The notes under the pieces: generated by a model
Databases searched by the model: none
Told to the model about the DNA's origin: nothing
The model's input: only the letters and a program-made list of their open reading frames with translations
Translations under genes and position numbers: made by a program
Shown: positions 1-64,000 of the stretch, one piece after another
Layout: every line of letters begins with the position of its first letter
How positions within the stretch are numbered: the stretch's first letter is position 1
Origin: a virus
Length of the DNA: 64,000 nucleotides
Reading direction: 5' to 3' (one strand)
IMG/VR virus record: IMGVR_UViG_3300034069_000021
Coordinates: 1-64,000 of that record

Positions 1-21
1 CCCGACATCGACGCCAAGTAG
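1..21 (+). CDS. 3' end of an upstream gene (partial, cut by window edge)
   Basis: Frame 1 is open from the edge to TAG at 19-21. A strong hairpin terminator follows. Confidence 0.3.
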   Translation, partial: PDIDAK

Positions 22-34
22 GCCCGAGGCCCCG

Positions 35-72
35 GATGTTGGGGCGTGAGATCGCTTGCGCCCCAACATCTT
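35..72 (+). terminator. Intrinsic terminator hairpin
   Basis: Perfect 12-bp stem GATGTTGGGGCG (35-46) / CGCCCCAACATC (59-70), followed by TT. Confidence 0.7.
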
Positions 73-80
73 GTGCCTGG

Positions 81-109
81 TTACAACACCCCTGATCAGG
101 GTCTAGGCT
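81..109 (+). promoter_or_regulatory. Candidate promoter with a distinct palindromic operator in the spacer
   Basis: TTACAA (81-86), a 17-nt spacer, then TAGGCT (104-109). The spacer contains the perfect 12-bp palindrome CCCTGATCAGGG (90-101). Confidence 0.4.
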
Positions 110-152
110 GGCGTGCCCGGCCACCACCACACCACCACCGACAGGACCACCA

Positions 153-1025
153 GTGACTGACATTCCCAAGTACGGCGAGGTCGATGAGACCGACGCCGCC
201 CGCCGCCAGAAGGCCCTCCAGACGACCACCTGCCTGTGCCCCGGCGACCCCTCGGCCAGCGCCGCCGGGTGGAACCCGCTGTGCCCTCAGCACGGCAACG
301 AGGCCCACCGCCACCCGTGGCTCCGTGACGCCGCTCAGCCTGAGCCGGGCTCGGAGTGCCCCGATCAAAACCACGTCGGCCACTGCCAGTGCCACCTCGG
401 CGGGCCGGTGCTGATGGGCGCGGACGTGGAGCTGTACGACTGCTGCCGCGCCCCGGCGGGCGGTGACCATGACGACGACTGCCCCGATCACCCGGCTGAC
501 CCGCCGACCGTCGACACGGTGACCCCGCTGGTGAAGACCATGGTCGAGATCCCCGCGCCCGAGGTGCCGACGCTCGGTGACCTGGCCGAGTACATGCGGG
601 CCTGGCGCTCGGTGGGCGTCTCGGGTGAGTCGGTCCAGTACGCGGCGTCCAAGGTCTGGGAGGAGCTGCCGCCGCTCACCCTGGCCGACGTGCCTCCGGT
701 GACGCGCGTCAAGGTCACGGGTGACTACGCCGCCGACATCCTCACCACCGCCTCCGCGCTGGTCAACGGCCAGCGGAACGCGGACTACGGTGACGCCCGC
801 GACAATTTCACCGAGACCGCCGGTCTCTGGCAGATCGTCCTTGGCCCGCTGCTCCGCGACGACGCCGTGATCACCGCCGAGCAGGTGGCCCTGTGCATGA
901 ACCAGCTCAAGGTCGCCCGGCTGATCCACAACACCGGCCACGCGGACAGCTGGATTGACGGGTGCGGGTACCTCGCGCTCGGCGGCGGCATCGCCCATCA
1001 GACCCAGGCCGACGACCGCGCCTGA
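153..1025 (+). CDS. DUF6378-like phage protein
   Basis: GTG start and high GC3. C-terminal motif QRNADYGDARDNF..GLW..KVARL..GHADSWIDGCGYLALG is typical of DUF6378-type proteins. Confidence 0.7.
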   Translation: MTDIPKYGEVDETDAARRQKALQTTTCLCPGDPSASAAGWNPLCPQHGNEAHRHPWLRDAAQPEPGSECPDQNHVGHCQCHLGGPVLMGADVELYDCCRAPAGGDHDDDCPDHPADPPTVDTVTPLVKTMVEIPAPEVPTLGDLAEYMRAWRSVGVSGESVQYAASKVWEELPPLTLADVPPVTRVKVTGDYAADILTTASALVNGQRNADYGDARDNFTETAGLWQIVLGPLLRDDAVITAEQVALCMNQLKVARLIHNTGHADSWIDGCGYLALGGGIAHQTQADDRA

Positions 1026-1062
1026 GCACCACCACCACCACAACCGAAGGACTCACTGACTC

Positions 1063-3906
1063 ATGCTCGGAAGCAAACCGCTGGAAGCCGTTCTCGGCGC
1101 TGGCATCGACAACACCGACCACGCCGCCGTGCGGGCGTTCATCCGCCAGGCTGCCGACCTCGGGCTGAACATCCTGTTCATCTATCCGAACTCCAAGGTG
1201 CCCGCCGACATGCGGACCTCGGCCAAGCGCCGCTCCGACGACAAGGCCGCGCAGGAGGCCGCTCAGCAGGCCGGTCGGCGTGACTGGGCCACGGTCAAGT
1301 CGCCCGCCGGGCTGGCGCTGGCCACCTCGGACAAGGCCACGCTGGACCGCTACCTCAAGGCCTACGTCCAGCAGTTCTCCACCTGGGCCGAGGTGCTGCC
1401 CGACGGCACCTACGGCCAGGAGGTGACCTGGGCCAAGAAGCGCGAGGACGCGGGCGAGATCGTCATGGTCGAGCCGGTCGGCGTCAACCTGGCCGTGGAG
1501 GTCGGCGGCTCGGGCGTCGTGGTGGTCGACTGTGACACCGCCGCCCAGGTGGACCGCTGGTTCGAGGTGGCCGAGATCCCCGAGGATCAGCGCCCCGCCC
1601 CGACCGTGCTCACTCCCGGCCAGGTGGCCGACGGCGACCCCGACGACCCCGAGACCTGGGCTCACTCCGACGGCGGTCACTTCTGGTTCACGGTGCCCGA
1701 TGAGCTGATGCCCGTGCTGCCGCGTCACATCGGCGCGATGACCTGGGGCGGCGACAACGGGTTCGCGGTGCTCTGGGACCGCCGGTACGTGCTGATCCCG
1801 CCGTCGACCAGGCCCGAGGGCGCATACGAGCAGCTGGGCCACGTCTACGAGCTGCCGGACTGGCTGGCTGAGGCCATCGTCAAGGCCGGGGAGTACCGCG
1901 TCCAGCGGGCCGAGGGCCACCGCACCGATAACGCCGAGCTGGCCAGCCAGATCGACGCATGGGCCGAGAAGGTCAGCTGGGCGTCGATCCTGGAGCCCCT
2001 GGGCTGGACCCCCGCGCCTCGGGCCGACTCCTGCGGCTGTGCCGTGTGGACCGCGCCCGGCGTCCACGCCTCCCCGAAGTCGGCCACCGCTCACGACGCG
2101 GGCTGCACCGCTGGCCGGTACACCGAGACGAACGCGCCGCTCCACCTCTGGACCGACCACGACGCCGCCCCGTTCACCGACCACATGGGTGAGCCGGGCT
2201 GGACGCCGACGTTCTCCAAGCTCCAGGCCGTGGCGCTGGTCAGCTTCGGCGGCAAGGTCGGCGCGGCCATGGACGCACTGGAGGTCACGCCCGACCTGAG
2301 CGTGGAGCCGGGCCTGGACGTCAAGGGGCCGGATCGCGACCTCGGGATGACCGGCGATGGTGATTTCACCCTGCCTGAGCCCGACGAGTCCGAGCTGGCC
2401 ATCCGTGAGCAGCAGGAGCGGAACGAGGGTCTGGCCGACGACGATCCGGTCACGGTGGTCTGCCAGTGCGGGGACACCATCACCATGGATGACGCCTTCG
2501 AGTCGGGCGGCGTCTGGTACCACCACGGCGGCGGCGCGGACCCCTCGGCTGACCATCCCATCGACGCGCCTGACCCGGCTCAGCGCGGCACCAGCACCCC
2601 GCTGCCGGACGCCCAGATCGGTGAGGCCGAGACGTTCAAGGACGACCTGCCGACGCCGCTCCCGCTGCCCGCTGATCCCGGCGACCTCCCGGCTGACTTC
2701 GGGTCGGCCCGGCCCAAGGCCGAGACCCCGTACCCCGATCACGTGGACGATCCCGACCCCGACGTGTTCGACTCGGCGCACACCGGGGTGCCGCGCATCG
2801 CGCCGTTCTCCCACTGGCGGGACATGCCGCCGCCCGAGTTCATCATCGACGGCCTGCTGGAGCACGGCGGGCTCACCAGCATCATCGGCCCGCCCGGCAT
2901 GGGGAAGTCGACGGTCGCTCTGGACATGGCCTGTCACATCGCCACCGGGAAGCGGTGGCAGGGCCTGCGCACGTTCAAGACTCCGGTCCTGTACCTCCCC
3001 GGTGAGGGCCTGAGCGGCGCGGTCCAGCGCATCAGGGCCTGGGAGGACGCCCACGACATGGACCTGGGCTCGGACCTGCTGCTCGGCAACGGGATCATCC
3101 TGGTGGCGGCTCAGAACGAGGCCTGGGGTGAGGTCGCCGCGTACATCGCCCGGCGCGGGATCGGTCTGGTCATCTTCGACACGTTCGCCCGCATGTCGGC
3201 GGGGCTGGAGGAGAACAGCGCGACCGACGTCGGCAAGGCGGTCAGGCGGTTCGACAAGCTCAAGGAGCTGACGAACGCCGGGGTGTGCGTGGTCCACCAC
3301 ACCGGCAAGGCCGACCCGAGCACCGGGCGCGGGTCGTCGGCGCTGAACGGCGCGCTCGACTCCGAGCTGCTGGTCCGCGACGCCCGGTGGGATACCAGCC
3401 AGGTGGCCGACGCCAACGGGCGGCTGCCGGGCAAGCCCATCGAGGTGATGACCACCAAGCAGAAGAACGCCGAGCAGCTGGAGAACGCCATCCCGCTGCT
3501 GATGGTCAGCCACGACCTGGGCGAGGGCATCACCGCCCCGCTGATCACCGGCCCCAACGGGACCGTCGACCCGATGGAGGGGGAGCCCGTGCTGGCCCGA
3601 CCGCTGCCCGAGCCCATCGTGGAGACGGCCATCCGCATCCGCGACTACGTGGACCGGCTGACCCAGCAGGGTGCCACGCGCACGGAGATCGTGGCGGCTG
3701 TCCAGCCCGACGGGTACGCCCGCTCGCGCAACGACACCACCGCCTACTGGAAGCAGCGCATCGCTGAGGCCGTCGACCGTGGCCTCCGCTACTCGCTGAT
3801 CGAGACCCTGACCGGCACCGCGTCCGGCTCCAGGTACATCCCGAGCACCAACACTCGGGAGCAGGCTCGGGCGGCTGCCGCCGCCGAGATCAACGACGCC
3901 GACTAG
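1063..3906 (+). CDS. Bifunctional DNA primase/polymerase (PrimPol) fused to a RecA/DnaB-like P-loop ATPase
   Basis: 947 aa. N-terminal PrimPol-like motifs (ILFIYPNSKVP, VVVVDCDT, GGHFWF). Walker A IIGPPGMGKST, Walker B LVIFDTFARM, VVHHTGK. Confidence 0.85.
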   Translation: MLGSKPLEAVLGAGIDNTDHAAVRAFIRQAADLGLNILFIYPNSKVPADMRTSAKRRSDDKAAQEAAQQAGRRDWATVKSPAGLALATSDKATLDRYLKAYVQQFSTWAEVLPDGTYGQEVTWAKKREDAGEIVMVEPVGVNLAVEVGGSGVVVVDCDTAAQVDRWFEVAEIPEDQRPAPTVLTPGQVADGDPDDPETWAHSDGGHFWFTVPDELMPVLPRHIGAMTWGGDNGFAVLWDRRYVLIPPSTRPEGAYEQLGHVYELPDWLAEAIVKAGEYRVQRAEGHRTDNAELASQIDAWAEKVSWASILEPLGWTPAPRADSCGCAVWTAPGVHASPKSATAHDAGCTAGRYTETNAPLHLWTDHDAAPFTDHMGEPGWTPTFSKLQAVALVSFGGKVGAAMDALEVTPDLSVEPGLDVKGPDRDLGMTGDGDFTLPEPDESELAIREQQERNEGLADDDPVTVVCQCGDTITMDDAFESGGVWYHHGGGADPSADHPIDAPDPAQRGTSTPLPDAQIGEAETFKDDLPTPLPLPADPGDLPADFGSARPKAETPYPDHVDDPDPDVFDSAHTGVPRIAPFSHWRDMPPPEFIIDGLLEHGGLTSIIGPPGMGKSTVALDMACHIATGKRWQGLRTFKTPVLYLPGEGLSGAVQRIRAWEDAHDMDLGSDLLLGNGIILVAAQNEAWGEVAAYIARRGIGLVIFDTFARMSAGLEENSATDVGKAVRRFDKLKELTNAGVCVVHHTGKADPSTGRGSSALNGALDSELLVRDARWDTSQVADANGRLPGKPIEVMTTKQKNAEQLENAIPLLMVSHDLGEGITAPLITGPNGTVDPMEGEPVLARPLPEPIVETAIRIRDYVDRLTQQGATRTEIVAAVQPDGYARSRNDTTAYWKQRIAEAVDRGLRYSLIETLTGTASGSRYIPSTNTREQARAAAAAEINDAD

Positions 3907-3940
3907 TTCGGCGTCAGCCACCACAACACCAAGGAGATCC

Positions 3941-4420
3941 ATGTCCATCACGTTCCAGACCAGCTCCCTCATCGCCGCCGCGAAGGAGGCGCTGGAGGGC
4001 CACCGCAAGGCCGACGCGCTCTACCAGGCCGACGCCGAGGCCTACCGGGCCGAGAAGCTGGCCGAGCAGGACCGCCTCGGTCAGATCAAGGCGCTCCGTG
4101 ACGAGCTGAGCGCCCTGCTCAAGGCCAAGCGCCAGCCGACCCGCGCCGACGCCCAGCGGTTCCGCAAGGCGGCTGGTGAGGACTATCTGAGCAACCTGTA
4201 CTCGGGCGGCGTCAGTGACCGCGACATCGCGAACAACGTCCAGAAGCCGACCGGCTGGCTCCACCCGACCAAGCGGGCCAGCTACGAGGGCCTGATCAAG
4301 ATGCTGGGCGCTCACACCGAGCCGACGATCACCGCGAACCAGCTCAAGCTGTTCGGCTACACCGACCTGGAGCTGCTGTTCCGCCTGGCGGCGCTGCACT
4401 CCCCGGTGGTGGACGAGTGA
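3941..4420 (+). CDS. Hypothetical protein
   Basis: 159-aa ORF with high GC3. An SD (AAGGAGA) lies upstream of the ATG. Confidence 0.75.
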   Translation: MSITFQTSSLIAAAKEALEGHRKADALYQADAEAYRAEKLAEQDRLGQIKALRDELSALLKAKRQPTRADAQRFRKAAGEDYLSNLYSGGVSDRDIANNVQKPTGWLHPTKRASYEGLIKMLGAHTEPTITANQLKLFGYTDLELLFRLAALHSPVVDE

Positions 4421-4581
4421 GCAAGGTCGCGCGCTGGCGCGTGGAGGGTCGGGACATGACGCCCGACGGCTACCACGACCAGCTGCTCTACGAGGGCAAC
4501 TCGGTGCGCGAGGTCTGGCGGGCCTACCGCTCGGCCAGGCGCAACGAGATGCAGGTCTGCGTCACTCGACGCTGGCCTTGA
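4417..4581 (+). CDS. Small hypothetical protein (54 aa, below ORF-track cutoff)
   Basis: GTGA overlap with the previous stop; nearly all third positions are G/C. Its stop TGA lies inside the TTGACA of the following promoter. Confidence 0.5.
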   Translation: MSKVARWRVEGRDMTPDGYHDQLLYEGNSVREVWRAYRSARRNEMQVCVTRRWP

Positions 4582-4607
4582 CATACCCGACTGACTCGGG
4601 CTAGTGT
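4578..4607 (+). promoter_or_regulatory. Promoter-operator cassette (variant -10)
   Basis: TTGACA (4578-4583), TA, palindrome CCCGACTGACTCGGG (4586-4600), then TAGTGT. Confidence 0.65.
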
Positions 4608-4609
4608 CA

Positions 4610-4657
4610 GGTGGTCGGGTCCGGTGACAACACCCAGCGTCATCGGACCCGACCACC
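4610..4657 (+). promoter_or_regulatory. Large perfect hairpin in the helicase leader
   Basis: 14-bp arms GGTGGTCGGGTCCG (4610-4623) / CGGACCCGACCACC (4644-4657) with a 20-nt loop. Confidence 0.6.
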
Positions 4658-4718
4658 ACCTACACCAGCCTCCGCTCCCGCCTCCACCTCCACCTCCACA
4701 CCAGCTAAGGCCCACCAC

Positions 4719-6464
4719 ATGACATCCACGCTCCCCGCCCCTCGGGCGCTGAGGCCCTACCAGACCGCCGCCGCCGATGCAGTCGAGAAAGACTGGTCCA
4801 ACGGCAAGACCCGGTGCGGTGTCGTTCTCCCCACCGGCTCAGGTAAATCCACCGTCATCGGTGAGCTGGCGCGCCGCGCCCTCGACCGTGGCCAGCGCGC
4901 CGTCGCCCTCGCCCACCGGGGTGAGCTGCTTGACCAGATGCGCCGCGACTTCATCGCCGTAGCCCCTCAGTACGCCGACCGCACCGGCATCGTCCGCTCC
5001 GAGGTTGACGACAGCCACGCGGACATGGTGTTCGCCACGCTCCAGACGTTGGCCACGGCCCACCGCCGCCAGGCCCTGGGCGAGCGTCAGGTCATCCTCT
5101 GGGACGAGGTACACCACGCCGGGGCCGAGGGGTTCCACACCACGTTCACCGAGCTGGGCGGGTACGACCGCGCGCTGATGGCCGGGTTCACCGCCACCAT
5201 GTACCGCGACGGGCGTGGCGTGATCGGCCTCGGTGACGTGATCGAGAAGGTGAGCTACGAGAAGGACATCGCCTGGGCGATCAAGATGGGGTTCCTCGTC
5301 AAGCCTCACGGGCTCACCGTGAAGATCAAGGGCCTGGACAAGCTCGATGACGTGCGGAACGTGGCCGGTGACTTCCACCAGGCCGAGCTGGCCGAGGTGA
5401 TGGAAGCCGCCACTCAGTACGTGGTCGACGCCATCCAGCTCCACGCCGAGGACCGCCAGCCGATCATCTTCGCCGCCTCGGTCGACGCCGCCCACCACAT
5501 CGCGGACAGCCTCACCGCCGCCGGGTACCGCGCCGAGGCCGTGACTGGGGCCATGCCCTATGCCGAGCGCCAGCCGGTGTACGCCCGGTTCCGCTCGGGT
5601 GAGGCCCGCGCGCTGGTGACCGTCCAGGTGCTCACCGAGGGCGCTGACTTCCCCATGTGCGACACGGTGGTCCTGGCCCGCCCGACGCGCTCCAAGAACC
5701 TCTACAGCCAGATGGTGGGCCGGGCGCTGCGCCTCCACCCCGGCAAGACCGACGCCCTGGTGCTGGACCTGGCCGGGTCGGCGCGCCACATGAAGCTCGT
5801 CAGCCTGACTCAGCTGCTGCCCGGTGTCGACGCCAAGGAGGTGGACGAGGACGGGAACACCCTGTGCCCGAACTGCGGCGCGCTGCTGATGGGCCAGGCC
5901 GAGTGCTACGCCTGCGCTGACATCCCGCTGGACGACGGCCTCGGCGGCGGTGAGGAGGCCATCAAGCAGGTGCGCCAGGGGCCGGTCGAGCTGATGAGCA
6001 TCGACCTGCTGGCCAGCTCGGACAACCTATGGATGGAGACCACCGGGCGCGTGCCGTTCATCCCGCTGATGAACAACTCCGTGGTGTTCCTGTGGCCCGA
6101 GGACGGCGTGATGCCGCCGGTCGGTGAGGCCGAGTCGGTGCGCTGGGCCATCGGTCAGGCCACCACGCGCGCCCCGTACCGCGTGATCAGCGTGACCGGC
6201 TCGGGCCGGTACCAGACCGACAACGAGGACTACGTGAGCCTGGTCCAGGCCATCGACGGCGCGGAGACCTGGATCCTGGAGTCCGACCAGCAGCTCCCCG
6301 AGAAGGGCGCGAGCTGGCGGCGCAAGCAGAAGCCGTCTGAGCCTCAGATCAACTACGCCCGCACCCTCGGCATCCCGCTGGCCGAGGACATGACCAAGGC
6401 CGAGCTGTCCGACGAGATCAGCGTCAAGATCACCAGCCGCGTCCTGGATCGGTACCTCGGCTGA
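4719..6464 (+). CDS. Superfamily-2 DEAD/DEAH-box DNA helicase
   Basis: Motifs LPTGSGKS, DEVHH, TATMYR, QMVGRALR. ATG 4719 is preferred over GTG 4611 because 4611-4718 has poor GC3 and holds the leader hairpin. Confidence 0.85.
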   Translation: MTSTLPAPRALRPYQTAAADAVEKDWSNGKTRCGVVLPTGSGKSTVIGELARRALDRGQRAVALAHRGELLDQMRRDFIAVAPQYADRTGIVRSEVDDSHADMVFATLQTLATAHRRQALGERQVILWDEVHHAGAEGFHTTFTELGGYDRALMAGFTATMYRDGRGVIGLGDVIEKVSYEKDIAWAIKMGFLVKPHGLTVKIKGLDKLDDVRNVAGDFHQAELAEVMEAATQYVVDAIQLHAEDRQPIIFAASVDAAHHIADSLTAAGYRAEAVTGAMPYAERQPVYARFRSGEARALVTVQVLTEGADFPMCDTVVLARPTRSKNLYSQMVGRALRLHPGKTDALVLDLAGSARHMKLVSLTQLLPGVDAKEVDEDGNTLCPNCGALLMGQAECYACADIPLDDGLGGGEEAIKQVRQGPVELMSIDLLASSDNLWMETTGRVPFIPLMNNSVVFLWPEDGVMPPVGEAESVRWAIGQATTRAPYRVISVTGSGRYQTDNEDYVSLVQAIDGAETWILESDQQLPEKGASWRRKQKPSEPQINYARTLGIPLAEDMTKAELSDEISVKITSRVLDRYLG

Positions 6465-6706
6465 TGGCTCAGGTGAGGGTGTACGCCACCACGTACAAGC
6501 GCGGGGACGCCGCCGACAACATGACGCACGACCTGGGCTGGTTCCCCGCCGCCCCGGTCGCGGGCCAGACGCTCCACTACGGCACGACCAAGAACGAGGA
6601 CGACAGCCTCCCGTGGCTGATCGACCGCGTGTCCTGGTGCCTCGGGACCAAGCACTTCGGCACGCCCGGCCAGTGGCACATCGAGATCGCGATGAGCGCC
6701 CGATGA
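6464..6706 (+). CDS. Hypothetical protein
   Basis: 80-aa ORF. ATGA overlap with the helicase stop. Confidence 0.7.
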   Translation: MAQVRVYATTYKRGDAADNMTHDLGWFPAAPVAGQTLHYGTTKNEDDSLPWLIDRVSWCLGTKHFGTPGQWHIEIAMSAR

Positions 6707-8133
6707 CCGAGCGATTCAACGTGGCCGAGGCGTTCCCGGCCCGCCGCCAGCCCGACGGTCGGACCTACTACCGCGCGTTCGACGCCCACGAAGGCCGGAA
6801 CGGGCGGCTCGGTGACGGCTGGACCGACAACCTGGCTCTCGCCCACCCTGACTACCGCGCGGAGGGCGCGCCTGAGCCGCTGTGCGCCACGCTGGCCGAC
6901 GAAACCGCCCCCGCCGGGGTCACCATGCCCGAGATCGTCTCTGTGACGTTCTCAGCCGCCCCCGAACCGCCACCACACAACCCTGAGGAGATCACCGTGG
7001 CCCGACGTAAGCAGCCTGATGGCTTGGACGAGAATTTCGAGCCGGTCGCGCCTGTCCGCGTGACCCAGTACATGCACTACCCGCTGCCGCCCGAGTCGCC
7101 GCGCGCCGCCAGTGAGTTCGGCCAATGGGGCTGGTACAAGCTGCCGAACCCCGAGACCGGCAGGCCGACCATCTACCCGCGCGCCACCACCATCGCCAAG
7201 ACGCTGGAGGAGCAGAGCAACCTCACCAAGTGGAAGATCCGCGAGCGCGCCATGCAGGTACTCCAGCTCAGCCGGATGGACCCGGCCACGGTGATCTACA
7301 CCGACCCGACCGGGCCGACCACCGCCGCCGACGCCCTCGGCGCGCTCGATGACGCCATGAAGTCCGGCAAGGCCTACGCCATCGACGGCGTGCTGGAGAT
7401 GATCGACAACGTGATGGGCGGCGCTGAGGCCCGCGAGCTGGGCGAGTGCGCTCACGCCTGGCTGGAGGCGCTGGCCCAGGGCCTGGTGCTGATGAAGGAC
7501 GTGCCCGAGGTGGTGCTGCCGCACGTCAAGCACGCCCACCGGGTCATCGCTCACCGGGGCCTGATCATGCTGCCCGAGTACGTGGAGCGCACCGTCCTCA
7601 ACGACCAGGGCGAGGAGACCGTGGCGGGCAAGCTGGACTGCATTTTCCGCGTGATCACCACGGGCGAGCTGGTCCTGGGTGACGTCAAGACCAGCAAGGG
7701 CCTGGACTACAGCTGGCTCACCTACGGCGTCCAGATCGGTGGCGTGTACGGGTGGGCCACCAAGATGCTGACCACGGACGGGAAGGGCTGGGAGCCCATG
7801 CCCGAGATCCGGCACGACTTCGCCATCCTGCTCCACGTGCCGAGCAACGACCCGGCCAAGGCCGCTGCCATCACGATCGACATGTGGTGGGCGGGTGAGG
7901 TGCTGGTGGAGAGCCTGTCTGCCCGCGCCCGGCGCAAGGAGGCCCCGAAGGTGGTCCCCCGCCACGCCATCCCGACCCCGAGCAAGGAGGCCGTTCGCCA
8001 GGCCGAGGCGCGCATCGCGCTGAGCGCCATCACCACCGCCGACGAAGGTCAGGCGGTCTATGAGACGTACCAGGACGTCTGGAATGACGACCTGGACGAG
8101 TTCGGCGGCGTCGTCGCCGGGCTGCTGTCGTAA
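6703..8133 (+). CDS. PD-(D/E)XK Cas4/RecB-like exonuclease
   Basis: ATGA overlap start. Motifs GKLDCIF ... LGDVKTSK (D..D/ExK). Confidence 0.65.
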   Translation: MTERFNVAEAFPARRQPDGRTYYRAFDAHEGRNGRLGDGWTDNLALAHPDYRAEGAPEPLCATLADETAPAGVTMPEIVSVTFSAAPEPPPHNPEEITVARRKQPDGLDENFEPVAPVRVTQYMHYPLPPESPRAASEFGQWGWYKLPNPETGRPTIYPRATTIAKTLEEQSNLTKWKIRERAMQVLQLSRMDPATVIYTDPTGPTTAADALGALDDAMKSGKAYAIDGVLEMIDNVMGGAEARELGECAHAWLEALAQGLVLMKDVPEVVLPHVKHAHRVIAHRGLIMLPEYVERTVLNDQGEETVAGKLDCIFRVITTGELVLGDVKTSKGLDYSWLTYGVQIGGVYGWATKMLTTDGKGWEPMPEIRHDFAILLHVPSNDPAKAAAITIDMWWAGEVLVESLSARARRKEAPKVVPRHAIPTPSKEAVRQAEARIALSAITTADEGQAVYETYQDVWNDDLDEFGGVVAGLLS

Positions 8134-8172
8134 CCCAACCTCAGCAACAACACCAACACCAGGAGTAACAAA

Positions 8173-8808
8173 GTGCCCAGCCCGTTCGACAAGAAGTCCG
8201 GCTCCACCGCTACCGCCCCCGCCGCCGCCGCCCCGGCGGCTGAGGCCCCCGGCCTGCCCGCGCCCGAGACCAAGGGTGACGGCGCGCCCAAGTCCACCGG
8301 GGCCAAGGCCGACCCGTTCGGCAACGTCCAGGATGCCACCGGTATCTCGGGCCTCAAGTCCTCGGCGTTCCTGGGTCAGATGATCCTCATGCACGCCAAG
8401 GAGACCGGGGAGATGTCCACCTCGGTCAAGCGCGAGGACGGGAAGCCGAGCCCGTTCGCCCGCTGCGACATCATCCCGCTGACCGTGCCCGAGCCGGGCG
8501 CGGTCAACGGCCAGACGGCCACGCTGAACGACGAGGGTCTGATCCAGATTCTCGACAAGGACGGCGACATCCAGACCTTCGAGGCCTACGAGCTGGGCGA
8601 GAAGCTGGAGGACGTTCTGCTGTTCAACGCGCCGCTGATCCGTGAGGCCAAGGGCGCGCTGGAGAAGGGGATCACCTGGAAGCGCGGGTGGATCGTCAAG
8701 GGCAACAAGAAGCCCGGTCAGTCGGCCCCGTACATCCTCAAGGCGCTGGAGGAGGACGACATCGAGGTCTACAACCGGGGCCTGGAAGCGGCTCGCGCTC
8801 GGGCGTAG
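8173..8808 (+). CDS. Hypothetical protein (Ala/Pro-rich N-terminus)
   Basis: GTG start preceded by an AGGAG SD. 211 aa. Confidence 0.7.
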   Translation: MPSPFDKKSGSTATAPAAAAPAAEAPGLPAPETKGDGAPKSTGAKADPFGNVQDATGISGLKSSAFLGQMILMHAKETGEMSTSVKREDGKPSPFARCDIIPLTVPEPGAVNGQTATLNDEGLIQILDKDGDIQTFEAYELGEKLEDVLLFNAPLIREAKGALEKGITWKRGWIVKGNKKPGQSAPYILKALEEDDIEVYNRGLEAARARA

Positions 8809-8821
8809 CACCCACAACGGC

Positions 8822-8853
8822 AACGGCCCCGGTGATCACTCACCGGGGCCGTT
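8822..8853. terminator. Bidirectional terminator between convergent genes
   Basis: 14-bp stem AACGGCCCCGGTGA / TCACCGGGGCCGTT with a 4-nt loop, followed by GTTCGTTTT. Confidence 0.75.
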
Positions 8854-8894
8854 GTTCGTTTTGGCCACCACAACCAAGACCGACGCCGCCCAGA

Positions 8895-9890
8895 TTACGC
8901 CGCCTTGCCCCGCGCCACAATCGACTCCAGCCGAGTGGTCGCCAGGCGCTCCAGGTGGGTGATGCCGTGCTCGTAGTAGGTCTGGCCGGTGCCGGGGCAC
9001 TGGTTCCGGTGGTACTGGACGTGAGGCCCGGTGCCCTTGATGACGAACATGCCGCCGCGCAGGATGGCCCGCCCGGCCCACAGGATCTCAAACGGGTTGC
9101 CGCTCAGCAGCTCACCCAGCTGCTCCAGGATGGAGTCGCGCCCGGTAAACCGCATGAACACCCCGTTGAACACCGCCCGAGCCATCTCCTTGGACCCGTC
9201 GTCCTCCCAGGAGGTGTAGATGTCGCCGGGGTCGGCCAGGTGCAACATGCCGGGCTCACTGGCCGTCTCCAGCGTCGGGTCCAGGCCCGAGCCGCCGGGG
9301 TCGACGTTGCCCGCGTACGCGCCAGCGGGGCGCATGGGGTTGCCAAACGTCACGCCGCCGAGCAGCTTGACCTCGGGGCGGACCTTCCCGGCGCGGATGG
9401 CGTTGCGCGCCCGGCCACCGCAGATCGAGCCCTGGCTGTAGTCCACGAACGCCGCCGCGCTCGGAACGATGAACGGGTCGGCCAGGAACCGCATGATCTC
9501 GGCGGTGCCCTGGTCGGCGCTCTTGTTCATCGGCACCGAGGTGGCCGGGTAGTTGCCGGTCGGCTGCCACCAGTACAGGTGCAGCAGACGCCGCGCCACG
9601 TCGGCGGGGTAGCCGATCCCGAACGGGTCAGGCTGGCCCGAGCCGTGCGTGCTGATCAGCGTGGGCAGCAGCCCGAGCTGGTGGAGGTCGTGGTCACTCA
9701 CCCGGCCCGTTGGATCCTGACCCGTGCGCGACTGGTACTGGGCCTGCACGCCCTCCTCGTCGTAGCCGAAGTAGCCATCGACGCCGAGCGGCTTGCCGTC
9801 ACGGCCCAGCGCGTAGCCGGGGAACCTGAGGCGCATCATCGCCGCCCAGGCGGCGGGCATCAGCCCCGACGAGCCCAGGGCCAGGCTCAC
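8895..9890 (-). CDS. lysB: Lysin B (mycolylarabinogalactan esterase type)
   Basis: N-terminal peptidoglycan-binding-like repeat (GVDGYFGYDEEGVQAQYQ). Cutinase-like serine motif DYSQGS. Confidence 0.8.
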   Translation of the reverse strand: MSLALGSSGLMPAAWAAMMRLRFPGYALGRDGKPLGVDGYFGYDEEGVQAQYQSRTGQDPTGRVSDHDLHQLGLLPTLISTHGSGQPDPFGIGYPADVARRLLHLYWWQPTGNYPATSVPMNKSADQGTAEIMRFLADPFIVPSAAAFVDYSQGSICGGRARNAIRAGKVRPEVKLLGGVTFGNPMRPAGAYAGNVDPGGSGLDPTLETASEPGMLHLADPGDIYTSWEDDGSKEMARAVFNGVFMRFTGRDSILEQLGELLSGNPFEILWAGRAILRGGMFVIKGTGPHVQYHRNQCPGTGQTYYEHGITHLERLATTRLESIVARGKAA

Positions 9891-10408
9891 CGCCGGAACG
9901 CCCCGAGATAGTCGGTGACGTCCTCGAAGGTGTCGACGGCCCCGGCCAGCGGCTTGCCGATCACCGGGATGGCCCCGAGCACCCCGCCGATCACGTCGGC
10001 GGCGTCCTTGGCCCGGTCGACGCCCCGGTTCAGCTCTTGATCGGCCACGTCGCGGATGATCTTGAGCTGTTCCAGAGCAGGTACCACCGGCAGCTCACGG
10101 GCGGGCGGGGCCTGGGTGAACGTGCCGTTGTCGATCTGCTTCTTGGTGCGGAACGCCGCCACCGCCGTGCCGACCGCCGCCACGAACGCGGTGCCGGTGG
10201 TGGACACCTGGCCCAGGCTCGCGGCCTGCTCCCCGGTGATCATGCCGAGCGCCGAGGCCAGGCCGACGAGGCCCGCCACGGCGGTGAGGCCCGCGTAGAA
10301 CTTCTGGATCAGCGGGGCCTTCGGGTCGGCGGGGCCACCGGGGACGAAGTTGGGGCTCACCCGAGCGGTCGTGCCGTCGGGGTTCACGTACAGGGTCTGG
10401 TCAGACAT
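9887..10408 (-). CDS. Holin-like membrane protein
   Basis: Lies between lysA and lysB. Hydrophobic helices LTAVAGLVGLASALGMITG and GTAFVAAVGTAVAAF. Confidence 0.5.
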   Translation of the reverse strand: MSDQTLYVNPDGTTARVSPNFVPGGPADPKAPLIQKFYAGLTAVAGLVGLASALGMITGEQAASLGQVSTTGTAFVAAVGTAVAAFRTKKQIDNGTFTQAPPARELPVVPALEQLKIIRDVADQELNRGVDRAKDAADVIGGVLGAIPVIGKPLAGAVDTFEDVTDYLGAFRR

Positions 10409-10416
10409 GGGTCTCC

Positions 10417-11892
10417 TTAGGCGGGGATGGCGGCGCGGATGAACTCGGCGGGGATCAGGCGGAAGGCGTCGGTGGCCTGCTTGATAGCCGCCGGGGTCTT
10501 CACCTTGCCCTGACCGTTGGCCGTGCGGGCGATGCGGCGGATGGAGTCGGCGTCACCGAACTCGATGGCCTGGCGCTCGACGTAGGGCTCATGCGGGCCG
10601 TGAGCGTCCAGCGCGGCCAGCATCACCGCCAGCGGCACGTCCGGCTCGCCGGGGTTCGCGTAGATGGACAGCGACGGAACGGCGGTGGCCATAAGTTCCT
10701 CCCAGGGTTCGACAGGGTTGGTGAGCAGCAGGTTCGCGTTCTCAGCGAGAGCGCGGTTGTAGACGGCCCGACGGCCCTCCAGGTTGGTCAGCCCGCCGTT
10801 CACGTAGCGCGTGGCCAGCTCCAGGTTGCGGGCGTCGGCGGCGTCGTTCATCGGGCGCTGAGTGGTCCAGTACCAGGTGACGCCGAGGAACGCGAACCGC
10901 TCGTCATCGAGCTGATCGGGGTGGACCACGAAGTAGTCGGGCGTCGGCACGTAGCCCTTGCCGTGAGCCCAGCCGGACATCTTCGTGTAGTTGGATCGGC
11001 CCGTGACCTGCATAAACGACCGGCCCTTGAACCTCACACCGTCGCCGGGCTGGCAGTTGCCCAGGCCCTCGCACCGGCCCTCGTAGGCCGCGCCGCTAGC
11101 GATCTCCTCGGTGTAGACCAGGTTGCCCGACTCGGGGAACACCTGGGAGTACCACATGGCCGAGCGGTCGATGTTGCCCAGCACGCCGCACGCCGCCTGG
11201 CACTCGACCAGCTCATCGAACCACCGCTCGAAGTGGCCGACGGACAGCTTCGACGCCGCGCCCCCGGCGATCCTCCACAGCACCTCGGGGGTGAGGCCCG
11301 AGGTCGGCTTGATCGGGTGGAGCGGGGCAGCGGGCACCTCGGCGAAGCCGCCGCCGCGCGGGGTGCCGCCACGTCGGTACGTGGAGAACCCGTCGGCGCG
11401 GATCTTCCGCTGGATGAACGAATGCACCCGGTCGAAGTTCTGAGCGCCAAACGTGTTGTAGCCCATCTGGAAGTGCATCGAGTCGATGAACGAGTTCCAG
11501 TCGTTGCCCCAGAAGACCATGCCCTCGTACCACGCCAGCAGCTCGCGCATGGCGGGCACCTGGGAGCCGTTGATGAGCACCGAGCCGTCCCAGCCCGCGT
11601 CGCGGATCTTGACCGGGTGATCGGACCAGTTCCAGTCGACGGCGGTCGCGCCCTTGTGGTTCGACGTGTAGACCGAGTTGTTCTCGGTCCAGCTGCCCTC
11701 GTCACTCAGCCCTCGGGCGTTCATCACCGGCTCGATGAACTCGTTGACGTCACGGAAGAACGCTTGCAGGATCGCGTGCGGCTGGCCCTTGCGGATCGGC
11801 AGGCTCAGCGCGGTGCCGGGGATCGTCAGGCGCTCAGTGTCGGACAGGTCGCACTCAGGCCACCCGTTCTCCAAAGTCATTCCCAAAGCCAC
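10417..11892 (-). CDS. lysA: Lysin A endolysin (M15-type peptidase plus GH19-like domain)
   Basis: GTG start. Peptidase motif HKGATAVDWNW..SMHFQ. GH19-like motifs GRSFMQVTGRSNY and GVTWYWT. Confidence 0.85.
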   Translation of the reverse strand: MALGMTLENGWPECDLSDTERLTIPGTALSLPIRKGQPHAILQAFFRDVNEFIEPVMNARGLSDEGSWTENNSVYTSNHKGATAVDWNWSDHPVKIRDAGWDGSVLINGSQVPAMRELLAWYEGMVFWGNDWNSFIDSMHFQMGYNTFGAQNFDRVHSFIQRKIRADGFSTYRRGGTPRGGGFAEVPAAPLHPIKPTSGLTPEVLWRIAGGAASKLSVGHFERWFDELVECQAACGVLGNIDRSAMWYSQVFPESGNLVYTEEIASGAAYEGRCEGLGNCQPGDGVRFKGRSFMQVTGRSNYTKMSGWAHGKGYVPTPDYFVVHPDQLDDERFAFLGVTWYWTTQRPMNDAADARNLELATRYVNGGLTNLEGRRAVYNRALAENANLLLTNPVEPWEELMATAVPSLSIYANPGEPDVPLAVMLAALDAHGPHEPYVERQAIEFGDADSIRRIARTANGQGKVKTPAAIKQATDAFRLIPAEFIRAAIPA

Positions 11893-11923
11893 ATACCCGA
11901 GCGTAGACCGTCGGGGTGAACAG

Positions 11924-11953
11924 TTGACATACCCGACTGACTCGGGTTAGTCT
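11924..11953 (+). promoter_or_regulatory. Promoter-operator cassette at the divergent lysA junction
   Basis: TTGACA (11924-11929), TA, CCCGACTGACTCGGG (11932-11946), then TAGTCT. Leader hairpin GGCGGG/CCCGCC at 11965-11981. Confidence 0.65.
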
Positions 11954-12001
11954 GATCTCATCAAGGCGGGACCGGCCCGCCGAGACTGAGAGGCCAAGAC
12001 C

Positions 12002-12772
12002 ATGGGTTCACCGTTCAAGACCACCGCCGCTGCCGCCGACGTGCGCCCGGCCACCGACGCCCAGATCCAGCGGGCCATCGTTCCGGCCCTGGAGCGCGGC
12101 TACTGGCGTGACGCCACCGACGCCGACAAGTACATCCAGCGTTGCACCGTGCTCAACCTGGTGATCAGCTGGGCGCTGGCCCCGATGGCCGACGCCACGC
12201 CCGCCGAGGTCAGCCGCGCCATCCATAACGCCGTCGGGCGCGGCGCGCCGGTCGGTGACCGCGTGAACGCCATCCTGGCCCACCTCAACGAGGCCAACGG
12301 CGGTCTCCGCGCCGAGGACCGCTGGCTGTACGCGCCGCTCACCAAGGAGGGCGCGTCCAAGCTGATCACGTGGCTGTTCGACCTGACGCCGGGCGCGCCC
12401 AAGGCCGACGCTGAGCTGCCCGTCACGGGTGACCGCCCGAGCGCCGAGGTGGTGCCCGCCGGTCGGTACGCGGTGGCCACCGAGGCGGGCGCGACCAACG
12501 AGCTGGCCTTCTACAAGGTCGACCGGCCCGACTCGGGCAAGTGGGCCGGGTTCGTGTTCGTCAAGCTGATGCAGTCCGACGAGGAGCAGCGGCTGAGCCG
12601 CGCCGCTGGTGACGCCATCCTCCGCAAGATCGCGGCGGTCGGCGCTGAGGCTGCCAGCGCGGCCTACGGCCACCACATCGGTGAGTGCGGCCTGTGCGGG
12701 CGCACCCTCACCAACGACGAGAGCCGCGCTCGGGGGATCGGACCCAAGTGCGCGTCCAAGGCGGGCTGGTAA
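12002..12772 (+). CDS. DUF6011 domain protein
   Basis: C-terminal motif GECGLCGRTLTNDESRARGIGPKC. Confidence 0.8.
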   Translation: MGSPFKTTAAAADVRPATDAQIQRAIVPALERGYWRDATDADKYIQRCTVLNLVISWALAPMADATPAEVSRAIHNAVGRGAPVGDRVNAILAHLNEANGGLRAEDRWLYAPLTKEGASKLITWLFDLTPGAPKADAELPVTGDRPSAEVVPAGRYAVATEAGATNELAFYKVDRPDSGKWAGFVFVKLMQSDEEQRLSRAAGDAILRKIAAVGAEAASAAYGHHIGECGLCGRTLTNDESRARGIGPKCASKAGW

Positions 12773-12789
12773 CCACCAGCCGCCCCGAC

Positions 12790-12815
12790 GGCCCCGGCTC
12801 ACCCGAGCCGGGGCC
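12790..12815 (+). terminator. Intra-operon hairpin (attenuator or terminator)
   Basis: 11-bp stem GGCCCCGGCTC / GAGCCGGGGCC with a 4-nt loop. Confidence 0.45.
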
Positions 12816-12836
12816 ACCACCACGAAAGGCACGCAG

Positions 12837-13271
12837 ATGACCATTACTGCCGCCGACGCCGCCCCGGCGCGCTCGGCACCCGTCCAGCCCACCGAGCGGT
12901 GCTACGGCCTCGGTGAGCTGATCTACGCCCACCGGACCTACATGGGCATCAGTCAGCGCGCCATGGCGGCGCGGCTGGAGTTCGACCGGCGCGACTACCA
13001 GCGCATCGAGAACGGGCGCAACATGTGCCCCGTCGGGTTCCTGACCAAGGTGACCGAGCTGGTGGACCTGTTCGACGCCACCGCCGACGCCCTGGTGGAT
13101 CAGGCCCGCAAGGCCGGTGGCGTCACCATCCTGATCGACACCGATCCGCGCTGGGAGTGGGAGCGCAACGTGGCCGGGCGCGCGGCGATGTTCGCCCTGA
13201 CGGCTGAGGATCAGCCGCGCGTTACGCTCACGTCCAAGCAGAACCCCACCGACATCAGGAGCCCGCGATGA
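12837..13271 (+). CDS. XRE-type helix-turn-helix DNA-binding protein
   Basis: Internal ATG of ORF 12609-13271. HTH-like segment YMGISQRAMAARLEFDRRDYQRIENG. Confidence 0.7.
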   Translation: MTITAADAAPARSAPVQPTERCYGLGELIYAHRTYMGISQRAMAARLEFDRRDYQRIENGRNMCPVGFLTKVTELVDLFDATADALVDQARKAGGVTILIDTDPRWEWERNVAGRAAMFALTAEDQPRVTLTSKQNPTDIRSPR

Positions 13272-13465
13272 GCGCCACCATGGCCGTGTACCTCAGCAAG
13301 ACCGAGGTGGCCGAGCGCCTGGGGATGAAGTCTGTCCGGTCGCTGAACAAGGTTCCGCTGCCCGAGCCTGACGCCCGTATCGGCGGGACGGTCGGCTGGC
13401 TCCCCGCCACCATCGACGCCTGGCACGCTGAGCGCCCAGGCCGAGGCTGGTGGGGCGGGCGCTGA
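13268..13465 (+). CDS. Small HTH protein (excisionase/MerR-like fold)
   Basis: ATGA overlap start. Motifs YLSKTEVAERLGMKSVRSLNK and WLPATIDAW. Confidence 0.55.
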   Translation: MSATMAVYLSKTEVAERLGMKSVRSLNKVPLPEPDARIGGTVGWLPATIDAWHAERPGRGWWGGR

Positions 13466-13467
13466 GC

Positions 13468-14595
13468 CTACGCGGCCTCGATGTAGTCCAGCGATGGGCT
13501 GAACCGCCGCACGCCGAACAGTTCCTTCGACCCCGACATCACCATCGCGACCGACCGGTTACTGCTGCCCCTGGCGGCGGTGCCGGTCGCGTCGTTCCAG
13601 GGGTCACCGACGGGGATGCCGTCTCGGTACAGGGTGTGGACGTTGCCCGCCTGGTGGAGCCGCAGCCGCGTGCCGGGGCCGAACTCGGTCAGGCCGGGCT
13701 TGACGATGGTGTTCGCGCCGCCGGTACGCCGGACGATGCCGACCCGGTTGTCCCTGAGGTCGAGACCGACGCCGGTCTGCGCCGCGCCGCTGTTCTGGTA
13801 GCGGCGGAACACCTGGGTGCTGTAGCCGGGGCTGCCCATCTGGCCGACGCGGATGTCCAGCCAGCCGTCATCCGTGGGGTGCTGGGTCGGGAAGCGCATC
13901 CGGCTGGTCTGAGCGTTCAGGCTCAGGAGGCCGTCGGGCACCAGCAGCCGGGCCATGCCGCCGCTCTTGCCGATGACGTAGCCCACCGCCTCCTCGGTCT
14001 CGGCGGTCGGGTGGAAGGCCCCGCACGTCAGCGTGCCGATCACGTCACCGACGGCGTTCACGATCCAGTTGATGGGGTCGCGCAGCAGGCCGGTGATGGC
14101 GTCGGGGATAAGGCCGATCATCTGGCCGAGCTGGCCGATAATCGGAATCTGGCCGACGAGCTTCTGGATGTCCAGGTCACCCTCCAGCCAGTCGGCCAGG
14201 CCGGGGCCGATGATGGGGATGTCGTTGACCATGCCGACCAGGCCATCGGGCGCGGCGGTGCCGCCCCACGCCCCGCAGTAGGCGTCCACCAGGCCCTGCC
14301 CGGTGTTGGCCACCAGCTTGCCCAGGCCGTTGACGCCGCTCTCCACGAACGCCACGGTCTGGCCCACGAAGTTGCCGAGGCCGTCGACCAGCCGCCCGAG
14401 CCCGTCAGAGAACAGGACGCCGAGGTCACCGTTCCACAGCTCGTTGATCCAGCCGGTGAGCCAGCCGTCCACGTTGAAGTCGTCGCGGATGGCCGAGCGC
14501 GTCCAGACCAGCGTCGAGCCCCGGTACACGGCGCTGATGGGTGTCCCGCCCCGGTAGAGCTGGCTGATGGCGGTCCCGCCTCGGTACAGGCTCAC
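13468..14595 (-). CDS. Minor tail protein
   Basis: GTGA overlap start. N-terminal repeats LYRGGTAIS/LYRGGTPIS/VYRGSTLVW. Last gene of the virion block. Confidence 0.7.
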   Translation of the reverse strand: MSLYRGGTAISQLYRGGTPISAVYRGSTLVWTRSAIRDDFNVDGWLTGWINELWNGDLGVLFSDGLGRLVDGLGNFVGQTVAFVESGVNGLGKLVANTGQGLVDAYCGAWGGTAAPDGLVGMVNDIPIIGPGLADWLEGDLDIQKLVGQIPIIGQLGQMIGLIPDAITGLLRDPINWIVNAVGDVIGTLTCGAFHPTAETEEAVGYVIGKSGGMARLLVPDGLLSLNAQTSRMRFPTQHPTDDGWLDIRVGQMGSPGYSTQVFRRYQNSGAAQTGVGLDLRDNRVGIVRRTGGANTIVKPGLTEFGPGTRLRLHQAGNVHTLYRDGIPVGDPWNDATGTAARGSSNRSVAMVMSGSKELFGVRRFSPSLDYIEAA

Positions 14596-14999
14596 CGGAC
14601 GTAGTAGTTGGTGTTCGGGTCGGGCTGAGTGATCTGCTGGAACTCGGTGGCGGTCCCGTGCCACTCCTTGCTCTCGATGTACGCGCCCGAGGCGTCCACG
14701 GCGCTGACCACGCCCGGCCCGGCCTTCTCACCGGTCACCGAGTCGGGCTGGAGCGCGGCTGTGCCCACCGCCAGCGGGGCCACGTTGACCGCCTGCACGC
14801 CGTTCTCGGCGATCTGGGGTGAGTCCACCGCCCCGAGCTTGATCTTCGCCCTGGAGACCGCCTGAGCGCCCAGCTCCACCTCACCGACCTGTCCGGCCTC
14901 AAGGTCGGGGCTCAGGAACTCGATCTCGGCGCGGGTCTCGTCATCGAACTTGGACCCACGCTCGGCGGCGGTGTCCATCAGCACGTTGACAATGGCCAT
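14592..14999 (-). CDS. Minor tail or fibre-associated protein
   Basis: 135-aa ORF in the tail block with high GC3. Confidence 0.6.
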   Translation of the reverse strand: MAIVNVLMDTAAERGSKFDDETRAEIEFLSPDLEAGQVGEVELGAQAVSRAKIKLGAVDSPQIAENGVQAVNVAPLAVGTAALQPDSVTGEKAGPGVVSAVDASGAYIESKEWHGTATEFQQITQPDPNTNYYVR

Positions 15000-15018
15000 G
15001 CTGATCAGGGTAGCTCAG

Positions 15019-15704
15019 CTAGGTCAGACCCTGGCCGAGGAACGCATCGAAGCTGGCCTCCATCTCCTCCTCGGAGAACCCAGGAGGCGGCGGCATGTAC
15101 CCGTCGCCGTCGATCACTCGGGCGGTGATGTCCGGCTTGTAGAGCTTGTCGAAGTACCGCGTGATCTCGGACTTCGCCTCGGCGGCGGTCTTGGCCCCGT
15201 TGGTGCTGGACTCCGCGCCGATCTGCTCCATGACGTCGAGCACCGCGTGCATCGTGGTCACCTGGCCCATGGGGTCAGCGATCCCCTTGTCCGCGTACCG
15301 GGCGCGGACGGCCCGCCAGTTGTGAGCGGTCATCAACGCGAGGTAGATGACCGCCGTGTAGGGCGGGCGGTACCCGCCGTTGCAATCGCCCGGCTCACCC
15401 TCAGCATGGTGTCCGGCGGCATGTCCCCGTCGGGGTCCATCATCTTGGCCAGCAGCTGCTCGAACTCGCCTTCGGCCAGGTGGTTCTGGACGAAGATGTC
15501 GAGCTGGTCAATCCTCATCTGAGGCCCGACCTTGCTGTTCGCCGCCCCGGCCAGCGCCGGGATGGCGTTCGGCAGAGGCTTGCGGGCGTGGAGCGTCATG
15601 CCGATCCCGTCGACCGCCAGCTCCCGGTACGGGTGGCCGGGCGGCGTCGGATGGTCCTCGGCGTCTGATTCGCAGTCGTCGTAGCCAGCAGGTGGATCGT
15701 ACAA
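15019..15704 (-). CDS. Tail assembly chaperone G-T fusion by predicted -1 frameshift
   Basis: The -1 frame of ORF 15019-15336 stays open and shows high GC3 for about 14 codons upstream of its TTG. Frames swap around 15372-15392. The T part, HNWRAVRARYADKGI, resembles chaperone T domains. Confidence 0.45.
15333..15704 (-). CDS. Tail assembly chaperone-like protein (G frame)
   Basis: TTG start. Paralogous to the C-terminal half of 31235-31915 (FVQNHL..KMMDPDG..RAIATA vs FIARHL..RLMDPDD..NAIVTA). Confidence 0.6.
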   Translation of the reverse strand: MYDPPAGYDDCESDAEDHPTPPGHPYRELAVDGIGMTLHARKPLPNAIPALAGAANSKVGPQMRIDQLDIFVQNHLAEGEFEQLLAKMMDPDGDMPPDTMLRVSRAIATAGTARPTRRSSTSR

Positions 15705-15731
15705 GTCAGCTCCCGAAGCCGTTGGTCAGTC

Positions 15732-16934
15732 TCAGAGTACGGGCACCGCGAACAGGTCCAACCGGGTCTCGCCCGAGTCGAAGCTGGACTCCGTGCCCGA
15801 GTCGCCGCCGTCGATGCTGGTGTTCTCCCAGAACTCGCTGATGAACCGCAGCTCCACCGCGCCGACGAACGTGCCGCCCGGCGGGACCAGCGTCCAGCCG
15901 ACGCGCTCGGGCGCGAGCGGGAACGTGACGCTGTTCATCCGCTGCTCCATCACGCCGAACTCGGTGCCGATGGCCAGGGTGCCGCCGCGCCCGATGTCAC
16001 CGCCGATGCCGAACATGCTGGCGTCGACCAGCACCGGCTCCAGGGTTCCCCGAGTGATCTTGACGTCATCCAGCCTCAGCGCCCCGGCGGTGTGATTGCC
16101 GCCGACGGCCACGCGGAGGCCGGTCACGCCCGCCGGAACGACGAACGTCTTGGTCAGGGTGTACCAGGTGCCGTTAGCCGGGAGAGCCGCCAGCGGGAAC
16201 TTCAAGGTCGAGTCGCCGCCGAACGGGGAGCTGGTGTTGGCCTGGTTCCGTACGACGAGGTAGCCCGTGGTGGCGGTGACGTCGTTTCCGTTGTAGGCGC
16301 TGTCGCGCCGGGCTCGGGTGCTGAGCACGACCGTCTCGCCGGGCGTGACGGGGAAGATCCCTTGACGGGTGAACGAGATCGCGTTGCCGCCCGCCAGCAG
16401 GAGGGTCTTGCCGTCATCACCGAACGCGCCGATGGACGCGCCGGTCGTGAGGGGCCACTGGCTTGGATCATCGAAGCTGTCGTTCAGGATGACGGCCTGC
16501 ATGGCCTGGCCCGAGCGCACCACCAGGCCACCGCGCGACCGGGCCTGGAGGCTCACCCGGCAGCCGCCGCGCGTGATCATCCCGTAGACCCACTGGTCGA
16601 CGGGGCTGTTGTTCGTCCACGACCGCTGGAGCTTGTGGATCAGCTGGTTCTTGTTACCGGCGGCGCTCACCGACGGCGCGAGCCCGGCCAGGATCGAGCT
16701 GGCCCCGAACACCGTGGCCAGGCTGGAGAACAGTGAGCCGAACAGGGTGCCGAGGGTTCCGAACACGCCTGCGCCGCTCGCGCCCGAGGTCAGGGTGACG
16801 CCGTACTGAGCCGACCGGCTCGGGGCCTTGATGCCGCCGACGTTGCGCCACTGCATCCACGGCTGAGGCGTGACCACGCCGTCAATTACCTGGAAGTGGT
16901 TCTCGTCAATCGGGGCCTGGAGCGGCGCGGTCAT
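15732..16934 (-). CDS. Minor tail protein with carbohydrate-binding-like domain
   Basis: ATGA overlap start at 16934. Segment ILNDSFDD..GNAISF..LRLDDVKIT resembles CBM/galactose-binding-like modules. Confidence 0.6.
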   Translation of the reverse strand: MTAPLQAPIDENHFQVIDGVVTPQPWMQWRNVGGIKAPSRSAQYGVTLTSGASGAGVFGTLGTLFGSLFSSLATVFGASSILAGLAPSVSAAGNKNQLIHKLQRSWTNNSPVDQWVYGMITRGGCRVSLQARSRGGLVVRSGQAMQAVILNDSFDDPSQWPLTTGASIGAFGDDGKTLLLAGGNAISFTRQGIFPVTPGETVVLSTRARRDSAYNGNDVTATTGYLVVRNQANTSSPFGGDSTLKFPLAALPANGTWYTLTKTFVVPAGVTGLRVAVGGNHTAGALRLDDVKITRGTLEPVLVDASMFGIGGDIGRGGTLAIGTEFGVMEQRMNSVTFPLAPERVGWTLVPPGGTFVGAVELRFISEFWENTSIDGGDSGTESSFDSGETRLDLFAVPVL

Positions 16935-17539
16935 AGCGATCCCATCGGTGAGCCGAGCGCCACCAGGCGCGTCCACCGAGCGTAGGCCTCCCAGCGCGGC
17001 TCCACGTCGGCGTCGGGGCCGGGCGTGACCCAGGTGCCGGGGGTCTGGACGCTGGCGATGTAGCGGAAGTGGAAGCTGTGCATGGGCTGGACCAGGCCAA
17101 TGTCGATGACCGTCTGGCTGCCCTCGCCGTCGAGGAAGAACCGACCGAACTGGATGGCGTTGCGGTCGACGCTGGAGCGGTCGATCTGCATCCGCCCGCC
17201 GAACGTGTCCATGGCCACGCTCGGGTAGTCGGCCTCGGGCTCCTCACCGATCATCCAGCTGACCGCATCGTGGATGACCACGGTGCTGGGAGACTGGACG
17301 ATGACCGAGCGCGGCGCGCGGTTCACCACGATGGCCACGCGCTGGCGATCTCGGCTGTTGTTGAACCAGGTCAGGTCGCCGTCGATCATGGTCACCGGGT
17401 CGGGGCTGAGCTTGATCGGCCCGTCCTTGGTGCTCTCCAGGAACGCCTCGGTGAGCTTGCGCGGACGCCACGTGTCAGCGATGCCGAGGCCCCGGCTGTC
17501 GCTGATCAGGTACTCCGAGGTCTGGATCTTGAGGCTCAC
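16931..17539 (-). CDS. Minor tail or hypothetical virion protein
   Basis: GTGA overlap start at 17539 (internal to ORF 16931-17893). Confidence 0.6.
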   Translation of the reverse strand: MSLKIQTSEYLISDSRGLGIADTWRPRKLTEAFLESTKDGPIKLSPDPVTMIDGDLTWFNNSRDRQRVAIVVNRAPRSVIVQSPSTVVIHDAVSWMIGEEPEADYPSVAMDTFGGRMQIDRSSVDRNAIQFGRFFLDGEGSQTVIDIGLVQPMHSFHFRYIASVQTPGTWVTPGPDADVEPRWEAYARWTRLVALGSPMGSL

Positions 17540-18180
17540 CCGGTCACCAGCCTTCCGGCGCGCGGGAACGTCTGGAGCTGGATCCGCGCCCATCCGGCCT
17601 CCGCTTCGTGGCGGGGCGCGTTCTTGTTCGCGTTGTCGCTGAAAGGCCCAGGCGTCCAGCAGTATTGGCGGTACCAGACCCTGATCGTTGCGCCGGGCTT
17701 GAGTGGTCCCAGCCACTCCTCGGCCACGCCGGTACCCCACCAGTGATGGAACAGGCCGGGGTTCGGCTCGGCCACGGTGTTGCTCTGCATGTCCCCGGCG
17801 CTGCCCACCTGGCCGTTGAACAGGCTGGCCACGGTCGGCTCCACCGGGATGACCGGCTCCAGCGCGTCGGCGGCGGTGATGGCCGACGACCACCGGTCAC
17901 GGAACTGGACGGCGTTCGGGTTCGACGTGACCCAGCGCCGCCAGCGCCGAGTGACCATGACGCGGATGTCCTGCTCGATGGGCGTGTCGTTGGTGTAGTC
18001 CACCAGCCGGTCGATGAGCAGCCGCCCTGGCAGCGTGTCGGTGATGAGCAGCTTCGTGGTGTCGTTGCCGCTCTGGGCCTTGACGTCGACCACGTTGCGC
18101 GGCACCGACCACGGGGCCAGCTGGAGGTTCCCCTGGGAGTCGGTGACCAGGTGCTCCCCGAGGCAGACCTGCCCGTTCAC
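17536..18180 (-). CDS. Minor tail or hypothetical virion protein
   Basis: 214-aa ORF with 4-nt overlaps at both ends. Confidence 0.65.
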   Translation of the reverse strand: MNGQVCLGEHLVTDSQGNLQLAPWSVPRNVVDVKAQSGNDTTKLLITDTLPGRLLIDRLVDYTNDTPIEQDIRVMVTRRWRRWVTSNPNAVQFRDRWSSAITAADALEPVIPVEPTVASLFNGQVGSAGDMQSNTVAEPNPGLFHHWWGTGVAEEWLGPLKPGATIRVWYRQYCWTPGPFSDNANKNAPRHEAEAGWARIQLQTFPRAGRLVTG

Positions 18181-18557
18181 TCCACCACGGTCCAGGTGAT
18201 CACCGGGGCGGTCACCAGGTCCACCGACCGGACGAACGCGTTGCCCTGGTTGGCCTCACGGGTCAGCGCCAGCTGCTGGCGGGCGGTGGCCTCGTCGGGG
18301 TAGACCTGCACGGTGTACTGCCACCACTCGTCGTGCTCAGCGATCAGCGCCAGCACGTCCTGGTACCAGGTGGCCATGACCGCGTTCCACGCGGCGTAGT
18401 CGATAGCCTGCTGGGCCTCGGCCTCGGCCACCTGCTCCTCGGTCATGCCCTCGTAGTTGATCGGCGCGGGCGCGGGAATCTGCTCGGGCATCTCGCCCTC
18501 GGGGATGATCGGCACCTCCTGGCGCACGCCCCACTGGACCGTCGTCGGCTGAGTCAT
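18177..18557 (-). CDS. Hypothetical virion protein
   Basis: 126-aa ORF in the tail block. Confidence 0.65.
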   Translation of the reverse strand: MTQPTTVQWGVRQEVPIIPEGEMPEQIPAPAPINYEGMTEEQVAEAEAQQAIDYAAWNAVMATWYQDVLALIAEHDEWWQYTVQVYPDEATARQQLALTREANQGNAFVRSVDLVTAPVITWTVVE

Positions 18558-18565
18558 GGGTCTCC

Positions 18566-18952
18566 TTACGCCGCCAGGCCGGTGATGCCGAGCGTGATGC
18601 CGGTGAGTCGGATGATGTCGCCGGAAATGCCGCCCTTGGACACCGACGCCGCCGCCGTCCAGAGGCAGTTGCCGCCGGTCGGCGCGTCCCAGAGGGAGCC
18701 ATGCGTGATGGTCTCGGTCGCGTTCAGGGTCAGCTCGGGGGTGCCGGTCATGGTGATCAGACCCGACGCCGCCGCCGCCCAGGTGGTCGCCAGGCGGGTT
18801 GCCTGGGCGCTGGCGTTAGCCGCGCCGGTCGCGCCGGGGTCTCCGGTGTGAGCCTTGAAGTACACCGTCGCGGGCGGCGTCCAGGTGACGCCGGAACGGA
18901 AGGTGTGATCCAGCAGCTTGTTCACCAGATACGCGGTAGGTCCGACGGCCAT
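18566..18952 (-). CDS. Hypothetical or minor tail protein
   Basis: 128-aa ORF in the tail block. Confidence 0.65.
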   Translation of the reverse strand: MAVGPTAYLVNKLLDHTFRSGVTWTPPATVYFKAHTGDPGATGAANASAQATRLATTWAAAASGLITMTGTPELTLNATETITHGSLWDAPTGGNCLWTAAASVSKGGISGDIIRLTGITLGITGLAA

Positions 18953-18961
18953 GGCCCGAGT

Positions 18962-20188
18962 CTATCCCTGGCCCGCGCGGAACCAGACCTGGCCGCGTGC
19001 TCCCGCGCCGCCCGAGCTGGCCCCGAACCCGCCGCCAGCGCCGCCGCCGCCCGGCGCGATCCCCGCGTTGCCGAGCGAGCCCTGGCCCCCGCCACCGGCA
19101 TAGGTCACGCCGTTGAACGTGTAGCTGCCAGGGCTCTCGCCGCCGGGGTTGGTCACGCCCATGTTGCCGGTGCCGCCGTTGGCCAGCAGCGTGGCCAGGC
19201 CCGCGCCGGGGAACACGTAGGTCTGCCCGCCGGGGCCACCGTTGCCGGTGCCGCCCGCGCCGATTGTCGCCTGCATGACCGTCTGAGACCAGGGCAGCTG
19301 CGATCCCCGGTAGTACCGTTGGGCGTTCCACTCACCGGCCCGGCCACCCGAGCCATTGCCCCAGACGATGCCCGTACCGGCCTCGCCCGCGCCGAGCACC
19401 ACGACGTCGATCCACTCGGCGGCGCGCGGGATGGTGTAGTTCCCCGAGGCGGTGAGGATGGTGGTCGCGCCCGCATATGGCCGGAAGCCGAACGTCAGCG
19501 TCTCGCCCGAGCCCGCGCCGCTGGAGAACGGGGCCATGGAGCTGATGCTGTTGAGACCGATCGCGCCGAGCGCGTACCCGAGGTAGACGTAGCTGCCCGC
19601 CGCCGGGTCGTACACAATCGGCCCGACCGAGACGAACTCCAGCAGGTAGATCCGAACCAGGGCCAGCGCCTCGGAGGCGTCGGTGGTCTGGGTCATCGCC
19701 AGCGTCACCAGACGTTCCAGGCTCAGCGCCTCGGTGGTGTCGGCGGTCTGGGTCAGCGCCACCGTGCCGATGCGCGCCAGCGCCAGGGCCTCGCTAGATC
19801 CCGCCTGGCTGGTCGCCAGAGCCATTTCCATCACCTTGACGAGGCCGAGGGCCTGGTAACCCGGCGCTGTCCGGCTGAGGGCCAGCATGGCGATCTTCTG
19901 GAGGGTGGCCGACTCGACGGCCTCGGTGGTCTCGGTGAGCGCCACCATGGCGATCTTCCGCAGCGTCATCGACTCGCTCGACGCCGCCAGGTTGGTCAGT
20001 GCCCAGACCTTGATCGCGCGCAGCGTCATGGCCTGGCTGCGACCGGCGGTCTGGCGGGCGTCGATGGTCAGCACCGCCCACCAGCCGACCTCCACCACCG
20101 GATCCACGCCGGGAGTCGGCTCATCGTCAGTCCAGCCGGGCGCGCCCACCGTGATCGGGGCGGGCGGCGCGTCGAACCACCCGGCCAT
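18962..20188 (-). CDS. Minor tail (fibre) protein with tandem repeats and Gly-rich C-terminal domain
   Basis: About 6.5 repeats of 20 aa. The C-terminus (GVTYAGGGGQG, APGGGGAGGG) is paralogous to the C-terminus of 20188-22689. Confidence 0.75.
   Translation of the reverse strand: MAGWFDAPPAPITVGAPGWTDDEPTPGVDPVVEVGWWAVLTIDARQTAGRSQAMTLRAIKVWALTNLAASSESMTLRKIAMVALTETTEAVESATLQKIAMLALSRTAPGYQALGLVKVMEMALATSQAGSSEALALARIGTVALTQTADTTEALSLERLVTLAMTQTTDASEALALVRIYLLEFVSVGPIVYDPAAGSYVYLGYALGAIGLNSISSMAPFSSGAGSGETLTFGFRPYAGATTILTASGNYTIPRAAEWIDVVVLGAGEAGTGIVWGNGSGGRAGEWNAQRYYRGSQLPWSQTVMQATIGAGGTGNGGPGGQTYVFPGAGLATLLANGGTGNMGVTNPGGESPGSYTFNGVTYAGGGGQGSLGNAGIAPGGGGAGGGFGASSGGAGARGQVWFRAGQG
19649..20038 (-). 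repeat. About 6.5 degenerate tandem 60-nt (20-aa) repeats inside the fibre gene
   Basis: Units such as SEALALARIGTVALTQTADT / TEALSLERLVTLAMTQTTDA (aa 51-180). Confidence 0.8.
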
Positions 20189-22689
20189 CAGTTGTTGTTC
20201 TGCCGCGCGACGACCCAGGCCCCGCCACGCGCACCCGCGCCACCGGCCCAGGCCACCGTGTAGAAGCCGCCAGCGCCGCCCGCGCCCGAGCCGCCCGGCG
20301 CGCTGCCCGGCTGGCCGTTCTGCGCCGAGGCGCTGACGCCGCCCTGACCGCCCGCGTAGGTGATCCCCCGGTACGTCAGGTTGGGCGGGTTGGGACTACG
20401 GCCCTGGGCGTCGTTGGTGTTGTAGCCGTTGCGGGCCAGACCGCCGGGGGCACTCAGCGCCGCCTTGCCGCCGCTGATGGCACGCCGCGTGGTCGCGCCG
20501 CCGGACTGGCCGTTGGCCTTGCGCCCGCCGCCCGCGCCGCCCGCGCCGATGTCCAGGATGAGCTGGGTCGCGTTCACCGGGAAGTCGACGCCGCGCACCA
20601 GGGTCTCGGTGAACCACTGGCCGGGCAGGCCCGCGAGGCCGTGGAGGCTGGTGCCGCCGCTGCCGCCGTGGCCACCGCCAGCGGCGCTGATACCTACCAC
20701 GTCCACGTAGTTGGCCCACGTCGGGATGGCGTACACCTGGCCTGCGCCGGGCGTGGCGAACTCGGTGGTGCGGGGCGCGTAGAACGGCGGCGCGATGTCG
20801 CCCTCCACGATGCCGACGCCCACCCAGGGGATGTCCCCGGCGTAGGTGATCGAGCCGAGGCCGATGGTCCCCGCCGCGCCCGAGCGCGTGCCCGCCGGTC
20901 GGCGCGGGATCATCGCGGTGTCGGAGGGGAGCCAGCTGGCGTAGTGCCCGGCGATCTCATGGGTGCCGGTGCCCTGGGGCCGGATGGCGAACATGAGTAC
21001 GTCACCGTGGACCACCGGCACGCGGTTGGCCGTGATCATGTTGTAGCGCATGACCTTCCAGGCCGTGCTCGCCTGGGGGAGGAGGTCGAAGCTGCTATGC
21101 AGCAGCTGGGCCTGGTTGGTGGTCTTGTTCACCCGGTAGACGTCCACGTACAGCGCGGTCAGGGTGCCGTTGTTGCGCCCGAACCACATGACCGAGCCGC
21201 GCGTGTCGTCCTGCTCGGCCATCCAGAACACCACCGGCACCGAGCTGGCCGTGGCCGGGACGACGGGCGGATCAGCACCCACGCCGCCCGCGAACGGGAT
21301 CTGGTACATGCTGACCACGGTCGGGTCCATGCCCGAGTCGAACCCGTTGGCATCGCGGATGCCGAGGATGGCGTTGTTCCATTCACCGATCTGCGCCGCC
21401 TGGTCGGCGGTCTCGGCGATGTTCGACGCCGCGTTCGCCGCGTCCGCGATGCTCTTGCCGCCGACGCCGATCTGCCGCGCGAACCCGCCCCACAGCTGGT
21501 TCCACGTCTCCGCGATGGTCTCGAAGATGTTCGGCATACCGCCGAGCCCGAGCACGTTCAGCGGGTTGATCTGCTGGAGCGCGTCGAACATCTCGGCCAG
21601 GGTCTTCGGCGCGTCCAGCACCGACCGGGTGATGCCGGTCCAGACGCTGTTGATCATGTCCTGGAGCTTCTGCGCCGCCGTCGTCAGCGCGCCGACCAGG
21701 CCCGAGACGAACGACTGCGGGAACGCGCCGACCTTGCGCACCGAGGCGTCATCGAACTTGACGACGCCAGCGGTGGCCCCGGCGGTCACGGTCAGCTCAA
21801 TGACCACGTAGGCGGCGGTGGCGGGCGGCGTCCACTCGGCCACGGCCAGGCGCTCATCCCATCCGGCCTTGGTTCCCGCGCCGCTGGTGCTCGCGAGCAC
21901 GGTCGGCTCGGTGCCGATGCGCTGGTCGTCGGCGGTGTAGCTGCTCACGGCCAGCTGGATCGACCCGGCGGTGGACGTCAGGCTCAGCCACCGGGTAAAC
22001 ACCTCGATGGCCAGCTTGTCGCCGTCGGGGCCGGTCTCCACCTCGATGGGATTGGAGTGGATGATGTGCGTGTTGCCGTCGGCCACGGTGTACGCCGCGC
22101 CGGGACGGCTCTTGCCGTCCTCCTCGTCGTAGTCCCAGTCGGGGAACCCGGCCAGGCTGGCCTCGTCATCGAACGACCCGTCCGTGAGCAGGTTGGGGTT
22201 GACGTCGCGGATATGGCTCAGCGGGATGATCGGCAGCCGGGCCGAGCTGATCAGCCCGCCCAGCTCCACGCGGAAGAAGTTGGCCAGGCTGGCCAGCGCG
22301 TCCACCGGGTTGCTCAGGATGCCGGTGAGCTTGTGGTAGAGGTCGGTGAACGCCGACACGATCATGCCGGGGACGTCGGGCAGCGTCGGGATGTCCGGCA
22401 GGCCGTCGATGGCGGCGCTGAGCTGAGCGTTCGTCACGTAGCCGGTCAGGTCCACCTCGACGGGCGTTGCCGCCGCGCCCAGGGACTCCTCGGTCGCGCC
22501 GCTCTCGTCAATCAGGACCGTATGGCCGGGCCGGGTGGCCCGCAGGTTGCCGCTGATCGGGTCGGTGCTGATCACCCAGGGGCCGACGCGCAGCGTGTTC
22601 GTCGTCTCCAGCTTGCGGAGACGGAGGTGCATGTCGCGGATCAGCTCGTCGTCGTTGGCCGGGGCCATGCCCGGTAGCGCGGCGGTCAC
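20188..22689 (-). CDS. Minor tail protein (833 aa) with Gly-rich C-terminal domain
   Basis: N-terminal motif LRLRKLETTNTLRVGPWVI. C-terminal motifs GGHGGSGG.., ITYAGGQGG, APGGSGAGGAGG. Confidence 0.8.
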   Translation of the reverse strand: MTAALPGMAPANDDELIRDMHLRLRKLETTNTLRVGPWVISTDPISGNLRATRPGHTVLIDESGATEESLGAAATPVEVDLTGYVTNAQLSAAIDGLPDIPTLPDVPGMIVSAFTDLYHKLTGILSNPVDALASLANFFRVELGGLISSARLPIIPLSHIRDVNPNLLTDGSFDDEASLAGFPDWDYDEEDGKSRPGAAYTVADGNTHIIHSNPIEVETGPDGDKLAIEVFTRWLSLTSTAGSIQLAVSSYTADDQRIGTEPTVLASTSGAGTKAGWDERLAVAEWTPPATAAYVVIELTVTAGATAGVVKFDDASVRKVGAFPQSFVSGLVGALTTAAQKLQDMINSVWTGITRSVLDAPKTLAEMFDALQQINPLNVLGLGGMPNIFETIAETWNQLWGGFARQIGVGGKSIADAANAASNIAETADQAAQIGEWNNAILGIRDANGFDSGMDPTVVSMYQIPFAGGVGADPPVVPATASSVPVVFWMAEQDDTRGSVMWFGRNNGTLTALYVDVYRVNKTTNQAQLLHSSFDLLPQASTAWKVMRYNMITANRVPVVHGDVLMFAIRPQGTGTHEIAGHYASWLPSDTAMIPRRPAGTRSGAAGTIGLGSITYAGDIPWVGVGIVEGDIAPPFYAPRTTEFATPGAGQVYAIPTWANYVDVVGISAAGGGHGGSGGTSLHGLAGLPGQWFTETLVRGVDFPVNATQLILDIGAGGAGGGRKANGQSGGATTRRAISGGKAALSAPGGLARNGYNTNDAQGRSPNPPNLTYRGITYAGGQGGVSASAQNGQPGSAPGGSGAGGAGGFYTVAWAGGAGARGGAWVVARQNNN

Positions 22690-23777
22690 CGGGCGCTCGC
22701 CCCGCTGCCCAGGGTCACCGACGGCCCCGCCTTCGTGTCGGTCAGCTCCAGCTCGGGTTCCACGCTCTCCATTGTGACCCGTACCGACGCCGCGCCCTGA
22801 CGCCGCTCCACGTCGACCGCCTTGAGTTCAAAGAGCTGGCGGATGCCGCGCGCCTCGATCACGAACCGGGCGCTGGGCATCAGATCCTCGATGCTGACCG
22901 GCGCGGTGGCCTTGAGCACGGTGTTCGGCGGCAGCTCCAGCCGGACGCGCGGCTTGCCGGTCTCACGGATGTAGTCCTGAGCCGCGCCCTTGACGTTGCT
23001 CACGCCGAACATCGAGTCCAGGTTGACGATGGTCTGGAGGTTCTGGCCGTAGTAGTCGGTGCGGGCTCGGGCCAGGTTGTCGGCCCCGCGCACCAGCACG
23101 TCGTTGTAGGTGGCCGAGCCGTCCTTCACGAACGTGATGCCATCACCCTCGAAGTCGTCCTCGCTGAGCGTGGCCACCGGCTCACGGCTCACCGGGCCGA
23201 GGATCGGCGTTCCGCTGACCACCGCGTATCGCAGACCGAGGTCGGTCAGCTCGGTGAACGTCCGGTCCAGCATCTGCTCGTCCGCGACCGTCTGGAAGTC
23301 GTAGGTCTTGCCCTCGGGATCAGGGCGCACGATGGGCCGAGCGTTGATCCCCTGGGCCTCGACCATGCGGGTCCACAGCTCCCCGGCGATCCTGGCCGGG
23401 GGCGCGGCGTCCCAGCGCCGGGTGATCGGCGCGCGGGTCCGGCTGAGGTAGGCGGCGTGGTCCTTGGCGCTGACCGTGAGCCCGCCCCGGTTGTCCTTGG
23501 CGGTCATCACCGGGCCAGTCCAGAGCAGCTGGCCGTTGTCGCCGTCGTACACCGAGGCCCAATCGCGCCACGTCTCGATCTCGGCCAACCGGTCGATGTC
23601 GAAGTCCGGCGGCGCGGTCAGGTCGAACCGGCTCGCGTCACGCCCGACCCGGCCCCACGTGATCGACGTGTACTCGTCGGGGTCGAACTGGAGCAGCTGG
23701 ACGCCCCGAGCGGTGTGGATGCTGACCACCTGGTCCTCGGTGACCACACGGTGCTCATCGTCACCGCGCGCCATCAC
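22686..23777 (-). CDS. Minor tail protein
   Basis: 363-aa ORF with 4-nt overlaps; second gene after the tape measure. Confidence 0.7.
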   Translation of the reverse strand: MMARGDDEHRVVTEDQVVSIHTARGVQLLQFDPDEYTSITWGRVGRDASRFDLTAPPDFDIDRLAEIETWRDWASVYDGDNGQLLWTGPVMTAKDNRGGLTVSAKDHAAYLSRTRAPITRRWDAAPPARIAGELWTRMVEAQGINARPIVRPDPEGKTYDFQTVADEQMLDRTFTELTDLGLRYAVVSGTPILGPVSREPVATLSEDDFEGDGITFVKDGSATYNDVLVRGADNLARARTDYYGQNLQTIVNLDSMFGVSNVKGAAQDYIRETGKPRVRLELPPNTVLKATAPVSIEDLMPSARFVIEARGIRQLFELKAVDVERRQGAASVRVTMESVEPELELTDTKAGPSVTLGSGASAR

Positions 23778-25207
23778 GCCTCCCGGTCAGTGAGCGACAG
23801 GGTGACGTCGAAGCTCGCGGCGGTCGGCGCGATGACCACGAACTCCCAGCAGTCCGAGCGGTCGATGACCGGCGGTCGCCAGGGCGCGCCCTTGGGCGTG
23901 GCCACCATGCCGTAGGGGCGGCGCTTCCGGCCACCGAGGTACACGTGGTAGCCCTTGGTGATCCCGTCCAGGATCAGCTCGGCGTCCGGCGGGAGGCTGG
24001 TCACCTGGAGCGGCCACTGGTCGGTATCGCAGTCGTCGCGAGCGTTGCAGCGCCGCCAGAACGCCTGGAGCGTCAGGTTGTCGGCCCCGGTGTTGCGGAC
24101 GCGCGTGGTCACCGAGGTCTCGGCGGTGCGGAATGGCCGGTCGAACGTCGGAACCTCGTAGACGTAGGTGTCGATGCCGCTCACGGGCATACAGCCGCCG
24201 CACGTCGGCGGCGGGGTCTCCACCGCGTCGATCCGCTCGATGGCGCAGTCCTCGGCGAACAGGGCGGGCATCGGCGCGCAGCTGTAGGTCTCGCGGCAGT
24301 CGGCGGCGTGGACCCAGCTGATCGGCGTCACGTCGATCTCGTCCCACTCCACCGGCAACGTGACCGGCGGGCCGTAGGCGTAGGGCCGGGTGGCCGTCAG
24401 CTCCCACTGGACGCGGTACATGGTGGCTTGCTGGTGCTCGCCCCGGCTGGCGTTCACCGCCTGGGTCACCTCGGGCTGCTGAGTCATCACTACGCCGTGA
24501 AGCTCGCGGATCAGCGACTCGGGGTCAGCCGCCGACTCACCGGGGTGCGCGGCCATGTAGCGGAGCGTGGAGTTGGGCCGGTTGATCGTGGCGCGGATCT
24601 GAGTCTTGAGCCACTGGAGCCCATGGGTCAGGCCCGCGTTCGTGCAGGCCACCAGCAGCGCGTCGAACTGGACGCGGCGGCTGCCGTCACGGTGAGGCCC
24701 AGGCGCGCCGCCGCTCCCGGCCATCTCGGTGACCTCACGGCCACCAGGCGCGCCGTCCAGGCCCTTGACGTCCATCACCCAGATCCCACCGAACTCGGCT
24801 GACTCGGGCACCTGGAGCGAGTACCACGGGGCCAGCTCGGGGCGGTAGATCGTGTCGCCCAGCATGGCCTGGAGGCCCGGCCAGCTGTCGTCGTAGGTGA
24901 TCTGGCCCCGGCACCCGAAGCACATGTTCTCGGGGCTCCAGCAGTCACCGACCAGGGCCAGCAACGGGCTGTAGAGCCGCGACCCGTCGGGCGGCGTAGC
25001 CAGCAGCCGACCGGGCGCGATCAGCTCCTGACTCGGGGCCAGCTCGGCCAGCAGCCGCCCCGGCGCGATGGGCGTCAGCGCGCAGTCCACCGCCTGGCCG
25101 AGGAGGCCCAGGTCGTTGGTCGGCGGGTCCATGCCGAGGTGGGTCGCCACCCGGCTGGAGTTCGCGATCTCGACACCGTTCAGGGCGAAGTAGCCTCGGA
25201 ACGCCAC
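23774..25207 (-). CDS. Minor tail protein
   Basis: GTG start with a GGAGG SD; lies immediately downstream of the tape measure. N-terminus MAFRGYFALNGVEI. Confidence 0.7.
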   Translation of the reverse strand: MAFRGYFALNGVEIANSSRVATHLGMDPPTNDLGLLGQAVDCALTPIAPGRLLAELAPSQELIAPGRLLATPPDGSRLYSPLLALVGDCWSPENMCFGCRGQITYDDSWPGLQAMLGDTIYRPELAPWYSLQVPESAEFGGIWVMDVKGLDGAPGGREVTEMAGSGGAPGPHRDGSRRVQFDALLVACTNAGLTHGLQWLKTQIRATINRPNSTLRYMAAHPGESAADPESLIRELHGVVMTQQPEVTQAVNASRGEHQQATMYRVQWELTATRPYAYGPPVTLPVEWDEIDVTPISWVHAADCRETYSCAPMPALFAEDCAIERIDAVETPPPTCGGCMPVSGIDTYVYEVPTFDRPFRTAETSVTTRVRNTGADNLTLQAFWRRCNARDDCDTDQWPLQVTSLPPDAELILDGITKGYHVYLGGRKRRPYGMVATPKGAPWRPPVIDRSDCWEFVVIAPTAASFDVTLSLTDREA

Positions 25208-25216
25208 GTTCGCCTC

Positions 25217-28200
25217 CTACGACATCAAGCGGACCAGTCGGTCGCTGACCTGCTCGGCGGTCTCGCGGCCACCACCGATCACAGTAATGGGTGCGGACAC
25301 GTGGTTGGTCCGACCGCCGCCGAACCCGCCGTTCTCCAGGGCCTTCACGAACCGGGTGAACAGGTCGGTCTCCACCGGCTTGAGCACCAGCTCGTCGGCG
25401 TCCACGTCCTTGAGCATGAGGCCCTTGCCGGTGGCCATGCCGCCCTGGTCGAACGGGATGCCGGGGATGAGGGTCGACGCGCCACCGAACAGCCCGCCGA
25501 ACAGGCCAGCGAACGCGCCGAACAGCCCGCCGACCAACGTCGTCAGGAACCCGCCCGCCGGGTCGAACAGGCCCGCCAGCAGCCCGCCGCCGAACACGTT
25601 GCTCACCAGGTCGGGCGCGGCTGATTGCAGGCCCTCGGCCACCACGTTGATCAGCTGCTCGGACATGGCCAGGGCGAAGTCCGTACCGATCTCGGCGGCG
25701 ATCTCGACGCCCGCCTGGCCCGCCGAGCTGATCAGGCTGGAGACGATGCCGCCAGCGCCGGGGGCCTGAGTGTTCACCGCCGCGCCCGCCGCGCTCGCGC
25801 CCGCCTGGATGGCCGCGTTCGCCACCGCCTTGGTGATCGGGACGATGACCTTCTCGATGATGTACTTGATGATGGCCTGGATGACGATCTTGAGGATGCG
25901 GATGCGCTCCTCGGCGGCGGTCTCGGTGCTGGACTGCGTGCGCTCGATCAGGCCCGAGGTGTCGTTGAGCAGTCGGCCCTGAGCGTCGAACGCCTTGAAC
26001 GCGTCACCTCGGAATCCACGGAACTCGTCGGTCATCTCGTTGAGGGTGTCGCGGCTCTCGATCTCCACGCCGATCACCTGGAGCAGGGTGCGGATGATCA
26101 GGTTGACGATGGCCCCGAGGATCGGCACCTCGGAGACCCCGAAGAACTCAGCGCCCACCGCGTCGTTGCCGATCACGCCGCCGCCCGTGGCGTACCGGCG
26201 CATCCCCTTGGACGCAATGTTGTCGATCTGAGAGAACCCGCCCATGCGGGCCACCTGAGCCGTGTTCAGCACGTACTCGCCCGGCATGAGCATGGCGGGC
26301 ACCGAGTCCTTGCCAGCCTGGCCACCGCTGACCGGCCCGCCACCCGCGAAGCCCTGAGCTACCACGCCAGCGAGCCCGTTGCCGACGTTCCCCGCGCCGC
26401 TGGTGTCAATCGGTAGCTGGCTCACCGCGCCGCTCACAGCGTCGGCAATGGGCGGCGCGGCGGCGTTGCCGAGCGCCGAGCCGATGGCCGTCGACACCGA
26501 GTCCTTGAGGGATTCGAGCGCGTTCTGCATACCGGCCTTGATGACCGGCTCCAGGGCCTGCTCCTCCAGCCGCTGCTGGACCTGAGTGATGACGTCCACC
26601 AGCTGCTCGCGCATGGCCCCGAGCTGGGCCTGGAGGCTGGAGAACGTGCGGTCCATCAGCCCGGCGGTGTCCGAGAACAGCCGACCCGAGGCGTCGTAGC
26701 CCTCCTCGTTCTTCTGCACCTGGTCCTGGTCGAACGCGCCGCCCGCCCGAGAGAAGTCCTGGACGTTGAACCCCATGGCCTCGGCCAGCGCCAGCGGGTT
26801 GCGCTCGTCAATCAGCTGGTCCAGGCCCGCCGCCGGGGCGCGCTTCCGCCAGCTCTCCTGCCCGAGCCCGGCGATGGCCCCGGTGATGTCGGTGGCCACG
26901 GTCCCCGCCGCGCCGCCCGCAGCGCCGAGGCCAGCGCCGAGAATCTGGTCCATGCCGGGCGGCATTCCGCCGTTCGGACCAGCCACGATGTAGACCGGGA
27001 CCGGCCCGCCACCCGAGTAGCCGAGCGCGTTCGCGCCGCCGCCAGCGCCGCCGGTCATGCTGTCCATGAAGCCGGGCGGGAGCGCGCCCACCGGCAGCGA
27101 CATGATGTTCGGCATACCCTCCGCGCCCTGGGCGTTGCCGCCGTAGGTCGCGCCCTGGCCGGTGCCGCCGCCCGACTCGAAGGCCACGCCGTTGGGCAGC
27201 GTCGAGCGCATGTGAGTGTCGCTCCAGCCGATCTGGAGCGCGCCGGGGACAGCGCCCTCGACCGCGCCGAGCTTGGTCAGAACGTCGCGGGCCGAACCGG
27301 TGGCGAACAGGCGCTCAGGCCCGGCCTGCCCCTTGGTGATCAGCTCCACCAGGTCACTCACCGCGCCCGAGCAGTCGGACAGGCCCTTGGCCAGGTCCGA
27401 TCCGCCCCACACGTACTTGCCACCCGAGGACCGCTGAGCCAGGTCCACCACGGCCCCGGCCATACCGGTGCCGGGCGCGGCGGTCGACGGGGCCAGCGCC
27501 CCGCCCGTGAGGCTGTTCGGATCCAGCCCCTGCTGCTTCATCAGCTGCTCGCGGTAGCGCGTCAGCGACTTGACCAGCGGCGTGTTCGTCTCGTCCAGCA
27601 CGCCGCCGTAGCCGCCCTGGCCGAGCACCTGGTCTACCAGGCCCGCGATCTGGTCGTCCTCCAGACCGCCCTTCTTCTTGTTCCGCGCCGAGGTCAGCGC
27701 GGTGATGATCGGGTCGTTCGCGTTCAGCCCGAGCCCGGCCACGTCGGCCAGGTCGCCGGACTTGGCGAACGCCGCCAGCGCCGCCGCCTGAGCCGCGTAG
27801 TTGACCGGGAGGCCCGCGCCGGTCACGCCCGGCAGCTGGCCGACGCCCATGCCGGGCGCGACGTAGGTCGACGGGTCAGCGCCGATCCACTTCTCGGGGT
27901 CGGCCCCGAGCGCCTGGAGCGCCGCCGCCGCCATCTCGTAGCCGGGGTCGCCGCGCTTCTTGAGCGGCGTGCCGAACGGCCCCATGGTGGTGCCGCTGGT
28001 GTCGGTCGCCGCCTGGGCGGCGGTGGCCGTGTTCGCCGCCGTCGCGGCCAGCGGGTTGGACGCCGCGCCGCCCTTGCCGCCGAGGAGGTCGCGGATCTGG
28101 ATGAGCACGCTCAGCTCGGTCTCGGGGCCGATGACCGGCGGCGGGCCGGGCAGCGCGCCGGTACCCAGGTGCGGCTCCACGCCGCCGTCGGCGTAGTACC

Positions 28201-31200
28201 GGCGGCTCAGGCCCGAGCGGAACCGACTGTTGAGCGCGTACACGCCCGCCGCCCCGCCGATGCCGCGCACGGCCTCGGGGATCAGCACGCCCTCACCGGG
28301 GGCCAGCACCGCGTTCACGATGTCTCGGCCCGGCGCGTAGCCGGGGATCACCATGCCGTCAGCGCCGCCTGGGCGCGGCGGAAGGGCGAAGGGGTCTCGG
28401 GGTGCCCCGCTGGGCGTCTGGAAGCGTGGCGGCGCGCCAGGAGGCGGCGCGGGGACCGCTGGGAGCGGGAGCGTGCCGGTGTTGCGGAACAGGTCGCCGT
28501 AGACCTGGCCGAGCACGCCGAGCTTGTTCAGCGTGTCCTGGTACTGGGCGGCGTTGACGCTGACGCTGATGGTCTTGTCGTTGTTGTTCTTGACCTCGAT
28601 GCCGATGGCGCGGAGCTGGTCGAGCACGGCCTGACTCAGCGGCGCGGCGACCTGGATCTGCTTCTGGTTGTTGGTCGAGACCTCGACGCCGATGTTCCGC
28701 AGGATGTCGAACACCGCCTGCCCGCCGGGCATGTCGATGTTGATCGGGACGTCGCGCGGGATGGCGGCGAACGCGTTCTGCACGTTGACCGCCGCCTGCT
28801 CCAGCCCGACGCCCATGGACGTGCTGAGCGTCTGGAGCAGCGGCGCGGCGATCTGCGCGTTGTTGGCCATGCCCAGCGTGTTGTCGCGGATGCTGGCCAG
28901 CTGAGCCGCCGCGATCTGCCCCGCCGGGCCGAGGGCCTGGAGGCGTCCCACCAGCGCGTCGAACTGAGGCTGAGCGCCGGTCACAATGGTGGACATCTGC
29001 TCGGTGGTCTGGCCGACCTGGCTCAGTGCGTCAGCGATGCCCTTGAGGGTGCTGTCGTCGTACGCGCCCGCCAGGCGGTCGGGAATGGCGTTGATCTGCT
29101 CACCGACGGCGGCGATGGTGCTGGCGTCGATGGCTCCACCGCTGGCGTTCAGCGCGTCGTTCGCGGTCTTGATGGCCTGGCTGTTCTGGGCCATGGCGTT
29201 GCGCGAGCGGTCCAGGGTCTCGGCCAGCTGCGCCTGGGCGTTCGCCGCCGCCTCGGCAGCCGCCTTGTTATCCGACAGGAGGTAGTTGATCCCAGCCAGC
29301 GCGGTGCCGACGCCGCCGCCGATCACGGCCCCGAGGGCGGTGCCCAGGCCGGGCACGACCGAGCCGATGGCCGCGCCGGTCAGCGCGCCGCCGCCCACCG
29401 TGCTGAGCGCGCCCATGAGCTGGCCAGCGATGTCGTCGGTGTCGGAGGTCAGGCTGGTGATCGAGCCCGCCGCCAGGAGGCCGAGACCGGCGGTGCCACG
29501 GCCCGACCCGAGCGCCCCACCGATGGCCCCGATGCCGCGCCCGGCCCGCTGAGCCTTGGCGGGCAGCGCGTCCAGCACGCCGCTCATCCGGCTCAGGCCC
29601 GAGGTCAGCGTGGTGATCATCGTGATGGACTTCCACGCCAGGAACCCCACCAGCACGGCCTGGGTCAGGCCGGGGATGGCGGTCAGCGCCTCGGTGATGC
29701 CACGGAGCACCGGCAGCAGCACGGACGTCCAGGTCTTGCTGGCCTCGTAGACGTCACCCAGCAGCTCGGCGAAGTTCTGGAGGATCGGCAGCCACTGAGC
29801 GGCCTGCTCGCGCCCCTCGCGGAAGAACTTGGCGATGCTGGCCTGGCCCGACGCCGAGCCGGTCAGGTCGCGCAGCTTGCCGGTGGCCGACTCCAGCCAG
29901 GTGAGGAACCCGCCCTGGTCAGCGCCCGCCGCCTGGGTCAGGTTCGTGACCACCTTGATGAGGCTCAGGCCCGACTCCCCGAGCTGACGGAGGCCGGTGA
30001 TGCCCTGGTTGATCCACTTATCCAGCCGACCGTCGCCGTCCACCTTGGTGATCCAGGCGTCGAACCGGCTCGCGACACCGGCCAGCCCGTCACCGAGGCG
30101 CGGCAGCACGTCGGACCCGGCGGCGGTGAGCGTGCCGAGCGCGTGAACCAGCGGCTCGATGGCGGCGTTCGCGCGGGTCTGGCCCTCGGCGGTGTTGCCG
30201 AAGATCCGATCCATGAGACCGAGGTTGCTGTCCCGGCCCAGCGCGCCGGTCAGCGTCTTGAGGGTGCCGTTCCAGGCGGTGGCCACCTTGCCCATGCCGC
30301 CCTCGACGCGCGGGAGCGCCTTGTCGGCCAGGCCCTGGAGCGACTGGTCGAACCCGTCGAGCATCTTCCCGGCGATGTTCTTGCGGAACTCCAGCAGCGG
30401 GCCTCGGTTGAGCTTGGCCATGGTCTCTGCCACCGCGACGGTCGCCGGGTGGAGATCCTGCATGGCCTCCTTGGCCTTCTCCAGATCCTTGGGGTCGCCG
30501 GTCTTCATCGCCTCGGACAGCGCCGAGGTGGCCTCGCCCAGGCCCTTGAACCCGAGCACGGCGGTACCGACCGACGCCGCCGCGCCCGCGAAGATGCCGG
30601 GCAGCGCGAGACCAGCCTGGGCCAGCTGCTGGACGCCGCCGACCACCTGGATGAGCGCCGCCGACGCGGCAGGGAGAGACCCGATGCCCAGCGCGATGGC
30701 GTTGACGCCTACCGGGCTGGTGATGAACCGACCGCCGCCGCCCTGGCCGGTGAACAGGTCACCGGTGGCCGTGCGCCGGGGCGGGGGTGCGCCGCTGGAC
30801 GCGCCGCCGGTCGCGGGAGCCGCGCCGACGGGCACAGCCGCGTTCGCCGCCCGAGCGGCGGTGTTCTTGATGATGGCGGCGGTCTGCCGCTCGTAGGCGC
30901 GGGTGACGGCGTTCAGCTGGCGCGCGGTCACCGCGCCCGCCGCCTGAGTCTTGGCGGCGGTCTTGGTCTGCTCGTTGCCGATGTGCTCGACGGCCTCGGC
31001 CACCGCCTTGGCACCTGCGGTCTGGGCGGTGCTGGCCTTCTCGCTGGCGCGGGCGGTCTGGTCGTACTCGCGCTGGACCTTGTTCAGCTCGGCCTGGACC
31101 TTGGCCAGCGCCGGGCCGATGGCGCGCCGGACGGCCTCACCGAGTCGGGAGGCCAGGTCGTCGGCGTCGAGTTCGACGCCAAGACTGATCTTCCCTACAT

Positions 31201-31207
31201 CGGTCAC
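25217..31207 (-). CDS. Tape measure protein with NlpC/P60-like domain
   Basis: 1996 aa, Ala/Gly-rich. NlpC/P60-like motif GGKYVWGGSDLAKGLSDCSG (Cys codon near 27371-27373). Two ..D(I/S)VxAxLxPGExVL.. motifs. Confidence 0.9.
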   Translation of the reverse strand: MTDVGKISLGVELDADDLASRLGEAVRRAIGPALAKVQAELNKVQREYDQTARASEKASTAQTAGAKAVAEAVEHIGNEQTKTAAKTQAAGAVTARQLNAVTRAYERQTAAIIKNTAARAANAAVPVGAAPATGGASSGAPPPRRTATGDLFTGQGGGGRFITSPVGVNAIALGIGSLPAASAALIQVVGGVQQLAQAGLALPGIFAGAAASVGTAVLGFKGLGEATSALSEAMKTGDPKDLEKAKEAMQDLHPATVAVAETMAKLNRGPLLEFRKNIAGKMLDGFDQSLQGLADKALPRVEGGMGKVATAWNGTLKTLTGALGRDSNLGLMDRIFGNTAEGQTRANAAIEPLVHALGTLTAAGSDVLPRLGDGLAGVASRFDAWITKVDGDGRLDKWINQGITGLRQLGESGLSLIKVVTNLTQAAGADQGGFLTWLESATGKLRDLTGSASGQASIAKFFREGREQAAQWLPILQNFAELLGDVYEASKTWTSVLLPVLRGITEALTAIPGLTQAVLVGFLAWKSITMITTLTSGLSRMSGVLDALPAKAQRAGRGIGAIGGALGSGRGTAGLGLLAAGSITSLTSDTDDIAGQLMGALSTVGGGALTGAAIGSVVPGLGTALGAVIGGGVGTALAGINYLLSDNKAAAEAAANAQAQLAETLDRSRNAMAQNSQAIKTANDALNASGGAIDASTIAAVGEQINAIPDRLAGAYDDSTLKGIADALSQVGQTTEQMSTIVTGAQPQFDALVGRLQALGPAGQIAAAQLASIRDNTLGMANNAQIAAPLLQTLSTSMGVGLEQAAVNVQNAFAAIPRDVPINIDMPGGQAVFDILRNIGVEVSTNNQKQIQVAAPLSQAVLDQLRAIGIEVKNNNDKTISVSVNAAQYQDTLNKLGVLGQVYGDLFRNTGTLPLPAVPAPPPGAPPRFQTPSGAPRDPFALPPRPGGADGMVIPGYAPGRDIVNAVLAPGEGVLIPEAVRGIGGAAGVYALNSRFRSGLSRRYYADGGVEPHLGTGALPGPPPVIGPETELSVLIQIRDLLGGKGGAASNPLAATAANTATAAQAATDTSGTTMGPFGTPLKKRGDPGYEMAAAALQALGADPEKWIGADPSTYVAPGMGVGQLPGVTGAGLPVNYAAQAAALAAFAKSGDLADVAGLGLNANDPIITALTSARNKKKGGLEDDQIAGLVDQVLGQGGYGGVLDETNTPLVKSLTRYREQLMKQQGLDPNSLTGGALAPSTAAPGTGMAGAVVDLAQRSSGGKYVWGGSDLAKGLSDCSGAVSDLVELITKGQAGPERLFATGSARDVLTKLGAVEGAVPGALQIGWSDTHMRSTLPNGVAFESGGGTGQGATYGGNAQGAEGMPNIMSLPVGALPPGFMDSMTGGAGGGANALGYSGGGPVPVYIVAGPNGGMPPGMDQILGAGLGAAGGAAGTVATDITGAIAGLGQESWRKRAPAAGLDQLIDERNPLALAEAMGFNVQDFSRAGGAFDQDQVQKNEEGYDASGRLFSDTAGLMDRTFSSLQAQLGAMREQLVDVITQVQQRLEEQALEPVIKAGMQNALESLKDSVSTAIGSALGNAAAPPIADAVSGAVSQLPIDTSGAGNVGNGLAGVVAQGFAGGGPVSGGQAGKDSVPAMLMPGEYVLNTAQVARMGGFSQIDNIASKGMRRYATGGGVIGNDAVGAEFFGVSEVPILGAIVNLIIRTLLQVIGVEIESRDTLNEMTDEFRGFRGDAFKAFDAQGRLLNDTSGLIERTQSSTETAAEERIRILKIVIQAIIKYIIEKVIVPITKAVANAAIQAGASAAGAAVNTQAPGAGGIVSSLISSAGQAGVEIAAEIGTDFALAMSEQLINVVAEGLQSAAPDLVSNVFGGGLLAGLFDPAGGFLTTLVGGLFGAFAGLFGGLFGGASTLIPGIPFDQGGMATGKGLMLKDVDADELVLKPVETDLFTRFVKALENGGFGGGRTNHVSAPITVIGGGRETAEQVSDRLVRLMS

Positions 31208-31234
31208 CTGGTCAGGCTATCCGATGGATGACCG

Positions 31235-31915
31235 CTACTCGGACTTGTCGGCCTCGACACTGGCCGTCACGATGGCGTTGAACAGCTCGCCCACGGTCTC
31301 GACGTCATAGGCAGAGTCGTCGGGGTCCATCAGGCGGGAGAACACGCGACCGTAGCTCTCGGGGCTCAGGTGGCGCGCGATGAACAGGCCGGTCAGGTCG
31401 TTCTTGACGCCGAGGCTGACGTACTTGGAGCTGGCCAGCGAGAACGCCGCCAGGGCCTGCTTCTGCGGCAGCCGGACGCCGAGCAGGTCACCCTCGAACT
31501 CCAGAAAGTCATACGGCCAGGTCTCGTCCGTGTCCTTGGTGACGTCCCACTTCTCGACCAGGGCCACGGCGGTGCCGGTGTCCTCGGGAGCGGCCTCGGC
31601 CTCAGCCGCCGCCAGCTCAGCGCGCAGCTTGGCCAGCCGGGCCTGCTTGGCGTCGGCGTCCTCGGGGTCGGGGGCCACTCGGGCCACCGCGCCCTCGGAG
31701 CGGGGCTCACCCTCGCGGAACGGGCGGGCCGGGTACTCGTCGTCGTCGTCGTCGCCGTTGACCTGGGCCACCTGGTCCTCCACGGGAACCGGCACGACCT
31801 CGCCGGGCTCGTTGTCGCCGTAGGGGTCGGGGTCACGCTCGGTCAGATCAGCCGGGGGAGCCAGCTGGTCCGAGTCGTCGGTGATCATCTTGCCGCCAGC
31901 GCCAAACGTAGCCAT
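31235..31915 (-). CDS. Tail assembly chaperone-like protein with acidic N-terminal extension
   Basis: ATG 31915 with an AGGAGA SD; lies directly upstream of the tape measure. C-terminal half is chaperone-like. There is no room for a T frame. Confidence 0.6.
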   Translation of the reverse strand: MATFGAGGKMITDDSDQLAPPADLTERDPDPYGDNEPGEVVPVPVEDQVAQVNGDDDDDEYPARPFREGEPRSEGAVARVAPDPEDADAKQARLAKLRAELAAAEAEAAPEDTGTAVALVEKWDVTKDTDETWPYDFLEFEGDLLGVRLPQKQALAAFSLASSKYVSLGVKNDLTGLFIARHLSPESYGRVFSRLMDPDDSAYDVETVGELFNAIVTASVEADKSE

Positions 31916-32011
31916 GTGTCTCCTGAGTCCCGAAGCCGAGTTCACGGTGGGCCGGGTCCGGCAGAACCCGGTGACCACCTCACGACCGAGGGTAGCACCG
32001 AGTTATCCGAC

Positions 32012-32425
32012 TCAGTGGACGCGCGGGTCGCTCGCGACGACTCGGTGAGCGGCATTGCGCAGGAACGGGCGGGCGCGGGTGCCGGGGTGCCAGACGCTCT
32101 TGCGGAAGATCACGCGCCCGTGCCAGACGAACCTGAGCGCGTCGGCGCTGCGGGCGGCGATGCGGTGAGGTCGGCTGCCTTCGTGAACCGCCGCCGCGTA
32201 ATCGGCGGTGGCCTCGACGCCGCCGCTCACGTGGAAGGGCCGGTACACCTGGGGCATCTCACCGATGGTTCGCCCGAGGTTGCCGGTGCGAACGGGGACG
32301 TCGGCGCGGGCCTGGTTGGCGATGCGCCGGGTCAGCGAGCGGTGGAACGCCCTGAGGTCACGGCCCGACTCGCGCTCCAGCGCCGCCTCGTCAATCTCGA
32401 CGCGGGCATGGATGCGCGCGGTCAT
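32012..32425 (-). CDS. HK97 gp10-like head-tail joining protein
   Basis: Motifs VPVRTGNLGRTI .. ADYAAAVHEGS .. RPFLRNA. Confidence 0.6.
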   Translation of the reverse strand: MTARIHARVEIDEAALERESGRDLRAFHRSLTRRIANQARADVPVRTGNLGRTIGEMPQVYRPFHVSGGVEATADYAAAVHEGSRPHRIAARSADALRFVWHGRVIFRKSVWHPGTRARPFLRNAAHRVVASDPRVH

Positions 32426-32745
32426 CAGGCGTCGGCGGTCTCGGGGTTGATCGTCCGCTCCCAGAGCGCGACCAGCTCGTTACGGCCCGAGCCGTCGCCC
32501 TCGGCGGGGTAGTCGACGCCCTGGCTGGTGAGGAACGCCTGCCAGTCCTTGGTGCTGGCGTTCGGGCTCGGGGCCTCGGGCAGCGGCGGGGCCTCCAGCT
32601 GGCCGGTCTCGGCGTCGACCACGTTGACGTAGCCCTGCTCGATCAGGAACTTCACGGTCGGGTCGTCGTCTCGGACGTCCATCCGGTCACCGCGCGCCAG
32701 GAACGCGCTCGGGAGAATGCTGCCCTCGACGGTGATCTTGGCCAT
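32425..32745 (-). CDS. Hypothetical virion protein
   Basis: 106 aa. GAGGAG SD. Confidence 0.65.
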   Translation of the reverse strand: MAKITVEGSILPSAFLARGDRMDVRDDDPTVKFLIEQGYVNVVDAETGQLEAPPLPEAPSPNASTKDWQAFLTSQGVDYPAEGDGSGRNELVALWERTINPETADA

Positions 32746-32755
32746 GACTCGCTCC

Positions 32756-33304
32756 TCAGTAGCTCGCGTAGATCACGCCCGACCAGGCGATGATCCCTCC
32801 CTCAGGACCATACGGGACCAGGGTGTCCGTTCCGACCTTGTGATCGTCGCTGACCAGGGTCTTCGCTGCCCGGCACAGCGCGTTCTCCAGCCGCCAGGCC
32901 ACGTCCATGCTGACCTCGGCCTCGCGGGCCAGATCCTCAAACTTGGGCGCGCGGTCGGGCCGGTCACTGATCACCGCGCACCACGCCACGCCGACCTCGA
33001 CCGGCATCACCCTCGGCAGCGAGCACGGGTTCTGGTCCAGGGCCTCGCGGGGGAACGTGGCCGACCGGTACCGGCGCATGGCCCGCACCCAGACGAACGG
33101 CTCCTTGCAGCCCGACTTGCCGCCCTTGGCGTGACTGTCCCAGGCGGCGAGCGGCGCGCCGTCACCGGCCAGGAACCGGACGTTCTCGGTCGCGCCGACC
33201 AGCGGGCCACACTGCTCACGCGGGCCGAACTCCACGGCCATGGCGTCGGACACCGCCGCGATGATCTCCATGGCCGGGTCAGTCCGGCATACGGGCTCGG
33301 TCAT
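32756..33304 (-). CDS. Hypothetical protein (head-tail joining region)
   Basis: ATGA overlap start at 33304 (internal to ORF 32756-33469). Confidence 0.6.
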   Translation of the reverse strand: MTEPVCRTDPAMEIIAAVSDAMAVEFGPREQCGPLVGATENVRFLAGDGAPLAAWDSHAKGGKSGCKEPFVWVRAMRRYRSATFPREALDQNPCSLPRVMPVEVGVAWCAVISDRPDRAPKFEDLAREAEVSMDVAWRLENALCRAAKTLVSDDHKVGTDTLVPYGPEGGIIAWSGVIYASY

Positions 33305-34050
33305 CGCACGCTCGGCGCAGCCATCAGCGCGTTCGGGTTGACCGAGGCCAGCCACAGATCGACCTCGGGGAGGCCGGTCTTGCCGGACTTGTAGATCACC
33401 GCCGGGTCGTAGGCCCGGTACGTCACGCCCTGGCGGCTGGCGGTGGTCACGGTGCGCGGCAGGCGGCACTCGCCGTCGTCGTGCAGCGCGGTCTCGATCT
33501 CCTTGGCCAGCAGGCCGGTCAGCGCGCCGACGCCCGCCGGAACGGGCCGACCTCGGAGGTACGTCACCGCCCAGGTGTTCGCCTCACCGAGGGGCTTGCC
33601 CATGTCCTGGCCGGGCCAGTTGCCGCCGATCCGGTAGAGCGCGTTGCCCTCCAGCCGGTAGCCGACCTCGGGCAGCTCGACGCCCGCCACGACCACGCTG
33701 GTGACCTCGGAGGCAGGGCCGGGCAGATGGACCACCCGAGGCCCGCTGACCGTGCAGCGCGGGCCACAGCCACACGGGACGCCCACCCAGCCGTAGCCCT
33801 CCCAACTGACCAGGTAGCTCGTCACGGTGGCGTCACTGTCGCGGGCGCGGGTGCGGACGCCGCTCGGGCACGGCCTCACGGTCACGGTCTCGTAGCCGAA
33901 CTGCCGACCGCTCAGGTAGTGGATGATCGCGGTGGCCATGGTCTCGGCCCCATTGCGCTCCAGCGCCGCCCTGATCCACTCGGGCGTCACCGGATCAGGC
34001 ATGTCCGGCAGCGGGTCCGTCACGCGGTCGATGGGCCAGTGGATGCTCAC
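33301..34050 (-). CDS. Hypothetical protein, possible head-to-tail adaptor
   Basis: GTG 34050 chosen because the ORF-track N-terminus MSRVSQ only translates the promoter palindrome. The function call rests on position and weak resemblance. Confidence 0.45.
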   Translation of the reverse strand: MSIHWPIDRVTDPLPDMPDPVTPEWIRAALERNGAETMATAIIHYLSGRQFGYETVTVRPCPSGVRTRARDSDATVTSYLVSWEGYGWVGVPCGCGPRCTVSGPRVVHLPGPASEVTSVVVAGVELPEVGYRLEGNALYRIGGNWPGQDMGKPLGEANTWAVTYLRGRPVPAGVGALTGLLAKEIETALHDDGECRLPRTVTTASRQGVTYRAYDPAVIYKSGKTGLPEVDLWLASVNPNALMAAPSVR

Positions 34051-34089
34051 CAGGTCAGGGTAGCCCGAGGCGGTGCGTGAACGTAGGAC

Positions 34090-34118
34090 TTGACTTACCC
34101 GACTCACTCGGGTAACTT
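34090..34118 (+). promoter_or_regulatory. Promoter-operator cassette
   Basis: TTGACT (34090-34095), TA, CCCGACTCACTCGGG (34098-34112), TAACTT (34113-34118). Leader hairpin at about 34132-34146. Confidence 0.7.
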
Positions 34119-34165
34119 AGTTCTTGTCAGCGCGGGACCGGCCCGCCAGACAGAGAGGCCAGACC

Positions 34166-34429
34166 ATGATCACCACCGCCACCGAGATTGACCGTGAGTT
34201 CCGCGTTGCCATCGCTCACACCGAGGCCAGCACCGCCGAGGTCCGCATGGCCCGCGCCCTGTTCGACGTCAAGGCCCTCGACGCCCGCCCCGATACCGTG
34301 GCCGACGCGCTCAGCGCCGCCGCCCGCCTGGACGCCATGGGCCTGCTGCCCAGCCAGGTTCGCCGCCTGTACGGCAACGGTGGCCAGATGCACGACCTGG
34401 TGACCGAGGCGGTCGCCGCCGTCCGCTGA
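34166..34429 (+). CDS. Small hypothetical protein, antisense-embedded in the virion block
   Basis: 87 aa with its own cassette promoter, a GAGAGG SD and a terminator. Confidence 0.7.
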   Translation: MITTATEIDREFRVAIAHTEASTAEVRMARALFDVKALDARPDTVADALSAAARLDAMGLLPSQVRRLYGNGGQMHDLVTEAVAAVR

Positions 34430-34445
34430 GCCCCGACAACCAGAA

Positions 34446-34472
34446 CGGCCCCGGTCAATATGACCGGGGCCG
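34446..34472. terminator. Bidirectional terminator
   Basis: 12-bp stem CGGCCCCGGTCA / TGACCGGGGCCG between convergent genes. Confidence 0.7.
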
Positions 34473-34496
34473 AACTGCTTCGCTGATGGGACCAGA

Positions 34497-35303
34497 CTAC
34501 GCGGCCTGGGCCGGGGCGACGTCGATGGGCTCGGCACCAGCCGGGCCACCGTAGTAGTAGTTCTCGCCCGTGAACAGCGTGCTCGTCGCCAGGGCCACCG
34601 GCTCGTTGCCGGGGGTGACCTCGGGCGGCGCGATGGGCGTGCGGAACGCCGTCAGGTGCTCCTTCTTGGTGGTCGGGTTGATCAGGCGGCGCGGGGAGCC
34701 GTCGGCAGCCGGGGCCACGTTGTACGGCCCCATGCCCCACGCGGGCATCGCGATGGTGCGCCCGGTCAGGGTGAACGTGGAGACCGTCGCGCCGATGCTG
34801 AGGTCACCGGGGATCCACTCGGTCGCGCCGAACAGGAAGTACCCGTACGACCGGCCCGAGCCCGGCGCGGCCAGGTACTCGTCCGTGGTCGGCGGCTCGT
34901 CGCAGTCGTCGTCCATGCGACCGGCGGTCCACAGCTCGATGGCGATGCCGTACTCGGTCTCGACGTCCTTCTGGTCGCGGAAGCCGATGGGCGCGGGAGT
35001 GGCCCCGAGGTCCAGCAGCGTCTCCCAGCCGGTGAACATGGACACCAGGCCGGTGTTCACGTTGCACAGCTCGATGGCCGGGGTGTACCAGCGGCGCTGA
35101 GGCGGGGTGCGGTCGGTGAAGCACTCCTTGCCCTCGGCGTTGTCCTGAGTGAGGTCCACCGCCTCCTTCATCACCGCCGTCAGCGTGGCGCTGACGTAAC
35201 CACTGGTGACGATGCGGTTGCGGGGACCGGCAATCGGTCGGCCACATGCGTCGATCTTGGTCGCGCGGAGTCGCGTGCCCTTGACGGGCTGGATGCCAGG
35301 CAT
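34497..35303 (-). CDS. Abundant virion protein, putative major tail protein
   Basis: Strong AGGAGG SD, its own 85-nt upstream gap, and a terminator just downstream. No other candidate major tail gene is present. Function is not motif-proven. Confidence 0.35.
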   Translation of the reverse strand: MPGIQPVKGTRLRATKIDACGRPIAGPRNRIVTSGYVSATLTAVMKEAVDLTQDNAEGKECFTDRTPPQRRWYTPAIELCNVNTGLVSMFTGWETLLDLGATPAPIGFRDQKDVETEYGIAIELWTAGRMDDDCDEPPTTDEYLAAPGSGRSYGYFLFGATEWIPGDLSIGATVSTFTLTGRTIAMPAWGMGPYNVAPAADGSPRRLINPTTKKEHLTAFRTPIAPPEVTPGNEPVALATSTLFTGENYYYGGPAGAEPIDVAPAQAA

Positions 35304-35388
35304 ATCTGGTCATTCCTCCTGGGTCAGGCACATGGTGCCGAGTCGGTCTCCGAAGCTGCTGCTGACATTAGGCCAGCACCGTGCAGGT

Positions 35389-35721
35389 CTACCGAGACCG
35401 CACGTCGTCCAGCCGGTCCTGGTAGGGCTCCAGCTCCTCGGGGGTCGCGCCCTTGCGCCGGGCCAGCCCGATCAGATCCTGAGCCAGCTCGATCAGCGCC
35501 GCCCGAATCACGCCGAGCTTGTCGCGGTCGGCGGTGACTCGGCTGGTGACCCCGGCGGCGTCCTCGAAGGCCCCGGCCACGAATGTCCGGTACGCCTGGT
35601 ACGCCTCGGCGCTGCCCTTGGTCTTGGTCGACTTGCGGGTGTTCAGGAAATGCAGCAGCGCCGCCACACCGGCCAGGAACCCGGCCCCTCCGATCATCTG
35701 GAGGATGAGCGCCGCCGTCAT
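35389..35721 (-). CDS. Single-pass membrane protein (paralogue of 59890-60285)
   Basis: ATGA overlap start. N-terminus MTAALILQMIGGAGFLAGVAALLHFLN..SAEAYQAYRTFV. Confidence 0.65.
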   Translation of the reverse strand: MTAALILQMIGGAGFLAGVAALLHFLNTRKSTKTKGSAEAYQAYRTFVAGAFEDAAGVTSRVTADRDKLGVIRAALIELAQDLIGLARRKGATPEELEPYQDRLDDVRSR

Positions 35722-36227
35722 GGGCGGGTCAGCCGTCGAAGGGCGCGGATGATGTCTCGGTCGCGGAAGAACGACCAGAGCCAGAACACGATGCCCATCC
35801 AGGTCCAGAGGGCCGACGGCATTCGCCCGTTGTAGTCGATGGTCGACACGATCTGGATGGCCATGCACGTCTGGAGCGCGATGAGCCCGATCAGCTCAAG
35901 GGTCAGTGACCGCTGTAGCTTCTCGGGGTCGATCTCGGGAACATCACCGTTGACCGTCGCCGCCCACGCTGCCCAGGGCGACGGGGTGTCCCCCTCGACC
36001 AGGTACAGGCCCCAGAGCGCGCACACCGCGCCCACCAGCTGGAACCCGACGAACGTCCAGTCGAACCAGCCCGTGTCCGAGGTGGCCGTGACCGACTGAG
36101 GCGCGCCATAGATCAGCTGGAGCACCGCGCTGATCCCGGCGGCGATCAAGACCAGCCGGTACAGCGGCGTAGGAACGAATCGCGTGTGGGACAGCCATCG
36201 GCCCACCCGCTTGGTGACGCGCGCCAT
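35718..36227 (-). CDS. Multi-pass membrane protein
   Basis: Internal ATG 36227 (TGATG overlap). Several hydrophobic helices. Confidence 0.65.
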   Translation of the reverse strand: MARVTKRVGRWLSHTRFVPTPLYRLVLIAAGISAVLQLIYGAPQSVTATSDTGWFDWTFVGFQLVGAVCALWGLYLVEGDTPSPWAAWAATVNGDVPEIDPEKLQRSLTLELIGLIALQTCMAIQIVSTIDYNGRMPSALWTWMGIVFWLWSFFRDRDIIRALRRLTRP

Positions 36228-36706
36228 CAGCCAGCCGATCCCTTCCAGTGGTGCCGTCGGCCCTTCCGACCGGCCCAAGCCAGCCGGGACCGGGCCAGGA
36301 ACAAGAGCGAGACCACGCCGTACACCAGGGCTGGCGGCAGCGCGCTCACGTTGTCGTTGCCCACCACCTCGACCAGGAACGTGACCATGAACATCGACAG
36401 CATCAGCGCCGTCAGCAGCGTCAGAATGAACACGCAGCGCCGACGATCCATCCGTGCGGAAACGATGGTCCCCACGCCCAAGATCACGAACACCGTTCCC
36501 CACGACTGAGGTGCCCAGGGAACCCCGAGCGCCGTGCCGTAGACGATGTTCCCCGCCCACAGCCTTTCGCCGTAGACCCATGTGAGACCTCCGTACATCA
36601 GCGGTAGGAGGCCGAGCAGGACCGTGGCGGTACGCACGAAGTCCAGCAGCCGCGTGTGCTCAGCTGCCAGTCGGTCGGCCAGTCTCAGCCGCTCGGCCTG
36701 ATTCAT
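36227..36706 (-). CDS. Multi-pass membrane protein
   Basis: 159 aa with about 4 hydrophobic helices and high GC3. Confidence 0.7.
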   Translation of the reverse strand: MNQAERLRLADRLAAEHTRLLDFVRTATVLLGLLPLMYGGLTWVYGERLWAGNIVYGTALGVPWAPQSWGTVFVILGVGTIVSARMDRRRCVFILTLLTALMLSMFMVTFLVEVVGNDNVSALPPALVYGVVSLLFLARSRLAWAGRKGRRHHWKGSAG

Positions 36707-36722
36707 CAGTGATGACCCGTTA

Positions 36723-37667
36723 TCACGCGTTCTCGATGGCCGTCAGCAGCTCGGCCTTGTTCGGGTACCCCGAGGGGTTCTCGATGCCCTTCCAGGTGGC
36801 GTAGCTCTCCAGCTGCGGGCGCAGCCAGTCGGCGTTCGACTCACCCTCGGGAAGACCGTCGGGGCGCGGCGCGCCGTCGGCCTCGGTGACCGGCGCGGCC
36901 TGAGTGCCCTCGGTGACCGGCTCAGCGGGCGGCTGGCTGGCGTTCTCGGGGTTCTCGGGCTCACCGTCCGGCCCGATGACCGTGACGTCCTCAGGGCCAG
37001 CCAGGGGCTCATCGCGGGTGGCCTGGACCGAGGTGTAGTCCTCGGCCACGAACGACCCGCCGACGTCCGGCGTGGAGCCGGGGTCGGTGGCCAGGGCCGA
37101 GGGCTGGCTGGCCAGGCTCAGGTTCGCCTCAGCGCCGGGGTGCCCAAAGCTGGCCACCTGCTGGACGGCCTGGAGCGTGCCGCCGCGCATCTTGACGTGC
37201 TCGATGACCTCGGTGTGGAGCGGGGCCTGGCCCGAGCCGCCGTAGCTGGAGGCGTCCCCGGTGTAGACCTGATCGCGGTCCAGCACGGTGGCGTTCGGCA
37301 CCTGGCCGACGTACTTGTTCGCGCTGGTGTACTGGTCGACGGGGGTGTGCCAATCGGCGTTGTCCGCGCCGGGGTTGACGTTGGGGTCCGCTGCGACCAG
37401 CGCCGCCGCCGCCCCGGTGTCGTACCCTGCCGAGTGGACCCGGCCAGGATTGGTGACCTCGCCCTCCTCGTCCAGGTCAAGCAGGTTGACCTGCTCGGCG
37501 AAGTTGACCAGCACGCGGTACTTCCGGCGCGGGCCGTCACGGGTGATCGTCTCGATGGGCGCGCCCAGCTCGGCCAGCTCGGCCAGGGCGGGGCCTCGCA
37601 GGGACTGGTCCACGAAGTCGATGGTGGCGTAGTCGCCGTCAACGGTGGCGATGATTCCAGCGGGCAT
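36723..37667 (-). CDS. Hypothetical virion-block protein
   Basis: 314 aa. GGAGA SD. Confidence 0.7.
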   Translation of the reverse strand: MPAGIIATVDGDYATIDFVDQSLRGPALAELAELGAPIETITRDGPRRKYRVLVNFAEQVNLLDLDEEGEVTNPGRVHSAGYDTGAAAALVAADPNVNPGADNADWHTPVDQYTSANKYVGQVPNATVLDRDQVYTGDASSYGGSGQAPLHTEVIEHVKMRGGTLQAVQQVASFGHPGAEANLSLASQPSALATDPGSTPDVGGSFVAEDYTSVQATRDEPLAGPEDVTVIGPDGEPENPENASQPPAEPVTEGTQAAPVTEADGAPRPDGLPEGESNADWLRPQLESYATWKGIENPSGYPNKAELLTAIENA

Positions 37668-37680
37668 GATGTCCTGTCTC

Positions 37681-38448
37681 CTACGGGGCGATCTGAGCGG
37701 CAGCGATAACGGCCTCGTACGCGATGCAAACGCTACGCTCTGCCACGGCAGCGTAGAGGTTGTGACGCTCGTCCACGGCGGTGCGAACGTCGGGTGCGTC
37801 CCGCCAGCCGAACGGCTGAGACGTGGCGACGATGGTGTTGACCAGGCCGTCCACGTAGCCGCCGCCGATCACCCAGGTGTGCCCGAGTGGCGACGTCCAG
37901 CGGGTGCCGGTCTTGATGAACAGGCCGAACTCCTGGCTGGCCCACTGAGCGCCGACGTGGAACCAGACCGGGGTGTTCGCCTTGGCAGCCTCACCCTCCA
38001 GGTAGCCCACCGCCAGCTTGAGGCTGGCCACCGCCTCGGGGGTGCCCGCGTCCTCCAGCAGCCGATTGGCGAACTCGCGCTCGACGGCGGTCTGCTCCTC
38101 CAGGCGCAGCACCTGAGCGGCGCGCTCCTCGACCTCGTTGCGGCTCGGCAGCGTCAGGTCGCACTCGTCGTACGCCCAGACGGTCAGCCGGTCGAACGGC
38201 GGAAGCAGGTCGGGCCGGTGGCCCTCCTTGCGCTCCTCCTGGTCAATCGGCGGGACGTCGCACCAGTCGGCCTCCCAGATGCCGAACGAGTCCTCGCCGC
38301 CGTAGTTCGGCCCCTCGACCTCGACGCCGTTGAAGAATCGGCCCTGGGCCTGCCAGTCGGTGGCCGCGTACAGGCCCTGAGCCAGCGGCGTGACCGGCGG
38401 GGCCTTGAAGCGCCAGGCGTTCAGCACCGGGGCGGTGGGAGTGGTCAT
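37681..38448 (-). CDS. Hypothetical virion-block protein
   Basis: 255 aa. AGGAGG SD. Confidence 0.7.
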   Translation of the reverse strand: MTTPTAPVLNAWRFKAPPVTPLAQGLYAATDWQAQGRFFNGVEVEGPNYGGEDSFGIWEADWCDVPPIDQEERKEGHRPDLLPPFDRLTVWAYDECDLTLPSRNEVEERAAQVLRLEEQTAVEREFANRLLEDAGTPEAVASLKLAVGYLEGEAAKANTPVWFHVGAQWASQEFGLFIKTGTRWTSPLGHTWVIGGGYVDGLVNTIVATSQPFGWRDAPDVRTAVDERHNLYAAVAERSVCIAYEAVIAAAQIAP

Positions 38449-38471
38449 GTGGTCCTCCTGGGAGTACGAGA

Positions 38472-38522
38472 GAGGGCGGGCAAGGTGGACGGCTTCGGGT
38501 TGCCCACTACTTGCCCGCCCTC
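38472..38522 (-). terminator. Attenuator or terminator hairpin after the capsid gene
   Basis: 13-bp arms GAGGGCGGGCAAG (38472-38484) / CTTGCCCGCCCTC (38510-38522). Confidence 0.55.
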
Positions 38523-38544
38523 AGTCTGACGTCGGCGCGGTGAC

Positions 38545-40398
38545 CTACGCGGTGATGGCCTGGCGCTCACCGATCGCGCCGTTGACATCGAGCGGAACGC
38601 GGATCAGCGCGCTCTCGCCGCAACGCTTGCCGACGGCGATGGCGTCCTCCGTGAACATCCGCGTGAAGCGGTTGACCTGGAGCTGCTCCTTCGGGTACAT
38701 CACGCCCAGCTCGATGACGTTGCTCATCGAGCGGAACCAGGTGCCCGCCGGGTACATCACGATGTCGACGGTCGACGGCCACCGCAGGGTGTCCATGTGA
38801 CCGGGGAGGCCCGCCGAGCGGGTCTGCCAGTCACCGACGAACTGGAGCGCGATGTTCCGCGCCGTCAGCCACGCCAGGATCTGGGCGTCGGTCACCGCGA
38901 AGGTGTCCGTACCCTCGCGGAACGCCAGGTCGGCGCGCAGCACCTCGAAGAACCACGACGGCGCGATGCCCTCGATGGTGGCGGTGCGGCTCAGGCCGCG
39001 CTTGAGACGGATGTTCGTCGCCACCAGCGCCAGCGAGTTAAGCACCGACGCGACCGAGCCCATGACCGAGGTCGGCGGGATGATCTTCGCCGGGCCGGAA
39101 CCCGCCACGATGTTGAGGATGGACCGGCGCGACAGGGCGCGCAGGTGCTCCTGAGTGAGCGAGCGCATGAACCACTCGATCAGCTCGGGCCAGCCCTGCT
39201 CCTGGAGGATGCCCGCCTCGACGCACCACCCGACCGCGTTCAGCCGGATCTCATCGAAGTCCTCGGGGCACGGGATCTCGACGCAGTGCTTGACCGCCGT
39301 CGGCTGGCCGGTGTCAGGATCGACGGCCTCCAGCTCGGGCTCGGTGAAGAACCACTCGAAGTCCTCGAAGATGCCGGACAGGTCGGGCTCGCGGGGCCAG
39401 CGGACGCCGCCCCGGTTGATCGTGACCTCGGGCATCGAGAGCAGGTCGGTGGCGTCCGGCACGTCGCAGAAGTCGTACAGCTGCTCGGACGGGGCGCACC
39501 AGCCACCGGCAGCCGTGAGGCTATCGGCGGTGACGCGCTGGCCGTTGACCAGGCTCGTCGCGGCGTTGATGGCGGCGACCAGCGCGTGCGGGTCGTCCAC
39601 CACCTGGACGTCGCGCTGGAGGGTGGAGACCACCTGGCGCGCGAACTCCTCGCCACCGAGCATCCGGTTGCTGCGGTTCGGGCGAACCCGAGCGCGGCTA
39701 CCGGGGCGGATGCTGTCGAGCGACTGGGCGATCTGGGCGAAGCCGACCCGACCCATGCCCTCCTGGAAGCCGGGAGCGCCGGGGTGGAGCTGCCAGCCGG
39801 GCTCGCCGCCCTCGTTGGCCGGGGGCGGGGTGGAGCCCGCCGCCGCCGGGGCGAAGTTGACCGGGCGGTTGCCGCCGGTCGTGCCCGCGCCAGCGGTGAC
39901 CACCTCGCGCTGCTCAGCCGGGGTGCCCTCGGGGGCCGAGGCAGCCGGGGGCTGAGTGCCGTCGGAGGCCGGGGGCTCGGTGCCCTCGACCACCGGGGTC
40001 GTCTCGTCGGTGATCTCCTGGCCCTGGGCGGTCTGGCCGCTGACCTCGGCCAGCAGGCCGTCGATCTCGGCGTCGTCCACCGGCTGGCTCGACGCCTCGG
40101 CCTCGACGGCGGCGCTGTGCGCGGCGTCGATGGTCCGGTAGTCGGTGACCAGCTCGCGGAGGCGGTCGCGGTCGGCACCCGTCAGGGTCTCGCCTGCGGC
40201 GCGCCGGGCCTGGATCAGATTGATGTCGGCCTGAGCCGAGTCGAGCAGGGCCTGGAGGCCAGCTGCATCGGCGGGAAGCTCAGCCGGGGTCTGGTGCGCG
40301 AACTGTCCCACCTTGCGGTCCAGGATGTTCACGACGCGCTGCCGTGGAGCGAAGGGGACGTTCACTGCGAACTCCTTGTGAGTCTCGTCTGTCGTCAT
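38545..40398 (-). CDS. Major capsid protein with long N-terminal scaffold-like region
   Basis: 617 aa from ATG 40398. N-terminal half is coiled-coil and low-complexity. C-terminal half has capsid-like motifs (AAGGWCAPSEQLYDF). Confidence 0.75.
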   Translation of the reverse strand: MTTDETHKEFAVNVPFAPRQRVVNILDRKVGQFAHQTPAELPADAAGLQALLDSAQADINLIQARRAAGETLTGADRDRLRELVTDYRTIDAAHSAAVEAEASSQPVDDAEIDGLLAEVSGQTAQGQEITDETTPVVEGTEPPASDGTQPPAASAPEGTPAEQREVVTAGAGTTGGNRPVNFAPAAAGSTPPPANEGGEPGWQLHPGAPGFQEGMGRVGFAQIAQSLDSIRPGSRARVRPNRSNRMLGGEEFARQVVSTLQRDVQVVDDPHALVAAINAATSLVNGQRVTADSLTAAGGWCAPSEQLYDFCDVPDATDLLSMPEVTINRGGVRWPREPDLSGIFEDFEWFFTEPELEAVDPDTGQPTAVKHCVEIPCPEDFDEIRLNAVGWCVEAGILQEQGWPELIEWFMRSLTQEHLRALSRRSILNIVAGSGPAKIIPPTSVMGSVASVLNSLALVATNIRLKRGLSRTATIEGIAPSWFFEVLRADLAFREGTDTFAVTDAQILAWLTARNIALQFVGDWQTRSAGLPGHMDTLRWPSTVDIVMYPAGTWFRSMSNVIELGVMYPKEQLQVNRFTRMFTEDAIAVGKRCGESALIRVPLDVNGAIGERQAITA

Positions 40399-40477
40399 CG
40401 GTACGGGGCGAGCAACCTCGGTACACAACACGGAGCAGGTTTCTCTGATGGGAAAGCTAGCGGTCGACCGTGCAGAC

Positions 40478-40717
40478 CTACGCCGGGACGGGCGTGGCGG
40501 TGGGCTTGACCAGCTTGCGGATGGTGCCGCCACCGGCCAGGGTCACCTGGCGCTGCGCCTCGGCGGCGATCATGTAACCCGGCTCGCCAGCCTCGGGGTC
40601 GGCGGGGTTGACGCCCTCGGGGAGGATGCCGCCGCCCGCCGACTGAGGCAGCTGGACGTACCAGCCCATGGAGTCCTTGTTCTTGCCGACGCCAGCGCCG
40701 CCGTTGCAACCACACAT
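40478..40717 (-). CDS. Small hypothetical protein between protease and capsid genes
   Basis: 79 aa (MCGCNGGAGVGK..). GGAGAA SD. Confidence 0.6.
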   Translation of the reverse strand: MCGCNGGAGVGKNKDSMGWYVQLPQSAGGGILPEGVNPADPEAGEPGYMIAAEAQRQVTLAGGGTIRKLVKPTATPVPA

Positions 40718-40718
40718 G

Positions 40719-43139
40719 TCAGTTCTCCTGCCCGGCCAGCTCGGCCAGCATCGCGTCGATCTCCTGCTCGGGGGTGAGCGCCGGGGCGGGCTCACCGACC
40801 AGCTGAGTGGCCTCAGCCAGCAGCGCGTCCAGCTCGGCCTGCTCGTCGCGGTCGGTCAGCGCCTTGGTCACCGCCGCCGCCACGATCTCACTGATGGCCG
40901 AGGCCGTGAGCGCGGTGCCCGAGGTGCCACGGGGGCCGGTCGGCTTGGGGGCCAGGCTGGCCACCAGCGCCACAGAACGCCCGTCGGCGTCCTCACGCCC
41001 ACGCACAGCGAAACCGGGCGTGTTGACGGCCAGGGCGGCGATCAGGTCCAGGCCCTGACCGAAGTCGCGCCAGTCGCCGGACAGCGGCGCGGCCAGGCCC
41101 ATCTCGATCTGCTCGGCGGTGGCCCAGGGCGCAGCCACGCCCGAGACCTCGATGCCCACCGGGGTCTCGTAGGCGCGGACCAGCGCGAAGCACGACCCGG
41201 TGTTGTCGTAGTGGCTCATCGCCGCCGCGCCGCCCAGGCGCTCGTCCGCGTGGCCGGTGCCGACCGTGAGCCGACCGACGGCCAGGCGCGTCCCGTCGTC
41301 CAGCCGAACGCTCGGGCTGGTGTGGAACTGCGAGTAGTTCGACGGCGACTTGGGGGCCATCACGCACTGAGCCTGGAGCGACCGGTGGCAGCTGCCAAAG
41401 CAGGCCAGGTGGCCGAAGATCCGACCGGTGTCGGGGTCCATCTGGATCTCGGTCGGCTCGGTGAGGTACTGGTCAGGCGTGCGGACGAACTGAGCCGCCG
41501 GGTACACGCGGGGCCGGAACTGCTCGGCGGCGCTGGCCACCAGGCCCAGCTCGCGGTCCTCGGGCTCGGGGTTGAACTCCAGCATCGTCTCGCCGAACGC
41601 CGGGGTCGCCACCAGGGTGAACCCGATCAGCTCGCCCTTCGTCACGCACTGGATCACCTTGGCGTCCATCGGCAGATCCCACCATTCGTCCTCGGTGATC
41701 TCCTTGCCGTTCTCGTCCACCAGCATCCACTCGGTGGCCGCGAGGTCGATGCTCGGGCGGCTCACCTTGCGGGCGGCGTGGTCGAACGCCGTCGAGCTGT
41801 GCTCGTCATCGAGCATGTACCCCGACGCCAGGATGCGGTCGCCCTCCAGGCGCGCGGCCTCGGTGACGCCGACCGTGTAGGCGTCCATGTGGCCGTAGTT
41901 GGTCTGCTGGCACCACATGACCGGAAGCGGCGTCTGGCGCACCGTGAGGTCGATGTCAGGGCTCAGCATCCGACCATCGCTGCTCTCGATGCCGACGAAC
42001 GCCACCGGCTGATCCGTGAAGGTCACGTACTGGGTCATGCCGTACTCCTGCTCACTCGGGGCGGTCCACCCGCCTGCGGCGGTCTGGGCGGTGCGCCCGA
42101 TGCCATCTTCGTCCTCGCGCGCCCTGACGGTGCCCTGACGCTCTCGCCGCTCGATCTCGTCCTGCTGAGACCCGCGCCGGTTGATCTGCACGCTGTCCCG
42201 CCCGTCAAGGCGCTCGGTGTGCCGATCCACCTCGTCGGGAATGGCCTCGTCGTGGGCCAGGATGCCGACGCGGCACCGGCAGTTCTTGACCTCCTCGGGC
42301 GGGCCACCTGGGTCAGCCGGGTAATCCAGCTGGGCGGTCCCGATCTGGAACTTACCGGTGAGGGGTGTGCGCTGACCGTCGGCGGCGAAGTGCGTATGGC
42401 GGGTCTTCCCGTCCAGGGTGGCGATCCACGTCTTGTCCAGCGTGGTGGCGTCCTCGGAGCGGTGAGCCGCCGTCACCACCGCCGCGTTCTGCACCGACGC
42501 CGCCCCGTAGCCCTGGAGCCGGGCCACCACGCGGGTCGCCTCACTGCCGGGGCTCAGCACCTCAGCCGCCGCCCGGCGCTGCTCGGTGATGACCACCTCG
42601 ACATCGGGGGTGTCGTCGGCCAGGGCCGGGGTCGCGTCCCTCACCGCCGCCACCACGCGGTCACGCATCAGGGTCGGGGTCGACGCCACGCTCGGGCGCT
42701 GGCTGTCCAGGTACTCGTCGCGCGCCGCCAGCAGGAACGGATCGGCCTCGACCCGCGCAATTGCGCTCACCAATTCGTCAGTAGCTACTTCCGAAGTGGA
42801 CGTAATTGCATTTACTACTTTCACGGAAATGGATGGAGTAATTACATTCTCATCAAATTCCGGTAGATCAATTTCCAGTCCCTCCGAAGCTTCGACCACC
42901 GACAATGCCCACAGACTTGACAGGCACGCTAGGATCAACTCAGATGACAGTTGATCCCAGACACTGGCGGTCTCAGTCACCGAGTCCGGTTCTGGCGGCA
43001 AACTAGCTGCGACCAAACTACTTACAACAAACGGCTCCGTCGCGACGACCCAGGTGTTCAGGGCCAGAGCGTAGACCTCGGTCAGCGCCGCCTCGCACTC
43101 GATGGTCCGGCTCAGGGCCTCGCCCCGCTCGGGCCACAT
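40719..43139 (-). CDS. MuF-like minor capsid protein / capsid maturation protease fusion
   Basis: MuF motif ATLDGKTRHTHFAADGQ..NCRCRVG. Protease-like motif GHLACFGSCH..C..APKSPSNYSQFH. Confidence 0.8.
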   Translation of the reverse strand: MWPERGEALSRTIECEAALTEVYALALNTWVVATEPFVVSSLVAASLPPEPDSVTETASVWDQLSSELILACLSSLWALSVVEASEGLEIDLPEFDENVITPSISVKVVNAITSTSEVATDELVSAIARVEADPFLLAARDEYLDSQRPSVASTPTLMRDRVVAAVRDATPALADDTPDVEVVITEQRRAAAEVLSPGSEATRVVARLQGYGAASVQNAAVVTAAHRSEDATTLDKTWIATLDGKTRHTHFAADGQRTPLTGKFQIGTAQLDYPADPGGPPEEVKNCRCRVGILAHDEAIPDEVDRHTERLDGRDSVQINRRGSQQDEIERRERQGTVRAREDEDGIGRTAQTAAGGWTAPSEQEYGMTQYVTFTDQPVAFVGIESSDGRMLSPDIDLTVRQTPLPVMWCQQTNYGHMDAYTVGVTEAARLEGDRILASGYMLDDEHSSTAFDHAARKVSRPSIDLAATEWMLVDENGKEITEDEWWDLPMDAKVIQCVTKGELIGFTLVATPAFGETMLEFNPEPEDRELGLVASAAEQFRPRVYPAAQFVRTPDQYLTEPTEIQMDPDTGRIFGHLACFGSCHRSLQAQCVMAPKSPSNYSQFHTSPSVRLDDGTRLAVGRLTVGTGHADERLGGAAAMSHYDNTGSCFALVRAYETPVGIEVSGVAAPWATAEQIEMGLAAPLSGDWRDFGQGLDLIAALAVNTPGFAVRGREDADGRSVALVASLAPKPTGPRGTSGTALTASAISEIVAAAVTKALTDRDEQAELDALLAEATQLVGEPAPALTPEQEIDAMLAELAGQEN

Positions 43140-45055
43140 CAGCTCGCCTCCTGGTGGTCGATCATGGGCCGAGTCAGCTCGGTGGTGATCTTGGCGATGA
43201 CCGCCGCGCGCAGGCCCTCGGTGTTGATCCCGAGGGATGCCACCACCTCGTCGGCCAGGGCGGCGTCGACCTCGCGGATGGCCTTGGGCAGCTCGGCCTG
43301 GGGCAGCGGTGGGAGGTACTTGTGCCAGTCGCGGGCGGGGACGCGCGCCAGCCGGGCCTTCTGCTCGTTCCCCCGAACGCGGCGCTTGTTCGTCACCTCC
43401 AGGACGCGGTTGGTCAGGAACCGCTCGGCCAGCACCAGGTCCGCGCGGCTGGAGGCGGTGACGCTGGCGGTGTCCTCGGTGTCGGGCTCGCCGCCCTCGG
43501 TGGAGCCGGTGTCGTCGTCCTCGTCCTCGTCGCCCTCACCCGGCGGCAGCTCGGCCACGGGCGGCGCGGGCCACTCGAAGTTCGCCAGGTCGGTGTTGCC
43601 CGCGCTCAGCAGCGCCTGGAACACCGGCTGGCCGATCAGCGTCGGATCCTTGGCCAGCGCCTCGGTCACCCAGAGCTGGATGCCGTCCATGGTGGTGAGG
43701 TCATACCCGCCGTCGTCGGGGAGCCCGAGGGCGCGCAGGTACAGCTCGTTGCGCAGCGCGCCCTGATCCTTAGCCTTCTCGGCCTCGTCGGACAGGTCGG
43801 GGTCAGCGGTGAGCCCCGAGGCGTCGTACCAGAGCATGTACTTGTCGGGGTCGATGCCCTCGGCCAGGAACACCGCGCGCAGCACCGACTCGTTGATCGC
43901 GCCGCACAGGGTCTCGATCACCGGCTTGATGTGCGTCTGCACGTCCTCGTCGGCCATCTGCCAGGCCGACCAGTGGTTGCTGTTCGACCCGACGCCCAGC
44001 AGCCGCTCGGGGCTGACGTTCAGGCCCATGGCCAGGCGCGCGATGGCGTCGTTCCTGGTCTTGATCTCCACCTCGGTGATCTCGTTGCCGAACTTGAGGT
44101 GGAGGATCTTCCCGAGGTGTTCGCCGGGCACGGTGGCCAGCAGCGGGATCAGCGCCGCCTGGCTGTTCTCGTCATCGACGGCCACGCTGGCGGTCTGGTA
44201 GAGCTGATCGCGCAGCTCCTCGGCGGCGGGCACACCCTGGACCGTCGGCATCTCGATACCGGGGATGTCGGCCAGGCCCTCGGGGATCGGGGCCTGACTG
44301 GCCGGGAGGCTCATTTCGGCAGGCAGGAACACCACGCCGTTGCCGATCAGCCGGGACTGGCTGGCGTTCTTGATCTTCTTGGTGGTGCGGATGATCTCTC
44401 GGCACGGGTCCAGCACCGCGCGCACCGGGCTGGTGGCCTCCTTGGCGCGCCGGGGCCGAGGGTTCCACACGCGGAACATCACGTCGAGACCCTGGATGAA
44501 GTCGTGCTTCCGACCGTCGGGCAGCTCGATGGTGGTGCCGTTGCCGGTGGTCTTCCACTCGTCGCGCGTCAGCACGAACCACTCATGGAGCAGGTTGCCC
44601 TGGCCGTCGACCTTGCCGGTCATCAGCAGGACGACCCAGTGTTCGCCCGGCACGCTCAGGCACTCGGCGCTGCGCTTCCGCAGCTGGGCCTGGCCGAGCG
44701 GCCCGCCCGCGATGTCCTTGATGATCTTGGCCACGCGGGCCTGCTCGGGGGCCAGGGTGCCGTCGTCGGTCTGGGTCAGCCCGCCGGTCGGGAGGCCGGT
44801 GTCGGGGTCGATCTCCGAGGCGATGAACTGGACGCGCGAGCACGACGCGGTGAGCCAGCTCAGCCAGTAGGCCAGCTCGCCCACCTCGTCCACCATGTTC
44901 CAGGCTTCCACCTGCCAGTCGGCGCGGGGGCCACCGCCGAGGGAGGACCGCATCGACTTCTGTGGGTCGGTGACCAGCTGGCTCGCAGCCGTCAGCGCCC
45001 GGCGCGGGGCTCGGCCCTTGGGGCGGCGAACGACGCGCATGGGGGAGGCAGCCAT
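43139..45055 (-). CDS. Portal protein
   Basis: 638 aa between terL and the MuF gene. Portal call rests on size and gene order. Confidence 0.85.
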   Translation of the reverse strand: MAASPMRVVRRPKGRAPRRALTAASQLVTDPQKSMRSSLGGGPRADWQVEAWNMVDEVGELAYWLSWLTASCSRVQFIASEIDPDTGLPTGGLTQTDDGTLAPEQARVAKIIKDIAGGPLGQAQLRKRSAECLSVPGEHWVVLLMTGKVDGQGNLLHEWFVLTRDEWKTTGNGTTIELPDGRKHDFIQGLDVMFRVWNPRPRRAKEATSPVRAVLDPCREIIRTTKKIKNASQSRLIGNGVVFLPAEMSLPASQAPIPEGLADIPGIEMPTVQGVPAAEELRDQLYQTASVAVDDENSQAALIPLLATVPGEHLGKILHLKFGNEITEVEIKTRNDAIARLAMGLNVSPERLLGVGSNSNHWSAWQMADEDVQTHIKPVIETLCGAINESVLRAVFLAEGIDPDKYMLWYDASGLTADPDLSDEAEKAKDQGALRNELYLRALGLPDDGGYDLTTMDGIQLWVTEALAKDPTLIGQPVFQALLSAGNTDLANFEWPAPPVAELPPGEGDEDEDDDTGSTEGGEPDTEDTASVTASSRADLVLAERFLTNRVLEVTNKRRVRGNEQKARLARVPARDWHKYLPPLPQAELPKAIREVDAALADEVVASLGINTEGLRAAVIAKITTELTRPMIDHQEAS

Positions 45056-45080
45056 GGAGTCAGGTTATCCCGAGGCCGTG

Positions 45081-45512
45081 CTACTGGTCGTCGTCATCGT
45101 CCTCGACGTCGATCTCCTCGGTGTCCGCGAACCGGGCCATCACGCCCACCAGGTGGCTCACCGCGAAGGCGATCAGCGGGTACAGCCACCAGGACAGGCC
45201 CGTGAGCCAGATCGGGTACCAGGTGGTGAGCAGGGCCAGCCACATGCCCACGCACCAGGGGCAGCCGATGAAGTAGTTCACGGTGTGCCACCTGAGCTGG
45301 CGGCGCTGGTGGCCCTCGGCAATCTCGGTCTGCCCGGCCAGCTTGGCCTCGCGCGTGGCGATGAGCGCCGACCGCTCGCGCTGGGCCAGCCGGACGCGGA
45401 TCGGGTCGAGAATGGTGTCACCGTTGATCAGGCGCACCAGGCGCATGACGGCCAGAGTGAACAGGACGAGGACGAGAATCTGGTAGCCGAGGCTCATCCG
45501 GCCATCGTACAA
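45081..45512 (-). CDS. DUF1360-like integral membrane protein
   Basis: TTG start (alternative ATG at 45497). Motif FIGCPWCVGMWLALL. Confidence 0.65.
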   Translation of the reverse strand: MYDGRMSLGYQILVLVLFTLAVMRLVRLINGDTILDPIRVRLAQRERSALIATREAKLAGQTEIAEGHQRRQLRWHTVNYFIGCPWCVGMWLALLTTWYPIWLTGLSWWLYPLIAFAVSHLVGVMARFADTEEIDVEDDDDDQ

Positions 45513-45516
45513 GTCA

Positions 45517-45537
45517 CCCGAGTGAGTCGGGTAACAT
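45517..45537 (+). promoter_or_regulatory. Operator plus -10 for a leaderless ruvC-like gene
   Basis: CCCGAGTGAGTCGGG (45517-45531), TAACAT (45532-45537), then CAGGGC and the ATG at 45544. Confidence 0.55.
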
Positions 45538-45543
45538 CAGGGC

Positions 45544-46122
45544 ATGAGAATCCTCGGGGTCGATACCAGCCTCACCGCCACCGGCCTCGCGTTGATCGAC
45601 ATCGCCACCTGGCCCCCGAGTAACCCGCCGAGGCAGCCCGGCGATCCGGTCTCTTACAGCGCCCAGGTGGTCACTGTGGGCGCGCCGAAGCCCACCAAGG
45701 ACAAGACCAAGCAGGCGATGGCGCGGCGCGTGAGAACGCTGCTGAGCGACATCGAGGAGGTGTTCAAGGAGGACCGCCCCGAGCACGTCGGGATGGAGGC
45801 GCTGGCGTACGGGGCGCGCGGTGAGGGCGCATGGGTGCTGCCCTGGATCTTCGGTGAGGTGATCAGCCTGACCGTCGAGTACAGCGTCCCGCTGACCATC
45901 GTGGCCACCAAGGCCCGCGCCAAGTTCGCCACCGGCAACGGCAACGCCGACAAGCAGACCGTGCTGCTGGCGGTGAACAGGCTGGAGCCCGCCGCCGAGG
46001 TGACCAACGACAACGAGGCCGACGCGCTCAGCGTCGGGGCGGTGGTGTGCCAGAAGCTCGGGGTGCCGATCTGGCCGGTGACCGCCTACCGCACCGACGT
46101 CGTGAGCAAGCTCGGGGACTAG
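45544..46122 (+). CDS. RuvC-like Holliday junction resolvase
   Basis: Motifs MRILGVDTSLTATG, GMEALAYG, NEADALSVG. Opposite strand to the flanking terL and portal genes. Confidence 0.8.
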   Translation: MRILGVDTSLTATGLALIDIATWPPSNPPRQPGDPVSYSAQVVTVGAPKPTKDKTKQAMARRVRTLLSDIEEVFKEDRPEHVGMEALAYGARGEGAWVLPWIFGEVISLTVEYSVPLTIVATKARAKFATGNGNADKQTVLLAVNRLEPAAEVTNDNEADALSVGAVVCQKLGVPIWPVTAYRTDVVSKLGD

Positions 46123-47879
46123 GCCGAGCGACCGATCTTCCGCGTCATCCACGCGGGCGGGGCCTGGTTCTTCCGCGCCTTGGCCGGGCTGGCGATGGTC
46201 ATCTTCGACCCGGCCATCTCCATGATCTTGTCGTAGACGATCACGCCCGCCGCTACCCGGTCGGGCTGGTGCTGACCGGCCTGCCAGTCGGCGGCTTGCT
46301 CCTCGAATACTCGCAGGGCGAACTCCACCGTCCGGCACTGCTTCGTCTCAAACGCCTGGCTGAGCGCGCCCGACCGGGCCACCGCATCGGCCTTGCTCGG
46401 GCCACGCCACGGCACGATCTGGAACGGCGGCAGGTCGGGGATGGCGCGCTGCTCCACGGGCGTCAGCTGCTCGCCGCGCTTGAGTTTGGCCACCGCCTCC
46501 TCATGGAAGGCCCGGTACGCCTTGCGGACCACCTGGAGGTACGTCTTGGCCGAGGTGTAGCCCTCCACCGCGATCACCCGCGCGCCGATCTCCAGGGCCA
46601 GCGTGACGGCCACGGTGGACCACTGGTCCGAGGTGTACTGACCCGAGCGGTCGTGCGTCAGCGCCGCTCGCCCGTCCTGCATCAGCATCCCGCCGATGAT
46701 CCCGGCCTCGTCGCCCTCGCCCGAGTCGGCGGGGTCGACGCCGACCACCGAGGCCACCGGCCAGAGCGGCACACCCTCCAGCCGTGGCTCGAACCAGGCG
46801 CGCTGGAAGATGCCGCCCGCCGGGTTACGCGGGGAGCCCTGGTACAGCGCGTACCAGGTACGTTCGCCGACCTGCTTGCGCGTCATGGCGAAGTTCCGCT
46901 TCGCCTCGGGGGTGTCTCGGGCGCTGATCATGGGCGTGCCCGGCTCGCGCCCGAGCGCGTCGTCAATACCCTCCTCCGCGATGGCGGGGATGTTGATGTG
47001 CCGCCAGGTGCGTTCCTCCTGGTCCAGCAGCCGCTCGCCCTCGATGATCTTCCCGGCCAGATCCTCGGGGTGCCACCGGGTCTGGATCAGGATCACCGAC
47101 GCCGACGGGCTCAGGCGGGTCAGGGCCACGTTGGAGAACCAGTCATCGACCTGGACGCGGTGCGCCGCCGAGTCGGCCTCCATCATGTTCTTGAACGGGT
47201 CGTCAATGATCATCAGGTCAGCCTGGAAGCCGGTAATGGCCGAGCCGATGCCCGCCGCCACCACGCCGCCCGCGCCGCCGTCGATGGACCAGTTGCTGAC
47301 CTTGTTCGCGCCCTGGGCCAGGGACAGTCCGAGCTTGTCCTTCACGGGCAGGCCGGTCAGCGAGTCGACCACGCCCGCGCCGTGAGTGCCGATGATCCGG
47401 CGCATTTCGCGGGAGTGCTTCTCGGCCAGGGCGGCGGCATAGGTCGCCAGGATGATCGGGCGCGGGCGCAGCTGGAGCGCGCGGATCGGGGTCCACACCG
47501 CCGCCGTCGTGCTCTTGCCCTCCTGGGGCGGCATGGTGATCAGGACGTTCAGCTTCTTGGGTGAGCGCAGCACGCGCTCGATGGCCCAGCTGCACAGCTC
47601 GATGGCCGGGGTGATCACGAACCGGGGGTCGCACGCCTTGGCGATCTCGGCGGGGTGCCGGTACTTGGTCTTGACCTCGGCGCGGACCTCGGCGGCGCGC
47701 AGCCGCGCCAGCATGGCCATCCGCTGGGCGTCAGGCCAGTCCTTCGTCTCCTCGTAGATGTCCGAGGCCCGAGCCGAGTCGAACGCGCCGCTCGCGTCCC
47801 AGACGTCGGGCTCAGGCGTCGGCTCGGGGATCTCGACGCGGTGGTTCGGATCCTGGAAATACTCGGGCTGGTCAGCCAT
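46119..47879 (-). CDS. terL: Terminase large subunit
   Basis: 586 aa. ATPase motifs MPPQEGKST and LMIIDDP; C-terminal nuclease half. Confidence 0.9.
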   Translation of the reverse strand: MADQPEYFQDPNHRVEIPEPTPEPDVWDASGAFDSARASDIYEETKDWPDAQRMAMLARLRAAEVRAEVKTKYRHPAEIAKACDPRFVITPAIELCSWAIERVLRSPKKLNVLITMPPQEGKSTTAAVWTPIRALQLRPRPIILATYAAALAEKHSREMRRIIGTHGAGVVDSLTGLPVKDKLGLSLAQGANKVSNWSIDGGAGGVVAAGIGSAITGFQADLMIIDDPFKNMMEADSAAHRVQVDDWFSNVALTRLSPSASVILIQTRWHPEDLAGKIIEGERLLDQEERTWRHINIPAIAEEGIDDALGREPGTPMISARDTPEAKRNFAMTRKQVGERTWYALYQGSPRNPAGGIFQRAWFEPRLEGVPLWPVASVVGVDPADSGEGDEAGIIGGMLMQDGRAALTHDRSGQYTSDQWSTVAVTLALEIGARVIAVEGYTSAKTYLQVVRKAYRAFHEEAVAKLKRGEQLTPVEQRAIPDLPPFQIVPWRGPSKADAVARSGALSQAFETKQCRTVEFALRVFEEQAADWQAGQHQPDRVAAGVIVYDKIMEMAGSKMTIASPAKARKNQAPPAWMTRKIGRSA

Positions 47880-47888
47880 CCGGCCAGG

Positions 47889-48464
47889 CTACAGCCGCAG
47901 CTCGGGGACGCCGGTCTTGAGCACCGACAAGATCGGATCAGGGTGACCGCGCACCACGGACACCGCCTTGCCCTGGTAGGCCGGGCCGGTCAGCGTGTCG
48001 GCCAGGTTGCGGCTGGCGCTCAGTCGGCCCTTCACCCAGCTCGGGTTCTGCGTCTTGCCGATGGCCTTGGATCGGACCTTGCGCCAGTCCTCGGCGTCGT
48101 TGTGGTCGAGCAGGACCAGCGTCACCTCGTAGCCGCCCTCCAGCGCGGCGTCGATGAACCGGCGGTTGGCCAGGCGGGCACCCTCGGCCAGCAGCAGCGG
48201 GTACGGCTGGGAGCGGACCCAGGGCGCGGCCTTGTCGATGATGCTGGAGGGGAGCGCGTCGGTGCCCGAGAACAGCTCACGGCGCACGCCCAGCTCAGCG
48301 CCGACTACCTCGCCGGTCACGCGCTCGGTGAGCACGTCGTGCGCCACGGGGTACGCATCGTTCGGCGCGATCTTGTGACGGTCGAACGCCGCCGTCAGCT
48401 TGGACATGAGGGTGCTCTTGCCCGAACCGGGCTGGCCAACGAGGTAGATCAGGCGAGCGGTCAT
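47889..48464 (-). CDS. P-loop NTPase or kinase-like protein
   Basis: Walker A LVGQPGSGKST. Walker B-like TLVLLDHND. Confidence 0.7.
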   Translation of the reverse strand: MTARLIYLVGQPGSGKSTLMSKLTAAFDRHKIAPNDAYPVAHDVLTERVTGEVVGAELGVRRELFSGTDALPSSIIDKAAPWVRSQPYPLLLAEGARLANRRFIDAALEGGYEVTLVLLDHNDAEDWRKVRSKAIGKTQNPSWVKGRLSASRNLADTLTGPAYQGKAVSVVRGHPDPILSVLKTGVPELRL

Positions 48465-48470
48465 GGCCTG

Positions 48471-48491
48471 ATCATACCCGACTGACTCGGG
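48471..48491 (-). promoter_or_regulatory. Operator plus -10 for a leaderless P-loop gene
   Basis: Minus strand reads CCCGAGTCAGTCGGG (48491-48477), TATGAT (48476-48471), then CAGGCC and the ATG at 48464. Confidence 0.55.
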
Positions 48492-48499
48492 TGACTCGG

Positions 48500-49456
48500 T
48501 TACTGCCGGGGCGTAGAGCTGTTCCAGGGCCGGTCACCCTCGCCCGTGTTGCGCCAGCCGCTCATCGCCTGGCGGTTGACGCCGCGCCCCTTGGAGCCGG
48601 GGATCTCGGTGTCGCCGTTGGCAAGGCGCTTGGCCATCTCCGTCTCGCGCTCGGTGCGCCGCTGGCGTCCGTACGCGGCCTCCTCGGCGGCGGTGCGGCA
48701 GTTCTTCATCCCGCGCAGGGCGTAGTAGACCGCGCTGATCCGGTAGCCCTGCTTGGCCTTCACCCGAGTGATCGGCGTGACGCCGTGGACCAGGCGGTAG
48801 CCCTCGAAGTACGTCACCGTGGAGTCCGAGCAGGGCAGCGTCACGCCGTACTCGGGGATGTGCAGGTGCCCGCCTCGGGTGCCGCGTCGGACCACCGGCA
48901 TGGCCGACCACACCGGGAAGTTGAACCCGTCGCGGTGGTAGGGGAGCTGGGCGGTGTCGTTGACGACGCCGGACGTCCACAGCTTGGCCTCACCGAGCCG
49001 CCAGTCCGGCAGCACGTTGGCGTTAGCTAACTCCCGCTGACCGCGTTCTACCAGCTCGGGGTCGATGGCGCCGAGCCCGTCGGCAAACTGCTCGACGTAG
49101 CTCTCCAGCACGCGCTCGATCTCGGGCTGGTCACGCCCGAGCGTGCTGATCGTGCAGGCCTCCCGCCAGATCACCGGGCGGCGCGGGGCATAGCCGAACG
49201 TCCGTGACCGGCTCCGGTAGTTGTTGGCCCGCTGGACGGCGGCGCTGGTGTCGATCTGGAGCACGGCCCGGCGCAGCGGACCAGCGTCGGCCAGAGGCAG
49301 GTACCCGAGCACGGGCGCGCCGGTCTCGGCGTCGTGGATGACGGTGCCCGGCTTGATGTCCGACGGGGCGCGGTCGGGCACCGTGTCCCCGACCATGGTC
49401 GACGCCTCCTCAGGCGTGGCCAGGCGGGGCAACTCGATGCGCGTCAGCGTGGTCAC
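48500..49456 (-). CDS. 2OG-Fe(II) dioxygenase superfamily protein
   Basis: HxD (YHRDG), a distal His (LVHGVTP) and an RxS motif (YRISAVYY), with the spacing expected for a double-stranded beta-helix. Confidence 0.6.
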   Translation of the reverse strand: MTTLTRIELPRLATPEEASTMVGDTVPDRAPSDIKPGTVIHDAETGAPVLGYLPLADAGPLRRAVLQIDTSAAVQRANNYRSRSRTFGYAPRRPVIWREACTISTLGRDQPEIERVLESYVEQFADGLGAIDPELVERGQRELANANVLPDWRLGEAKLWTSGVVNDTAQLPYHRDGFNFPVWSAMPVVRRGTRGGHLHIPEYGVTLPCSDSTVTYFEGYRLVHGVTPITRVKAKQGYRISAVYYALRGMKNCRTAAEEAAYGRQRRTERETEMAKRLANGDTEIPGSKGRGVNRQAMSGWRNTGEGDRPWNSSTPRQ

Positions 49457-50262
49457 TCGGTGAATCCCTCGGGGTCGGCGGCGTCCAGGAACTCGTCGGC
49501 CTGGGCGCTCAGCTCAGCCGGGGTCGGCTCGATGCCCGGCGCGGTCTCGCCGCTCCACTCAGCCAGCAGTTCCAGCAGCGCCTCGCTGTTGGTCTTGAGA
49601 CCGCGCTCCGTGCGAAAGGCCTCCAGCTTCTCCTGAGACCAGACGAACGCCGGGATCGGCATGGTCAGCACGATCATCCGGTTGTTCGCGTTCTCCGCGT
49701 ACTCGTCGCGCCGCTGAGTCATGTCCTTGGCGTCGATCAGACCGTCCTCGCGCTTGCCCTTGGTGGGCTCGGTCTCGGGCTCAGGGTTGACCGGCGGCAG
49801 GTCGTCCTGTTCCTCCAGCAGCGCGGTCAGGTCTTCCACGTCGGCCTCGGTGAAGCCCAGGCCCTCGATGTCCGCGCCGAACCCGGTGACCAGCTCGGCC
49901 AGCTCGATCTCATCGAACCCGCCCAGCTGGCCGGTCTGGTTGTCCGCGACCACGATGCGCTCGGCCATGTCGTCATCGACGTCCACCCAGTGGACCAGGA
50001 TCTTCTGCCAGGCGGGGTCGTCGGGCTCGGCCTCGGCCAGCTCGCGGAACGCCATCAGGGTGTGGTTGCCCGCCAGGATCTCCAGCGGTCGGCCCGTGTG
50101 CGTACCGATGTTGCCGGTGATCGGCTTGAACTGGGTGTGGCGTCGGAGGCTGGCCATGATGGCCCCGACGTCGCCGCGCCTCGGGTTCCGGTGGAAGGTG
50201 TGGAGCTGAGCAGGGGCGATGGCCGTGGTCTTGCCGACGGCGGGAGCGGATGTCGAAGCCAT
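49453..50262 (-). CDS. ParB-like nuclease domain protein
   Basis: ATG 50262 chosen because the ORF-track N-terminus translates the palindrome. Motifs HRNPRRGD and ILAGNHTLMAFRE. Confidence 0.7.
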   Translation of the reverse strand: MASTSAPAVGKTTAIAPAQLHTFHRNPRRGDVGAIMASLRRHTQFKPITGNIGTHTGRPLEILAGNHTLMAFRELAEAEPDDPAWQKILVHWVDVDDDMAERIVVADNQTGQLGGFDEIELAELVTGFGADIEGLGFTEADVEDLTALLEEQDDLPPVNPEPETEPTKGKREDGLIDAKDMTQRRDEYAENANNRMIVLTMPIPAFVWSQEKLEAFRTERGLKTNSEALLELLAEWSGETAPGIEPTPAELSAQADEFLDAADPEGFTE

Positions 50263-50283
50263 GGGCGCAGGATACCAGGAGGG

Positions 50284-50312
50284 TTGACTTACCCGACTCA
50301 CTCGGGTAACTT
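50284..50312 (+). promoter_or_regulatory. Promoter-operator cassette at the major divergent junction
   Basis: TTGACT (50284-50289), TA, CCCGACTCACTCGGG (50292-50306), TAACTT (50307-50312). No leader hairpin. Confidence 0.65.
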
Positions 50313-50408
50313 GGTGCTCGGAGCCGGTGACGGGGGCGGTACCAGGGGTGGACGTTTATTCGCGGGTCTACCTGCAAAAACTAGTCAAAATTCGTCCTTG
50401 TGGTTCGC

Positions 50409-50437
50409 TTGACATACCCGACTGACTCGGGTAACTT
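50409..50437 (+). promoter_or_regulatory. Promoter-operator cassette
   Basis: TTGACA (50409-50414), palindrome at 50417-50431, TAACTT (50432-50437). Leader hairpin 50449-50465. SD AAGGAGAG. Confidence 0.75.
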
Positions 50438-50489
50438 AGTTGATGTGAGGCGGGGCCGACCCGCCGACAACAACCCAAGGAGAGACACC

Positions 50490-51098
50490 ATGGCCACCAT
50501 CACCTTCACCGCCCAGATCCCCGGCACCGAGAACAGCCCGGTCACCCGCACCTCAGGAACCATGCCCTACGTGGCCACGGTCGAGGGCGTCACCTGGCAC
50601 AAGACGTTCGCCGCCGCCTACGCCGCCGCCAAGGGACGCCAGCACGCCCCCGGTGCCAAGGTCTACCCGGTGGTCCCGACCGCCATCAACGGCAAGATCG
50701 ACGGCACCGAGTTCACGGAAGGCTGGGGTGACATCCCCGCCGAGGCGTTCACCGAGCTGGTCGCGGCCAAGCTGGCCCCGAAGGCCAAGAAGGCCAAGGC
50801 CACCGCCCAGATCGAACTGCCGACCGAGGTGGAGCCCGCCGCCGAGCCCGAGGCCGAGATCGTCACCGAGACCGAAGCCCCCGAGGCTGACGTCCAGGCC
50901 GAGGCTGAGACCGAGGGCGCGGTGCCCGAGCCCGCCCCGGTGGCCGACGACGCCGACGCCAAGAAGGCCGCTCGCCGCGCCCGCCGGGCCGAGCGTCGGC
51001 TGGCCAAGCGCGCCACCGAGTCCCCCGAGGACAAGGCCGCGCGTCTCCAGGCCCGCCGTGAGCGCCGCGCCGCCCGCAAGGCCGCTGCGGCTGAGTGA
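50490..51098 (+). CDS. Hypothetical protein with highly basic Lys/Arg/Ala-rich C-terminus
   Basis: Internal ATG 50490 downstream of the cassette and SD. Tail motif KAKKAKAT..KKAARRARRAERRLAKR. Confidence 0.7.
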   Translation: MATITFTAQIPGTENSPVTRTSGTMPYVATVEGVTWHKTFAAAYAAAKGRQHAPGAKVYPVVPTAINGKIDGTEFTEGWGDIPAEAFTELVAAKLAPKAKKAKATAQIELPTEVEPAAEPEAEIVTETEAPEADVQAEAETEGAVPEPAPVADDADAKKAARRARRAERRLAKRATESPEDKAARLQARRERRAARKAAAAE

Positions 51099-51103
51099 GC
51101 CCG

Positions 51104-51140
51104 AGCGCCCCGGCCAGGTGAATAGCCTGGTCGGGGCGCT
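51104..51140 (+). terminator. Terminator hairpin abutting the next promoter
   Basis: 15-bp arms AGCGCCCCGGCCAGG / CCTGGTCGGGGCGCT (one G-T pair). The 3' end touches the TTGACA at 51140. Confidence 0.6.
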
Positions 51141-51168
51141 TGACATACCCGAGTCAGTCGGGTAACTT
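51140..51168 (+). promoter_or_regulatory. Promoter-operator cassette
   Basis: TTGACA, TA, CCCGAGTCAGTCGGG (51148-51162), TAACTT (51163-51168). Leader hairpin 51180-51196. Confidence 0.75.
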
Positions 51169-51217
51169 GGTTCTTGTGAGGCGGGGCCGACCCGCCGATA
51201 CCGACAGGAGAGACACC

Positions 51218-51538
51218 ATGACCGTGACCAACGGCCTCCCCACCGCCTCGGCGGTCAGCCGCGCCATCCGCCGCGACTTCCAGATCATCAGCCAGCCGAT
51301 CCACAAAGGCGGGTACGTGGTCCGGCGCGGGAACGGGCGTCAGATCGCCGCCAACATCTGGGTCGCGGTCAGCGACCTCGACTCGGCCAACGTCCGCAAG
51401 GCAGGCCAGCTGGCCGAGATCATGCGCGCCGCTGGCTACGACATCCACCACGTCGATGGGTCGACCATCATCTACGTCCACTCGATCCCGAGCGCCGCCG
51501 ACGCCGCGCCCAAGATCGCCGCCTACCTGGAGAGCTGA
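51218..51538 (+). CDS. Hypothetical protein
   Basis: 106 aa. ATG preceded by GGAGAGA. Confidence 0.7.
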   Translation: MTVTNGLPTASAVSRAIRRDFQIISQPIHKGGYVVRRGNGRQIAANIWVAVSDLDSANVRKAGQLAEIMRAAGYDIHHVDGSTIIYVHSIPSAADAAPKIAAYLES

Positions 51539-51540
51539 CC

Positions 51541-51723
51541 ATGGACACCGAGACCGACCTGACGTTCGATGACTGCCTGACCTGGGCCGAGTGGTGGGAC
51601 GAGTTCCACGCGAACGCCTGCTGCCCGAACAGCTCGGTCGCCGCTGCCCGCCTGTGCGGGTGCGGCGGCTCGGGTGAGCTGCCCAGCGGCGTCAGCCGCC
51701 TCCTGATCGGAGACCCCGAGTGA
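51541..51723 (+). CDS. Small Cys-rich hypothetical protein
   Basis: 60-aa ORF, tightly packed against its neighbours. Confidence 0.6.
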   Translation: MDTETDLTFDDCLTWAEWWDEFHANACCPNSSVAAARLCGCGGSGELPSGVSRLLIGDPE

Positions 51724-51869
51724 AGGGCATCCCCGCCGACCCGGCCCAGGCCGAGGCCCGGCGGGAGCGCGCCCGCGCCGAGCTGGCCCGCTGGAAGCGC
51801 CCAATCGACAGCCTGGAGGCGTGGGACGCCTTCGAGCGCCTGACAGGAATTGCGGAGGGAACAGAGTGA
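51720..51869 (+). CDS. Small hypothetical protein (49 aa, below ORF-track cutoff)
   Basis: GTGA overlaps at both ends link the neighbouring genes. High GC3. Confidence 0.5.
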   Translation: MKGIPADPAQAEARRERARAELARWKRPIDSLEAWDAFERLTGIAEGTE

Positions 51870-52228
51870 AGTGGACCAGGCCCGAGCCGGGCGAGTACAC
51901 CGCCGGGCCGTACAAGATCACCAGGTGGATGAGCGCCAAGGGCTCGGGAACCCCGTGGTTCGTGGACGGGCCGGGCGTGCAGATCGGCTGGCACGCCACC
52001 AAGGACGACGCCCAGGCTGAGGCCGAGGACGCCGCCCTGATGCGGATTACCGAGGAGACCAAGTACAGCGTCGAGCCGGTGGTGGGCGATTGGGCTTACC
52101 TGGGCGAATACCTCCAGGTCACCGCCGTGTTCAACGCGGGGACCGGGCCGTCGACCTACTCGCTTCGCACGGCGCGCGGCAAGCGGAAGTGCCTGCGGCG
52201 CTACGAGTTCCCGCTGGTGATCCGGTGA
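51866..52228 (+). CDS. Hypothetical protein
   Basis: GTG 51866 (internal to ORF 51821-52228). Confidence 0.6.
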   Translation: MKWTRPEPGEYTAGPYKITRWMSAKGSGTPWFVDGPGVQIGWHATKDDAQAEAEDAALMRITEETKYSVEPVVGDWAYLGEYLQVTAVFNAGTGPSTYSLRTARGKRKCLRRYEFPLVIR

Positions 52229-52377
52229 TCGCCCTGGTGGTGCTGGCCCTGGTCGGATGCCTCCTGGTGGCCAGCGCGCCCGACCGCTCCGCGTGGAGCT
52301 ACATCGGGGCCAGCCTGGCCCTGGGCGGGTTCCTGGCCATCCCCGTGTTCATCGGGCTCGGCATCATTTCCGTCTAA
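52225..52377 (+). CDS. Small two-helix membrane protein (50 aa)
   Basis: GTGA overlap start. Sequence VIALVVLALVGCLLVA..ASLALGGFLAIPVFIGLGII. Confidence 0.55.
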   Translation: MIALVVLALVGCLLVASAPDRSAWSYIGASLALGGFLAIPVFIGLGIISV

Positions 52378-52395
52378 ATTCCCTGCTAGCAGCGC

Positions 52396-52424
52396 TTGAC
52401 ATACCCGACTGACTCGGGTAACTT
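52396..52424 (+). promoter_or_regulatory. Promoter-operator cassette
   Basis: TTGACA (52396-52401), palindrome 52404-52418, TAACTT (52419-52424). Leader hairpin 52436-52452. Confidence 0.75.
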
Positions 52425-52476
52425 AGTTCTTGTCAGGCGGGGCCGTCCCGCCGATACCGACCCAGAGGAGACCACC

Positions 52477-53514
52477 ATGGCCCACGAACTCGACACCACA
52501 AACGGCGTGACCAGCTTCGCCGACTCCGAGGCCCGCGCCGACGGAACCGTGAGCGCCTGGCACCGGCTCGGCCAGGCCGTCGGTCACACCATGACCGCCG
52601 ACGAGGCCCTGGACGCCGCCCACATGCGCGGCTGGGACGTCCGCAAGGAGGCCCTGGTGGCCCAGGTCGGTGACCTGATGCTCCCGGTGCCCGACCGGTT
52701 CGCGGTCGTCCGCACGAACCCCGTCACCGCCGCCCCTGAGGCGCTGGGCGTGGTCGGTGACCGGTGGACCCCGTTCCAGAACGAGGAGACCACCGAGCTG
52801 CTGAGCGAGATCACCGACGAGGGCGGCGCGCACATCGAGACCATCGGCGCGCTGCGCGGTGGCCGGGACACGTTCGTCACGATGAAGATGCCCGCCCACA
52901 TGGAGTTCCGTTCGCCGGTCACGGGTGAGCTGGACACCACGGATCTCTACATCTCGATCCTGAACAACCACTCGGGCGAGGCCAGCCTGCGGGCGCTGAT
53001 CAGCCCGGTGCGGATCGTGTGCGCGAACACCCAGCGCATGGCCGAGGGCTCGGCGCGGTCCATGGTGGCGCTGCGCCACACGGGCAGCCCGAAGGCCCGG
53101 CTGGCCGAGGTGCGCCAGCTGCTGGGCCTGACGTTCGCCTACCGGGACACGTTCGTTGAGCAGTGCGAGCGGCTGATCGCGCGGGAGATGTCCGACGCCG
53201 AGGTTCTGGAGAGCCTGGAGGGCGTCTGGGGCGTCGGCGGGGCCACCACCGAGAAGCAGGCCGAGGCCCGCAAGGCCAAGGCCCTGGAGGTCTTCGAGGT
53301 CTACGCCAGCGACGTCACCGTGGCGGCGTTCAAGGGCACCGCGTTCGGGGCCTACAACGCCGGGACGCGCTACCTGGACCACGTGGCCCCGGTCAACCTG
53401 AGCGCCGACGCCACCGACGAGGAGCGGGCCATCCGCCGCGCTCAGCGGACGCTGATGTCCGATAGCCTCGGTCAGCTCAAGGGCCAGCTGTTCTCGGCCC
53501 TGCTGCCCGCCTAG
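52477..53514 (+). CDS. DUF932-family protein
   Basis: 345 aa. Motif ALISPVRIVCANTQ is typical of DUF932 (phage/plasmid-like) proteins. Confidence 0.7.
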   Translation: MAHELDTTNGVTSFADSEARADGTVSAWHRLGQAVGHTMTADEALDAAHMRGWDVRKEALVAQVGDLMLPVPDRFAVVRTNPVTAAPEALGVVGDRWTPFQNEETTELLSEITDEGGAHIETIGALRGGRDTFVTMKMPAHMEFRSPVTGELDTTDLYISILNNHSGEASLRALISPVRIVCANTQRMAEGSARSMVALRHTGSPKARLAEVRQLLGLTFAYRDTFVEQCERLIAREMSDAEVLESLEGVWGVGGATTEKQAEARKAKALEVFEVYASDVTVAAFKGTAFGAYNAGTRYLDHVAPVNLSADATDEERAIRRAQRTLMSDSLGQLKGQLFSALLPA

Positions 53515-53525
53515 CGGGTAGACCG

Positions 53526-53553
53526 GCCCGCCTGGTGGGGATGCCAGGCGGGC
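53526..53553 (+). terminator. Terminator hairpin
   Basis: 10-bp stem GCCCGCCTGG / CCAGGCGGGC. Confidence 0.55.
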
Positions 53554-53657
53554 TCGGTGAGCGCCGGGAGGTAAAGGCCGATCTGGGCTCTGCGCGCAAC
53601 CTGGGTCGAGAAGCTGCCGCCCGGCGCTCTCCAAGCCAAAATTGCCGGTCATCCATG

Positions 53658-53686
53658 TTGACATACCCGACTAACTCGGGTAACTT
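53658..53686 (+). promoter_or_regulatory. Promoter-operator cassette (one central mismatch)
   Basis: TTGACA (53658-53663), CCCGACTAACTCGGG (53666-53680), TAACTT. Leader hairpin 53698-53714. Confidence 0.7.
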
Positions 53687-53729
53687 AGTTCTTGTGAGGC
53701 GGGGCCGTCCCGCCGACAGAGAGGCCAAA

Positions 53730-54023
53730 ATGACCACCACCATCGGACACATGACCAAGGGCGTCGAGCTTGACCTGTTCGCGGCCACCGACGCCAACGT
53801 GCTCGACGGCATGATCCGCGCTCAGGGCGCGCTCGGCCAGATCACCTGGACCAAGATCAGCGAGACCGTGGCCTTCGGTCAGTTCACCGAGATCGTGACC
53901 GATCACGACGACGCCACCGAGCGCCCCGTGACCCGCGAGGAGACCCGCCGGGTGGTCGTGCTCGACGTCGACAACGCTGACGTGAAGACCGCCGTGGAGG
54001 CGGCGTTCTGGGTCAACGTCTAA
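53730..54023 (+). CDS. Hypothetical protein
   Basis: 97 aa from the internal ATG downstream of the cassette. Confidence 0.7.
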   Translation: MTTTIGHMTKGVELDLFAATDANVLDGMIRAQGALGQITWTKISETVAFGQFTEIVTDHDDATERPVTREETRRVVVLDVDNADVKTAVEAAFWVNV

Positions 54024-54030
54024 CCAGACC

Positions 54031-54063
54031 GGCCCGCCGGGTTCAGCCCGAGCCCGGCGGGCC
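54031..54063 (+). terminator. Terminator or attenuator hairpin
   Basis: 11-bp stem GGCCCGCCGGG / CCCGGCGGGCC. Confidence 0.55.
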
Positions 54064-54113
54064 ACCTACCGCCACCAGATACCCCGCCAGCACCTACCCA
54101 GAGAGACCAGACC

Positions 54114-55049
54114 ATGAAGACCCTGCTCACCGCCGCCGCCTGCGCGGCCACTGTCGCCGCCCTGGTGACGCCCACCGCGCTCGCTGCGGCCAAGACCGAC
54201 GTCGTGTTCATCGGCGGCACCGGTACCGGCATGAAGCTCACCGAGGTGTTCGGAACGGGCGGGAGCCCGACCGGGCTGACCGATCCGTTCGTCACCGACC
54301 GCGACCAGCTGGAGGTGCCGATCTACGACGGCGCGCCCTGGGCGAACCCTCAGGCCAGCGTGCCGTTCGTGGCCCAGGCCGTGGCCAAGACCGACGACCC
54401 CACCGTGGTGATCGGCCTCAGCAAGGGCGCTCAGGTGACCCATGGCGTGGAGGCCCAGGACACGCGCACCGACACGCGCTACGTGGTGATCGGTGACCCC
54501 GACTCGGACCACGGCATCAGCCGCGCGTTCGGGCTCAGCCCGGCCCAGACCGTGAAGACCCACGACTGGGAGGAGATCGTGGCTGAGCGGGACGCTGTGG
54601 GCGATTTCCCCGACCGCCCGTGGAACCTGCTCGCGACGGCGGAATCGTTGGCCAGCTGGGCCGTGGTCCACCCGCAGTACGGCGCGGGCGGCGACGGCGA
54701 CCCGCTGACCCGGCTGGACGAGGCCGAGGTGACCGAGACCAAGAACCCCAACGGCACCACGTTCACCAAGCGCGTGATCCCGGTGCGGGAGCTGAGCCTG
54801 CTCAAGCCGATGCGCGACACCGAGCGCACGCTGACCGGCCAGGACCGGCTGACCGACGAGGTAGAACGCCACCTCAAGCCCATGGTCGACGCTGGCTGGA
54901 GCCGCAACGACGCGAAGCCCGCCAAGACCACCAAGACCGACGCGGACGACAAGCCCGCCAAGGAGAGCAAGACCACCACCGCCAAGGAGACCAAGGCCGA
55001 CCGGGCCGAGGCTCGCACCACCAAGAAGGAGAGCAGCACCGATGAGTGA
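54114..55049 (+). CDS. Secreted PE-PPE-like / alpha-beta serine hydrolase
   Basis: Signal peptide MKTLLTAAACAATVAALVTPTALAAA. Motifs VFIGGTGTG, GxSxG (GLSKG) and VIGDPDSDHGISRAF. Lys/Thr-rich tail. Confidence 0.6.
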   Translation: MKTLLTAAACAATVAALVTPTALAAAKTDVVFIGGTGTGMKLTEVFGTGGSPTGLTDPFVTDRDQLEVPIYDGAPWANPQASVPFVAQAVAKTDDPTVVIGLSKGAQVTHGVEAQDTRTDTRYVVIGDPDSDHGISRAFGLSPAQTVKTHDWEEIVAERDAVGDFPDRPWNLLATAESLASWAVVHPQYGAGGDGDPLTRLDEAEVTETKNPNGTTFTKRVIPVRELSLLKPMRDTERTLTGQDRLTDEVERHLKPMVDAGWSRNDAKPAKTTKTDADDKPAKESKTTTAKETKADRAEARTTKKESSTDE

Positions 55050-55707
55050 TTACGACGACGAGCGGGCACAGGCCAGCCTGGAGTCCGACGAGGCCGAGCT
55101 GGCCACCGCGCCCTCGGAGGGCGTGACCAGCGTGCCGCCCAGCGCCGCGTACCTGCGCCAGGAGGCCGCGCGCCTGCTGGAGCTGGCCGGTGAGCGTGAG
55201 CGCGCCGAGGCCCGCGCGCTGCTGCTGGCCCGCGAGGCCGCTCGGCCCAAGATGCCCGAGGTCGGTGAAGGCCCCGCCTACGTGATCTTCCGCCGGTACC
55301 AGTCGGGGCGGGAGTACGGCTACGCCGCCGTCGGCTGGCGCGAGGGCCGGTCGGTGCGCTGGGCCGTGACCGGCTCGGAGACCCGCCGGTTCAACTGGCC
55401 GGGCCTGCTGGAGTTCATCGGGGAGGCCAACTGGCCGACGCTGTGGACCGTCACCGCTGGCGAACGCCTCGGCCCCGAGCCCGGCGCGGAGCCGCCGACC
55501 GCTGAGGTGATGGGGCGGTACGGGCGCGTGGAGCGAACCGAGACCGTCGGCGCGGTGGACCACGACCCGTTCGCGGGGATGCTCATCGTCGGCCTGGGCG
55601 GCGGTGGCCGGGCGACCGGCCCGTTCGACCGGAGCCCGCACGCGCCTCAGGGCGGGTACGCCTCGGGCGGGCGGGTTCACCCCGAGTCCGAGCCGAACCG
55701 GTGGTGA
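55042..55707 (+). CDS. Hypothetical protein
   Basis: 221-aa ORF with an 8-nt overlap with the previous gene. Confidence 0.65.
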   Translation: MSDYDDERAQASLESDEAELATAPSEGVTSVPPSAAYLRQEAARLLELAGERERAEARALLLAREAARPKMPEVGEGPAYVIFRRYQSGREYGYAAVGWREGRSVRWAVTGSETRRFNWPGLLEFIGEANWPTLWTVTAGERLGPEPGAEPPTAEVMGRYGRVERTETVGAVDHDPFAGMLIVGLGGGGRATGPFDRSPHAPQGGYASGGRVHPESEPNRW

Positions 55708-55925
55708 GCCCGCGCGAGGAGGTCGGGCTGCCCAAGTACCCCGACGTCGAGGTAGAGCTGCTGGGCCAGGACGGGAACGGGTTCCTGATCGTGTCCAGGG
55801 TCCAGCGCGCTCTGCGCCAGGCGGGCGTGCCCGCCGACGAGGTGACCGCCTACGTCAACGAGGCCACCGACGGCGACTACGACAACCTGCTGGCCGTGAC
55901 CGGCCAGTGGATCACCATCCGCTGA
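55701..55925 (+). CDS. Hypothetical protein
   Basis: 74-aa ORF (alternative GTG at 55704). Confidence 0.6.
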   Translation: MVSPREEVGLPKYPDVEVELLGQDGNGFLIVSRVQRALRQAGVPADEVTAYVNEATDGDYDNLLAVTGQWITIR

Positions 55926-55931
55926 TTGACC

Positions 55932-55963
55932 GAGGGCGGGCCGGGGACACCTGGCCCGCCCTC
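55932..55963 (+). terminator. Terminator or attenuator hairpin
   Basis: 11-bp stem GAGGGCGGGCC / GGCCCGCCCTC. Confidence 0.55.
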
Positions 55964-55980
55964 ACTGATTGGAGACCACC

Positions 55981-56178
55981 ATGGACCCGAACGCCACACT
56001 GTCCGAGCTTCGCGCCCTGTGCGCTCGCGTGCAGGCCGAACAGCGCCTCAGCCAGGCCGACGTAGAGCGCGGCGCTGAGCTGTTCACGGCGCTCGATGAG
56101 TGGCTGTGCCGGGACGGCTTCTTGCCGACCGACTGGAGCTACCTGGACACCGACGGCGCGATCAGCCCGCCACGATGA
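55981..56178 (+). CDS. Hypothetical protein
   Basis: ATG after a GGAGACCACC SD. 65 aa. Confidence 0.6.
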   Translation: MDPNATLSELRALCARVQAEQRLSQADVERGAELFTALDEWLCRDGFLPTDWSYLDTDGAISPPR

Positions 56179-56381
56179 GCCGTGAGCTTCTGCTGCCGCT
56201 GGAGCTGACCCGACCGCCGCGCTGCCCCGGCTCGGGTGAGTGGCCCCACCGGAACTACAAGGGCCGGGCCGAGTGCCAGATATGCGGGAAGCGGTTCGCG
56301 CCCAAGCTGGACGGGCGCGTCCGTCGGCACCCCGCTCAGATCAAGTATTTGCCGGTCAGGGTTGTTGACATACCCGACTGA
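56175..56381 (+). CDS. Small zinc-ribbon-like protein
   Basis: ATGA overlap start. Motif CPGSG..CQICGK. Its stop TGA lies inside the next operator palindrome. Confidence 0.6.
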   Translation: MSRELLLPLELTRPPRCPGSGEWPHRNYKGRAECQICGKRFAPKLDGRVRRHPAQIKYLPVRVVDIPD

Positions 56382-56393
56382 CTCGGGTAACTT
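56365..56393 (+). promoter_or_regulatory. Promoter-operator cassette
   Basis: TTGACA (56365-56370), palindrome 56373-56387, TAACTT (56388-56393). Leader hairpin about 56407-56421. Confidence 0.7.
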
Positions 56394-56442
56394 GATTCAA
56401 GTCAGCGCGGGACCGCCCCGCCAGACAGAGAGGAGACCTCAC

Positions 56443-56664
56443 ATGGTCACCATCGAGATCACCACCACCAGCACCACCGAGTACGACGGTGATTTCGAGT
56501 GGATCATCACCGACCTCCTGAACGGTCAGTTCCGTGTGGAGGTCGCGCACCACGGAGTGTGGTTCGCCAAGGGCATCGCCCCGAGCTACACGCGGGCGCA
56601 GTACACCGCTGGCCTGTTCATCGGGCAGCACATGCGCGCCGAGGCCATGGCGGCGGCGCTATGA
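56443..56664 (+). CDS. Hypothetical protein
   Basis: 73 aa. AGGAGA SD. Confidence 0.65.
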   Translation: MVTIEITTTSTTEYDGDFEWIITDLLNGQFRVEVAHHGVWFAKGIAPSYTRAQYTAGLFIGQHMRAEAMAAAL

Positions 56665-56957
56665 CCGTCACGCCGCCTCAGCCCGGCTCGGGCAAGTCAC
56701 GCCGATGCAACGGCCACAAAGACACGCGCCTCCTGCTGGAGGCCGTGGAGGCGGCTGGCGGTGAGTGCGTCCCCCACGGGCGCACGCGCCCTGGCCACTG
56801 GAAGGTCTACCTCGACGGGAAGATGATCGGAGGAATCAGCGGCACCCCGTCAGACCACCGCACCCGCAAGAACGACATCGCCCGGCTCCGCAGGAACGGG
56901 CTCAACATCACCTCGAAGGGAACCTACGATGGGGCTGCTCCCCAAGATCGACCTTGA
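56661..56957 (+). CDS. Hypothetical protein (weak HicA-like pattern)
   Basis: ATGA overlap start. Segment LLEAVEAAG..GHWKVYLDG..ISGTPSD..IARLRRNG. Confidence 0.55.
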   Translation: MTVTPPQPGSGKSRRCNGHKDTRLLLEAVEAAGGECVPHGRTRPGHWKVYLDGKMIGGISGTPSDHRTRKNDIARLRRNGLNITSKGTYDGAAPQDRP

Positions 56958-57201
56958 CATCGCGCACACGGTGGGCGAGTTCCTGGGCCTGCTCAAGGAC
57001 ATGAACCAGAAGCTCGACACGTTGATCGGCCTCCAGCGCCAGGCGGTGGCCGAGCCCGTGTGCGGTGCGTGCGACCAGATCGGGCGGCTCCACTGCCCCG
57101 AGCATGGCCAGCCGGGGTTCATCGACCAGCGCGACACCCCGTGGCGAGGCCGGTCAGCGCCGCTGCCGTACCCCGACCTCACCGAGGGCGGCACGCGATG
57201 A
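56929..57201 (+). CDS. Hypothetical protein
   Basis: 90 aa. GAAGGGAA SD. 29-nt overlap with the previous gene. Confidence 0.55.
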   Translation: MGLLPKIDLDIAHTVGEFLGLLKDMNQKLDTLIGLQRQAVAEPVCGACDQIGRLHCPEHGQPGFIDQRDTPWRGRSAPLPYPDLTEGGTR

Positions 57202-57683
57202 GCTTCTGGGTGGAGGCGCGCCGCGTCCTGTGCTGGTGGTTCGGCATGTGGCTGTTCTGCCGCTTCGCTGAGTACGTGCTGGGCTACCCCGACGACGTGA
57301 CCGACTGGAGCTGGACCGAGGCGTTCGTGGTCGCGGCGGTGCTGGTGGGCTACGACGCCTGGCGGGCCGGTCGCCCGACCGAGCGGCGTCACTTCGACGT
57401 GCGCGAGACGACCATCCCCGTGGTCGGCCTGGACCCTGGCACCGAGGTCAGCGTGAGCGTGGTCGCCTACCGCGAGCACTGGTTCCGGCCTGACTCGGTG
57501 ACCGAGCCGCTGGCGAAGGCGTTCCTCACCGAGCCGCCGGGGCGGATGAAGCTGGCCGTCACGCACGACCTGGTGACCGTCCACGACGAGTACGGGCGGT
57601 TCATCCTGAGCGCCCCGAACCCCGAGCACCGCACCGGCCCGCGCATGAGCGTGGCGCTGCTGATCCAGCAGGTGATGGCGTGA
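57198..57683 (+). CDS. Membrane protein
   Basis: ATGA overlap start. N-terminal hydrophobic helices. Confidence 0.6.
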   Translation: MSFWVEARRVLCWWFGMWLFCRFAEYVLGYPDDVTDWSWTEAFVVAAVLVGYDAWRAGRPTERRHFDVRETTIPVVGLDPGTEVSVSVVAYREHWFRPDSVTEPLAKAFLTEPPGRMKLAVTHDLVTVHDEYGRFILSAPNPEHRTGPRMSVALLIQQVMA

Positions 57684-58021
57684 CCGCCCGCCGACGCGTC
57701 GAGCACGTGTTCCAGCTGTTCGCCGCCGGGGCCAAGGTGGTCGAGGATCCGCCGTTGCTCCACTACGTGCTCGGTGATCGGCGCGCGGTCGTGGTCAACC
57801 TCCCCGCCCGCCTGGTGTTCCGCGAGGGCGGTCGGCCTCGGTACGCCCACGGCCTGGGCAACACGCACCACGAACTGCGCGACCACCCGATGGCCCCGCG
57901 TGAGGGGTTCGTCCTGCTTGACTGCGACGACTGGACCGGGGCCTCACCCGAGGGCGAGACCTGGTGGTTCAAGCGCGACCCCAACCATGCCCGTCAGCAG
58001 ACCGAGGAGGCCCGGCGATGA
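57680..58021 (+). CDS. Hypothetical protein
   Basis: 113-aa ORF with a GTGA overlap start. Confidence 0.6.
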   Translation: MTARRRVEHVFQLFAAGAKVVEDPPLLHYVLGDRRAVVVNLPARLVFREGGRPRYAHGLGNTHHELRDHPMAPREGFVLLDCDDWTGASPEGETWWFKRDPNHARQQTEEARR

Positions 58022-58290
58022 CGCTCCCCCGTTCGTGCGGCTACTGCGCCGAACAGCGCGACGTGTTGACCGTGTTCGGCGAGGAGCTGGACCCGACCAT
58101 GGACCAGATGATCGAAGCCTGGCACGACAACAATCACCCCGGCCCCGGCCCGTTCCTGGCCGATCCCGGCTGGTATCACCCCAACGGCCAGGGCGACGGC
58201 GTTCTGCTCAGGGACGTGACGCTGGCCCCGAGTGAGGTTATCTGCGCGGAATGCCACCTGGTCCACCGACCTGGGACGGAGTGCCCGTGA
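58018..58290 (+). CDS. Cys-containing hypothetical protein
   Basis: ATGA overlap start. Motifs CGYC..CAEC. Confidence 0.6.
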   Translation: MTLPRSCGYCAEQRDVLTVFGEELDPTMDQMIEAWHDNNHPGPGPFLADPGWYHPNGQGDGVLLRDVTLAPSEVICAECHLVHRPGTECP

Positions 58291-58547
58291 CCGGCCATGC
58301 CGCCCCGCCAGGCGTCGAGCCGTTCATCGACGGCCTGCCGGGCGTCAGCGCCGAGGTGATCTCCGATGCCTGGGTGAACCTGGCCCAGGAGGACCACTAC
58401 GAGGGCCGTCACCGCCGCCCGCGCCCGACCCTGATGCCTGACGGGATGGTGTACGTGACCGAGGACGGCTACGTGTACCGGATCGACGGCGAGTACCCCG
58501 ACGAGTGCATTGCCCGCCCACCGTGTGAGGTTGACTTACCCGACTGA
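58287..58547 (+). CDS. Hypothetical protein
   Basis: GTGA overlap start. Its stop TGA lies inside the next operator palindrome. Confidence 0.55.
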   Translation: MTGHAAPPGVEPFIDGLPGVSAEVISDAWVNLAQEDHYEGRHRRPRPTLMPDGMVYVTEDGYVYRIDGEYPDECIARPPCEVDLPD

Positions 58548-58559
58548 CTCGGGTAACTT
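58531..58559 (+). promoter_or_regulatory. Promoter-operator cassette
   Basis: TTGACT (58531-58536), palindrome 58539-58553, TAACTT (58554-58559). Leader hairpin 58571-58586. Confidence 0.7.
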
Positions 58560-58606
58560 AGTTCCTGTGAGGCGGGGCCGACCGCCACTGACCGAGGGAG
58601 ACCACA

Positions 58607-58753
58607 ATGTCCAAAGCCGCCGCCAAGCGTGAGCTGATGGCCCTGGTGGGCAGCGTCAAGCCGTGGGAGACGTTCACCGAGGCCCAGCAGGCCGAGGTTG
58701 ACCGGCTCAAGGCCATCGCGTTCCCCAACGGCATCCCCCTGCCGAGGATCTGA
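58607..58753 (+). CDS. Small hypothetical protein (48 aa, below ORF-track cutoff)
   Basis: ATG after a GGGAGACCACA SD. Ends in a TGATG overlap with the next gene. Confidence 0.55.
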   Translation: MSKAAAKRELMALVGSVKPWETFTEAQQAEVDRLKAIAFPNGIPLPRI

Positions 58754-58962
58754 TGGCCGGTCACCGCTGCTACTTCGCGGACCCCTCAGGCGGGTTCGGC
58801 TGGCCCGCGTGCGTGATCTGCGGCGCGCCCGCCAGCATCGAGGAGAACCACGGCGCGCTGAGGGCGTGCTGCCAGACCACCGAGGCCGAGGGCCACGTGT
58901 TCACCTGCCAGAGCGTGGACGCCCGCGTGAAGCGCGGCCTGAGCCCGTTCCCGACGTCGTGA
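58753..58962 (+). CDS. Cys-rich hypothetical protein
   Basis: 69-aa ORF. Confidence 0.6.
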   Translation: MAGHRCYFADPSGGFGWPACVICGAPASIEENHGALRACCQTTEAEGHVFTCQSVDARVKRGLSPFPTS

Positions 58963-59165
58963 GGGGCCAGCGGATCGACCCGACGGTGCCGGTCCACCGC
59001 CAGCCGACGTTCGTCGCGAGCCCTGGCCGAGCGCCAGGCTGCCGCCATTTCCACGCCTGGTTCTCCTACGCCAACGGCGTCGAGTGCGCCGGGCCGGGCG
59101 GGTGCCGTCGGCTGCTGGTGCGCCTGGACGGGCGCTGGCGCTACCGAGGGCGGCACAGGCGGTGA
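58959..59165 (+). CDS. Hypothetical protein
   Basis: GTGA overlap start (internal to ORF 58698-59165). Confidence 0.5.
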   Translation: MRGQRIDPTVPVHRQPTFVASPGRAPGCRHFHAWFSYANGVECAGPGGCRRLLVRLDGRWRYRGRHRR

Positions 59166-59320
59166 CCCCGATCCCCACGCGGGCCGACGTTGCCCGCCTG
59201 AATGACGCTGACGCCGCCGTTCGGGGCCTGGCCGGTAGATCGGCCTGGGTTCTGGTGTTCATGCCGCCTCAGGGGCGCTGGCGGCTGGTGTTCGACCCGC
59301 CGAGCCGAGGTGAGCGATGA
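59162..59320 (+). CDS. Hypothetical protein (52 aa)
   Basis: GTGA overlap start (internal to ORF 59084-59320). Confidence 0.5.
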   Translation: MTPIPTRADVARLNDADAAVRGLAGRSAWVLVFMPPQGRWRLVFDPPSRGER

Positions 59321-59532
59321 AGACCGTCAGCCACGGGATGGACGTGGCCAAGCAGCGCCGGAAGTTCATCCAGCGGATTGTCGATGCGCCCGACGTCGGT
59401 GGGCTCGGGCCTAACCCGCACGTCCAGTACCTGGAGTACCTGCTGAGCCTGTTCGATGCCAGCGTGGCGGCGGGCCAGCCGCGCCCGGCCAGTGAATGGT
59501 TGCCCTGGTACGAGGAGGAGTTCGATGCCTAA
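59317..59532 (+). CDS. Hypothetical protein
   Basis: 71-aa ORF with an ATGA overlap start. Confidence 0.6.
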   Translation: MKTVSHGMDVAKQRRKFIQRIVDAPDVGGLGPNPHVQYLEYLLSLFDASVAAGQPRPASEWLPWYEEEFDA

Positions 59533-59893
59533 CGGGAACGACCGTGGCTCCAGCTACGACCGCCGGGCGCGCCGGGCCTGGCTACTCAGTCCGGCCTCGG
59601 GGTTCGGCGGCGATGGCGTCAAGGTGGCCTGCTGGGAGTGCGGGGCCATGGTCTCGGACAAGACCATCCACGTGGACCGGATCGTCCCCGCGCACCAGGG
59701 CGGGCGGTACGTCAGGGCCAACATCCGGCCACACTGCCCGACGTGCTCACACCGGGAGGGCCAGCGCGTCATGCGTGAGCGCGCCCGTGAGGCGTCTCCG
59801 TACGGTGACGATGATCTGTGCCGCGTGTGCCGGGCTCACTGGCTGGCCACGCACGCCGCCGACTGTGCGAACCTGCTGGCGGGCCTCGTATGA
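59525..59893 (+). CDS. HNH endonuclease
   Basis: Motif CWECG..HVDRIVP..GGRYVRANIRPHCPTCSH. Confidence 0.8.
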   Translation: MPNGNDRGSSYDRRARRAWLLSPASGFGGDGVKVACWECGAMVSDKTIHVDRIVPAHQGGRYVRANIRPHCPTCSHREGQRVMRERAREASPYGDDDLCRVCRAHWLATHAADCANLLAGLV

Positions 59894-60285
59894 CCGCCGA
59901 CCTGATCATCCAGATGATGGGCGGCGCGGGCCTGCTCAGCGGCGTGGCGGCGCTGCTCCACTACGTGAACGCCCGAGGCCGTGGCCGAGCACGGGCCAGC
60001 GCCGAGGCCTACGCCGCGTACCGATCATTCGTGGAGGACAGCATGGGCCGTCAGCCGAGCGCCGCCCGATCAGCCGCCGTCGAGCGTGGAAAGCCCAGCG
60101 CAGACACGACGACGCGCGACTGGTGCCAGGGGTGCGGGAACGTCCCGATCCGTCGGCTGATGGGCTGGACCGAGACCGGCCTGTACCGGTGCCGATCATG
60201 CCGAGGTGAGCCGCCGACCGGCCTCCAGAACCCGCCTCCCCGACCGCCCAAGGGCGGCGGTGGCGTGGTGGTCAGGCGGGCCTGA
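59890..60285 (+). CDS. Single-pass membrane protein with C-terminal zinc ribbon (paralogue of 35389-35721)
   Basis: N-terminus MTADLIIQMMGGAGLLSGVAALLHYVN..SAEAYAAYRSFV. C-terminal motif CQGCG..CRSC. Confidence 0.65.
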   Translation: MTADLIIQMMGGAGLLSGVAALLHYVNARGRGRARASAEAYAAYRSFVEDSMGRQPSAARSAAVERGKPSADTTTRDWCQGCGNVPIRRLMGWTETGLYRCRSCRGEPPTGLQNPPPRPPKGGGGVVVRRA

Positions 60286-60300
60286 GATATAGCGCCCGCC
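60275..60300 (+). terminator. Hairpin at the end of the + early block
   Basis: 7-bp stem GGCGGGC / GCCCGCC. The loop contains the stop codon. No T-tract. Confidence 0.4.
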
Positions 60301-60449
60301 CTCCTCAGATCAGAGCGTTTCAAGACCGGTGAGCGCGTCCGCTCGGGTCCAACGGTTCGCCGTCTGGCCTGGCGAGTGATCAAGCTGCCGGGCGCGGAGG
60401 GTCGGGCGTGCTCCAGGGTAACCGCTGGCGGTCGGTGATGACCGGGTTA

Positions 60450-60719
60450 TCACCGTTTCTGGTGAGGCCCGCGCCGATGGTTGATCGTGCCGTTGTGCTG
60501 GGCGTTCGCGATGCGCGCGGCCTTCTCCTTGGAGTAGCCCTTGCGGCGCAGCGCCTCGTAGGTGTTGTCCTTCTTGACGCTGGGGCCGTGACGCCCGAAC
60601 GTGAGGTGACCGCCGCCCCGGCGGCTCAGGTGAGGCCCGCCGTGCCCGCGTCGGGCGACGGTGGCCCGCCCTCGGCGCAGGCTGGCGCGCGTTCCGCGTG
60701 ATCGGTTGCCCTTGGCCAT
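60450..60719 (-). CDS. Small basic protein
   Basis: ATG 60719 with high GC3. Motif YEALRRKGYSKEKAARIANA resembles small actinobacterial basic proteins. Confidence 0.55.
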   Translation of the reverse strand: MAKGNRSRGTRASLRRGRATVARRGHGGPHLSRRGGGHLTFGRHGPSVKKDNTYEALRRKGYSKEKAARIANAQHNGTINHRRGPHQKR

Positions 60720-61306
60720 GGGCTCAGGGTACCCACGGGGGCGGCGCTGGACGCGGCCTTGAGGCGGGCGCGGTACTCGGCCTGGGCCTCGGCGTGGCAC
60801 ATCCGGCAGCTGGTCTTGCCAGTCTTGGGCGCGGTGTAGGTGTTGTAGCGGGTCTTCGGGTGGCCGCACCGGGCGAACGTCGGCCCGAGGTCACCGACCA
60901 GGGCGGCGTCGATCATGCGGCCAAGGTGGCCCTTGTACCGGTCACGCTCGGCGGCGGTCTCGGTCAGCTCACGGCTCAGCCGGGCCAGGTCACCCTGGAG
61001 CATTCTCAGGGTGTCGGCGAACGCCTCGGACTCCACCATGTAGAACCGGGCCAGGATGGCGGCGGGCTCAGCGGCCACCGCGCGCACCTGGCGCAGTGAG
61101 CAGTCCATCTGGTCCGCGATGGCCTCGGCGGTGACCCCGTTCAGCCGCAGCCCCGCGATGGCCCAGGCTCGGTCGCCTCGGGCCAGATCGGCGTAGCGGA
61201 TGGTGGTGCTGCCCGCCAGCAGCGCGGGGAGCAGCTGGTCGTCCGGTGCCCACCGGGGTGTGTCGTCCGATGGGGCTACGAAGTCGCCATCCTCGGGGAG
61301 GCTCAC
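60626..61306 (-). CDS. HTH DNA-binding protein with C-terminal Cys motif
   Basis: GTGA overlap start at 61306. HTH-like segment GVTAEAIADQMDCSLRQVRAV. Motif CGHPKT..CRMCH. The 3' end overlaps the next gene by 94 nt. Confidence 0.6.
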   Translation of the reverse strand: MSLPEDGDFVAPSDDTPRWAPDDQLLPALLAGSTTIRYADLARGDRAWAIAGLRLNGVTAEAIADQMDCSLRQVRAVAAEPAAILARFYMVESEAFADTLRMLQGDLARLSRELTETAAERDRYKGHLGRMIDAALVGDLGPTFARCGHPKTRYNTYTAPKTGKTSCRMCHAEAQAEYRARLKAASSAAPVGTLSPWPRATDHAERAPACAEGGPPSPDAGTAGLT

Positions 61307-61611
61307 TCGATGACGCCCTCCCGGCGCGCCTGGGCCAGCACGCGCGTCCGCGCGATGTGGTGACGGCTGGCCCCGAGGTGGTCGCCGCGCTGGGTCGCGC
61401 CCTGGGCGTGCCACCAGAGATTGCCCGCCAGGTTGGTGACGTTCTTGGCCAGCTGATCACGGTCCTGAGCCGGGGGCGGGGCTACCTGGCCGGTCAGCGC
61501 CGCCAGGCCGTCCTCGGCCAGCGCGTCGGCCTTGGTGCGGGCGCGGCGCTTGTCCACGATGGTGACGGGCTCAGCCGGACGCCCCGTGCGGATGTCGATC
61601 ACGTCACCCAT
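61303..61611 (-). CDS. Hypothetical protein
   Basis: 102-aa ORF. Confidence 0.6.
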   Translation of the reverse strand: MGDVIDIRTGRPAEPVTIVDKRRARTKADALAEDGLAALTGQVAPPPAQDRDQLAKNVTNLAGNLWWHAQGATQRGDHLGASRHHIARTRVLAQARREGVIE

Positions 61612-61852
61612 GGTCAGCGGCCTCCCGGTCGGCGCGCTCCTGATGGGCGCGGAGGAGGCAGTCCTGGGCCTCCATCAGCTTCCGCAGCGCGGTGGTCAGC
61701 TCAGGCCCGTCGAGCCCGTAGCCCGGCGAGCTGACCTCGGTGGCCGTGTAGCTCACCGAGCGAACCAGCGGCCAGCGAGGATCATCCTCGGGGATGTCGG
61801 GTCGGCTGATGTGATCGAGCAGGGACGCAACGCTGGGGTGTCTCGAAGCCAT
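61604..61852 (-). CDS. Hypothetical protein
   Basis: 82-aa ORF. Confidence 0.6.
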   Translation of the reverse strand: MASRHPSVASLLDHISRPDIPEDDPRWPLVRSVSYTATEVSSPGYGLDGPELTTALRKLMEAQDCLLRAHQERADREAADHG

Positions 61853-61869
61853 GACCGCCAGGGTAGCGC

Positions 61870-62634
61870 CTACGTCACCAGACCGGGCGGAACGCCCTCA
61901 CCGGCATCGTCCTCGTCCCAGCCGTCGGCCCGGCGCAGCCACGGCGGGCGTTGATCGGCGGCGTCCACCAGGGTCGGGTCGTCAATCGGCGGGAAGCGGA
62001 CACCGCCGCGCTGGATCTTGATGCCGGTGTCACCCGAGGGCGGCACGCCCAGGGCCTCACGGAGGGAGCCCGGCGCGCGGGTCGGGTCACCGATGCGGGT
62101 CACGCTGGCCAGCCCGTCCTCCCGGCGCGCGATCAGTCGGCCCTGACGGCCCATGCCGTTGAACACGTTGCGCCAGTGCTGGAAGCGGGCGCTCCAGGTC
62201 CAGGCGTCAGCCGCGCCCCGGCCACGGTGATCGGTGTCGATGTCGCCCTTGCCGATCACGACGTCGAACACGACCCCGGTGTACTGGCCGTCGCGCTGAG
62301 TGACGCCGATGTCCTCGGCCCTGAGCGCCAGCCCGTTCCACTCGGCCCATGCCTCGGCGTGGAGCCGCGCGACGGCCACGTTGTCGCCCGTGGCCCCGAC
62401 CGGGATGGTGATCCGGTGACGCTCCACCAGGTCGCAGGTGTGCGTCACGCGGGGCTCGTCAGAGATTGGACCATCCGTCGTCGTCAGGCAGGTCGGGGAG
62501 GCCAGCCTGTCCAGGTACTCGGGTGGGGCGCTCGGGTGAGTCGGGGGCGGGGCCACCAGGGGCTCCCGGCCCTGGGCGCGCTCCGTCAGCAGACGCTCCA
62601 TCAGGCTCCCCTGCCACGGAGGCAGCTTGGCCAT
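61870..62634 (-). CDS. Hypothetical protein
   Basis: This frame has clearly higher GC3 from about 62640 downward. Candidate starts are ATG 62634, ATG 62601 (GGGGAG SD) and ATG 62715. Confidence 0.5.
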   Translation of the reverse strand: MAKLPPWQGSLMERLLTERAQGREPLVAPPPTHPSAPPEYLDRLASPTCLTTTDGPISDEPRVTHTCDLVERHRITIPVGATGDNVAVARLHAEAWAEWNGLALRAEDIGVTQRDGQYTGVVFDVVIGKGDIDTDHRGRGAADAWTWSARFQHWRNVFNGMGRQGRLIARREDGLASVTRIGDPTRAPGSLREALGVPPSGDTGIKIQRGGVRFPPIDDPTLVDAADQRPPWLRRADGWDEDDAGEGVPPGLVT

Positions 62635-63157
62635 CAGGGCCTGGATCCGCGAGCCGGGGTACCGGGTCGGGCTCGGGGATGGGGACTTCCTCGACGTCGA
62701 TGGGTCGTGAGGCATGGGTCAGCTCCTTGAGGGTGTCGGCGTCCTTGGTGGTGATGCTCTCGATGAGGCGTGCGGCCTCGTTGGCGAAGTCCTCGGCGCT
62801 GACGGCGGCGAGCACTCGGGTCGGGCTGTCCAGGCCCAGCAGGTTGGCCTCACGGTGGAGGGCTCGGAGGATGACCATGGCGGCGTCCTTGTCGCCCCGC
62901 ATCATGGCCGGGTAGTTGGCCCGCTGGATGTCGAAGATGACGGCGCGGTGACGGGCCACCACCTGGCTCGGCTGCTCGTTGTTGATGTCCCGCTGGACGA
63001 TGGCCATGTCCTTCCGGCACGTGGCCACGCTGACGCCGACCTGAGCGGCGATCTGCGCCCAGGTGGCCCCGGCGTTCTTGAGGTACATCACCTTGGTCCG
63101 ACGGGCCAGCAGCTCCTCGTTGATCAAGCTGCTGAGGTCGTCATCGCTAACGGTCAT
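62459..63157 (-). CDS. HTH DNA-binding protein with small-terminase-like architecture
   Basis: N-terminal HTH GATWAQIAAQVGVSVATCRKDM followed by a helical region ending REANLLGLDSP. Acidic, Pro-rich tail with lower GC3 that overlaps the next gene. Confidence 0.55.
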   Translation of the reverse strand: MTVSDDDLSSLINEELLARRTKVMYLKNAGATWAQIAAQVGVSVATCRKDMAIVQRDINNEQPSQVVARHRAVIFDIQRANYPAMMRGDKDAAMVILRALHREANLLGLDSPTRVLAAVSAEDFANEAARLIESITTKDADTLKELTHASRPIDVEEVPIPEPDPVPRLADPGPDGQAASVAGEPDGASADGARPGPGAPGGPAPDSPERPTRVPGQAGLPDLPDDDGWSNL

Positions 63158-63181
63158 GGTCAGAGCCTACGCCAAGGGGTA

Positions 63182-63442
63182 TCAAGTGTTACCCGACTCA
63201 CTCGGGGGCTGCTCGGGCTCGGGGTACCAGGCGCTGGTCCCGCAGTCCATGCAGCCCAGGTACTCACCCCGGTCAGAGTGAGCGCGCAGCTCCTCCAGCG
63301 CCGCCTGAGCCGCGCCGAAGTCGGCGGCATCGGCCACGATGACGATCCGGCTCCTGTTGCCGGGGTAGAAGCACGCGGTGGCCCGGTCCACCTGGGCGCG
63401 CACCACCTGGCTGTTATCAACGTCGATCACGCGGACGGTCAC
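63182..63442 (-). CDS. Hypothetical protein
   Basis: GTG 63442 after a GGAGAGCGGAG SD. 86 aa. Its stop abuts the operator. Confidence 0.55.
   Translation of the reverse strand: MTVRVIDVDNSQVVRAQVDRATACFYPGNRSRIVIVADAADFGAAQAALEELRAHSDRGEYLGCMDCGTSAWYPEPEQPPSESGNT
63186..63206 (-). promoter_or_regulatory. Operator-only copy upstream of the HTH gene
   Basis: Minus strand reads CCCGAGTGAGTCGGG (63206-63192) then TAACAC (63191-63186). No TTGACA. 28-nt leader to the ATG at 63157. Confidence 0.45.
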
Positions 63443-63947
63443 CTCCGCTCTCCTCTCGCGGTCGGATGGTGCTCCAGGTCTGGAAGCACCTCGGGCAGCT
63501 CGGCGTGAACACCTGAGCCGGGATCTCCTGCACGTGGCCACACTTGGGGCACTGGACGGTCTTGCTGGCGCTGGCCTCGGCCTGGCCGTGGACCGGGCAC
63601 TGGCGCGGGGCCATCAGCCCGCACAGGCACCCGCCTGGCTCGGGCCGGGGCGCGGCCAGCAGCTGCTCGATCTGGGCCTCGGTGATCTGCTGAGCCGCCG
63701 CCTGGCGCATGGCCGTCACCTGGGCGTCATACAGCGCCACCACCGCCCTCGCCGCCTCAGCGACAGCCTGGGCCTCGGCGCGGTCGGCCTGAGGCCCTGA
63801 CGGGGGCCAGTCATCGAACGCCGCCAACGTCTGGCGCAGGGTCTCGATCTCGGGCTGAGTCGGCTCGGGGACGGTCAGCTCGGGCCACGGACACCGCCAG
63901 CACAGGGCGGGCTCCCACCCATGGGGACAGCTCCCGCGCGTGCTCAC
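63417..63947 (-). CDS. Cys-rich (zinc-ribbon-like) hypothetical protein
   Basis: Motif CPKCGH..CPRC. Start uncertain (GTG 63947 or 63983); close to the window edge. Confidence 0.45.
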   Translation of the reverse strand: MSTRGSCPHGWEPALCWRCPWPELTVPEPTQPEIETLRQTLAAFDDWPPSGPQADRAEAQAVAEAARAVVALYDAQVTAMRQAAAQQITEAQIEQLLAAPRPEPGGCLCGLMAPRQCPVHGQAEASASKTVQCPKCGHVQEIPAQVFTPSCPRCFQTWSTIRPREESGGDRPRDRR

Positions 63948-64000
63948 TGGTCGGCCCCGTCGGCCACCCAGCAGTAGAAGCACCGATGGCCGTCCAGCGG

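What the first reader, a model, noticed from the sequence alone, without database searches (positions are those of the whole stretch)
15019..15704. Canonical -1 frameshift tail-chaperone (G/GT) pair displaced about 10 kb downstream of the tape measure, plus a frameshift-less paralogue at the usual position
The gene at the normal chaperone position (31235-31915, just upstream of the TMP) has a chaperone-like C-terminal half and a roughly 110-aa highly acidic N-terminal extension. Only 27 nt separate it from the TMP, so there is no room for a T frame. A shorter paralogue (15333-15704) lies among the distal tail and fibre genes. The two align by eye: PY..L..G, F(I/V)..HL, (R/K)(L/M)MDPD(D/G), (N/R)AI(V/A)TA. 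Its 3' end is overlapped in the -1 frame by ORF 15019-15336. That -1 frame stays open with high GC3 for about 14 codons upstream of its nominal TTG, while the zero frame loses GC3. This is the classic G/GT signature. The frame swap falls in 15372-15392, near G-rich runs CGGGC and GGCGGG; I see no textbook XXXYYYZ heptamer. A duplicated chaperone system with the frameshifting copy next to fibre genes is unusual.
Basis: partly seen in the sequence, partly recalled or inferred. Interest (0 to 1): 0.65.

Follow-up and report, generated by a model that had tools for sequence, protein, structure and literature searches.

The report
Hidden frameshifted tail chaperone, Cluster B phages
This mycobacteriophage, from a group of over 500 genomes reported to lack the usual tail-chaperone frameshift, very probably does make a fused chaperone by a -1 ribosomal slip, but in a gene pair about 10 kb from the expected place and at an unusually minimal slip site.

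Summary

- **Origin.** The window is a Cluster B mycobacteriophage, 98.8% identical to Julie1.
- **Paralogues.** ORF 15333-15704(-) and the gene just upstream of the tape measure (31235-31915) both match Pfam Phage_TAC_16.
- **Second ORF.** ORF 15019-15336(-) is DUF7240 and lies in the -1 frame.
- **Fusion homologues.** In Dori-like phages and 32 other protein clusters the two domains form one in-frame protein. Its most conserved motif, GTARP|YxAV, spans the junction.
- **Slip site.** All 15 split lineages found by homology carry CG[C] CCU at that point. Two of these carry a textbook C CCU UUU.
- **Hairpin.** A 12-bp hairpin with covarying pairs follows after a 5-nt spacer. It is weaker in in-frame lineages.
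- **Start codons.** Several lineages have no start codon for the second ORF.
- **Inferred event.** tRNA-Pro slips from CCU (15362-15360) to CCC, giving a 228-aa long-form chaperone.
- **Annotation status.** The pair was annotated as two separate proteins in every GenBank row inspected. Two genome announcements state that B1 phages have no such frameshift.

This is a new variant of a known kind. No experiment has tested it, and the protein or proteins it chaperones are unknown.

The parts
15333..15704 (-). Zero-frame ORF (G'): Phage_TAC_16 domain, 123 aa, TTG start, stop TGA at 15335-15333
   Evidence: ORF. (PF23781, E=1.3e-43, 147.9 bits against a cutoff of 27). (phrog_915; weaker hits to tail assembly chaperone phrogs 1118 and 21090).
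15710..15714 (-). Shine-Dalgarno-like GGGAG, 5 nt upstream of the G' TTG start
   Evidence: upstream context. By contrast, no purine-rich element precedes the nominal TTG/ATG of the second ORF.
15360..15363 (-). Inferred -1 slip site C CCU. Pro codon CCU (15362-15360) is preceded by the wobble C of Arg CGC (15363). The zero-frame A-site codon is ACA; the -1 A-site codon is UAC.
   Evidence: CG[C] CCU in all 15 homology-found split lineages; in-frame lineages use CGC/CGG/CGT/CGA and CCG/CCC, never CCT. ACA is 1.2% of Thr codons, CCT 4.2% of Pro, TAC 95% of Tyr.
15325..15355 (-). Stimulatory hairpin. 5' arm 15355-15343, loop 15342-15338, 3' arm 15337-15325, 4-5 nt after CCU. The 3' arm covers the G' stop and the nominal TTG/ATG of the second ORF.
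   Evidence: -17.9 kcal/mol, z=-4.4, 0 of 200 shuffles; across 39 distinct junctions 88% of cells pair against 24-60% in slid registers, 8 of 13 pairs change on both sides, 0 of 500 shuffles reach this; the hairpin is weaker in in-frame lineages.
15019..15360 (-). -1 frame coding segment (T-like, DUF7240). It is read from UAC at 15360 to the stop at 15021-15019. The nominal ORF starts only at TTG 15336.
   Evidence: PF23888, E=1.7e-45. (phrog_941 spans G'+T); the -1 frame peptide YxAVIxLxL upstream of the nominal start is conserved, while the zero-frame tail is not.
15019..15704 (-). Predicted 228-aa fusion product (G'T): residues 1-115 from the zero frame, then 113 residues from the -1 frame
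   Evidence: sequence; the junction motif GTARPYxAV is conserved in 33 in-frame homologues; the AF2 model of the Dori homologue has pLDDT 88 and an ordered junction.
31235..31915 (-). Short-form paralogue at the canonical position. It has an acidic N-terminal extension plus a Phage_TAC_16 domain, has no T frame, and ends 27 nt before the tape measure gene.
   Evidence: homologues in 521 phage records, some annotated 'tail assembly chaperone'.
25217..31207 (-). Tape measure protein gene (1996 aa)
   Evidence: ORF. (Julie1 gp23, annotated tail length tape measure protein).
15732..18180 (-). Three DUF7172 paralogues immediately upstream of G' (17536-18180, 16931-17542, 15732-16976), conserved neighbours of the pair
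   Evidence: E=7.6e-77, 1.5e-77 and a weak 1.5e-3; same neighbourhood in distant relatives.
13468..14999 (-). Conserved downstream neighbours: a 135-aa fibre-like protein (14592-14999) and a minor tail protein (13468-14595)
   Evidence: phrog_892, tail fiber protein, E=3.8e-45. (Julie1 gp35, gp36); the equivalent gene hits Phage_tail_C in relatives.

Best explanation
**Proposed mechanism.**
- Ribosomes start at TTG 15704 and read the Phage_TAC_16 domain in the zero frame as far as ...G-T-A-R-P.
- With tRNA-Pro on the rare codon CCU (15362-15360), a fraction of ribosomes slips back one base onto CCC (15363-15361).
- Two features are inferred to favour the slip: a 12-13 bp hairpin beginning 4-5 nt downstream, and in this phage a very rare zero-frame A-site codon, ACA.
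- Reading then continues in the -1 frame from UAC (15360) through the DUF7240 domain. The product is a 228-aa fusion, the long form.
- Ribosomes that do not slip terminate 9 codons later, giving a 123-aa short product.

**Proposed function.** The gene immediately upstream of the tape measure (31235-31915) is a frameshift-less paralogue. It ends at the position equivalent to the junction and is taken to be the short form. Together they would act as the short and long tail assembly chaperones of this phage group.

**Shown here:** homology, frame relations, slip-site conservation, hairpin covariation and the existence of in-frame fusions.

**Inferred:** that slipping occurs, its efficiency, and the client. 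I put about 55% on tape measure and tail tube, and about 30% on the neighbouring DUF7172 and fibre proteins.
For: 1. **Domains.** G' is PF23781 and T is PF23888. phrog_941 spans both.
2. **Natural in-frame fusions.**
   - Dori gp35 is a single ORF. It recurs in Mask, Sejanus and Mao1.
   - A further search found 32 clusters of 189-252 aa carrying both Pfam domains.
   - In their alignment G113, R116, P117, A120 and V121 of the motif GTARPYxAV are invariant.
   - Reading the window's zero frame to Pro and then the -1 frame reproduces this motif exactly.
3. **Frame relation.** In 14 of the first 15 lineages examined T is in the -1 frame, down to about 35% identity.
4. **Slip site.**
   - All 15 homology-found split lineages have CG[C] CCU.
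   - NTR1 and SPI1 have the canonical C CCU UUU at the same codon.
   - Ten in-frame lineages use CGC, CGG, CGT or CGA, and CCG or CCC.
5. **-1 frame is the selected frame after the slip.**
   - The -1 peptide between the slip and the nominal start is conserved, whereas the zero-frame stop lies anywhere from 2 to 10 or more codons after the slip.
   - Six of 39 distinct junctions have no ATG, GTG or TTG in the first 14 codons of the -1 frame.
   - No Shine-Dalgarno element precedes the nominal T start.
6. **Hairpin.**
   - In the window it has z=-4.4.
   - Across 39 junctions 88% of cells pair, 8 of 13 pairs covary and 0 of 500 shuffles reach this.
   - PRF lineages pair 11.1 of 12 positions at -20.2 kcal/mol. 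In-frame lineages pair 8.1 of 12 at -13.2 (Mann-Whitney p about 1e-5, not corrected for phylogeny).
7. **Interleaving.** PRF and in-frame states are interleaved on a neighbour-joining tree.
8. **Fold.** The fusion model resembles full-length actinophage 'tail assembly chaperone' products at TM 0.46-0.53.
9. **Dori and SPI1** also carry a short TAC_16 gene directly upstream of the tape measure gene.
Against: - No experimental evidence of any kind was found: no mass spectrometry, reporter assay or ribosome profiling.
- C CCU is a minimal, non-canonical slip site. The A-site tRNA cannot re-pair (ACA to UAC), so efficiency could be low.
- The zero-frame A-site codon is rare in only some lineages: ACA 14, ACC 13, ACG 8, ACT 3, ATA 1. 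A hungry codon therefore cannot be the general stimulator.
- This window does have TTG and ATG overlapping the G' stop, so termination-reinitiation could also make a free T protein.
- The hairpin arms encode conserved residues, and in-frame lineages keep part of it (Dori pairs 11 of 12). Some of the pairing is therefore a by-product of coding.
- 26 of the 39 junctions were found by searching for the slip motif itself, so they do not count as independent evidence of motif conservation.
- The tree is an unbootstrapped neighbour-joining tree.
- The fold matches are modest, and nothing matched in the PDB.
- The position among distal tail genes does not fit the classical tape measure chaperone.
Confidence: 0.8

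Rival explanations
1. The two ORFs are independent, translationally coupled genes. Ribosomes terminate at TGA (15335-15333) and reinitiate at the overlapping TTG or ATG. The hairpin masks that start so that T is made only when G' is translated. No fusion protein is produced.
For: - The window has a TTGATG overlap with the stop codon.
- Stop/start overlaps of this kind automatically place the downstream gene in the -1 frame.
- The 3' arm of the hairpin covers the nominal start.
- Every GenBank record inspected annotates two genes.
Against: - Six of 39 junctions, including Pipefish, Evaa and Megabear, have no ATG, GTG or TTG in the first 14 codons of the -1 frame, and 15 of 39 have no ATG.
- In B5-like phages the G' stop lies 2 codons after the slip site, about 20 nt before the putative start.
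- The 8-9 codons upstream of the nominal start are conserved as -1 frame amino acids. They match invariant residues of the in-frame fusions.
- The Arg wobble C needed for re-pairing was found in every split lineage but varies in in-frame lineages.
Confidence: 0.08
2. The frameshift is real, but the long form is not a tape measure or tail tube chaperone. It is instead a dedicated assembly factor for the neighbouring distal-tail module: the three DUF7172 paralogues, the small Phage_tail_C fibre-like protein, and DUF7257 or the minor tail protein.
For: - The order DUF7172 x3, then the G-T gene, then a ~138-aa gene (Pfam Phage_tail_C hit in two relatives) and a ~240-aa gene (DUF7257 hit in several) before lysis genes where the contig reaches that far recurs in the window and in most distant prophage and metagenome relatives examined.
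- In one relative the downstream gene is a 713-aa collagen and Phage_tail_C fibre.
- The two TAC_16 paralogues share only 27% identity, which is compatible with different clients.
Against: - In Skermania phage SPI1 the pair is separated from the DUF7172 genes by about 6 kb of non-structural genes, yet it is retained together with the short paralogue next to the tape measure gene.
- The long and short genes occur in nearly the same number and genus mix of phage records, 521 against 523-524, although overlap was not checked record by record and the whole tail module may simply be co-inherited.
- The fusion's best fold matches are bona fide GT-type chaperones.
Confidence: 0.3
3. The split arrangement is a decayed gene. 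A 1-nt deletion inactivated an ancestral fused gene, and the downstream part is a remnant or is dispensable.
For: The split form differs from the in-frame form by a single base, CGC CCC TAC against CGC CCT AC.
Against: - The split arrangement with an intact, conserved DUF7240 frame occurs in every non-Dori record listed among the top 60 of 524 matches. It also occurs in lineages down to about 35% identity.
- Codon-position entropy in the -1 frame is 0.77, 0.51 and 0.92 for positions 1, 2 and 3, as expected for coding sequence.
- The hairpin covaries.
Confidence: 0.02

Closest known systems
Lambda gpG/gpGT and the conserved tail-assembly frameshift of long-tailed dsDNA phages (Xu, Hendrix & Duda 2004; cited from the reference list of PMC3029335 and from my own knowledge)
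   Same: - An upstream chaperone ORF is extended in the -1 frame into a second domain that has no translation signals of its own.
- Two products share an N-terminal domain.
- The G' domain belongs to a Pfam tail assembly chaperone family.
- The fusion's fold weakly resembles annotated GT products.
   Different: - The pair is not between the major tail and tape measure genes. It lies about 9.5 kb beyond the tape measure gene, among distal tail genes.
- A separate frameshift-less paralogue occupies the canonical slot.
- The slip site is C CCU rather than X XXY YYZ.
- Many relatives encode the long form in-frame.
Short-gene plus long-gene chaperone systems without frameshifting, as described for some T4-like phages (PRFect paper, PMC10274946, section 'SEAPHAGES')
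   Same: Dori-like phages have exactly this layout. A short TAC_16 gene sits upstream of the tape measure gene, and a long in-frame TAC_16+DUF7240 gene sits elsewhere. The window also has the separate short gene.
   Different: The window and most Cluster B relatives still need a -1 shift to make the long form, so they combine both strategies. Homology to the T4-like proteins was not tested.
Annotated actinobacteriophage tail assembly chaperone frameshifts (SEA-PHAGES joined genes)
   Same: Same host range and GC content. The fusion sizes are similar, at about 200-270 aa.
   Different: - Cluster B genomes are annotated without a join. Two announcements state that no frameshift is present (PMC12352053, PMC10793310).
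- None of PRFect's eight backward motifs is a simple run of three (PMC10274946), so that tool's motif set would probably miss this site.
Bacterial -1 PRF cassettes with a 3' hairpin, such as dnaX and IS3-family transposases (from my own knowledge)
   Same: Slip site, short spacer and a stable hairpin. Two relatives have a true heptamer, C CCU UUU.
   Different: Only one tRNA can re-pair, so this would be single-tRNA P-site slippage. No upstream Shine-Dalgarno-like stimulator was established.

Membership tests
G/GT tail assembly chaperone frameshift pair (Xu et al. 2004) | Two overlapping ORFs, the second in another frame and lacking its own reliable initiation signal | tested here: met
   - The frame is -1 in all split lineages.
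- There is no Shine-Dalgarno element before the nominal start.
- Six of 39 junctions have no start codon.
G/GT tail assembly chaperone frameshift pair (Xu et al. 2004) | Located between the major tail protein gene and the tape measure gene | tested here: not met
   The pair lies at 15019-15704, while the tape measure gene is at 25217-31207. A different gene (31235-31915) occupies the canonical slot.
G/GT tail assembly chaperone frameshift pair (Xu et al. 2004) | Canonical slippery heptamer X XXY YYZ in the overlap | tested here: not met
   There is none in the G' ORF, only C CCU. The homologous codon in NTR1 and SPI1 is C CCU UUU.
G/GT tail assembly chaperone frameshift pair (Xu et al. 2004) | A fusion protein is actually made at a set ratio, is needed for tail assembly and is absent from virions | not testable with these tools
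   This needs mass spectrometry, western blots and genetics. No proteomic data for Cluster B phages were found.
G/GT tail assembly chaperone frameshift pair (Xu et al. 2004) | Sequence or fold relationship to known chaperones | tested here: inconclusive
   - The G' domain is a clear member of PF23781.
- The whole fusion matches annotated GT products only at Foldseek E=2e-4 to 2e-2 and TM about 0.5.
- There is no PDB match.
Pfam PF23781 Phage_TAC_16 | Score above the gathering threshold | tested here: met
   147.9 bits for 15336-15704 and 135.7 bits for 31238-31978, against a cutoff of 27.
Pfam PF23888 DUF7240 | Score above the gathering threshold | tested here: met
   154 bits against a cutoff of 27, covering profile positions 1-101 of 104.
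-1 programmed ribosomal frameshift cassette | Stable 3' structure 5-9 nt after the slip site, supported by covariation | tested here: met
   - The spacer is 4-5 nt and the hairpin folds at -17.9 kcal/mol with z=-4.4.
- Eight of 13 pairs change on both sides, and 0 of 500 shuffles reach the observed values on four of the five measures.
- The hairpin is weaker where no shift is needed.
Short-gene plus long-gene chaperone system without PRF | Separate short gene plus a long in-frame fusion gene | tested here: not met
   - The window has the short gene, but its long form needs a -1 shift.
- The feature is met in Dori. In-frame long genes also occur in 32 other clusters, where the short gene was not checked.

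The most novel reading that the evidence does not exclude
The frameshift may not be there to set a G:GT ratio, because a separate gene already supplies the short form and many relatives make only the in-frame long form. On this reading a single-base indel repeatedly toggles the long-form gene between constitutive and slip-dependent expression, with at least four switches on the tree. The C CCU plus hairpin cassette would then act as a translational attenuator that keeps the long form scarce. The long form itself may chaperone the DUF7172 and fibre module rather than the tape measure. That would make it the first G/GT-type chaperone with a non-tape-measure client.
Probability: 0.3. Interest if true: 0.8.

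Novelty: new variant of a known kind. Interest (0 to 1): 0.68.

Why it matters
**Annotation.** Cluster B is among the most heavily sampled mycobacteriophage groups, with about 520 matching records in the collection searched. It is annotated, and explicitly reported, as lacking the otherwise near-universal tail-chaperone frameshift. If this reading is right, the frameshift is present but displaced and disguised. Two 'hypothetical proteins' in each of about 500 genomes should then be joined and named.

**Recoding biology.** The family offers a compact natural experiment. The same junction occurs as a minimal C CCU site with a hairpin, as a textbook C CCU UUU heptamer, and as an in-frame fusion, in related phages whose hosts can be manipulated genetically. 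The requirement for slip site and structure, and the need for a short product, can therefore be tested directly.

**Prediction tools.** It also shows a class of site that motif-based frameshift predictors probably miss.

Tried and rejected
**Searches that gave little or nothing**
I used the DNA motif instead. That biases those loci towards the slip motif, so I count only the homology-found lineages as evidence of motif conservation.
- Foldseek against the PDB found nothing significant.
- Rfam found nothing in 15000-15750.
- Pfam at E<=1 gives only DUF7240 for the T part, so there is no direct sequence link to known T domains.

**Literature**
- Seven full-text searches found no description of a Cluster B frameshift.
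- Three guessed PMC ids for Hatfull reviews were not held. I therefore cannot exclude that a subscription review mentions the idea.

**Ideas considered and rejected**
- Sequencing error as the cause of the split or of the Dori fusion. The split arrangement recurs in every non-Dori record inspected, out of 524 that match, and the fusion recurs in four Dori-like isolates and 32 other clusters.
- Transcriptional slippage. The run is only CCC.
- Two-tRNA slippage with Arg CGC moving to CCG. The re-pairing would be poor.
- A canonical heptamer elsewhere in the overlap. There is none.
- Using SPI1 to separate the two client hypotheses. It retains the short gene, the DUF7172 genes and the pair, so it is uninformative.
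Full report
**Where the window comes from**

The region 14500-17000 is 98.8% identical to Mycobacterium phage Julie1. It is 94-96% identical to 39HC, 40BC, Hosp and KayaCho, which are Cluster B phages of the Bclasvirinae. The structural genes run on the minus strand. The local order is as follows:
- the tape measure gene, 25217-31207;
- minor tail genes;
- three DUF7172 paralogues, 17536-18180, 16931-17542 and 15732-16976;
- the pair under study;
- a 135-aa fibre-like gene and a minor tail gene;
- regulators and the lysis genes.

**Checking the observation**

Both ORFs exist as described, and the second is in the -1 frame with a TTGA overlap.

The claimed paralogy is solid.
- The distal ORF and the gene just upstream of the tape measure gene both match Pfam PF23781 Phage_TAC_16, at E=1.3e-43 and 8.4e-40.
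- They align directly at E=2e-7.
- The upstream gene's likely start is ATG 31915, preceded by AGGAGA.
- Its 109-aa N-terminal extension is acidic, with 28 D+E against 10 K+R.
- It stops 27 nt before the tape measure start.
- Its C-terminus (...FNAIVTASVEADKSE*) ends at the position equivalent to ...SRAIATAGTARP in the distal copy. It is therefore a natural 'G-only' form.

The second distal ORF is Pfam DUF7240 at E=1.7e-45. One PHROG profile of 233 positions, phrog_941, covers both distal ORFs end to end. This was the first hint that fused versions exist.

**Fused versions exist and define the junction**

- In Mycobacterium phage Dori the two parts form one 232-aa ORF, gp35. The same ORF is present in Mask, Sejanus and Mao1.
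- A protein search with Dori gp35 found 32 further clusters of 189-252 aa carrying both Pfam domains. They come from Mycolicibacterium and Mycobacterium genomes and from metagenomes.
- In their alignment the stretch A-T-W-G-T-A-R-P-Y-x-A-V is among the most conserved in the protein. G113, R116, P117, A120 and V121 are invariant.
- In the window the zero frame reads ...A-T-A-G-T-A-R-P-T-R-R-S-S-T-S-R-stop.
- The -1 frame reads ...P-P-Y-T-A-V-I-Y-L-A-L-M-T-A-H-N-W.
- Only the path 'zero frame through Pro, then -1 frame from Tyr' recreates the conserved motif.
- At the DNA level Dori has CGC CCC TAC where the window has CGC CCT AC, a one-base difference.

**The split arrangement is conserved, and so is a slip site**

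- Among the first 15 lineages found by protein homology, T was in the -1 frame in 14; only Dori is in-frame. These are subclusters B1-B6, Imvubu, M. abscessus prophages, Gordonia phages AnClar and Evaa, Megabear, Nocardia NTR1 and Dori. Skermania SPI1 and a Frankiaceae MAG contig, added later, are also split.
- A -1 relation alone is weak evidence, because ATGA and TGATG overlaps produce it automatically.
- All 15 split lineages carry CG[C] CCU at the junction codon.
- In NTR1 and SPI1, where Phe replaces Tyr, the site is the textbook heptamer C CCU UUU.
- The C before CCU is the wobble base of an Arg codon. It is exactly what tRNA-Pro needs in order to re-pair with CCC.
- In ten in-frame lineages that base varies (CGC 5, CGG 2, CGT 2, CGA 1). 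There the Pro codon is CCG or CCC and never CCT.
- The window's G' ORF holds no X XXY YYZ heptamer at all.

**The -1 frame is the selected frame downstream of the slip**

I compared 39 distinct junction sequences. They comprise 13 found by homology and 26 further distinct junctions from 42 IMG/VR loci. Those loci were found with the motif and then confirmed with a T-domain HMM.
- The -1 peptide Y-x-A-V-I-x-L-x-(L/V) upstream of the nominal start is conserved.
- The zero-frame tail is not conserved. Its stop lies 2, 4, 7, 9, 10 or more codons after the slip.
- Column entropy by -1 frame codon position is 0.77, 0.51 and 0.92, the pattern expected for coding sequence.
- Six junctions, including Pipefish, Evaa and Megabear, have no ATG, GTG or TTG in the first 14 codons of the -1 frame. 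Fifteen have no ATG.
- GenBank annotators accordingly placed the second gene's start anywhere from 40 nt upstream to 210 nt downstream of the start of homology.
- In the window G' has a GGGAG element 5 nt before its TTG, whereas the nominal T start has none.

**A covarying hairpin follows the slip site**

- In the window the hairpin spans 15355-15325 and folds at -17.9 kcal/mol. Its z-score is -4.4, and 0 of 200 shuffles fold as well.
- A hairpin in the same register is predicted in all 13 split lineages that have the minimal site.
- On the 39-sequence ungapped alignment, a 13-pair helix starting 4-5 nt after CCU has 88% of cells paired. Slid registers give 24-60%.
- Eight pairs change on both sides, in 54 cells. 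No shuffle out of 500 reaches the observed values on four of the five measures.
- Many of the double changes fall at -1 frame third positions, for example Ala GCG/GCC paired with GCC/GCG.
- As a control, ten in-frame lineages pair only 8.1 of 12 positions in the homologous register, with a mean of -13.2 kcal/mol. The split lineages give 11.1 of 12 and -20.2 kcal/mol.
- The Mann-Whitney p is about 1e-5 for both measures, not corrected for phylogeny.
- Part of the pairing is a by-product of the conserved peptide; Dori keeps 11 of 12 pairs. Even so, the structure is clearly better maintained where a shift is needed.
- No Rfam family matches the region.

**Mechanism proposed**

- tRNA-Pro decodes the rare CCU. 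CCT is 4.2% of Pro codons in 15 genes of this phage.
- It then slips to CCC while the hairpin resists unwinding.
- In this phage the zero-frame A-site codon ACA is the rarest Thr codon, at 1.2%. The -1 codon UAC is 95% of Tyr codons.
- That fits single-tRNA P-site slippage with a slow A site.
- Other lineages have ACC or ACG at that position, so the hungry codon is at most an accessory.
- The predicted fusion is 228 aa.

**What the protein is**

- An AlphaFold2 model of the Dori fusion, built on the 33-sequence alignment, has pLDDT 88 and pTM 0.78.
- The junction residues score about 96. The junction therefore lies in an ordered part of a mostly helical protein, not in a linker.
- A C-terminal amphipathic helix carrying the conserved P-x-G-F...E-x-x-F-D-A-F motif sits on a disordered tether.
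- The PDB has no similar fold.
- In BFVD the best full-length matches are actinophage proteins named 'tail assembly chaperone' of 190-270 aa, from Lilbeanie, SilentRX, Muddy and Phendrix. They score E=3e-3 to 2e-2 and TM 0.46-0.53. This is modest support that the fusion is a GT-like long form.
- The short paralogue next to the tape measure gene is found in 521 phage records. The T part is found in 523-524 records with a nearly identical genus composition.
- Dori and SPI1 also have the short gene directly upstream of their tape measure genes.
- The family rule is therefore: a short gene at the canonical site, plus a long form elsewhere that is either in-frame or made by a -1 shift.
- The PRFect paper notes that some T4-like phages likewise carry a short gene and a long fused gene instead of frameshifting (PMC10274946).
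- On a rough neighbour-joining tree the split and in-frame states are interleaved, implying at least four switches.

**What remains open**

- The client is not established. The pair is embedded in a conserved block: DUF7172 x3, the pair, a small gene that hits Phage_tail_C in some relatives, and a larger gene that hits DUF7257 in some. This could mean it serves distal tail or fibre proteins.
- SPI1 separates the pair from that block by about 6 kb but keeps all the components, so it does not decide the matter.
- It is also unclear why a frameshift is kept when a separate short gene exists and many relatives make only the long form.

**Novelty**

- Every GenBank row inspected lists the pair as two separate proteins with no join. 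All but one call both 'hypothetical protein' (or gpNN), including records from 2024-2025; the exception, Prann, names the first 'tail assembly chaperone'.
- Two genome announcements state that B1 phages have no tail assembly chaperone frameshift (PMC12352053, PMC10793310).
- Seven full-text searches found no description of it.
- I could not read the subscription reviews on mycobacteriophages, so a passing mention there cannot be excluded.
- The concept of a G/GT frameshift is classical. The displaced position, the separate short paralogue, the minimal slip site and the repeated interconversion with in-frame fusions make this a new variant of a known kind.

**Verdict**

- Observation: confirmed.
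- Interpretation: supported, with a corrected slip site (15363-15360) and junction (...GTARP/YTAVI...).
- Confidence that a -1 shift makes the fusion: about 0.8.
- Confidence in the tape measure or tube client: about 0.55.
- Interest: 0.68.

Noticed in passing
window 32012-32425 (-): The RefSeq record of Julie1 names the equivalent gene (gp21) 'tail assembly chaperone'. The protein has no Pfam TAC hit, and its best PHROG match is phrog_5, 'tail completion or Neck1 protein' (E=2.5e-18). The RefSeq name is probably wrong.
   Followed up: partly
window 18566-18952 (-): This 128-aa protein matches Pfam PF23140, 'Podophage GP4 fiber I protein gp80' (E=3e-30). Its Julie1 equivalent (gp28) is annotated 'head protein'.
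   Followed up: no
window 15732-18180 (-); also L111, L112, L114, L116, L118: Three tandem DUF7172 paralogues of about 214, 203 and 414 aa (the third a weak match) recur upstream of the chaperone pair in most relatives examined (in SPI1 they lie ~6 kb away). The third copy ranges in size from 166 to 759 aa. Their function is unknown; they may be distal tail or fibre components.
   Followed up: partly
L016 (JAFAZI010000006.1, 33.8-kb contig of a 'Frankiaceae bacterium' MAG): This contig carries a Cluster-B-like chaperone pair, 60% identical in the T part, with the same slip site and hairpin. It is probably a phage or prophage contig binned into the MAG.
   Followed up: no
L118 (Skermania phage SPI1) 18110-23183: About 6 kb of non-structural genes, including a PAPS-reductase-domain protein and a reverse-strand ribonucleotide reductase beta subunit, sit between the DUF7172 genes and the chaperone pair. 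They split a block that is contiguous in most other relatives examined.
   Followed up: no
window 31235-31915 (-) and homologues: Only the C-terminal ~115 aa (the TAC_16 domain) of the canonical-position paralogue is conserved across phages. The acidic N-terminal extension differs in length and sequence, and the whole protein is 131 aa in SPI1 and 197 aa in Dori against 226 aa here. The role of the extension is unknown.
   Followed up: no
window 15372-15380 (-) and alignment A2 columns 1-2: A G-rich stretch (GGCGGG here, TGGGG in many relatives) lies about 11 nt upstream of the slip codon. That is the distance at which a Shine-Dalgarno-like stimulator acts in dnaX. It also encodes the conserved (W/A)-G, so its significance is untested.
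   Followed up: no

What the first reader, a model, noticed from the sequence alone, without database searches (positions are those of the whole stretch)
47889..50262. ParB-like protein, 2OG-Fe(II) dioxygenase and P-loop NTPase trio directly upstream of terL: candidate DNA-modification or packaging-accessory module
The first three genes of the virion block are a ParB N-terminal-domain protein (HRNPRRGD, ILAGNHTL), a protein with a complete 2OG-Fe(II) dioxygenase signature (HRD ... H ... YRIS), and a small Walker A/B NTPase of kinase-like size. No recognisable small terminase sits next to terL. Established knowledge: TET/JBP-type 2OG dioxygenases hydroxylate DNA bases, and P-loop kinases phosphorylate 5-hydroxymethyl-pyrimidines in known phage thymidine hypermodification pathways. 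Inference: this trio could hydroxylate and then further process bases in phage DNA around packaging, which would give anti-restriction protection. Alternatively the ParB-like protein could substitute for TerS. No glycosyl- or amino-transferase is visible here, so any such pathway would be incomplete or novel.
Basis: inference. Interest (0 to 1): 0.7.

Follow-up and report, generated by a model that had tools for sequence, protein, structure and literature searches.

The report
ParB-activated thymine hydroxylase cassette beside terminase
The three genes in front of the large terminase of this Cluster B mycobacteriophage form a DNA-modification cassette of a recently characterised kind (a thymine hydroxylase, its ParB-like activator and a DNA-base kinase), so the finding is real but largely explained, apart from the unknown end product of this stripped-down version.

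Summary
Three co-directional minus-strand genes sit directly upstream of terL: a ParB-like gene (49453-50262), a TET/JBP-fold Fe(II)/2OG dioxygenase (48500-49456) and a PF18751 P-loop kinase (47889-48464). The window is about 98% identical to Mycobacterium phage Julie1, and these are its gp1-gp3.

The trio matches the "ParB-dependent T-dioxygenase" system described experimentally in 2026 (PMC13229309). In that system the ParB-like protein activates the dioxygenase to turn thymine in dsDNA into 5-hydroxymethyluracil. [quoted passage not shown]

- In 79 related viral loci, ParB lies just upstream of the dioxygenase in 52 of 53 testable cases.
- The kinase accompanies AADT in 33 of 33 loci.
- This genome type has no AADT, glycosyltransferase or C5-methyltransferase, so the cassette is minimal. 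The likely product is 5-hmdU, perhaps phosphorylated to 5-PmdU.
- The public labels "queuine tRNA-ribosyltransferase" and "terminase small subunit" are annotation artefacts.
- ParB is unlikely to be an obligatory TerS: B1 relatives with an orthologous TerL lack it, and B2/B3 relatives lack the kinase.

One point is unexplained: roughly 300 B1 phage records appear to keep the kinase without a TET/JBP homologue, checked in detail in one genome. Interest is modest. This is a new member of a known kind.

The parts
49453..50262 (-). ParB-like protein (269 aa from the ATG at 50262; equals Julie1 gp1). Predicted activator of the adjacent thymine dioxygenase. It has a ParB/Srx-fold N-terminal nucleotide-binding domain (about residues 12-126), a short helical segment (139-153), an acidic disordered linker (about 154-192) and a small C-terminal domain (about 193-237). 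No HTH DNA-binding domain is seen.
   Evidence: phrog_6392 E=7e-145. There is no Pfam hit, even at E<=10. AF2 gives pLDDT 82. Foldseek top hits are M. xanthus ParB 7bnr/7bnk, B. subtilis ParB 6sdk, C. crescentus ParB 7bm8, Noc, PadC and KorB, with E from 7e-6 to 1e-3. Invariant residues are N26, R28, G30, G65, N66, H67, T68, D107 and N108. It lies directly upstream of the dioxygenase in 52/53 related loci.
48500..49456 (-). TET/JBP-fold Fe(II)/2-oxoglutarate dioxygenase (318 aa; equals Julie1 gp2), a predicted DNA thymine C5-methyl hydroxylase (5mYOX). The metal triad is H174-x-D176...H224 and the 2OG-binding residue is R239. A C-terminal extension follows invariant C253, with a helix at about 250-279 and a conserved tail GWRxTGxGDRPWNS..PRQ.
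   Evidence: Pfam Tet_JBP at 23.4 bits, E=3.9e-5, below the gathering score of 34.9. All 40 aligned homologues hit Tet_JBP, best 3e-9. AF2 gives pLDDT 82.4 and pTM 0.74. Foldseek ranks 1-26 are all CcTet, TET2, NgTET1 or CMD1 (E 1e-9 to 2e-7), while AlkB/ABH2 appear only at about 1e-5. A weak profile hit to NgTet1 and TET2 sequences was also found.
48465..48499 (-). Intergenic gap between the dioxygenase and the kinase. It holds one copy of the genome-wide 19-bp palindrome (48475-48493), followed on the minus strand by TATGAT, 6 nt and the kinase ATG. This is a possible -10 element with a leaderless start for a separate kinase-terL transcription unit.
   Evidence: The same arrangement occurs in Julie1 and KayaCho, and a half-site plus TAACAT lies upstream of the B1 kinase. 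The function is inferred, not shown.
47889..48464 (-). P-loop kinase of Pfam family PF18751 (Ploopntkinase3), 191 aa; equals Julie1 gp3. Predicted 5-hydroxymethyluracil DNA kinase. Public records label it 'adenylate kinase' or 'terminase small subunit'.
   Evidence: PF18751 E=4e-103. phrog_800 E=7e-35, the same PHROG as validated M6 gp54, which scores 2e-39. hhalign of the family profile against M6 gp54 gives probability 83%, E=8.6e-6 over 121 columns. The kinase is present in 33/33 AADT-containing loci, and no M6-type kinase occurs in any locus.
46119..47879 (-). Large terminase subunit (586 aa), the first gene downstream of the trio. Included as context only.
   Evidence: Pfam Terminase_6N E=6.6e-9 and phrog_38 E=3.9e-95. 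Orthologues at 56-72% identity follow different modification cassettes in other Cluster B subclusters.

Best explanation
The trio is a post-replicative thymidine-modification cassette of the 'ParB-dependent T-dioxygenase' type.

- Step 1 (inferred from family membership and published biochemistry of homologues): the TET/JBP-fold enzyme uses Fe(II), 2-oxoglutarate and O2 to oxidise the C5-methyl of thymine in phage dsDNA to 5-hydroxymethyluracil.
- Step 2 (inferred by analogy with ParB176/5mYOX176): the ParB-like protein, which is translationally coupled to the enzyme, is its cognate activator on duplex DNA. It has a ParB CTPase-fold N-domain and a C-terminal domain but no HTH.
- Step 3 (inferred from gene-neighbourhood statistics and remote homology to M6 gp54): the PF18751 P-loop kinase phosphorylates the new hydroxyl to give 5-phosphomethyl-dU.

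In relatives this intermediate is consumed by an amino-acid:DNA transferase, or the hydroxyl is glycosylated instead. The Julie1 genome type, about 98% identical to the window, encodes neither enzyme: homology searches covered the window and all of Julie1, and the Pfam scan covered 60 mostly non-structural proteins. The pathway therefore stops at 5-hmdU or 5-PmdU.

The cassette occupies the slot immediately upstream of terL. In the sister Cluster B subclusters examined, that slot holds other ParB-led DNA-modification modules. Modification is therefore probably timed with late gene expression and packaging, and probably serves to protect virion DNA from host nucleases.

My confidence in the separate parts is about 0.8 for ParB plus dioxygenase making 5hmU and about 0.5 for the kinase acting on 5hmU in this phage.
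For: Fold and motifs of the dioxygenase:
- Invariant HxD...H...R residues.
- A confident AF2 model.
- The best 26 PDB matches are all TET-family DNA dioxygenases.
- 40/40 homologues hit Pfam Tet_JBP.

ParB-like protein:
- Its closest structures are MxParB, CcParB and BsParB, the same ones reported for 5mYOX-associated ParBs.
- Its architecture is NBD, short helical segment, disordered linker of about 40 aa, then CTD. This matches the description of ParB176.
- The dioxygenase carries the C-terminal extension after a conserved Cys that the paper says is exclusive to ParB-dependent enzymes.

Genomic context:
- ParB is adjacent in 52/53 related loci and overlaps the dioxygenase start in GTGA here.
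- No C5-MTase, ThyA-like hydroxymethylase, GT or AADT was found in the Julie1 genome type.

Published biochemistry:
- ParB-dependent 5mYOXs make 25-35% 5hmU only when their cognate ParB is present.
- Their neighbourhoods carry PF18751 kinases and PF18724 AADTs.

Kinase:
- It occurs in 33/33 AADT loci against 16/26 other loci (Fisher p=8e-5, not corrected for phylogeny).
- No M6-type HMUDK is present in any locus.
- It shares phrog_800 with validated M6 gp54, and hhalign gives 83% probability.
- AADT chemistry requires 5-PmdU.
- Cluster B siblings carry ParB-TET-AADT-kinase (Zemanar) and ParB-TET-TAGT-PIG-L-kinase (Indlovu, Acadian) in the same slot.
Against: - The window protein itself scores below Pfam's Tet_JBP gathering threshold (23.4 against 34.9 bits).
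- The kinase belongs to PF18751, not to PF18748, the family of the biochemically proven 5-hmdU DNA kinases. Pairwise similarity to M6 gp54 is confined to the P-loop.
- No transferase that would use 5-PmdU exists in this genome type.
- 376 Mycobacterium phage records carry the kinase but only 64 carry the dioxygenase, so about 310 records, apparently B1 phages, keep the kinase next to TerL without a TET/JBP homologue. In the one B1 genome inspected, Kikipoo, the kinase keeps every invariant residue, and no ParB or other source of 5hmU was found in the stretches examined. Its substrate there cannot be phage-made 5hmU.
- TAGT-type Cluster B phages also keep the kinase, although glycosylation needs no phosphorylation.
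- No chemical data on virion DNA of these phages was found.
Confidence: 0.7

Rival explanations
1. The P-loop protein is a packaging accessory of TerL, either a small-terminase-like or regulatory NTPase, rather than a DNA-base kinase. Only ParB and the dioxygenase would then form the modification module.
For: The kinase abuts terL in every Cluster B variant that has it. It is retained with all invariant residues in the B1 genome examined, which has no dioxygenase, no ParB in the stretches examined and no 5hmU source. It is also kept in TAGT-type phages that should not need it. A possible separate -10 element lies in front of the kinase gene. PHROGs and RefSeq label it 'terminase small subunit'.
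Against: The same PHROG matches M6 gp54, a proven 5-hmdU DNA kinase that RefSeq also mislabels TerS (PMC8989533). Orthologous TerLs of B2 and B3 phages (56-59% identity) have no such kinase. In 24 viral loci the kinase sits with AADT and no detectable TerL homologue, and two relatives with TAGT have a TerL homologue but no kinase. The protein is a single-domain P-loop kinase with no DNA-binding or oligomerisation domain typical of TerS.
Confidence: 0.15
2. The ParB-like protein is the functional small terminase or pac-site recognition factor, with or without a role in modification.
For: A ParB N-domain gene is gene 1, near terL, in the B2 and B3 representatives examined and in other actinophages. 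Terminases co-occur with 5mYOX genes in 19% of contigs. Aravind and co-workers proposed that ParB directs modification enzymes to DNA during packaging (as cited). No bona fide TerS is recognisable here.
Against: The B1 phage Kikipoo, with a 67% identical TerL, has no ParB homologue in the stretches examined. ParB follows the dioxygenase, not TerL: it is adjacent in 52/53 loci, most of them without a TerL homologue. Homologous ParBs activate their cognate dioxygenase in E. coli and in vitro with no packaging machinery present. The predicted structure has no HTH DNA-binding domain.
Confidence: 0.1
3. The dioxygenase acts on 5-methylcytosine (TET-like), on RNA or on a protein, not on thymine in DNA.
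For: The closest solved structures are 5mC dioxygenases. The published phage T-dioxygenases also oxidise 5mC in vitro.
Against: No C5-methyltransferase is encoded among the 60 mostly non-structural Julie1 proteins scanned. In the published survey, 94% of phage 5mYOX contigs lack a C5-MT and ParB-associated enzymes were shown to make 5hmU. hTET2 is also the top Foldseek hit for the proven T-dioxygenases. Neighbours in relatives are thymidine-hypermodification enzymes: AADT, and a TAGT predicted to act on 5hmU.
Confidence: 0.05

Closest known systems
ParB-dependent phage T-dioxygenases (5mYOX clade C1, e.g. 5mYOX176 with ParB176; O'Toole et al., PNAS 2026, PMC13229309)
   Same: A TET/JBP-fold enzyme with a C-terminal extension is encoded directly after a ParB-like gene that has an NBD and a CTD but no HTH. 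No neighbouring C5-MT is present. PF18751 P-loop kinases are found in the neighbourhood and terminases are often nearby. The closest ParB structures are MxParB and CcParB.
   Different: The published pairs come from metaviromes, and no mycobacteriophage is mentioned. Their neighbourhoods usually include AADT or GATase, whereas this cassette has only the kinase. Sequence placement relative to 5mYOX176 could not be tested. Activity and ParB dependence are untested here.
Thymidine hypermodification pathway: 5-HMUDK plus AADT (phages M6, ViI, PaMx11; Lee et al., PMC8989533)
   Same: A P-loop kinase would act on 5hmU in polymeric DNA to give 5-PmdU. The window kinase shares phrog_800 with M6 gp54. 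In relatives it is invariably paired with PF18724 AADT.
   Different: In M6 and ViI, 5hmU is incorporated during replication from a hydroxymethylated nucleotide pool. Here it would be made post-replicatively by a dioxygenase. The kinase belongs to a different Pfam family (PF18751 rather than PF18748). No helical partner like M6 gp55 and no AADT is present.
Base J synthesis in kinetoplastids (JBP1/2 thymidine hydroxylase plus glucosyltransferase)
   Same: A TET/JBP-family enzyme hydroxylates thymine in DNA post-replicatively (established knowledge). Cluster B siblings such as Indlovu and Acadian add a TET-associated glycosyltransferase, PF20691.
   Different: There is no J-binding domain and no glycosyltransferase in this genome type. 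A ParB activator and a kinase are present instead.
ParB-led dPreQ0 cassette of Cluster B2 phages (Rosebush type: ParB-like, DpdA, QueC, QueD, QueE, FolE, then TerL)
   Same: It occupies the same genomic slot, upstream of an orthologous TerL (56% identity), and has a homologous ParB N-domain gene (54% identity) as its first gene. Rosebush DNA carries dPreQ0 on 28% of its G residues.
   Different: The chemistry is entirely different: guanine is replaced by a 7-deazaguanine. There is no dioxygenase and no kinase. The 'queuine tRNA-ribosyltransferase' label on the dioxygenase may have spread from this positional analogue (my inference).
Phage TET 5mC dioxygenases paired with C5-methyltransferases (clades A/B; Burke et al. 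2021, PMC8256090)
   Same: They belong to the same superfamily and use the same logic of post-replicative hydroxylation followed by further decoration.
   Different: They need a cognate C5-MT and act on Gp5mC. No MTase is present here, and no ParB dependence was reported for them.

Membership tests
TET/JBP (5mYOX) dioxygenase superfamily, Pfam PF12851 | Double-stranded beta-helix fold with an HxD...H iron triad and a C-terminal Arg that binds 2-oxoglutarate | tested here: met
   H174, D176, H224 and R239 are invariant in 40 homologues. The AF2 model has pLDDT 82. Foldseek ranks 1-26 are all TET-family structures, E from 1e-9 to 2e-7.
TET/JBP (5mYOX) dioxygenase superfamily, Pfam PF12851 | Score at or above the Pfam gathering threshold | tested here: inconclusive
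   The window protein scores 23.4 bits against a cut-off of 34.9. All 40 homologues hit at E<0.01, best 3e-9, and many database relatives carry a precomputed PF12851 hit.
ParB-dependent T-dioxygenase subclass (O'Toole et al. 2026) | A cognate ParB-like gene immediately adjacent | tested here: met
   There is a GTGA start/stop overlap here. ParB lies upstream in 52/53 related loci that have enough flank.
ParB-dependent T-dioxygenase subclass (O'Toole et al. 2026) | A C-terminal extension beyond the last conserved Cys, absent from ParB-independent enzymes | tested here: met
   Invariant C253 is followed by 65 residues, including a helix at about 250-279 and a conserved tail. Equivalence of the Cys is by analogy, not by alignment to 5mYOX176.
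ParB-dependent T-dioxygenase subclass (O'Toole et al. 2026) | No neighbouring C5-cytosine methyltransferase | tested here: met
   The Pfam scan of 60 mostly non-structural Julie1 proteins found no DNA methyltransferase family, and none is annotated in the record.
ParB-dependent T-dioxygenase subclass (O'Toole et al. 2026) | Phylogenetic placement in clade C1, and ParB-dependent T-to-5hmU activity on dsDNA | not testable with these tools
   The reference sequences are not held. Activity needs an experiment.
5mYOX-associated ParB | A ParB/Srx-fold nucleotide-binding N-domain plus a C-terminal domain, with no HTH DNA-binding domain | tested here: met
   The AF2 model shows structured regions at 12-153 and about 193-237 joined by a disordered acidic linker. 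Foldseek aligns about 150 columns to MxParB, BsParB and CcParB. There is no Pfam HTH or ParBc hit.
5mYOX-associated ParB | Conservation of the CTP-binding and hydrolysis residues of chromosomal ParBs | tested here: inconclusive
   Invariant NPR (N26, R28), GNHT (G65-T68) and DN (D107, N108) motifs occupy the expected boxes. No residue-level structural superposition was available. In ParB176 these residues were dispensable anyway.
5-hmdU DNA kinase (5-HMUDK; Pfam PF18748, e.g. M6 gp54) | Membership of PF18748 | tested here: not met
   The window kinase hits PF18751 (343 bits), and PF18748 is not among its 25 listed best matches (one further family was not shown). M6 gp54 hits PF18748 and not PF18751.
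5-hmdU DNA kinase (5-HMUDK; Pfam PF18748, e.g. M6 gp54) | Homology to validated kinases across the kinase domain, and genomic coupling to AADT | tested here: inconclusive
   Both match phrog_800 over profile positions of about 31-211. hhalign gives probability 83%. At family level the kinase is present in 33/33 AADT loci, but this genome type has no AADT.
Terminase small subunit | A small DNA-binding (HTH or similar) oligomeric protein that is required by, and conserved with, its TerL | tested here: not met
   The kinase is a single P-loop kinase domain. Orthologous TerLs in B2 and B3 phages lack it, and the B1 phage examined lacks ParB. The label traces to phrog_800, which also covers a proven DNA kinase.
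Queuine tRNA-ribosyltransferase / DpdA (TGT fold) | A TIM-barrel TGT domain | tested here: not met
   There is no TGT Pfam or NCBIfam hit. The predicted fold is a jelly-roll whose best matches are TET enzymes.

The most novel reading that the evidence does not exclude
The Julie1 genome type encodes the hydroxylase, its activator and the kinase, and no transferase was found by homology searches of the window and the whole Julie1 genome or by a Pfam scan of 60 mostly non-structural proteins. The terminal modification in virion DNA could therefore be 5-phosphomethyl-2'-deoxyuridine, a phosphorylated nucleobase so far known only as a pathway intermediate. It would be installed around packaging. 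The intact kinase of the B1 phage examined, which has no hydroxylase, would then point to a second, unknown substrate for this kinase family.
Probability: 0.2. Interest if true: 0.65.

Novelty: new member of a known kind. Interest (0 to 1): 0.35.

Why it matters
Identifying the trio corrects two misleading public annotations, 'queuine tRNA-ribosyltransferase' and 'terminase small subunit', that recur across the Cluster B records seen here.

It also places a large, culturable and genetically tractable phage group (the SEA-PHAGES Cluster B phages on M. smegmatis) inside the newly defined ParB-dependent thymine-dioxygenase class. That class has so far been studied only with metavirome genes expressed in E. 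coli.

The cluster offers a natural series in one genomic slot: hydroxylase plus kinase only; plus AADT; plus glycosyltransferase and deacetylase; kinase only; and unrelated dPreQ0 or IbrA/B cassettes. This series could show what each step contributes to DNA chemistry, packaging and evasion of mycobacterial defences, which is relevant to therapeutic mycobacteriophages.

If the minimal cassette stops at 5-PmdU, that would be a new natural DNA base.

Tried and rejected
- Pfam and NCBIfam gave nothing for the ParB-like protein, even at E<=10 or with its domains split. Sequence searches of the PDB with the single protein or the profile also gave nothing useful. Only the PHROG profile and the predicted structure identify it.
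- A PDB sequence search for the kinase gave only P-loop-level hits. A profile search for the dioxygenase gave marginal NgTet1 and TET2 hits and a spurious helicase-loader hit.
- My first single-linkage clustering of the genes lying between dioxygenase and kinase merged the TET-associated glycosyltransferases with one AADT clade. I corrected this with Pfam and reference-based phmmer.
- An AADT-HMM hit in the window at 48537-48989(-) is an artefact. It lies out of frame inside the dioxygenase gene, because stop-to-stop translations of high-GC loci dragged that frame into the HMM.
- The 'queuine tRNA-ribosyltransferase' and 'terminase small subunit' readings were considered and rejected (see the membership tests).
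- The simple sigma-70 and terminator scan found nothing in 47700-50700. The promoter-like repeats were found by repeat and pattern search instead.
- Iyer et al. 2009 and 2013 could not be read. What I say about them rests on citations in other papers and on memory.
- No supplementary sequences of 5mYOX176 or ParB176 were available.
- Literature searches found no chemical analysis of DNA from TET-encoding mycobacteriophages.

Full report
**What is there**

The window has about 70% G+C. Across 46000-50262 it is 98.6% identical, in reverse complement, to positions 1-4263 of Mycobacterium phage Julie1. Julie1 is a Cluster B phage (Bclasvirinae); close relatives include 39HC, 40BC, KayaCho and Hosp, and Cooper, Nigel and Adawi are more distant. 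Whole-window alignment shows that the window runs across the conventional genome end at 50262/50263.

On the minus strand the gene order is:
- ParB-like, 49453-50262
- a 2OG dioxygenase, 48500-49456
- a P-loop NTPase, 47889-48464
- TerL, 46119-47879

RuvC follows on the opposite strand, then a DUF1360 membrane protein and the portal. The genes are tightly packed: a GTGA overlap, a 35-nt gap and a 9-nt gap.

**The dioxygenase**

- Pfam gives only a sub-threshold Tet_JBP hit for the window protein (23.4 bits against 34.9). All 40 aligned homologues hit Tet_JBP (best 3e-9), and many database relatives carry a precomputed PF12851 hit.
- H174, D176, H224 and R239 are invariant.
- An AlphaFold2 model built from the alignment is confident (pLDDT 82.4, pTM 0.74).
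- Its 26 best PDB matches are all TET-family DNA dioxygenases: CcTet, human TET2, NgTET1 and CMD1, with E from 1e-9 to 2e-7. AlkB/ABH2 and small-molecule hydroxylases appear only at about 1e-5.

The PHROG and RefSeq name 'queuine tRNA-ribosyltransferase' is wrong for this fold.

**The ParB-like protein**

Pfam and NCBIfam do not recognise it. PHROG profiles do (E=7e-145).

The AF2 model (pLDDT 82) shows four parts:
- a structured N-terminal domain, residues 12-126
- a helix at 139-153
- a disordered acidic linker
- a small C-terminal domain, about 193-237

Foldseek places the N-domain closest to M. xanthus, B. subtilis and C. crescentus ParB, then Noc, PadC and KorB. No HTH domain is predicted.

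**What the literature says**

O'Toole et al. (PNAS 2026, PMC13229309; preprint 10.1101/2025.08.14.668559) define exactly this pairing.
- A subclass of phage TET/JBP enzymes (5mYOX clade C1) oxidises thymine to 5hmU on dsDNA only when co-expressed with a cognate ParB-like protein.
- That ParB-like protein has the NBD and CTD but no DNA-binding domain. Its closest structures are MxParB and CcParB.
- The enzymes carry a C-terminal extension found only in the ParB-dependent subclass.
- Their neighbourhoods contain P-loop kinases, AADTs and GATases. Terminases co-occur in 19% of contigs.
- The preprint's methods name PF18751 as the P-loop kinase family. This is the family of the window kinase (E=4e-103).

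The paper does not mention mycobacteriophages.

Lee et al. (PMC8989533) showed that 5-hmdU DNA kinases make 5-PmdU, that AADTs replace the phosphate with an amino acid, and that phosphorylation alone already blocked NcoI.

Other papers cite Iyer et al. 2013 for the occurrence of ParB homologues in DNA-hypermodification gene clusters, for the idea that ParB directs modification enzymes to DNA during packaging, and for a predicted GlcNAc-5hmU in Mycobacteriophage Acadian. I could not read that paper itself.

**Comparative genomics done here**

Seventy-nine IMG/VR loci encode relatives of the dioxygenase at 40-98% identity.
- ParB lies directly upstream in 52 of the 53 loci with at least 900 nt of upstream sequence.
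- Among the loci with at least 4.5 kb downstream, all 33 that encode an AADT (PF18724) also encode a homologue of the window kinase.
- None of the loci encodes an M6-type kinase.
- Loci with a TET-associated glycosyltransferase (PF20691) have the kinase in 5 of 11 cases.
- Loci with neither have it in 11 of 15 cases.
- The AADT association gives Fisher p=8e-5. This is uncorrected for relatedness.

This is the main argument that PF18751 kinases supply the 5hmU-phosphorylating step. Two results support it: a shared PHROG with M6 gp54 and an hhalign probability of 83%. Against strict membership, M6 gp54 belongs to PF18748 and the window kinase does not.

**The cassette is minimal here**

Searches were run against the six-frame translations of the window and of the whole Julie1 genome, using HMMs and phmmer for AADT (two clades), TAGT, PIG-L deacetylase, and FAD-like and PLP-like partners. 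They found nothing real. A Pfam scan of 60 mostly non-structural Julie1 proteins found no methyltransferase, glycosyltransferase, thymidylate-synthase-like enzyme or AADT.

Thymine is therefore the only plausible substrate, and nothing encoded here would consume 5-PmdU. The same minimal layout recurs in Cooper, Nigel, Adawi, ChrisnMich and KayaCho, and in a few unrelated contigs.

**The slot upstream of terL**

Orthologous TerLs (56-72% identity) are preceded by different gene sets in different Cluster B lineages:
- ParB-TET-kinase (this phage)
- ParB-TET-AADT-kinase (Zemanar, JAMaL)
- ParB-TET-TAGT-PIG-L-kinase (Indlovu, Acadian, Baee)
- kinase alone (B1, e.g. Kikipoo)
- ParB-DpdA-QueC-QueD-QueE-FolE (B2), a type whose DNA carries dPreQ0
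- ParB-gp2-gp3-IbrA-IbrB (B3)

Neither ParB nor the kinase is therefore obligatory for this terminase lineage, which argues against either being its dedicated small subunit. The slot behaves as a swappable cassette position, in most of the subclusters examined led by a ParB-like gene, for DNA modification.

**Caveat**

Kinase homologues occur in 416 phage records, 376 of them Mycobacterium phages. Dioxygenase homologues occur in only 100 records, 64 of them Mycobacterium phages. The excess appears to be B1 phages, of which I inspected one. In Kikipoo the kinase keeps every invariant residue, and no ParB, dioxygenase or other source of 5hmU is detectable in the stretches examined. This is unexplained. 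It keeps my confidence that the kinase acts on 5hmU in Cluster B at about one half.

**Verdict**

The finding is real, and the DNA-modification reading is supported. However, it is an instance of a system that was predicted computationally a decade ago and whose central step was demonstrated in 2026. The residual novelty is threefold: the transferase-less version, the unknown end product, and the orphan kinases of B1 phages. All three can be tested directly with phages already in culture collections.

Noticed in passing
window 4584, 11930, 34096, 45515, 48475, 50290, 50415, 51146, 52402, 53664, 56371, 58537, 63190 (19-bp sites): The palindrome TACCCGA-N5-TCGGGTA occurs at 13 sites, against 0 expected by chance. 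Ten sites are full sigma-70-like promoters on the plus strand (TTGACA/T, then the palindrome as spacer, then TAACTT). Most of these are followed by a GC-rich hairpin (GGCGGGGCCGNCCCGCC), a GGAG motif and an ATG. This looks like one regulator controlling a set of near-identical promoters.
   Followed up: partly
window 48465-48499 and 45515-45546: Two degenerate copies of the palindrome lack a -35 element. Each is followed by a -10-like hexamer (TATGAT or TAACAT), 6 nt and the ATG of the kinase gene and the RuvC gene respectively. This suggests leaderless transcripts. It also suggests that kinase-terL may be a transcription unit separate from ParB and the dioxygenase.
   Followed up: partly
window 50262/50263: The window is the reverse complement of a Julie1-like genome and reads straight through the conventional genome end. 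Positions 1-50262 equal Julie1 50338-1, and 50263-64000 equal Julie1 71058-57115. The source is therefore a circularly permuted or circularly assembled record.
   Followed up: yes
L083 1-567 (Mycobacterium phage Kikipoo) and about 310 further Mycobacterium phage records: B1-type phages keep an intact PF18751 kinase as gene 1, directly before TerL. Kikipoo has no ParB, TET/JBP, hydroxymethylase, AADT or glycosyltransferase in the stretches examined (1-9000 and 38000-68839). The kinase's substrate there is unknown.
   Followed up: partly
L087 1-6040 (B2 phage Tinciduntsolum) and L086 1-5236 (B3 phage Phlyer): The same slot upstream of an orthologous TerL holds ParB-DpdA-QueC-QueD-QueE-FolE in B2 and ParB-gp2-gp3-IbrA(PAPS reductase)-IbrB(ParB-like) in B3. 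A homologous ParB N-domain thus fronts three chemically unrelated DNA-modification cassettes.
   Followed up: partly
window 48500-48580 (C-terminal tail of the dioxygenase); P0126 in alignment A2: A conserved terminal motif, GWRxTGxGDRPWNSxxPRQ, ends the dioxygenase in many homologues. It also appears at the C-terminus of one ParB homologue (P0126). It may be a short docking motif or the remnant of a gene fusion.
   Followed up: no
phrog_6059, phrog_800; RefSeq records NC_023600, NC_007809 and others: Two functional labels are wrong for these families. 'Queuine tRNA-ribosyltransferase' is applied to TET/JBP-fold dioxygenases, including those of cyanophages MED4-184 and MED4-117. 'Terminase small subunit' is applied to P-loop kinases, including the experimentally validated M6 gp54.
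   Followed up: yes
window 49453-49690 (ParB C-terminal domain, residues about 193-237): The conserved C-terminal domain reads as an extended segment (RMIVLTMPI) followed by two helices. This resembles a ribbon-helix-helix dimerisation and DNA-binding unit. There is no Pfam support, so it is only an impression from the model.
   Followed up: partly
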